Of a stretch of 27,089 bases of DNA, positions 1-27,089 are shown piece after piece (the first letter of the stretch is position 1; each line of letters opens with the position of its first letter). The position numbers and the translations under genes were made by a program. The notes under the pieces are model-generated. The model searched no databases, had not been told where the DNA came from, and saw nothing but the letters and a program-made list of their open reading frames with translations. Source of the stretch: Balamuthia mandrillaris (taxonomy: Eukaryota); NCBI GenBank assembly GCA_031835245.2, contig JAVKOQ020000016.1, forward strand, positions 372,001 through 399,089, written 5' to 3'.

Positions 1-1828
1 CGAACAGCTGATCTTTCCACGGTGTGGAAGGAGGTTAACGAATGGGCCAACACAAAGTATGTCTTTTACCCCGCTTGGCTTTATTTTATCCATTTTGTTT
101 TGTTCCAAATGACAAAAAAAACCTCAGTGAGCAACTTTTTGTCTCACAAAAAAATCACCTCTCGTTTTCACTGCCCTGAAGCCAAAACTCGTTGAGTTTG
201 GCAGACAGGAACTCAGTGTCGCAATGTAGAGTGAGCACACTCCAGGGTACGGTGGTTGGAGGAGTCATAGGGTCTGGCTTAGGCTATATGTTGACTCGAA
301 GTGCGTCCCTCTTACTCTTTTGCATTAGATAGGAAGCGAGCTTGAAGGCTCACCCCCTTTTTCTTTTTTCAATTTTTTCCAGCCTTTGAAAAGCCAAACA
401 CTGCTGGTATGATGCAGCCTCCACCTTCTCTTTTCAGCTGATTTTTTTCGCTAACATGGCCCGTTTAGACGTGGCGCCTGGTGCTACTAAACGTCCTTTA
501 GCCACCGCTTTAAACATGTTTATTACCCTTGCTGGTACTTTTAAGCTTCTCGCCTCTGCGCGCTCTCTTCCTCTCTTCCTCTCTATTCTTTCTCTCTCTC
601 TCTCTCTATCCGCATAATTATTTCCGTCCGCCCCAGAAAGTAAAATGGGACCGGAACTATAAGCGTTATGCAAAAGTGAATTTCTCTTCTTACCAGAAGA
701 AATGGCGAACAGGCTCCTCATTGAAAGAGGGTAACGAACAGCGTCATTGCTATTCTTTACTCCACAAGAGCTCTTCCCACAATTCTCTCGCTCTCTCTCT
801 CTTCCTTTTATACCCTTTCTTCCCGATGCTTGTGCTTAATGCTTTTGTAAGTGTTTGGGTACAGCGGCATGTCATTGGGTAGCGACATCGCGAAACGGTC
901 TTGTATACTTAAGTTTGCAGCATTACCGACTCCCTTAGGCCAGCGTACTCGCCAAATGTGCGTTATTTCTCTTTTTTTTTTTTTTTGTTCTCCATTGCTA
1001 ACATCTTAGACTGTTGTATTACTTGCGGCATTAACCAGATGTATGGACCATCGCTTGCCTCTTCCAATGTAAGCATAAACCTCCTCCCCCACGCTTCTCT
1101 CTCCTCTCCCCTCTCCCTCAGTATGACGTATTCACGTTCAGTGATTTCGCAGTATGCCAAAACCTCAGAGCCCAGTAGGAACTGAGGGCAGAGGAAGCTT
1201 TGAGCTTTCTGCAGAGGAACCGCCAACCTACGACGAGCCAACCTATACGCACGACGAGCCCACTCCCGTTCCTCGTGCGGCTAGCTCTCCGGGTTATACT
1301 CCTCGCCAGGAGGAGGAAGAAATGAGGACTCCTTCCTCAGATACCTACGACTATAGCGGCAAGGAGGGAGATGATTGGTTCCAGCGCAGGGGCACAGAGA
1401 AGGAAATCGCTACTGCGCGAGGAGACGAGGAGCCTTATGAGGCCGAGGCTGCTGCTCCTCCGCTAGCAACGCGCGCTCAGCGACATCGACGAATGGAGCG
1501 CCATCCTCCAAGAGAGAGAGCCGCTGCGCGAAGGCATGATGACCACCAGTACGAGTATGATATTGAAGAGGAGGAGGAGTTCCGAGAAGGGGAGGATGAG
1601 CTTGAGGCAAGGGAAAGGAGGAGGCGGCTGCGTCGGCGGAGACGGGAGCGTGGGCACAGAAGAAGAGCAAAACCCGGCGAGGTCGAGGACATCGAATCTT
1701 ACCCTGGGCCAGAGGCTGAGTTTTACTACGGGGATCAACCTTCCCTGAAGGAAAGCACCGCCCCACCCAAACGGCGCGTGAGGACCAACGAGTATGGCGA
1801 CGTGCTTGAGGTTGGCACTCGTCCCTGA
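1..1828 (+). CDS. OCIA-domain (OCIAD1/Asrij-like) membrane protein, 5'-partial, multi-exon
   Basis: Phase-consistent GT-AG exons <1-56, 182-300, 394-534, 852-957, 1039-1068, 1153-1828 give ..LSLADRNSVSQCRVSTLQGTVVGGVIGSGLGYMLTR..VFGYSGMSLGSDIAKRSCILKFAALPTPLGQRTR.., a charged low-complexity region and C-terminal RVRTNEYGDV. This resembles OCIAD1 (GYxxG..CxxKFxxLxxSPLG; terminal VKVNKYGD). Exon 3 acceptor is the least certain. Confidence 0.6.
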
Positions 1829-2221
1829 TGAGAGTCCCTTGCAAAAGTGCTGCAGGCCTTTCTTTTGTCGACACTCACAAGTAGATCTGAGGGGTCGTTG
1901 TTAAAATTTGTGTAAAAAGAAAAATGTTAATCAAAGACTCCTCAGGCTTTCCTTCATTCTTCCTTTTTTTTCTTTTCTCTTTTTTCTTCTTCGCTGTTTG
2001 TTTGGTGAGAGAAGAAAAAAAAAAAAAGGAGGGGCAGTGTTCTTTTTTGTTTTTTGTTGCAGAAGAAAGCCTTGTTTTTCCTTCTTTCTTCCTCTCCTTT
2101 CCTCCTCCCCATATTTATTTTTCTACTGCCTCTTTTCTTGGGTTTTTCTATCTTCCCAAGCGAGCAGTGAAAAAAAGAGTGAGATCTCAAACAGACAACC
2201 AAAGAACCTCCCTAAAACAAA

Positions 2222-4809
2222 ATGGAAGTTACGAGACATCACATCACCGATGATCCTGACCTTGATTCCGAGCTTCCCGCTGAGTACGCTCTCCTTGATG
2301 AGGATCCTGTGGAGCTTGACCGCGGATTTTCCACCATTATCGTCGTGGACAATTTGCCAATGGTAGATCAGGCCAAATACGAAAAGTTGCTGGGCGTTCT
2401 GCGCAAGCTCTACAGCCAGATCGGGGAAATTGTGCAGGTGGGTGATCTCTTCCCTTGTCCTTTGCCTCCCCTCCTCCTATTTTCTGTGCTCCTTTTTTTT
2501 GATTTGTCCCTCTTTGCTCTCTCTGCGCGCTCTCTCCCGCTCTCTCCTCTCTACCAAGCTCTTTCTCACTGGTTCTCCACTGGCACACAAAACAAAAGAT
2601 TTACATGCCCCAAGAACAAGGCAAGACGCTGGGTTTTGCGTTTATCGAATTTCCGGACAGCTACGCCGCTGCCAACGCTGTAAAACAAACGAATGGCTAC
2701 AAGTTGGACAAGGCCCATATTTTCAAGGTCAACCACTATGAGGATTTCTTGTCCTATGAGAAGTATAGCGATGAGTTCGAGCCTATCGAGATGAAGCCTT
2801 ACAAACCTTTGGTAGCTTCCTTCTTTCCTCTTCAGCCGTTCTGTTCCCGTTACTTATTCTCTCTCTCTCTCTCTCTCTCTTTCTTTCTCCGCTTGTAGAG
2901 CAACCTTTGGTGGTGGTTGGAAGAGGAAATTGGCGTGGCTTGCGATCAGTACGCAGTGCGATATGCCGAACATACCGAAATCTTTTGGAACGACACAACA
3001 AAGAGAAAACCAGAGTCTGTTTACAGGAAAAAGGTACGGAGACTTTTCTCCATTCTGTTGGCCTCATTTTTCTCACACCTCTCGCCCTCTCTTTTCAACA
3101 GGATATGACAGAGAGCTTCGTCAACTGGTCTCCGTACGGAACCTATCTTAGCACCCTCCATAAGCAAGGAGTGATCTTGTGGGGAGGCAAGGAATGGGAG
3201 CAAGTGCATAAGCTCCCACAATTCCAAGTGAAGCTGATGGCCTTCTCTCCCAAGGAAAGCTACCTCGTCACCATCTCGCCCCATTTCCAACACAACGACA
3301 ACCCAAAGGATCCCCAAGCTATCATCGTGTGGGACGTACGCACAGGAGCAAAGAAGAGAGGCTTTTTGGCAACCAAGGATCAGACATACCCTGTCTTCAA
3401 GTGGAGCCACGATGAAAAGTATTTTGCTAGAATGAGCGAAGACACCATCACTATCTACGAGACTCCCTCCATGCGTCTCTTGGACAAAAAGTCGCTTAAG
3501 GTCCCCGGAGTGAAGGACTTCAGCTGGTCTCCTAGCGACAACGTCATCGCTTGTTGGGTACCTGAGAGCGGCAACAAGCCTGCTCGCGTTCTTTTGATTG
3601 ATATCCCTAGCCGTAACATTAAGAGAAGCCACAATCTCTTCAAAGTCCAAGATGTAAGCTCATTCTTTCTCTCTCTGCGCGCGCGCGCTCTCTCTCTCTC
3701 TCTCTCTCCGCTTTCCTTTCGTTTTTTCACTGTGTATTATCAATGTTCACCTCACCCATTCTCTCTCTCTTTCCCCAAGTGCAACCTACATTGGCATGAG
3801 CAAGGCGATTACCTGTGTGTTAAAGTGGATAGGATCTCCGGCAAAAAGAACGTGTACACCCACTTTGAGCTCTATCGTATGCGAGAGAAAGACATTCCTA
3901 TTGAAACGGTTGAAATCAAGGAAAAAGTGGTGGCGTTTGCATGGGAACCAAAGGGCGATCGCTTTGCTGTCATTCATGGTGGTGTGGCTGGCAAGACTAA
4001 CGTCAGCTTCTACACGATGGGCAACAAGAAGGGAGAAACCAAGCTTCGTTTGCTTAGTACGTCTTACTATTTTCTTTTACGTTCTTTTCTGTTCTGTTCA
4101 TCCTTTCCAGCTAGTTTGAAGAATGCATGAAGACGTAATTGTTCTGACGAAATTCTTTTACAAAACAACAGAAACGTTGGAGAAGAAACCAGCCAACCAT
4201 CTGTTCTGGTCTCCACAAGGTGGCAACATCGTGTTGGCAGGCTTTGGCACGATGGGCGGTATATTGGAGTTCTACAACGTAGATGAGCTGATCTCCTTGA
4301 GGATAGCCATGCACAACATGGTGACGGACCTGGCCTGGGATCCAACCGGCCGCTTCGTGGCCACCTCCATCAGCTACTGGAGGCATCAGCTGGACAATGG
4401 ATGGACGGTGTGGAACTTCCAGGGCAAGGAGCTGGTCCATGTCAACAAGGACAGGTTCTTCCAGCTGGTGTGGAGGCCTCGCCCACCGACTTTGCTCTCC
4501 CCCGAGCAAGCTCAGGACGTGGAGAAGAACCTGAAGAAGTACTCCAGGAAGTACAAGGAGCAAGATTGGCAGAGGAGGAAGGAGATCTGGGAGGCTTTCA
4601 AGAGAAGGCGCGAGGCCGAAAAGGAGGCCTTCTATGCCCTCATGAACGAGAGGAGAGCGGAGAGGGCTCAGCAGAAGGATCTCCGCTTGAAGCTGCTTGG
4701 CTACGACTCGGACGAGGAGGAGGCCCAGGCCGAATGGGTGGAAAACGAGATAGAGGAGCTGATTGGCGAGGAAGAGGTCGAGATCATCGAGGACGACTTT
4801 GCCGAATAA
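2222..4809 (+). CDS. EIF3B: Eukaryotic translation initiation factor 3 subunit B (PRT1)
   Basis: Exons 2222-2437, 2599-2811, 2899-3033, 3102-3653, 3780-4056, 4172-4809, all GT-AG and in phase. RRM (IIVVDNLP..KYEKL; GFAFIEF; NGYKLDKAH), beta-propeller motifs (WSPYGTYL, FKWSHDEKYFAR, AFAWEPKGDRF, WDPTGRFV, WRPRPPTLL) and acidic tail. Confidence 0.97.
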
Positions 4810-4832
4810 TCTTTGTGTGTGTCTGTGTGTGT

Positions 4833-4925
4833 TCTCTCTCTCTCTCTCTCCCTCTCCCTCTCCCTCTCCCTCTCCCTCTCCCCCTCCCTCTCCCTCTCCC
4901 TCTCCCTCTCCCTCTCCCTCTCTTT
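4833..4925. repeat. (CT)n/(CTCTCC)n microsatellite in the eIF3b 3' region
   Basis: Directly visible tandem CT and CTCTCC units. Confidence 0.9.
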
Positions 4926-4981
4926 CTCGCCTCTCTTATCACAATGCCAAAACAAAGCTTGCTGCACTTGGACGGATCCAC

Positions 4982-5060
4982 TTTCTAACGACGTGAATCT
5001 AGATCAACAAAAAAGGAAAAAGTGCGAGTGGTTCACTAGCACCTCTCACGTCGTTAGAAA
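4982..5060. repeat. 15-bp perfect inverted repeat enclosing a 9-bp hairpin
   Basis: TTTCTAACGACGTGA (4982-4996) / TCACGTCGTTAGAAA (5046-5060); inner GTGCGAGTG-gtt-CACTAGCAC (5022-5042, one mismatch). Confidence 0.85.
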
Positions 5061-5124
5061 CTAGAGCCAAATTTTTCCCCGAAAATATTTACAAAACAAA
5101 AAAACCAAAAAAGAAAAAAAAAAG

Positions 5125-5573
5125 GAGCGAAGTGGAGAAGCAGGGCAAGAAAAAAAGTGGGAGTGCGAGCACCAACGCTGCCATCACACCGGAAAAGATG
5201 GCCAACGAGTCCTCTATGCCTCTGCAAAAGCCATGTGGAAACATGAAAGAATGCAGCGCTATCATGGTTGCGATGCTGGTTGTCCCTCTTGCTTGCGTTG
5301 GGAGGGCAAAACAAAGGGCAAAGCACAACCAACAGAAGCATTCTTTCAGTGCCGACATACCAATGGATGTATCCGTCTGTTCAAGGTTGCTTGCACCCGC
5401 TCAACCCATGAGCTTCATGATGACCACGTTAATTGCTCTGAGGACTGCCAACGGTGCGAAGATTCGAGACACACAACAGCCTTCCTGCAAATGGAGCGAG
5501 AAAAAGAAGAAGAAAAGAGACAAGAAAACGTCATGTATCAACGCAAAAAAGAGCTGGAGGAAATGAAGGAACG
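5125..5573 (+). CDS. Tandem Cys/His zinc-finger-like region; probable frameshifted N-terminus of the RAG1-like protein
   Basis: Frame 1 reads WECEHQRC..AMWKHERMQRYHGCDAGCPSC and FQCRHTNGC..TRSTHELHDDHVNCSEDCQRC, then a coiled coil ..ELEEMKER. One extra base at ~5573 would join it to MDSNRDWQ in frame 3. No ATG precedes the first finger. Confidence 0.6.
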
Positions 5574-7493
5574 ATGGATAGCAACAGAGACTGGCAAAGT
5601 GTGTTGGAAGAAAACAAAAAAGAAAGGGAAGAAGTGTACCTCAAAGAGCAAGCAAAGGCCTTGTTGCGATGTCTCTGTCCCCAACAATCATTCATGATGG
5701 CCCTTGGAGAGCTTGTAAAAAGCGATCCAGCTACGATCCACTATCTGAAAGAGCATATTAGCGAATTTCAAGAGCTTCAACAGCCACGCCACCAACCTGC
5801 ACTTTCAGTGTTACTTGCCTACAAAGAAACAGTTGGTATAACAGACAAGAACTGGAGATACACCATGTCTGTTTTCAACCTCGATGACTCCACCTCCATT
5901 CATCACCTCAACAAGCAAAAAGCAGCACTTATGGAATCCATGGAACCAAGAGTAACCCTCGGAGGGAATGGCTACGAATTGCCCCTTTTGCAATACATGA
6001 GCTGGGTGTTAGCACACAATCCTCCTCCAGAAAACAAACCAGGACAAAAGCACTTGGTGAAGTTTGCCTTTGATGGAGCCACCATGACCCAGGGCAAACG
6101 GAAAAAGCAAGAGATCGGCACCTTCAACTTCCTTTTTGATGGCCTCGAGTTAGCAAAAGCCAAGTCTGTAAACAACGCACACCAGTATCTCATTTTCCTC
6201 GGTGAGGAAGACAGAGAAGCACTACAGCTGGAACTACAGAATGCAGTGAAAGGGATAGAATACCTTGCTAACGGAGGAACTATTTGTGCCAACGGTACCG
6301 AGTATGCTCTCGAGCCTGTGCTTGTGTGCGACATGGCAGCGTTGGTACATTTGCTTGGACTCTACAGTTGCTATCATCCAAACTCGAAGTGGAAGTGTCC
6401 TTGGTGCTGCGTTGACAAGCATTCAATCGCGAACTTTGCCATCGAGTGCTGGCCCTTGCGAAACGAAGCAGAAATGTGGAGAGATGGTGAGCAAGCAGAG
6501 AAGTGTGAATCTAAGAGTGGAAAAGATCGTTTTGCCCAGAAACACTTTGGGGTGCAAAACAAACCTTTGATCAACATTCTTCTTGACCACATCATCCCCT
6601 GCATGCTACACTGCTTCATGGGAGTCATGCGCAAGCTGTTGGAACTGCTAATGGAGCAAGCACCTAACGATTCACCCCTTGCTGAAGGCTTCGAGAAATG
6701 CTTTGAGACGTTGAAGATGAAGTTACCGAAAGAAACCAAGAAGAAGAAGAAGGTCAAAACCTTGGAGCAACGGGTAAAGAAAGCAAGATTTGGCCGTTCA
6801 GACTATTTGCGTATTCTCGAGCAACGAGCTTTGTTTATGGCAGCACTAAGAAGGTCAGTGGGAGATGGGACAAGGACACAACAAACAGAAGAAATATGGG
6901 AACTGTTTGCGAAACTTTATACCCTTGCTGCCCAGCCACAAGTCATAATAACAGAGGAGGAATGGCTAAAGATGGCGCGTGAGTTTGGTTTCATGTTTAG
7001 CAAGCGATATGGAGAAGAGGAGGTAACGCCATACATACACGTTTTTGTTTACCACGTTGGATTTTATTTGCACAAGTACGGATCGGTGGAAAAGTTCGCC
7101 AACTATGCAGACGAGAGTCGCCACTCCAGAAACAAGAAAGCACCAACTAGTGGATATGGAGGGAGAAAAGGAGAGAGGAAGGTATGTTATCAACAACTAG
7201 CCTTTGCCTTCCGCCAAGAAAAGTACCTCTTCGACAAGACATTGCCTGAGCCTCAACGGAAAAGGCAACGAACACAGAAGCCCAATGTCAACTGGGCATC
7301 ACGGAATATTTGTTTACATCCAGAGATGCAGCAGTATGTTGGCTCAGCTCAGCTTCAAGAAGAAGAAGAAGAAGAAGAAGAAAAAGAAGAAGAAAAAGAA
7401 AAAGAAGAAGAAGAAGAAGAAGAGAAAGAAGAAGAAGAAGAAGAAAAAGAAGAAGAAGTGGAGAAGGAGAAAGAAAAGGAAGAAGAGATGTAA
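5574..7493 (+). CDS. RAG1-like / Transib-family DDE transposase core, intronless
   Basis: KFAFDG (D codon 6072), VCDMAALVHLLGL (D 6330), CPWC (6396-6407), PCMLHCFMG (H 6609), VTPYIHVFVYH (H 7038, 7053), GSVEKFANYADES (E 7113). Order and spacing match mouse RAG1 D600/D708/C727xxC730/H795/H937/H942/E962. Glu-rich tail. Confidence 0.85.
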   Translation: MDSNRDWQSVLEENKKEREEVYLKEQAKALLRCLCPQQSFMMALGELVKSDPATIHYLKEHISEFQELQQPRHQPALSVLLAYKETVGITDKNWRYTMSVFNLDDSTSIHHLNKQKAALMESMEPRVTLGGNGYELPLLQYMSWVLAHNPPPENKPGQKHLVKFAFDGATMTQGKRKKQEIGTFNFLFDGLELAKAKSVNNAHQYLIFLGEEDREALQLELQNAVKGIEYLANGGTICANGTEYALEPVLVCDMAALVHLLGLYSCYHPNSKWKCPWCCVDKHSIANFAIECWPLRNEAEMWRDGEQAEKCESKSGKDRFAQKHFGVQNKPLINILLDHIIPCMLHCFMGVMRKLLELLMEQAPNDSPLAEGFEKCFETLKMKLPKETKKKKKVKTLEQRVKKARFGRSDYLRILEQRALFMAALRRSVGDGTRTQQTEEIWELFAKLYTLAAQPQVIITEEEWLKMAREFGFMFSKRYGEEEVTPYIHVFVYHVGFYLHKYGSVEKFANYADESRHSRNKKAPTSGYGGRKGERKVCYQQLAFAFRQEKYLFDKTLPEPQRKRQRTQKPNVNWASRNICLHPEMQQYVGSAQLQEEEEEEEEKEEEKEKEEEEEEEKEEEEEEKEEEVEKEKEKEEEM

Positions 7494-7850
7494 AGAAAAG
7501 GAAAAATAAAGATCAGTACCAAAGACCAACACAAGAGAAAAGAGAGAAGAAAAGAGAGAGGAAAACAGGAGAAAGGAAAACAGGAGAAAGGAAGAGGAAG
7601 AGAGGAAGAGAGGAAGAGAAAAAGAGAGGAAGAAGAAGACAGGAGAGAAGAGAGAATAGAAGAGAAGCAGAAACGAGAAAGGAGAGAGAAGAGAAAGAAG
7701 AAGAAGAGAGGAAGAGAGGAAAAGAAGAAGATAGGAGAGAGAGGAGAGAAAAGGAAGAGAGAAGAGACAGAAGAGAGCAAGGAGAAAGAGGAGCGAAAAG
7801 AAAAGAGAGGAAGAGAGAGGAATAAGAGGAGAGAGGAGAAAGGATAGAAG
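7357..7850. repeat. (GAA)n / GA-rich polypurine low-complexity tract
   Basis: Nearly pure A/G; encodes the poly-E tail and separates the two convergent ORFs. Confidence 0.9.
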
Positions 7851-7864
7851 AAAGGATTTTGTAC

Positions 7865-8312
7865 CTGCTTCGGGCCATTGGAGAACATGTGATCGATTGT
7901 ACACTGCATAAAATATGGTGAACTTTGTTTTGTTCTTCAGACGTTTGATATGTAAAGGGGGCTGCAGCTTCGCATAAGAACCACGCTCATAGGTGATGCA
8001 GCTATTCTCTCCAAAGATCTCCTCGATCTGTTGCAAGGAAGAAAGGGTGGTCTCAAACTCACCGAAAAACAGTTGATGGAGGGCACTGCTGAGCTCAACT
8101 GAGAATCGGAGAGGTAAATCCCGTGGTTTCCTTGTTACTCGCTTTTTGAGCGCTGGGCCGACGGTGTCTTGCACTATTTGCACTATTGTTTGCCGCTCCA
8201 ATACTACATACGGACCACATATGAAAGGAACCGCAGAAGCCTTAAAAATAAGCTGAACACACTGTGCTTCCTCCTCAGTTGATGTGCTCTGTACGGCCGC
8301 CGCAGTGCTCAT
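7865..8312 (-). CDS. Hypothetical protein (~150-aa first exon) convergent with the RAG1-like gene
   Basis: ATG in the A-rich context used by other genes here (gacaaaATG). Complex globular-looking sequence up to WPEA, then a donor-like CAG|GTACAA and a CT-rich intron-like tract. No recognised domain. Confidence 0.6.
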
Positions 8313-8740
8313 TTTGTCTTCCCTTCTTCTTCTTTTTTTTTTTCAAGGACGACACGACAGATCTCATCAGGATCCACTTTCTATATTCTCATGACGACCC
8401 GACCCCTTAATTCCAAGTGTCTTCTCTCCAGTTGTTGTAGACAATAGGTATCACGACGACATGACTTTACCAAAAAAAAAAAAAAAGGAAGAAAGTTTGC
8501 ACCGAAAAGAAGAAGCAGAAGAATAAGACACACCTTAGGCGAAGCTTCAAAGCCACTTGGAAAGACCTCCTTGCTGGAGAGTGGTCCATCAGGAAGTACA
8601 AAAAAAGGAAAAGGAAAAGGGAGAAACAAAAGAACGACAAGAAACGAAAAGGGAGTGCAGCGAGAGAGAGAGCTCGATTTGATTTTGTTGTTTTCACTTT
8701 TCCCTCCTTCGCTGAAGAAGCTAAGGTCTACTGCTTGTCG

Positions 8741-10143
8741 ATGGAGCCCTATAACCAGTGGTCAAATAACGTCTTTCATCATCATCAGGCCCCTCCTGAC
8801 TTGAGGCCCATCGTTGGGGCTCCTCCGTTGTCCTTTCCCCTGATGACAAACTACCAAACGGGAGTTATGCCTTCGGGTGGGGGTGTTCCCCCTTACTACC
8901 CCCAACAACAACCGCCGCTACCGCCACAGTTTGATCAAAGGGGTGGGGAAGTGGGTTTTGGTAGTGGGTTTTTCATTGGTGGTGGAGGAGGTGCCGTTGG
9001 AGGTGGCGATGCCCCCTTCTTTCATGAGAACTTTCAACAACAAAACTTTGGGATTGCGCCCCCTCCCTATCAACAACAGGTTCATGGTCTGGACGGAGGA
9101 TACTACGACAGTGCCCCTTCCTCGCTCGTGGACAACGCGCCCCTCCTCACCACCCACCCCTTTGCTGCTTCCTCTTTTCCCTCTTCCTCCCCCCCTCCCC
9201 CTCTCCAGTTTTATGAAGCACCGCCTGCCAGCGAACCGCCCTCCGCGCAGGCTTTGCTGCTACAGGCTGCAGCTGCTCTCCTGAATGCTGCAAAGGCTCC
9301 TGCTCCTGCTCCCGCTTTTAGTCATGGAGGGAGCGACTTTGGAGGCGGCGACAACTCTGGAGGGGATGGAGGAAGTGGGTATGGCCTGTTGCTGGGGCAA
9401 GCACCACCGCAACAGCAGCAACAACCCCCACCACAAATACAAACACACCAACCGCCATCACTGCCATCAGACAATATCCTTGGGCCGAGCATGGAGGAGA
9501 CGGCTGCCGCTGAGCTGACTGAGGCCTGTCGTCTTTGTTTTCACATCATCGATAACCCTCCAGCAGAATACAGGTTGGTACGGCAAGCTGTGCAGGGCCT
9601 TGTCCACATCGCGGCTAAGGACGCTACATTACGCCCTGTTGTAATGCTCAAAGTCTTGCAAGTAGTCCAAGACCCGCTTCGTTATCGGTATCACTCTTTC
9701 TCTGCTCTCGTTTCCCTTGTTTCTTCTCTCTCTGCTCCATCCTTTTCACTCTTCTCTCTTTTTCTCTTTCCTTACGCCTCTGCTTGTCAACTTTCGTGGT
9801 TCTGGGGCACAGCTCCAATCCAAGGCGATACGCGGTTAGGAGCCTTGGCTACATGACCTATCACGACGAGTCATACGTGATTCCATCAATCGAGGTGTTA
9901 ACTGAGGTATGTTTACTCATATGCTTGCGTGTTTACTTGTTGAAGGAACTGACTTATCTCAACCAGTTGGCGAAACGAGAAAATGAAAATAGCAGATACG
10001 TTCGAAAGGCTGCTTTTTGTGCTCTTAGCCGTATTGGACGCAAGTATCCCTCTTTTCAAGACTCGCTTATCAACTTCTTTTTGCAGCATTACAGGGTTTG
10101 CTTCCTTTTTTTTTGGCCTTTTTGTTCTGGAGTTGGATATTGA

Positions 10144-10188
<45 letters not shown>

Positions 10189-11894
10189 ACAGAGAGATGA
10201 GAAGGTTAGTGTAAAGTGGGGGATATTGATTGGCTTAGGCAGGATGGCGCAGAGCAATTCGTTACTCCGATCGAGAATGGCAGCGCAATGGCTAGAGGTA
10301 CTAAGCACCCATCTTTCTTATTTCTTGTTGTCACAACTCTTTGCTTATATCTTACCCCTTTCCTTTGCTCTTTTGTCTGCGAAGAGCTGTGAGGATAAAA
10401 ACCTTGTAATACGGCGAGCAGGGATCAAAGGATTGGGTCATGCCTGCTGTCCTATTGGCAGTATCCTTTTCCACTCCTCTTCCTTTCCTCTTCACTTCCC
10501 TCTGTGTGTTACCTTAACTTAAAAGACGTAAAAAATGATAAAACGTTAGAAAAGAAGTGCTATGAGGTTGCTTTGAAATTGCTACAGACTGGGGGCTGCG
10601 ACCTAGAAGCCATTGCAAAGAGAACAAAGCAGTGAGTAATCTTCATTTATCCATTCTTCTGCAAGATTTGTGTTAATTATCTTGTGAAGGGATCCTTGGC
10701 GCTGTGATGACGTTTATATGGTCCAATACTCAGCCACACAATGCCTTGGATTGTTGCTACGAAGCGATCCAGGTTTGTTTTCTCTATTTTTACGAACACA
10801 CAGTCTCCAGTGAAGCAATAATAATCATTTGTGGAAATAAATAAAGGTGAATGGTGGCCGAAGTTATTGCCAGTATTTCAAGAGGTTTTAATGAATCCGC
10901 GTTACTCATCGATGCTAAAAGCTAGTGTGCTACTTACCTACGGAAAAGTCGCCTACTTTATGGACAAAAGCAACCCTCATTTCCAAAGCATTGAGGTATT
11001 TTACTTTCTTTGGTTACATGGCTATGTTTCCTGAAGATTTTAGCATGTTTTTTTAAAACAGGATTTGCTGCTTCGGTTGAGTGTCAATGATCAGATCCTA
11101 GTCTCTGAGCCTGCCTGCTATGCTCTTGTGAACTTTTCTTTGTCTCATGAACAACTCGTGCGCCTCAACCAAATGTTTTTTACCAAATACTTTGAACCAG
11201 CCTAACTCTCTCTCCACCTCTCTCTCTCTCTCTCTCGCGCGCACGCTCTCTCTCCATGCAGTACTGGCATGTGAAGGATTTGTATAAAGAAAAGTTAGGC
11301 ATCAAGAATGGAGGTAGCATTTTCACAGCAACAACGGAAGCTCTGGCCTATCATCTCAAGAGCTGGTGCAAGCTGCTCACGCGAGACTATCACCCAGTGC
11401 TCAACCAATGCTCCAACGTTATTTCCTCTCATACCAACGAAGTGCTGCCGAAGCATCTTTTCGCGACCTCAGAAGAGAGTACGGATGACAACGGAACAGC
11501 TAGTCAGCCCAAGATGTTGGCAGCTGCGGACGATGATGACGAAGAAGACGGTCCTCGGCCACCTCAAGCAAGTGATGAGGTGAGTGCATCTAGCCAACAA
11601 GAGGTAATTATTTTACTCTCTGAACATTTGTTAAAAGAGGATTCTCATCTTTCGCCTTTTAGCCATCGCCGTCTCAACGCCCATCACCAACTCCATCATT
11701 AGCAGCTGAGTTTCAAGAAGCCACCGTTGGTGATATTGCACAGGATCACAACAAACTGTTGGAACTGTGCATGCTTTTCCCTGCTGTGCTGCTAGAATCT
11801 CTCATCATGCTCATGCAGGACAAGCGCTTATTTGACGACTCACAATTTATCAACAACCTCAAGTTTCTGCTAAAAGATTACAGGGTAGCTTGTG

Positions 11895-11937
<43 letters not shown>

Positions 11938-12848
11938 TCTCTGTGCACATATGCATCGCTTTGCCCACCACCATTTATCCCTATTAGTCACAAAGCGATC
12001 TGGAACTTGAACAAACTGGTATACTGAAGCATTTTGCTGCTCTTTGTGCCTTACCTCCTCTCTTGAAGGTTTCCACTTGCTTATGCCTTCTTTATCCATT
12101 GCATAAACACTCACTTCTCTCTCCCCCTATTCTACAGGAGGGCGTTGTTACTATGATGCGGTATCCCGAGACGTTAGACAACTCGCTTTGGATATCCAAT
12201 ATGAAGCATATCCTACCAGAAGCGTCAACTATACCTTCCAATAAAGGTGTTGCCCGTGCTGCTTCTTCATTAGCTGATCCTCGTCTCCGCCTAACATCTA
12301 CTTACACCCCTTCCTATTCAACGCCGACTTCAAAAACTATCACTGCCCCATCGAACTTAACCATAAAGGCCTCAACCTCTCAAACATCCCTGCACCCTCT
12401 GCAGAAAGAAGAAACAAAGCCCTCTGCTACTCCCTCTTCTTGCAATATAAAGGAGGGGTTGGCTGCAAAAAAACGTCCTATGGAACAGAAGCAAGAAGGT
12501 GGCTGTAGTTCACTGTTGTTGGCAGCTAAAGCCAGGGCCAAGGCCAGAGCGGAGGGCATCATTGCCCAACAGCGGATGAAGATGGCACAGCAAAAGAAAC
12601 TTGTTAAAACCTCTTCCTCTGAGCTCCTGTCTTCATCTCCTTCCACACAACACCCAACAACTGAAGCACCCTTTAAACGCCTCAAAAGCGATGATGGTCA
12701 CTTGAAGCCAGCAACCATCACCACCACTCCTCTCCAATCATTGCAACATCAAAAAGAACAGCAACAACCAGTTGAGCAACAATGTGTTGTCATCAACACC
12801 ACCAGCAATGACACTGACGCCAAAAAGAGAAAACGAGAGCCTAGCTAG
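8741..12848 (+). CDS. HEAT/ARM-repeat protein with P/Q/G-rich N-terminus and low-complexity basic C-terminus, ~12 exons
   Basis: GT-AG exons chain in frame (8741-9687, 9813-9906, 9967-10095, 10193-10297 ... last exon ending 12848). HEAT-like helices PRRYAVRSLGYM, VRKAAFCALSRIG, VKWGILIGLGRM, IRRAGIKGLGH, VQYSATQCLGLL, LKASVLLTYGKV. Confidence 0.75.
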
Positions 12849-12907
12849 TGAAAAGGTCCACTCCGATATGGGATGAAAAAAGCTTGTAAATAAAGGGGGT
12901 TGCTTAG

Positions 12908-13290
12908 TCAGTGCATCTTTACATTAATAGAGCAAAGAACATAAAAGTGACAAGTGACACAAAAGAAACAGATAGGTGACGGACCGAGCAAGAGAAAGAG
13001 AAGAGAGAGCGAGGAACTGCAAAGTACCGTAAATGGTCGGTGTCCTTCAATTGTTGGAAGATGTCTTGTAGGGAATAACGCAGTACTCCACTTTCGTACC
13101 TTCGCAGCACGGACCGTCAGCCTTTGTTCGTTGTTCCGCTTTGTCCACTTCCACCTGGCAGCCTGAAAGACGGCTGGAACAGAGGCCATGGAGATGATTC
13201 TGCTCAAGCTGTAGGCCGCAGTGAACCCAGACGTAGCTCACCTCCGCCCGACCATGAGGCCTGCTGCCCCAAGCCATAATCGGCGGCCAT
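12908..13290 (-). other. Possible small spliced transcript / micro-ORF
   Basis: Three donor-like sites (GAG|GTGAGC, AAG|GTACGA, ACG|GTACTT) with AG acceptors on the minus strand; splicing would give ~45 aa MAADYGLG..PFTMH. Confidence 0.2.
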
Positions 13291-13462
13291 GCATTATTTG
13301 CGGAGATTCAAGCATTGCTCCCCATTTATGGTAAGTTGGCTCGGGTGGTGTTTGGCGTGTCCTGGACGGGGCATGCTGCCGGAGAGAACACAGTGCACCC
13401 TTTTCACTACCTACTCACAAATCCCAGAAAAACAGGAGAAGACTAGCTGTCGGACGACAAAG

Positions 13463-15538
13463 ATGACTACCAAGAAAACGCTGCAGGGAAAATGTGTAGA
13501 CTTTCTTCGCTCACTCCCTGACGCCCAACAACAACAGGGTGTGTTGCTGGTAATGTTCTCCAAGAGGTTTCAATCATATTGTGGAACGGATTTTAAGGCG
13601 GAGTTGAAACGGAGACAGATAGGCAAGATGAAAAAGTTCTTTGCACAACACCCAGACAAGTTTCAAGTTTTTGGACCAGATTATGCGGTTAGGGTGCGCT
13701 TAGCAGAAACCAGCAAGCCGAAAGTCTCATCTGCAACAAAATCAAATACAACACCACCGGGTTCGTCATCTGCCGATTTGCAGTCTGCTTCCACTAACAA
13801 AAAAGTTCCGACGCCACCCGTTTGCTCATCACCAAACGTCTCAAAGGCGTCCTCCACTGGTTCCTCTTCTACCCCTGAATCGGCCACCTCGTCATCTGGT
13901 TCCAAGTCTCTTTGTGAGATAAAGGCACAACCGTCGTCACGAACGCCACCACCATCAGCTGCAATCCCAAAGCGAGGCAAGTACGTGCTTTTAGATACTG
14001 AAGCTAAAGTAAGAAATGCTATGCCGGTGCGTTGTACCTCCGTTTGTCAGCGATGACGAGCACAATTAATCTAAGTATTTGGTTGTACTAGGACCTGCAA
14101 AAGGCAGGGCGAGTTGCGGTGGACTGCGAAGGGGTCAATCTTGGTCGAGAAGGTCGGCTTTGCTTGCTTCAAGTGGCATTTGAAGCTCAAGCTGGTGGAA
14201 AGGAGAAAGCGCAAGACGAAAGGGAGGAAGCCAGTGTATCCGTGGAAACACAGGTGGTGATATTTGACCTTGTCCTTTTGCCGCAATTCCCATCTGAGTT
14301 GAAGTCCCTCTTGCAAGACGGGTCTGTACCTAAAGTTATGCATGATAGCAGAAAGGACACCGAAGCGCTTTACTTCCAGTACGGAGTCACCGTCAAGAAC
14401 GTCCATGACACGCAAGTAGCCTTCGGGTTGTTGGAAAGGCTTACCAACGGCATGTCTGGCCCGAGGATTGGCCTGGATACCCTTTTGAAGCGGTTTGGAC
14501 TTCCGGGCAAGGCCAACGCTGATGAGATCGCTAAGCGATGGAAACGTGACCCGCATGTTTTTGAAACTCGGCCTTTGGATGGACAGTTCCTCGACTACTC
14601 CGCAGCAGACGTAGCGTTTCTTCTTCCTCTTTATGACGTGCTGATGGAACGAAGTCAAGCTGCAGTATTCTCTGCAGAGGCGCGAGACAGCAATCGGAAC
14701 GCAGAGTTCTATTTACCGTCTACCTACTCTTCCGCGGCTTCGCTTCCTTTGGGTGCAGAGCTCTTTGTCACAAAAAAGGGGCTTGCAGCTTCGGCAATGG
14801 AGGCCATCAACATGAGCAGCATGGGAACCAACGAGGCAGCAACTCGCGAACTGGAAATTCTACTGTCAGCTCTTCCACCAGAGCTGGCAAATGTGGTGCA
14901 AGGAGAATCCGGACAGAAGGATTCTTCTATCCTGGAGATTGTGGTGGATTTGGGGCGGCCTGTCTGCATACGCTTCTCTAACGGAGAGGAAAGCCACATT
15001 GGAGAAGTGATGGTGCAGCCCGACCAAATCTTGCGTTCCATCTTCCGTGCCAAGTTCCCTACCTTTGAAGAACCCGCTGCTGGCGACACACATTACCTGT
15101 CTCAACTTTTGACTTGTGACAATCGTACTGGTCTTCGTGAGACACTCCACCGCATCAGCGCCATTAGAGGACGAGATGGGTCAGCTCTTGGCGTGACCAT
15201 TCGTGTAGGGAAGCAAATACCAGGAGTAGCCTATCTTCTGTTTGACATCCTCCAAAAGGTTTGTGATCTGGAAAAACCCAAATCCATCTTGTTGCTTGGC
15301 CGTCCAGGCGTTGGAAAGACGACTCTATTGCGAGACATCATTCACATCCTGGCAGAAGAGTTTCATAGAAGGGTCATGATTGTTGATACTTCTGATGAGA
15401 TCGCCGGAGATGGAGAAACACCACATGCATGCATTGGAAGAGCAAGAAGGTTTGTGGTTTCAGTTCTACTTATTCTCCCTGACCTGCTACTCACTCATTT
15501 TTAGGATGAGCGTGCAGGATAGGCAAGCTCAACATGAA
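13463..15538 (+). pseudogene. LOTUS/OST-HTH-like + DEDDy 3'-5' exonuclease (EXD1/Egalitarian-like) + ycf45/SpoIIIAA-type P-loop ATPase fusion, 3'-truncated
   Basis: Exons 13463-14026, 14092-15449, 15505-15538. Exo motifs VAVDCEG, KVMHDSRKD, VHDTQVA, RPL..LDYSAADV. ATPase motifs EIVVDLGRP, TLHRISAIR, LLLGRPGVGKTTLLRD, IVDTSDEIAGDG..PH..IGRARRM. Similarity stops after QHE, before the expected Walker B DEIG. Confidence 0.8.
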
Positions 15539-15664
15539 TGGAACTTCGTTTTTGTGAATCCCATTGATAGCATCCTCTCCTTTCCAATAAACCACATTGA
15601 AACCAGATCTGCATATCACTGCTGAACTTCCATCATATCAATCTACATTATGGATTTCTGGTGC

Positions 15665-16697
15665 ATTTCACGAGATAGTAGTGGTTGGAAGGTGGGCTGT
15701 CATGGTCAAGGACCTTTTCCACTTCAAAGTGCTTGTCTTCGACAGGAGTGTTGGGAACCACAGGCTTGAGAGCACTTGGAGGAACCTTGTCTGGGAGTAT
15801 GCCGCCAGTGATGTCTTGAAGGATGTAGGCTCCGTTATCAGTGCAGTGGTGGATAATGAAGGGACTGAGAAATTTGGGATCGGTTTTGGAGTTTGCTGAT
15901 GGGTTTTTCAGCATCACCTTGTCCCTAGGAGAGAAATGGGTGTTGAAGTGTTTTTCTACATTGGTGGAGTATTTGGCAACCTTTTCATAGATGGAGGGGT
16001 AGACAATTTGCAGCATGCCCTTGGTGAGAAATGATCTCATGAGGAGTTTTTAATTTGGATCCACTTATAGGAGACTTCTTCTGCAGATTTGTCCTTGAGA
16101 GGGCGGAGAATCATAAAATGTGTGGTGATGTCCATGATGATGAAGATGTACTGATAGCCCATGAAATCTATTTGCAAGGGGCTGTGATAAGGCTGGTAAC
16201 GAAACAACCCAACGGATACCAACTTGTTGTGTGCAGGGAAAAGACCTTTAATAGAATGAAAGAAAGAAATATATATACAAGGAGAGATAGGGATAGGTAT
16301 TATGGGAGAGTGGTATAACAGGGCCTGTAAGGTTGATGGCAATATGCTCAAAGGGAAAAGTAGCATGTATCAACTTGAGAGGGTGGAAGCTGAGTCATGT
16401 AATGTTGAAGCAAAGGTATTCCTTGCAATGGCATGCTGTGTTGTGGCAGTCATTGCAAATGTTGGGCCAGAAGTAACCTTCCTTAAGAACTTTGTGAAGA
16501 ATGCTTTCAGTGCCTTTGTGGTTGATGGAGTGGAGTTGTTCTAAGATTTGTTGATGTTTGTTAGGAGGAACTGTTTTGCTGAGAAGGTCCTTGATGAAGT
16601 CATTTAATATATATGAAGGAGCCAAGGGTTGGCTGTCATTAAGTTTGATGTTGTTGATTTTGGGCTTTAGGGCCAAAGTTTTGGTGTTCTGAGCAAC
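15665..16697 (-). mobile_element. Degenerate Ty3/Gypsy (chromodomain) pol fragment: integrase zinc finger, partial core, GPY/F region, chromodomain start
   Basis: HSINHKG..GYFWPNICNDC..C; FHPLK..FPFEHIAINLTGP; TKTDPKF-like SKTDPKFLSPF; FEVEKVLDH..YYLVK. Stops, internal deletion and a nested insertion. Confidence 0.85.
16183..16320 (-). mobile_element. 138-bp solo LTR with 4-bp TSD
   Basis: Minus strand TGTTATA...TATCACA; TSD GGGC (+ strand) at 16179-16182 and 16321-16324; internal TATATATA and ATTAAA. Excision restores the integrase frame LTGPLQIDFMGYQYI. Confidence 0.85.
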
Positions 16698-16845
16698 TTA
16701 GGTTAGGGTTAGGTGCGGGTACTCAGAACCTACGGCATTCAACTCCCCATGGTCCATTCTATAAAACTCTAAGTCTATAAGTCTAACGGATAAAGTGGGT
16801 CAAAGTAGCAATTTTTTCAATTTTCATATAGGAATACCTATATAA
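16698..16845 (+). repeat. Telomere-repeat-capped junction element, copy 1
   Basis: TTAGG-TTAGGG-TTAGG (16698-16713), then 69 bp (16715-16783) identical to 21178-21246, then ~60 bp of diverged similarity. Confidence 0.9.
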
Positions 16846-16846
16846 T

Positions 16847-17660
16847 CTAACAAGATATAATCATAAAAGCATCATCATCATCATCATCATTCTCCTTTGT
16901 CTTTTCCTCTTCATCCAAGATGGAAATAACTGTAGTGGTAGTAAAAGTAGGAGATGATGATGGGGAGGAAGTGTTGTCATTATCATCATCATCTGATTTG
17001 TCAAAGTCCTCATCGTGGACCACCAAGTATTTGGCCTTCAAAGTGTCCAGATTGTTGGAGAATTCTGTGAGGAGATTGCACCATTTATCATAGCAATCAT
17101 TGTTGGTTCGACATTGGGTAGGCAAGTGTTTGGCAATCTCCAACCAAGACCATTCATCATGCAAGTGCCAAGTGACAAGTGTACGGATTTCTGGTGCCTG
17201 CCAAGTGATCCGTTGTCAATGGCCATTCTTCCAATATTTGAATTGACTGGATAACAATTGTTGTCACTGAAGCGCTCTGCGAACTTGTTGTCGTCATGGT
17301 GTTTGTTTTTTCGAGTCAGGACTCTTGTCATCATCATCATTGAGAGAAGCAAGGGAGGAGGATGATTACTCTTGATGAGGGGTGAGGAATGCTTTGTGAA
17401 TGGGTGATTTATTGACCAACTTGGGAAGTATAGGAGCTACAAACTCATCCACCAGCTCATTCAAGCCACTGAAAAAGCTTTGTAGAATGTCAGAGATGTG
17501 TTGATGGCACAGCTGGCGATGAATATTGGGCCAACGAAGAGGAGATTTGTTTTTGGCCTCATAGGTGGCTGCAGCTTCAGCTAGCACATCCTTATCAAAC
17601 TCATCTGGATGATTTTCTACCCAAGCGATATAACATTCAAGCCACAAGAACACAAGAGAA
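16847..17660 (-). pseudogene. Myb/SANT (trihelix or telobox-like) DNA-binding protein pseudogene with acidic tail
   Basis: RITWQAPEIRTLVTWHLHDEWSWLEIAKHLPTQCRTNNDCYDKWCNLL (~17069-17212), in-frame TGA at 17216-17218 just upstream, further coding-like sequence at 17366-17653. Confidence 0.75.
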
Positions 17661-17929
17661 AATAATAGATTATTTTAGATATAACAAAACCATTTTAAAC
17701 CATTTTAAACCAAAAAAACCTTGCTTGACTGAAAAAGACTAAAAAAGACTAGTTTAGACCAAAAAAGCCCAAACAAAACCAAAGATGAAAAAAGATAAAA
17801 ATAGCCAAGATCAAACAGAAAAACCATTTCATACCAAGACTAAAAAAGACCAAACTAAACCAAAGGTTAAAACAAGATTTCAAGTTCATTCAAAGTATAC
17901 AAATGTAACCCAACTAGTTTGTATCTGCA

Positions 17930-18335
17930 AAGAGTGGAGAGCAGAGAGTGTAGACTGAAGAGGGAGAGTGGAGAGTGGAGAGTAGAGAGCAGAGAGCAGA
18001 GAGCAGAGAGCAGAGAGTAGAGAGCGGAGAGCAGAGAGTGGAAAGTGGAGAGTGGAGAGTGTAGACCAGGGAGCAGAGAGTGAAGAGCAGAGAGCAGAGA
18101 GCGTAGACTGGAGAGCAGAGAGTGTAGACGGGGGAGCAGAGAGCAGAGAGTGTAGACCGAAGAGCAAAGAGTGTAGACCCGAGAGTGGAGAGTGGAGAGC
18201 AGAGAGTGTAGACCAAAGAGCAGAGAGCAGAGAGCAAAGAGTGTAGACCAGAGAGTGGAGAGCAAAGACTGGAGAACAGAGAGCGTAGACTGGAGAGTGT
18301 AGAATGTAGACCAGAGAGCAGAGAGTGAAGAGTGG
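17930..18335. repeat. Compound minisatellite of AGAGCAG / GGAGAGT / AGAGTGTAGAC units
   Basis: Directly visible 7- and 11-bp units. Confidence 0.9.
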
Positions 18336-18399
18336 ATAGTAACACCTCAAGGTCTTTTGTTTTTCCTCTTTGCTAGGCGAGGAGCACTTTTTGAGGTGC

Positions 18400-18650
18400 A
18401 AAAAAAAAAGCAAACAACCAAACAAACAAACAAACAAAACAATGTTAGTTACTAAAACAATATGTTGAAAGAAGAAAAAAATAAACAAACCTTACAGGTT
18501 CTGTTTCTACAGTTGTTGCCTTTCTTTTCTTGGTATAGAAGTTGAAATCAATGAATGAAACAAGCAAACAAACAAACAAATAAACAAACAAACAAACAAA
18601 TAAACAAACAAACAAACAAACAAACAAACAAACAAACAAACAAACAAACA
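18400..18650. repeat. (AAAC)n microsatellites
   Basis: Tandem AAAC runs at ~18410-18440 and ~18560-18650. Confidence 0.9.
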
Positions 18651-18764
18651 ACCTTGCAGGTTCTTTTTCTGTAGTTGCTGTTGCCTTTCTTTTTGTGGAG
18701 TTGGGTTTGGACCTTGTAAAAAAATGTTAACAATCCAAAAAGAACACAACGAGGGACAACAAAC

Positions 18765-19155
18765 TGTTAGAACCTGAGCATAGAACCAAGACAGGAACCA
18801 AGAGAAAGATGGGAGCCAAATGTATTTAATGAGAGGAAGAAAACAAGTGTGTTTGTGAGTGTGTTGTTTCTTTGTTTGTTCATCTGTGTGTTCTTGGTTG
18901 TGGGAAAAGCATTTATAGTTGAGAAGGCAACCAAGGAAGGAAAGGGGCTCGGGGTTGGGGAGTGACTTCTTGGTTTCTTTGTTCTTAAGTTCTAGGCTTG
19001 GGAAAGTTCCAGGGAAGGCAGGAGAAAGATCTTCAGAATGGCTCAGTGTTGACATAAAAGATCGATGATAGCTGATGTGAGATTGTTGACAGAAAAGAGA
19101 AAAGAAACAAAGAAAGAAACAAAGAAAGAGTTGGTTATGTTGGCAGTTGCCAACA
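18765..19155 (-). repeat. 3' LTR (~391 bp) of the second Gypsy element
   Basis: Minus strand begins TGTTGG immediately after a polypurine tract and ends CTAACA; contains TATAAAT and ATTAAA; no PBS follows. Confidence 0.7.
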
Positions 19156-19170
19156 TCACTTCCTCCTCCA
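19156..19170 (-). promoter_or_regulatory. Polypurine tract of the Gypsy element
   Basis: GGAGGAGGAAG(TGA) between the chromodomain-ORF end and the LTR TG. Confidence 0.75.
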
Positions 19171-21159
19171 CAAAGAGGCGATTTTACCTTTCTTACGCAT
19201 ACGTTTCCAATAATTGTCAATAGTGCTGAGGTCGTCAAAGTGACTTGGAGGTTCCCAGGAGTCACCTCCAGGGCCGTAGCCTTTTCAGCAGACTAAATAC
19301 TCACAGTTGCGGGCAGAACCACGATGATTAACAATGAAGCGAACCTCATAGCGTTTCGAAGTGGGATCAGTGGAGTCCAAAGAAGAGGAAGGGGAAGAAA
19401 GTGGCTTTGGTGGATCAACTTTCTTCAAGAAGGAAGGTAGAACCGTATCAGGAACAGGTTGACCAGTGAGATCTTCTAGGCAGTAAGCACCGTGACAGGT
19501 ACGTTTGATGACTCGGAAAGGACCAAGGTACTTGGGATCAGTTTTGGTGTTAGCACCAGAGTTTACAAGCATTACAGTGTCACCAGGAGCAAAGGAAACA
19601 AGAGGAGCTTTCTTGTTGAATGAGTCAGCGATTTTGTTGTTATATTCTTCAGTGGCAAAGGCAGCAGAAGGCCAAACAAGAGAGTGAAGGTCGATAATCT
19701 GCTTTTGACGTTCTTCAGGGGAGAGCGCCGAAGAAGTAGAAGAAGAAAAGTTGTCTGGCAGGTTTGAGGGACGACTGAAGAAGAGCTTGAAGGGAGAGGA
19801 ACGATGACGAGAGGTGTAGCGATCATTGATACCTTTCTGTACAGCTGGAAGAAAGGTAGACCAGGAGGACCAGTCACCGTTGAGAAGTGTGAAGAGAAGA
19901 GATTTGGCCAGTTTAACGTGACTCTCAGCAGCACCGTTAGCTAGGTTCTTGAAAGCGGTCAATACAGCGTTGGCAAACTCTGTACCATTATCTGATTGAA
20001 TGATTTTGGGAAAACCAAAATCGCAAATAAACTGGTATAGAACTTGAGCAGTGGCAAGAGCGCTTTTGTCGGAGAGAGGTCGAAGAAGAGTGAAGCGAGT
20101 GGCCATATCAACTAGTAGGAAAAGCCATGTTCGTCAGAAGGAAGAGGGCCGAAGAGGTCGATAGCAATGTGATCAAATGGATAAGTAGCGGCAATGGTCT
20201 TCAAAGGATGAAAGCCATGTTTAGCCACGTTGAAGCATCGGCAAGCATCACAAGAGTGCGTGACGAAGTAACAGTCAGAGCAGAGAGAAGGCCAGAAGTA
20301 TCCTTCATTCCAAATTCGATTGAAGATATGGGAGGCACCTTCATGAGTTTCAGAGTGAAACTTTTGAAGAAGTTCTTGTTGTTGTTCCAACGAGGGGGCA
20401 GTCTTATCGTGGAAAGTCTTGATAAAGGCAGAAAGATCCTTCGACGGAGAAGAAGGAGGAAACTGATCAAGCTCAATCTGAAAAAGAGACGAGAGGGAAG
20501 ATGACTCAGGTGTAGACAAGGCGGAAGGCGAAGATGAGGAGGTCTTAGGAGTCAGAGTCTTTGCATATTGAGGGATTATCGGCCTGGTTAGACCAGCCAA
20601 ACCATCCTCTTCCCAAAAATTCTTCGGATAGAGTCAAGAGAGGCAGTCTTCAAGGATCATTTTGATTCCAGGACGATGGACAACGTCAAAGTTGTACTCG
20701 AGGATGATGTAGGCCCAGTTGTTAAGTATATAATTGGAGTGCTTGGAAGTGAAGAGATAAGTGAGAGCCTTGTGATCAGTGAAAAGGGTAAAGCAGCGAC
20801 CATAGAGCCAGCACTGAAATTGCAGAAGAGCAAAGACAACAGCAAGGAGCTCACGTTTCGTAGCCAGATAGTTGCGCTGGGCATCGTTGAGGGCACGGCT
20901 AGCAAAGGCAATGTAGTGACGTTGCTTGTCCGGGGTCTCTTGGTAGAGAACAGCACCAACACCATTCTGGGAGGCATCAGTTCCAACGAGAAAAGGGAGA
21001 TCAGGAGCAGGAATGCTCAAGACAGGAGGCGAACTGAGGATGCGGCAAAGAGCATCAATAGAAGCTTGACAATCAGCAGTCCAGAAGGGTCGGAGATCAC
21101 GGACGTATCGAAGAGTGTCAAGAGGAGCCGTAAGGCATGCAAAACGAGGGATGAAAGGC

Positions 21160-21309
21160 TTAGGGTTAGGGTTAGGGGCGGGTACTCAGAACCTACGGCA
21201 TTCAACTCCCCATGGTCCATTCTATAAAACTCTAAGTCTATAAGTCAATTGAATAAAGTGGCATAATGTTACGATTTTTTCAAATTTCTCATAGAAGAAC
21301 ATATTCAAT
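21160..21309 (+). repeat. Telomere-repeat-capped junction element, copy 2
   Basis: (TTAGGG)3 at 21160-21177, then the 69-bp block identical to copy 1. Confidence 0.9.
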
Positions 21310-21419
21310 ATGTGTTGCAACTAAGTGCTACACTGGTGGTTAATTGAACAGAAAGAAAAATAAAAAAAAGTGTTGTTCTGGCCAACTAATAAAAAGAAAG
21401 AACTTCTGGAATCTTGGTA

Positions 21420-22045
21420 CAAAGAAAGAAAAGAAAAAAAAACAAAAAGGAAAAAAAAGAAAAGAATAGAAAGAGAAAAGAGGAAAAAGAAAAAAATGAA
21501 AGGAACAATAAGAGAAAAAAAGAGCTAAAAAGAAAAGTAGGAAAAGTTAAAAATAAAAAGAAAAAGAAAGAAAGGAAAAGAAAAAAGAGAAAAACAGAAA
21601 AAGAGAAAGGAAAAAAAAGGAAACAGAGAATGAGAAAGAAAAAGAGAGAAAAAATAAGCAAAAATGAAAATGAAAAAGAAGATATAAGAGAAAAAAAAGA
21701 AAATGGGAAGAAAGAGAAAAAAAGAAAAAGAAGAGAACAAGAAAAAGAAAAAAGAAAAAAGAAAAAAGAGAAAGTGAAAAAAAAAAGAGAAGAGAAAGAT
21801 AGAGGAAGAAAAAAAAAGAAGCAAAAAGAAGAAAGAAAAGAGAATAAAAAGAAAAAAAAGAGAAAGATAATGAAAGAAAAAGAAAAAATGAAAAAAAAAG
21901 AGGGAAGAAGAGGAAAAGAAAGGAATAAAGAGAAAAAGAAGAGAAAAAAGAAAAAAGAAAAGGAAGAAAGAAAAGAGGAAGAGGAAAAGAAGAAAAGAGT
22001 GAGACAAAAAGAAAGAAAAGAAGCAAAAAAGAATAAAGACAATGA
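21420..22045. repeat. A/G-rich low-complexity tract, copy 1
   Basis: Collinear with 24908-25535. Confidence 0.85.
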
Positions 22046-22049
22046 AAAG

Positions 22050-23640
22050 CTTTCTCTGTCCAACTAAGTTTGCATCTAAACAAGCTCCATTCATAATAAT
22101 TTACTTACCTATGCTCCAGACTATGGAGAATCGAATGCAACTGGTTTCAGCCTCTGAGGACATCATGTACCCGAGAAATTAATTATTTGAGCCAAAAACG
22201 AGATAATTCACTCCCACAACAAACCTGAGGGTCAAAACCAAAAAAAACTTTCCAAACACGTCCCCAAATAACAGAGAAAAGGTACCACTCCGACGGAGCG
22301 CTGCATATATAGTTCAAAAAAAAAAGAAGTCTGTTTTTAGAAAAATACAATCAAGTTTAAACAAAACTGAGTCATGTAAGGAAAAAAGAGAAAGTGGTTC
22401 AAATTAAGGGTGTGAAAGTAGCGCTCTGACGGAGCGCTAACCCCACGTGGGATTTTGAGGAAGGATGAAGAAAAAATAAAAACAACCAAGCTCAAACAGA
22501 ACAGGGTCATGTAGGAAAAAAAGGGCAAATAGTACAAAATAGAGAAGTGAAAGTAGCACTCTGATGGAGCACTAACTATACAAGTGAGTTTGAGGAGGAA
22601 GAAAAAGAGAAAAGGAGGAGTAGTAAAACTAAAAATCAACTTACAGGGAGTGAAGGCAAAAGTTTTGAAGAAGGGAGCAATATCAACCATAAGTATAAAT
22701 AAAAACATAAAAAAGCTACGTCTGTAACCAAACAAGCTTTGTCTATGAAAATTTACTCACCTATGCTCTAGACTATAGAGAATCGAATACAACTGGTTTC
22801 AGCCTTTGAGGACATTGTGTACTTGAGAAATTAATTGTTTGAGTCAAAAACGAGATAATTCACTTCCATAATGAACTTGAGGGTCAAAACCAAAAAAAAC
22901 TTGCCAAACACGTCCCCAAATACAAAGGAAAGGTGCCGCTCCGACGGAGCGCTGCATATACAGCTCTAAAAAAAAAGAAAGAATGAAAAACTTTGTGATT
23001 ATGATAAATATTTCATTTTAGACACAAAAATATAAAAAAAAAGCCAAGTCTGTAACCAAACAAGCTATGTCCATGAAAATTTACCCACCTATGCTCCAGA
23101 CCATGGCGAATCGAATGCAACTAATTTCAGCCTCTGAGGACATTGTGTACTTGAGAAATTAATTATTTGAGCCAAAAACGAGATAATTCACTCCCATAAC
23201 AAACCTGAGAGTCAAAACAAAAAAAAACTGTTTAGACATAGTCCCAAAATAACACAGACCAGGTGCCGCTCCGCTGGAGCGCTTCATCCACTGCTTTAAA
23301 ACAAAAAGAAAGAGTGAAAAACTGTATGTTCTAGATAAATATTCCAGTTTTGAAACAAAAATATAAAAAAAAGCTAAGTCTGTAACCAAACAAGCTATGT
23401 CCATGAAAATTTACTCACCTATGCTCTAGACCATGGAGAATCGAATGCAACTGGTTTCAGCCTCTGAGGACATCATGTACCTAAGAAATTAATTATTTGA
23501 GCCAAAAACGAGATCATTCACTCCCACAACAAACCTGAGGGTCAGAACCAAAAAAAACTTTCCAAACACGTCCCCAAATAACAAAGAAAAGGTGCCGCTC
23601 CGAAGGAGCGCTGTATACACAGCTTAAAAAAAAAAGAAGT
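22050..23640. repeat. ~330-bp repeat array (4 copies, interrupted by 135-bp-type units)
   Basis: Recurring AAACAAGCT..CCTATGCTC..GAATCGAAT..TTTCAGCCT..GAGAAATTAATT..CGCTCCGACGGAGCGC at ~22076, 22730, 23057, 23387. Confidence 0.9.
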
Positions 23641-23699
23641 CTGTTGTTAGAAAAATACAATCAAGTTTAAACAAAACTGAGTCATGTAAGGAAAAAAGT

Positions 23700-24020
23700 G
23701 AGAGTGGTTCAAATTAAGGGTGTGAAAGTAGCGCTCCAACGGAGCGCTAACCTCGAGCAGGATTTTGAGAGAGGATGACAAAAAATAAAAACAACCAAGT
23801 CCCAACAGAACAGGGTTGTGGGAGGAGAAAAGAGGAAGTGGTGCAAAATAAGAGAGCGAAAGCAGCGCTCCGACAGAGCGCTAACTACGTGAGTGATTTT
23901 GGGCAGGGGTGAAGAATAATAAAAAGAACCAAGTCTGAACAAAACAGGGTTGTAGAGGGAAAGAAGAGGAAGTGGTGCAAAAGAGGAGCATGAAAGCAGC
24001 GCTCCGATGGAGCGCTAACT
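23700..24020. repeat. Diverged 135-bp satellite units (~3)
   Basis: Palindrome variants at ~23729, 23864, 23997. Confidence 0.85.
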
Positions 24021-24907
24021 GCGCAAGAGAGTTTGAAGAGGAAAAAGCCTCACCAGGAGGGTGATTGTGTTAAAAAAAAAGAACAACACAAGATATGGCC
24101 CACAATATATAAACACGCACACACCACACAAGAGAAGTCCATATGCAGTAAAACACAAGAGTGAATAAAATAAAAGTAGTACGCACAGCACAGTATAGAT
24201 CAAGTTGCAAGGCCAACCAGAGAGGCACAGGTAGAACAAAGGCAGTAGGTTTTTTTTGTTTTGTTGTGTTTTGAAGGTAGAGAAGAAAGGGGGTGTAGTA
24301 AAACTAAAAATCAATTACAGGGAGTGCAAAAAGGGGAAAGTGCAAGTATTGGAGAAAGGAGCAATATCAACCACTAGCGAGCGCAAAGGAAGCTGTTGAA
24401 AACAAAGTGAAAAAAAAAATGAAGAAAAATAGGGGATAATAGGGTGGAGTTGCTGTGAGTGAGTGGATGTGTATGTGGACGTGTGTGTGTGTCTGGCAGT
24501 GTATGCTTAGCTAATGACGAAAACAAAAACCTAACGGTCAAAAAAATTAAGGTGGCTAACCATCATCCTTGGGGCATTGCTGTCCCTGAATTATGGTTCG
24601 TTGGGGGAAAAGGAAGAGCAGCCAGGGGACGGCTCCTCAAGCAGACTGAAGGAGAGTGTGACTCCTCAATTGAACCAAACATAATGAACAAGTTAAACAA
24701 CACAAAGGGTAAACAACGACTGTTTGTGCATAGCTTGGTGGTAGTAGTTATGGGTTAGCAACTAGAAGTCTAGATGAAGAGGGAGGTGAAGTGAGGAAGT
24801 GAAAAAAATAAAAGAGTGAAAGATCAAAAAAAACTGATAACACCAGCTCTCCAGTGAAGCGACACTCCTAAAGGCATGAAAAACGAGTGAAGGGCTTGAG
24901 TGAAGGG

Positions 24908-25535
24908 GAAAAAAAGAATAAAAGAAAAAAAAAAACAAAAAGGAAAAAAAAAGGATAGAAAGAGAAAAGAGGAAAAAGAAAAAAAATAAAAGGAAAAACA
25001 AGAGAAAAAAAGAGCTAAAAAGAAAAGTAGAAAAAGTTAAAAATAAAAAGAAAAAGAAAGAAAGAAAAGAAAAAAGAGAAAAAGAGAAAAAAGAAAGGAA
25101 AAAAAGGAAACAGAGAATGAGAAAGAAAAAGAGAGAAAAAAAGAGCAATAATGAAAATGAAAAAGAAGAAATAAGAAAAAAAAAGAAAATGGGAAGAAAG
25201 AGAAAAAAAGAAAAAGAAAAGAAAAAGAAAAAGAAAAAAGAAAAAAGAAAAAAGAGAAAGTGAAAAAAAAAAGAGAAGAGGGAGATAAAGGAAGAAAAAA
25301 AAGAAGCAAAAAGAAGAAAGAAAAGAGAATAAGAAGAAAAAAAAGAGATAGATAATGAAAGAAAAAGAAAAAATGAAAAAAAAAGAGGTAAGAAGAGGAA
25401 AAGAAAGGAATAAAGAGAAAAAAGAAGAGAAAAAAAGAAAAAAGAAAAGGAAGAAAGAAAAGAGGAAGAGGAAAAGAAGAAAAGAGTGAGACAAAAAGAA
25501 AGAAAAGAAGCAAAAAAGAATAAAGAAAATAAAAA
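24908..25535. repeat. A/G-rich low-complexity tract, copy 2
   Basis: Collinear with 21420-22045 and followed by the same AAGCTTTCTCTGTCCAACTAAGTTTGCATC. Confidence 0.85.
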
Positions 25536-25539
25536 GCTT

Positions 25540-26150
25540 TCTCTGTCCAACTAAGTTTGCATCTAAACAAGCTCCATTCATGAAAATTTACTTACCTATG
25601 CTCCAGACCATGGAGAATCGAGTGCAACCGGTTTCAGCCTCTGAGGACATTGTGTACCTGAGAAATTAATTATTTGAGCCAAAAACAAGATAATCCACTC
25701 CCATAATGAACCTGAGGGTCAAAACCAAAAAAAACTTGCCAAACACATCCCCAAATACAGAGAAAAGGTGCCGCTCCGACGGAGCGCTGCATATACAGCT
25801 CTAAAAAAAAAGAAAGAATGAAAAACTTTGTGATTATGATAAATATTTCATTTTAGACACAAAAATATAAAAAAAAGCCAAGTCTGTAACCAAACAAGCT
25901 TTGTCTATGAAAATTTACTCACCTATGCTCTAGACCATGGAGAATCGAATGCAACTGGTTTCAGCCTCTGAGGACATCGTGTACCCGAGAAATTAATTAT
26001 TTGAGCCACAAAAGAGATCATTCACTCTCACAACAACCCTGAGGGTCAGAACCAAAAAAAACTTTCCAAACACGTCCCTAAATAACAAAGAAAAGGTGCC
26101 GCTCCGACGGAGCGCTGTATACACAGCTTAAAAAAAAAAAGAAGTCTGTT
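25540..26150. repeat. ~330-bp repeat (2 copies)
   Basis: Same unit as 22050-23640. Confidence 0.9.
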
Positions 26151-26219
26151 GTTAGAAAAATACAATCAAGTTTAAACAAAACTGAGTTATATAAGGAAAA
26201 AAGAGAGAGTAGTTCAAAT

Positions 26220-27089
26220 TAAGGGTGTGAAAGTAGCGCTCCGACGGAGCGCTAACTATGCGAGTGATTTTCAGCAGGGGTGAAGAAAAAATAAAAACAA
26301 CCAAGTCCAAATAAAACAGGGTCATGAAGGGAAAAAAAAGGAAGTGGTGCAAAATAGGGGAGCAAAAGCAGCGCTCTGACGGAGCGCAAACCCTGAGCAG
26401 GATTTTGAGAGAGGATGACAAAAAATAAAACAACCAAGTCCAAACGGAACAGGGTCACGAACGAACATAGGAGTGAATGGTGCAAAATAGGGGAGCGAAA
26501 GTAGCGCTCCGACGGAGCGCTAACCCTGTGCAGTATTTCGAGGGAAGGAGAAGAAAAAATAAAAATAACCAAGTCCAAACGGAACAGGGTCGTGCAGGGA
26601 AAAAAGAGTGAGTGATGCAAAATAGGGGAGCGAAAGTAGTGCTCCAACGGAGCGCTAACCCCGCGAGTGATTTTGGGAGGAAGAGAAGAGAAAATAAAAA
26701 CAACCAAGTCCAAACGGAACAGGGTCGTGCAGGGAAAAAAGAGTGAGTGATGCAAAATAGGGGAGCGAAAGTAGTGCTCCGACGGAGCGCTAACCCCGCG
26801 CGGTATTTCGAGAGAGGGAGAAGAAAAAATAAAAACAACCAAGTCCAAACGGAACAGGGTCGTGCAGGGAAAAAAGAGTGAGTGGTGCAAAATAGAGGAG
26901 TGAAAGTAGCGCTCTGACGGAGCGCTAACCCCGCGTGGTATTTCGGGAGAAGGAGAAGAGAAAATAAAAACAACCAAGTCCAAATGGAACAGGGTCGTGC
27001 AGGGAAAAAAGAGTGAGTGGTGCAAAATAGGGGAGCGAAAGTAGCGCTCTGATGGAGCGCTAACCCCGCGAGTGATTTTGGGAGGAAGA
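26220..27089. repeat. 135-bp tandem satellite with 21-bp palindrome, running off the window end
   Basis: CAACCAAGTC recurs at 26431, 26701, 26836, 26971; TAGCGCTCCG-A-CGGAGCGCTA is perfect at 26234-26254 and 26502-26522. Confidence 0.95.

Follow-up and report, generated by a model that had tools for sequence, protein, structure and literature searches.

A 27,089-nt stretch of Balamuthia mandrillaris DNA, called the window throughout, contains a long open frame in which a first-pass annotation made from the letters alone had recognized a RAG1-like enzyme. The locus raises the question of whether an amoeba carries a recombinase of the RAG1/Transib lineage, and whether such a gene is recently mobile or domesticated. 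The answer that we consider probable is a multi-copy, 3455-bp, two-gene DNA transposon with a predicted RAG1-fold transposase, likely a distinct branch of the CMCT (CACTA-Mirage-Chapaev-Transib) elements, found in Amoebozoa.

The transposase core, its predicted fold and its relatives

The plus-strand frame at 5574–7493 runs for 639 amino acids without a stop in the window sequence, and the RAG1-like transposase core within it (5589–7493, plus strand), assigned from its DDE and zinc residues, a profile and a model, includes a Glu/Lys-rich tail. The first catalytic Asp lies at 6072 (residue 167) and the second at 6330 (residue 253), followed by CPWC, a CxxC motif, at 6396–6407 (C275/C278), LH at 6606 (H346), HxxxxH at 7038–7053 (H489/H494) and the Glu at 7113 (residue 514), with 261 residues from the second Asp to the Glu and 20 from the second His to the Glu. 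These positions and spacings are as first annotated, and the residues are conserved in an alignment of 101 proteins, most covering at least 180 profile positions, drawn from 159 proteins with near-duplicates removed. Counting the rows that have a residue at the column, D167 is kept in 59/62, D253 in 66/66, C275 in 70/73, C278 in 71/74, H489 in 63/69, H494 in 62/64 and E514 in 57/67, a range of 85–100%; as judged from this alignment, chance is excluded as the source of the conservation. An arginine at 6786 (R405) is placed on R848 of RAG1 by the HMM alignment, with low posterior probability, and its column holds R or K in 65/83 rows of the family alignment. In RAG1, R848 suppresses transposition, and RAG1L proteins usually have Met there (10.1101/2023.08.20.553239). 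We tentatively treat the equivalence of the two arginines as a lead.

When an AlphaFold2 model of the core (pLDDT 91.2, pTM 0.87) was compared with solved structures by Foldseek, a check for which RAG1, BbRAG1L and HzTransib had been named beforehand, RAG1 came first (E 4.6e-15, TM 0.55–0.63), with BbRAG1L (TM 0.56), HzTransib (0.33–0.51) and the P element (0.37) lower, and the structural alignments with RAG1 and RAG1L show only 13–15% identity. A family profile searched against the PDB matched BbRAG1L at E 6.2e-9 and RAG1 at E 1e-6 to 1e-3, HzTransib being absent from the 11 rows at E ≤ 10. Nor did a structure of EnSpm, Chapaev or Plavaka turn up in the PDB searches as a rival to RAG1. The single protein P0001 gave zero Pfam matches and no real match among PDB sequences, and 2 of the 101 aligned proteins match the Pfam RAG1 family weakly (E 0.0085), with none matching Transposase_21 or Plavaka among 25 of 32 Pfam families listed. 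In the Atlas comparison, RAG1, Transposase_21, Plavaka (28% of members) and DUF1280 clusters appear at similar levels, those of Plavaka and Transposase_21 scoring 0.86–0.89 with TM 0.56, and the structure rows that reach the naming bar are all RAG1. Profile, model and Foldseek together support the annotated RAG1-like DDE enzyme with a zinc site and the RAG1-core-like transposase fold by which Transib is recognized, as far as a predicted model can carry it. A match of fold speaks for likeness in working, not for membership in a lineage.

The closest proteins, 99–100% identical, are listed by NCBI under Balamuthia mandrillaris, where they are called 'myosin-VIIb-like', 'Caldesmon' or hypothetical; the first two are wrong database names for these transposases and are corrected here. 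The profile search gathered 952 representatives at E ≤ 0.001, and the organisms named among 20 family proteins looked up are Balamuthia, Planoprotostelium, Heterostelium and Acytostelium, so the protist host that had been surmised from the letters is borne out by relatives named Balamuthia and other Amoebozoa. Zero transposase relatives were found among the viral contigs and prokaryote genomes searched, and Rfam gave zero matches. At least two further divergent transposase subfamilies (P0005/P0009 and P0024/P0033/P0160–P0162) carry the same species name; their divergence is seen in a quick tree of family members only, with long branches. Other arrangements occur as well: P0015 joins a transposase of the family to a Ulp1/Peptidase_C48 domain (E 9e-19), and in locus L009, at 4463–7091, Tc1/mariner-like and Harbinger-like frames, named by eye, are nested around a distant transposase relative.

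Element ends, copies and the frame break

The core lies within a multi-copy transposon that spans 4965–8419 (plus strand). Its left terminus, CACTTGGA at 4965–4972 (plus strand), is repeated on the minus strand at the right terminus (8412–8419), where it reads TCCAAGTG on the plus strand, giving a terminal inverted repeat of 8 bp. These termini were fixed by loose ends in public read contigs: the left loose ends, at 4962/4965, lead into two other left flanks and the right ones, at 8419–8421, into at least three other right flanks, all of the alternative flanks breaking exactly at CAC and GTG. Two metagenome loci used for comparison, L002 (3159 bp) and L004 (3715 bp), likewise end in CACT..AGTG, and all three elements have the 5'-CA..TG-3' termini of CMCT elements. 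Read depth in run X1, which with X3 forms one sample, is 528 in the core and 51–113 on the flank contigs, a rough figure that does not give a copy number. Five NCBI accessions fall into one 90% cluster, and P0001, P0002, P0010 and P0012 differ from one another by 0–1 substitutions in the aligned core. The element is recently mobile and is not a domesticated recombinase: near-identical accessions, sharp CAC/GTG ends and differing flanks favour the first of the two options that the annotation had left, since a single copy, absent mobile ends and an intact frame, as domestication would imply, are none of them what is found. A CACAATG at 4940 was also considered as a Transib end; its partner is absent, and the reads place the end at 4965.

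At the left end, a subterminal inverted repeat spans 4974–5068, with arms at 4974–4996 and 5046–5068. Such a repeat is present at the left end of 4/4 elements, in a sequence that differs between them, and the DNA fold z there is -5.2 in the window, -3.1 in L002, -2.8 in L001 and -7.4 in L004, whereas the three right ends are without such a fold (z +1.1, -1.2 and -1.1). A 14-bp motif at 8370–8383 (plus strand) is a direct repeat of left-end bases 4974–4987, and its first 11 bases also occur at the left end of L002; this repeat was rejected as a target site duplication (TSD) because both copies (at 4974 and 8370) lie within the element.

No TSD of 1–12 bp flanks the window copy, where TGCTG on one side faces TCTTC on the other, so that in this one copy, with unpaired flanks, neither the 5 bp of Transib nor the 2–5 bp of CMCT elements is seen. 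A TSD is also absent, weakly, in L002 and L004, whose contigs end 3–19 bp from the termini, and neither of the two other right flanks whose bases could be read one by one agrees with any of the three left flanks known. This absence is only suggestive, because the left and right junctions were examined separately, their flanks not being tied to one insertion, because the ends of L002 and L004 are short, and because some flank consensuses are mixtures.

The annotation had taken the frame for one whole intact gene; the stop-free 639-residue core stands, the intactness does not. The termini of the element, its further copies and its convergent second gene had all escaped the annotation. The transposase gene starts about 460 bp upstream of the 5574–7493 frame, in another frame spanning 5065–5586, and this N-terminal part (5110–5586, plus strand; its start codon not fixed) combines two Cys/His repeats with a charged helix. 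The repeat pattern C-x-H-x(1-3)-C...H...H...C...CxxC occurs twice, at about 5164–5292 and at 5350–5457; the Cys/His part recurs in L001, L002, L005 and L006 by tblastn, and its motif in 12/14 long family members tested. Between it and the core lies a frame break at about 5587–5588 (plus strand), two extra bases relative to the same-species proteins P0002, P0011 and P0012, which, like the relative P0008, have the N-terminal part in frame with the core. The contigs of runs X1 and X2 carry the window's version at this position. The remark that the frame shows no internal stops, unlike the retroelements nearby, is therefore misleading, because the window copy is broken upstream of it. NCBI model P0010 skirts the break through a plus-strand intron at 5454–5551 (by inspection); no plus-strand joints over the element were seen in the contigs of four runs, which does not prove their absence. 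The window copy is likely unable to make a full-length transposase and likely non-autonomous, with its second gene intact, as far as can be read from the sequence, and it would then move only in trans. No annotated same-species copy can be called intact from its sequence: seven residues are missing from P0002 and from P0012, and P0011 is truncated.

Smaller irregularities were seen in the same region. The X1 and X5 contigs have 11 more letters than the window, probably in the A-rich tract at 5091–5126, where the window has no start codon for the transposase, or no clear one. The transposase genes of L001, L002 and L004 contain apparent plus-strand introns or frame breaks; L001 and L002 share one such site just after the N-terminal domain, which the window copy does not have.

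The convergent second gene and the antisense RNA

A second gene, ORF2, is convergent with the transposase. It starts at 8312 on the minus strand, and its exon 1 (7865–8312, minus strand; NCBI model P0159, two accessions) is joined across a 512-nt GT-AG intron (7353–7864, minus strand), GA-rich on the plus strand, to the coding part of exon 2 with the stop codon (7288–7352, minus strand), giving a product of 170 aa. The splice from 7865 to 7352 is seen in the X5 and X10 contigs, whose loose ends at 7865 equal 7323–7352. Convergent homologues of ORF2 occur in 5/11 loci (L001, L002, L004, L005 and L006), and as L005 and L006 are one element, the gene is present in four related elements. It was not found at the other 6/11 (L003 and L007–L011). 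ORF2 may mark only a subclade, because no match was obtained in L007 and L008, which have about 2 kb of downstream DNA, in L003, which is short, or in L009–L011, which are distant. ORF2 is conserved across elements that are 26–50% identical, and in all 10 ORF2 pairs codon identity is lowest at position 3 (0.23–0.37) and highest at position 2 (0.49–0.78), a pattern that indicates purifying selection.

A model of ORF2 built from five sequences (pLDDT 82) is alpha/beta and contains no propeller. Pfam gave zero matches for the five ORF2 proteins, kelch included; PDB sequences, Foldseek PDB and Foldseek viral gave no match, nor did VIA wide (best Z 4.2, rmsd 2.7, 72 aligned) or Atlas (0.75). In these searches the predicted protein is without a known family or fold match, which does not by itself make its fold a new one. 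ORF2, so modeled, is not RAG2: 170 aa do not suffice for a kelch propeller, the predicted structure is alpha/beta, and no kelch family matches in Pfam. Beside ORF2 in L001, at 3212–4114 (plus strand), lies a TET/JBP-like dioxygenase gene, with a Tet_JBP match below the cut-off (E 0.034) and a visible HxD..H motif. We infer its status as transposon cargo, because the contig shows no right end; TET-bearing transposons have so far been described from fungi (PMC12730594).

RNA of the ORF2 strand continues across the whole transposase. The X2 and X5 contigs define a non-coding antisense extension at 4919–7287 (minus strand), in which each of the 10 joints within the transposase is an intron of the minus strand (nine GT-AG and one GC-AG), some with alternative donors; the eight introns, which come in addition to that of ORF2, lie at 5485–5639, 5745–5818, 6132–6263, 6455–6564, 6701–6760, 6829–6915/6922, 6966–7034/7038 and 7147–7226, all on the minus strand. 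Zero such joints occur in the X1 contigs, and raw RNA of run X18 yielded two reads from about 3% of the run, too few to inform; the run types are guesses, X5 being labelled 'DNA?'. The antisense exons were also considered as protein-coding and rejected, each frame having 14–25 stops once they are joined. The same arrangement is found in another element, that of P0008, which is 47% identical to the window element and of which L005 and L006 are spliced minus-strand forms: 11/11 gaps between L006 and P0008 fit minus-strand GT-AG (CT..AC) and 0 fit plus-strand GT..AG, against a mean of 1.3 over 256 end pairs and a next best of 9, and L005 keeps one intron that L006 has spliced out. What the two elements have in common is read-through of the ORF2 strand along the entire transposase. 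The splice sites may be opportunistic, because the window and P0008 elements share no antisense intron positions.

These observations allow another reading of the second gene: ORF2 would be selfish cargo that plays no part in transposition, and the antisense introns would reflect cryptic splicing noise in read-through RNA. This reading concerns the proposed roles only and leaves the transposon itself untouched, and we regard it as a doubtful but real possibility. The lack of conserved antisense intron positions, the lack of a long frame in the extension and the six loci without ORF2 would all suit it; on the other side, the position, orientation and purifying selection of ORF2 are kept in elements saturated at silent sites, and a second element likewise shows read-through of the whole transposase.

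Relation to known transposases and a possible mechanism

The amoeba element resembles RAGL/ProtoRAG (BbRAG1L-BbRAG2L, TransibSU and AanRAGL) in its RAG1-fold DDE enzyme with a C2H2 zinc site and a long D2-E interval, in its CAC ends and asymmetric subterminal structure, and, as in ProtoRAG, in its convergent second gene. It differs in that its sole second gene encodes 170 aa of predicted alpha/beta structure and no six-bladed kelch RAG2-like protein, RAG2 being what defines TransibSU (PMC4411706); in its 8-bp terminal inverted repeat and the missing 5-bp TSD at the window copy; and in lacking a Chapa/RING motif. A pattern search of P0002 found neither the CCGHC C-terminal tail nor the GRP(R/K) nonamer-binding motif (as defined in 10.1101/2023.08.20.553239), and two Chapa zinc-finger patterns from PMC1131882, searched as exact patterns, are absent as well.

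With Transib (HzTransib; Subgroups I and II, PMC9435367) the element shares a length of 3–4 kb, DDE, S..C..C, CAC..GTG ends and low copy number, but it has two genes, an N-terminal double Cys/His repeat, no TSD that was seen, where Transib is defined by one of 5 bp (PMC1131882), and a model that matches HzTransib less well than RAG1. An ordinary Subgroup-I-type Transib with a passenger gene, its TSD lost by recombination between copies or by an assembly join across the repeat, therefore has to be weighed, and we think it rather unlikely. Best solved matches to RAG1 and RAG1L, asymmetric ends beginning with CAC and junctions checked separately, with flanks not tied to one insertion, are compatible with it, as is the 261-residue D2-E interval, which is nearer to RAG1 (253) than to insect Transib (206–214; PMC1131882). 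It sits poorly with the absence of the CCGHC tail, GRP motif and Chapa motif, with a terminal inverted repeat of just 8 bp, with Cys/His repeats specific to the family, with the lack of a TSD, weak as it is, in L002 and L004 as well, and with an ORF2 kept across such divergent elements.

The whole CMCT clade is defined by C(2)C and H(3-4)H motifs in the interval from the second Asp to the Glu, and its members make TSDs of 2–5 bp (PMC12730594). The element has a DDE enzyme with both motifs, and shares them and its CA..TG ends with EnSpm/CACTA, Mirage, Chapaev, Plavaka, ESTA and Lanisha (PMC12730594), as it shares the TET/JBP-like gene adjoining one relative, L001; it differs from them in having no significant Transposase_21 or Plavaka match among the Pfam families listed, a convergent ORF2 without a family, and a window copy without a 2–5-bp TSD. 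A CMCT element of the EnSpm, Plavaka or ESTA type, in which ORF2 has the role of CACTA TnpA and for which RAG1 ranks first as the sole solved relative, would account for the CAC..GTG ends, which are found in fungal EnSpm, for a RAG1 match, since ESTA, a fungal lineage, also matches RAG1 by HHpred (both PMC12730594), for the Plavaka and Transposase_21 clusters in Atlas, and for the TET/JBP-like gene, as in fungal CMCT elements. We judge it improbable, since none of the 101 proteins matches those Pfam families where two match RAG1 weakly, and the Atlas rows that reach the naming bar are all RAG1. A single-copy, domesticated host recombinase, an amoebal analogue of RAG, is largely refuted and very improbable, for the arginine tentatively aligned to R848 and the missing TSD, which would suit it, are set against a number of near-identical copies whose ends are sharp and whose flanks differ, a frame-broken window copy and several additional subfamilies recorded as Balamuthia mandrillaris.

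The separate amoebozoan CMCT lineage is thus the reading that we prefer. As for the RAG1/Transib lineage named in the annotation, the RAG1-like fold held up, the lineage only in part: the Atlas scores are comparable for other families, and because the motifs are common to the CMCT clan, direct RAG1/Transib descent is not shown, nor is membership in RAGL or Transib. A RAG1-like enzyme outside animals is likewise supported and yet no novelty, as AanRAGL and fungal and plant Transibs are published RAG1-like transposases from outside animals (PMC9435367). An amoebozoan two-gene lineage was not described in the literature searched, which did not cover Repbase, most subscription journals or bioRxiv supplements, and the text of the PMC9435367 supplement, figure images aside, has zero occurrences of amoeba-related terms. 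The transposases of the Dictyostelium DDT elements are said to be unlike known ones (PMC5633606). Spy (PMC4122938) also cuts and pastes without a TSD, a likeness if the absence is general in the amoeba element; it is, though, a PHIS-group element, and its transposase is of another kind.

By homology with RAG1, BbRAG1L and HzTransib, a transposase dimer would bind both CAC ends, cut the element out through a nick and a hairpin, the route that RAG, BbRAG1L and HzTransib take (10.1101/2023.08.20.553239), and insert it elsewhere. Less firmly, the two N-terminal Cys/His repeats might bind the left subterminal inverted repeat. ORF2 could be an accessory or regulatory protein that assists or restrains transposition, a functional stand-in for RAG2 or for CACTA TnpA rather than a homologue of either. 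Its long antisense 3' extension may keep transposase expression low, and the antisense RNA likely lowers transposase output.

Models of RAG origin assume a single capture of RAG2 by a Transib, early in eukaryotes. A mobile amoebozoan RAG1-fold lineage with a different convergent partner would offer an outgroup and a natural comparison for that origin, bearing on the role of the second subunit in RAG1-like enzymes and on whether such an element can stay mobile with an arginine where RAG1 has R848 and with its TSD lost; ORF2 adds a protein family without a known fold match. The boldest form of the proposal, which we hold to be unlikely, is an undescribed RAG1-like lineage of superfamily rank in Amoebozoa, with an independent RAG1-RAG2 layout and a partner of new fold, the arginine by which vertebrate RAG1 suppresses transposition, TSD-free joining into breaks in the manner of RAG signal ends, and a check by antisense RNA from the partner gene.

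The element begins 155 bp behind the stop codon of an intron-rich gene (2220–4809, plus strand) with RRM and eIF2A-type WD40 matches, likely eIF3b, and an X5 contig crosses the left element end into this flank. About 320 bp from the right end, and divergent from ORF2, starts another intron-rich gene (8740–12848, plus strand), with a Pro/Gln-rich start, helical HEAT-like exons and zero Pfam matches. A third gene (13460–15504, plus strand) combines a P-loop NTPase (weak SpoIIIAA/AAA matches) with a 3'-5' exonuclease domain (PF01612, E 3e-19) and runs at about 15590 into broken pieces of a Gypsy-like LTR retroelement (15591–21227, minus strand; RNase H, integrase H2C2, rve and SH3). In the remainder, 21400–27089, long tracts are rich in A and G and hold tandem repeats with units of 330 bp (2.8 copies) and 134–135 bp (2.5 and 6.6 copies).
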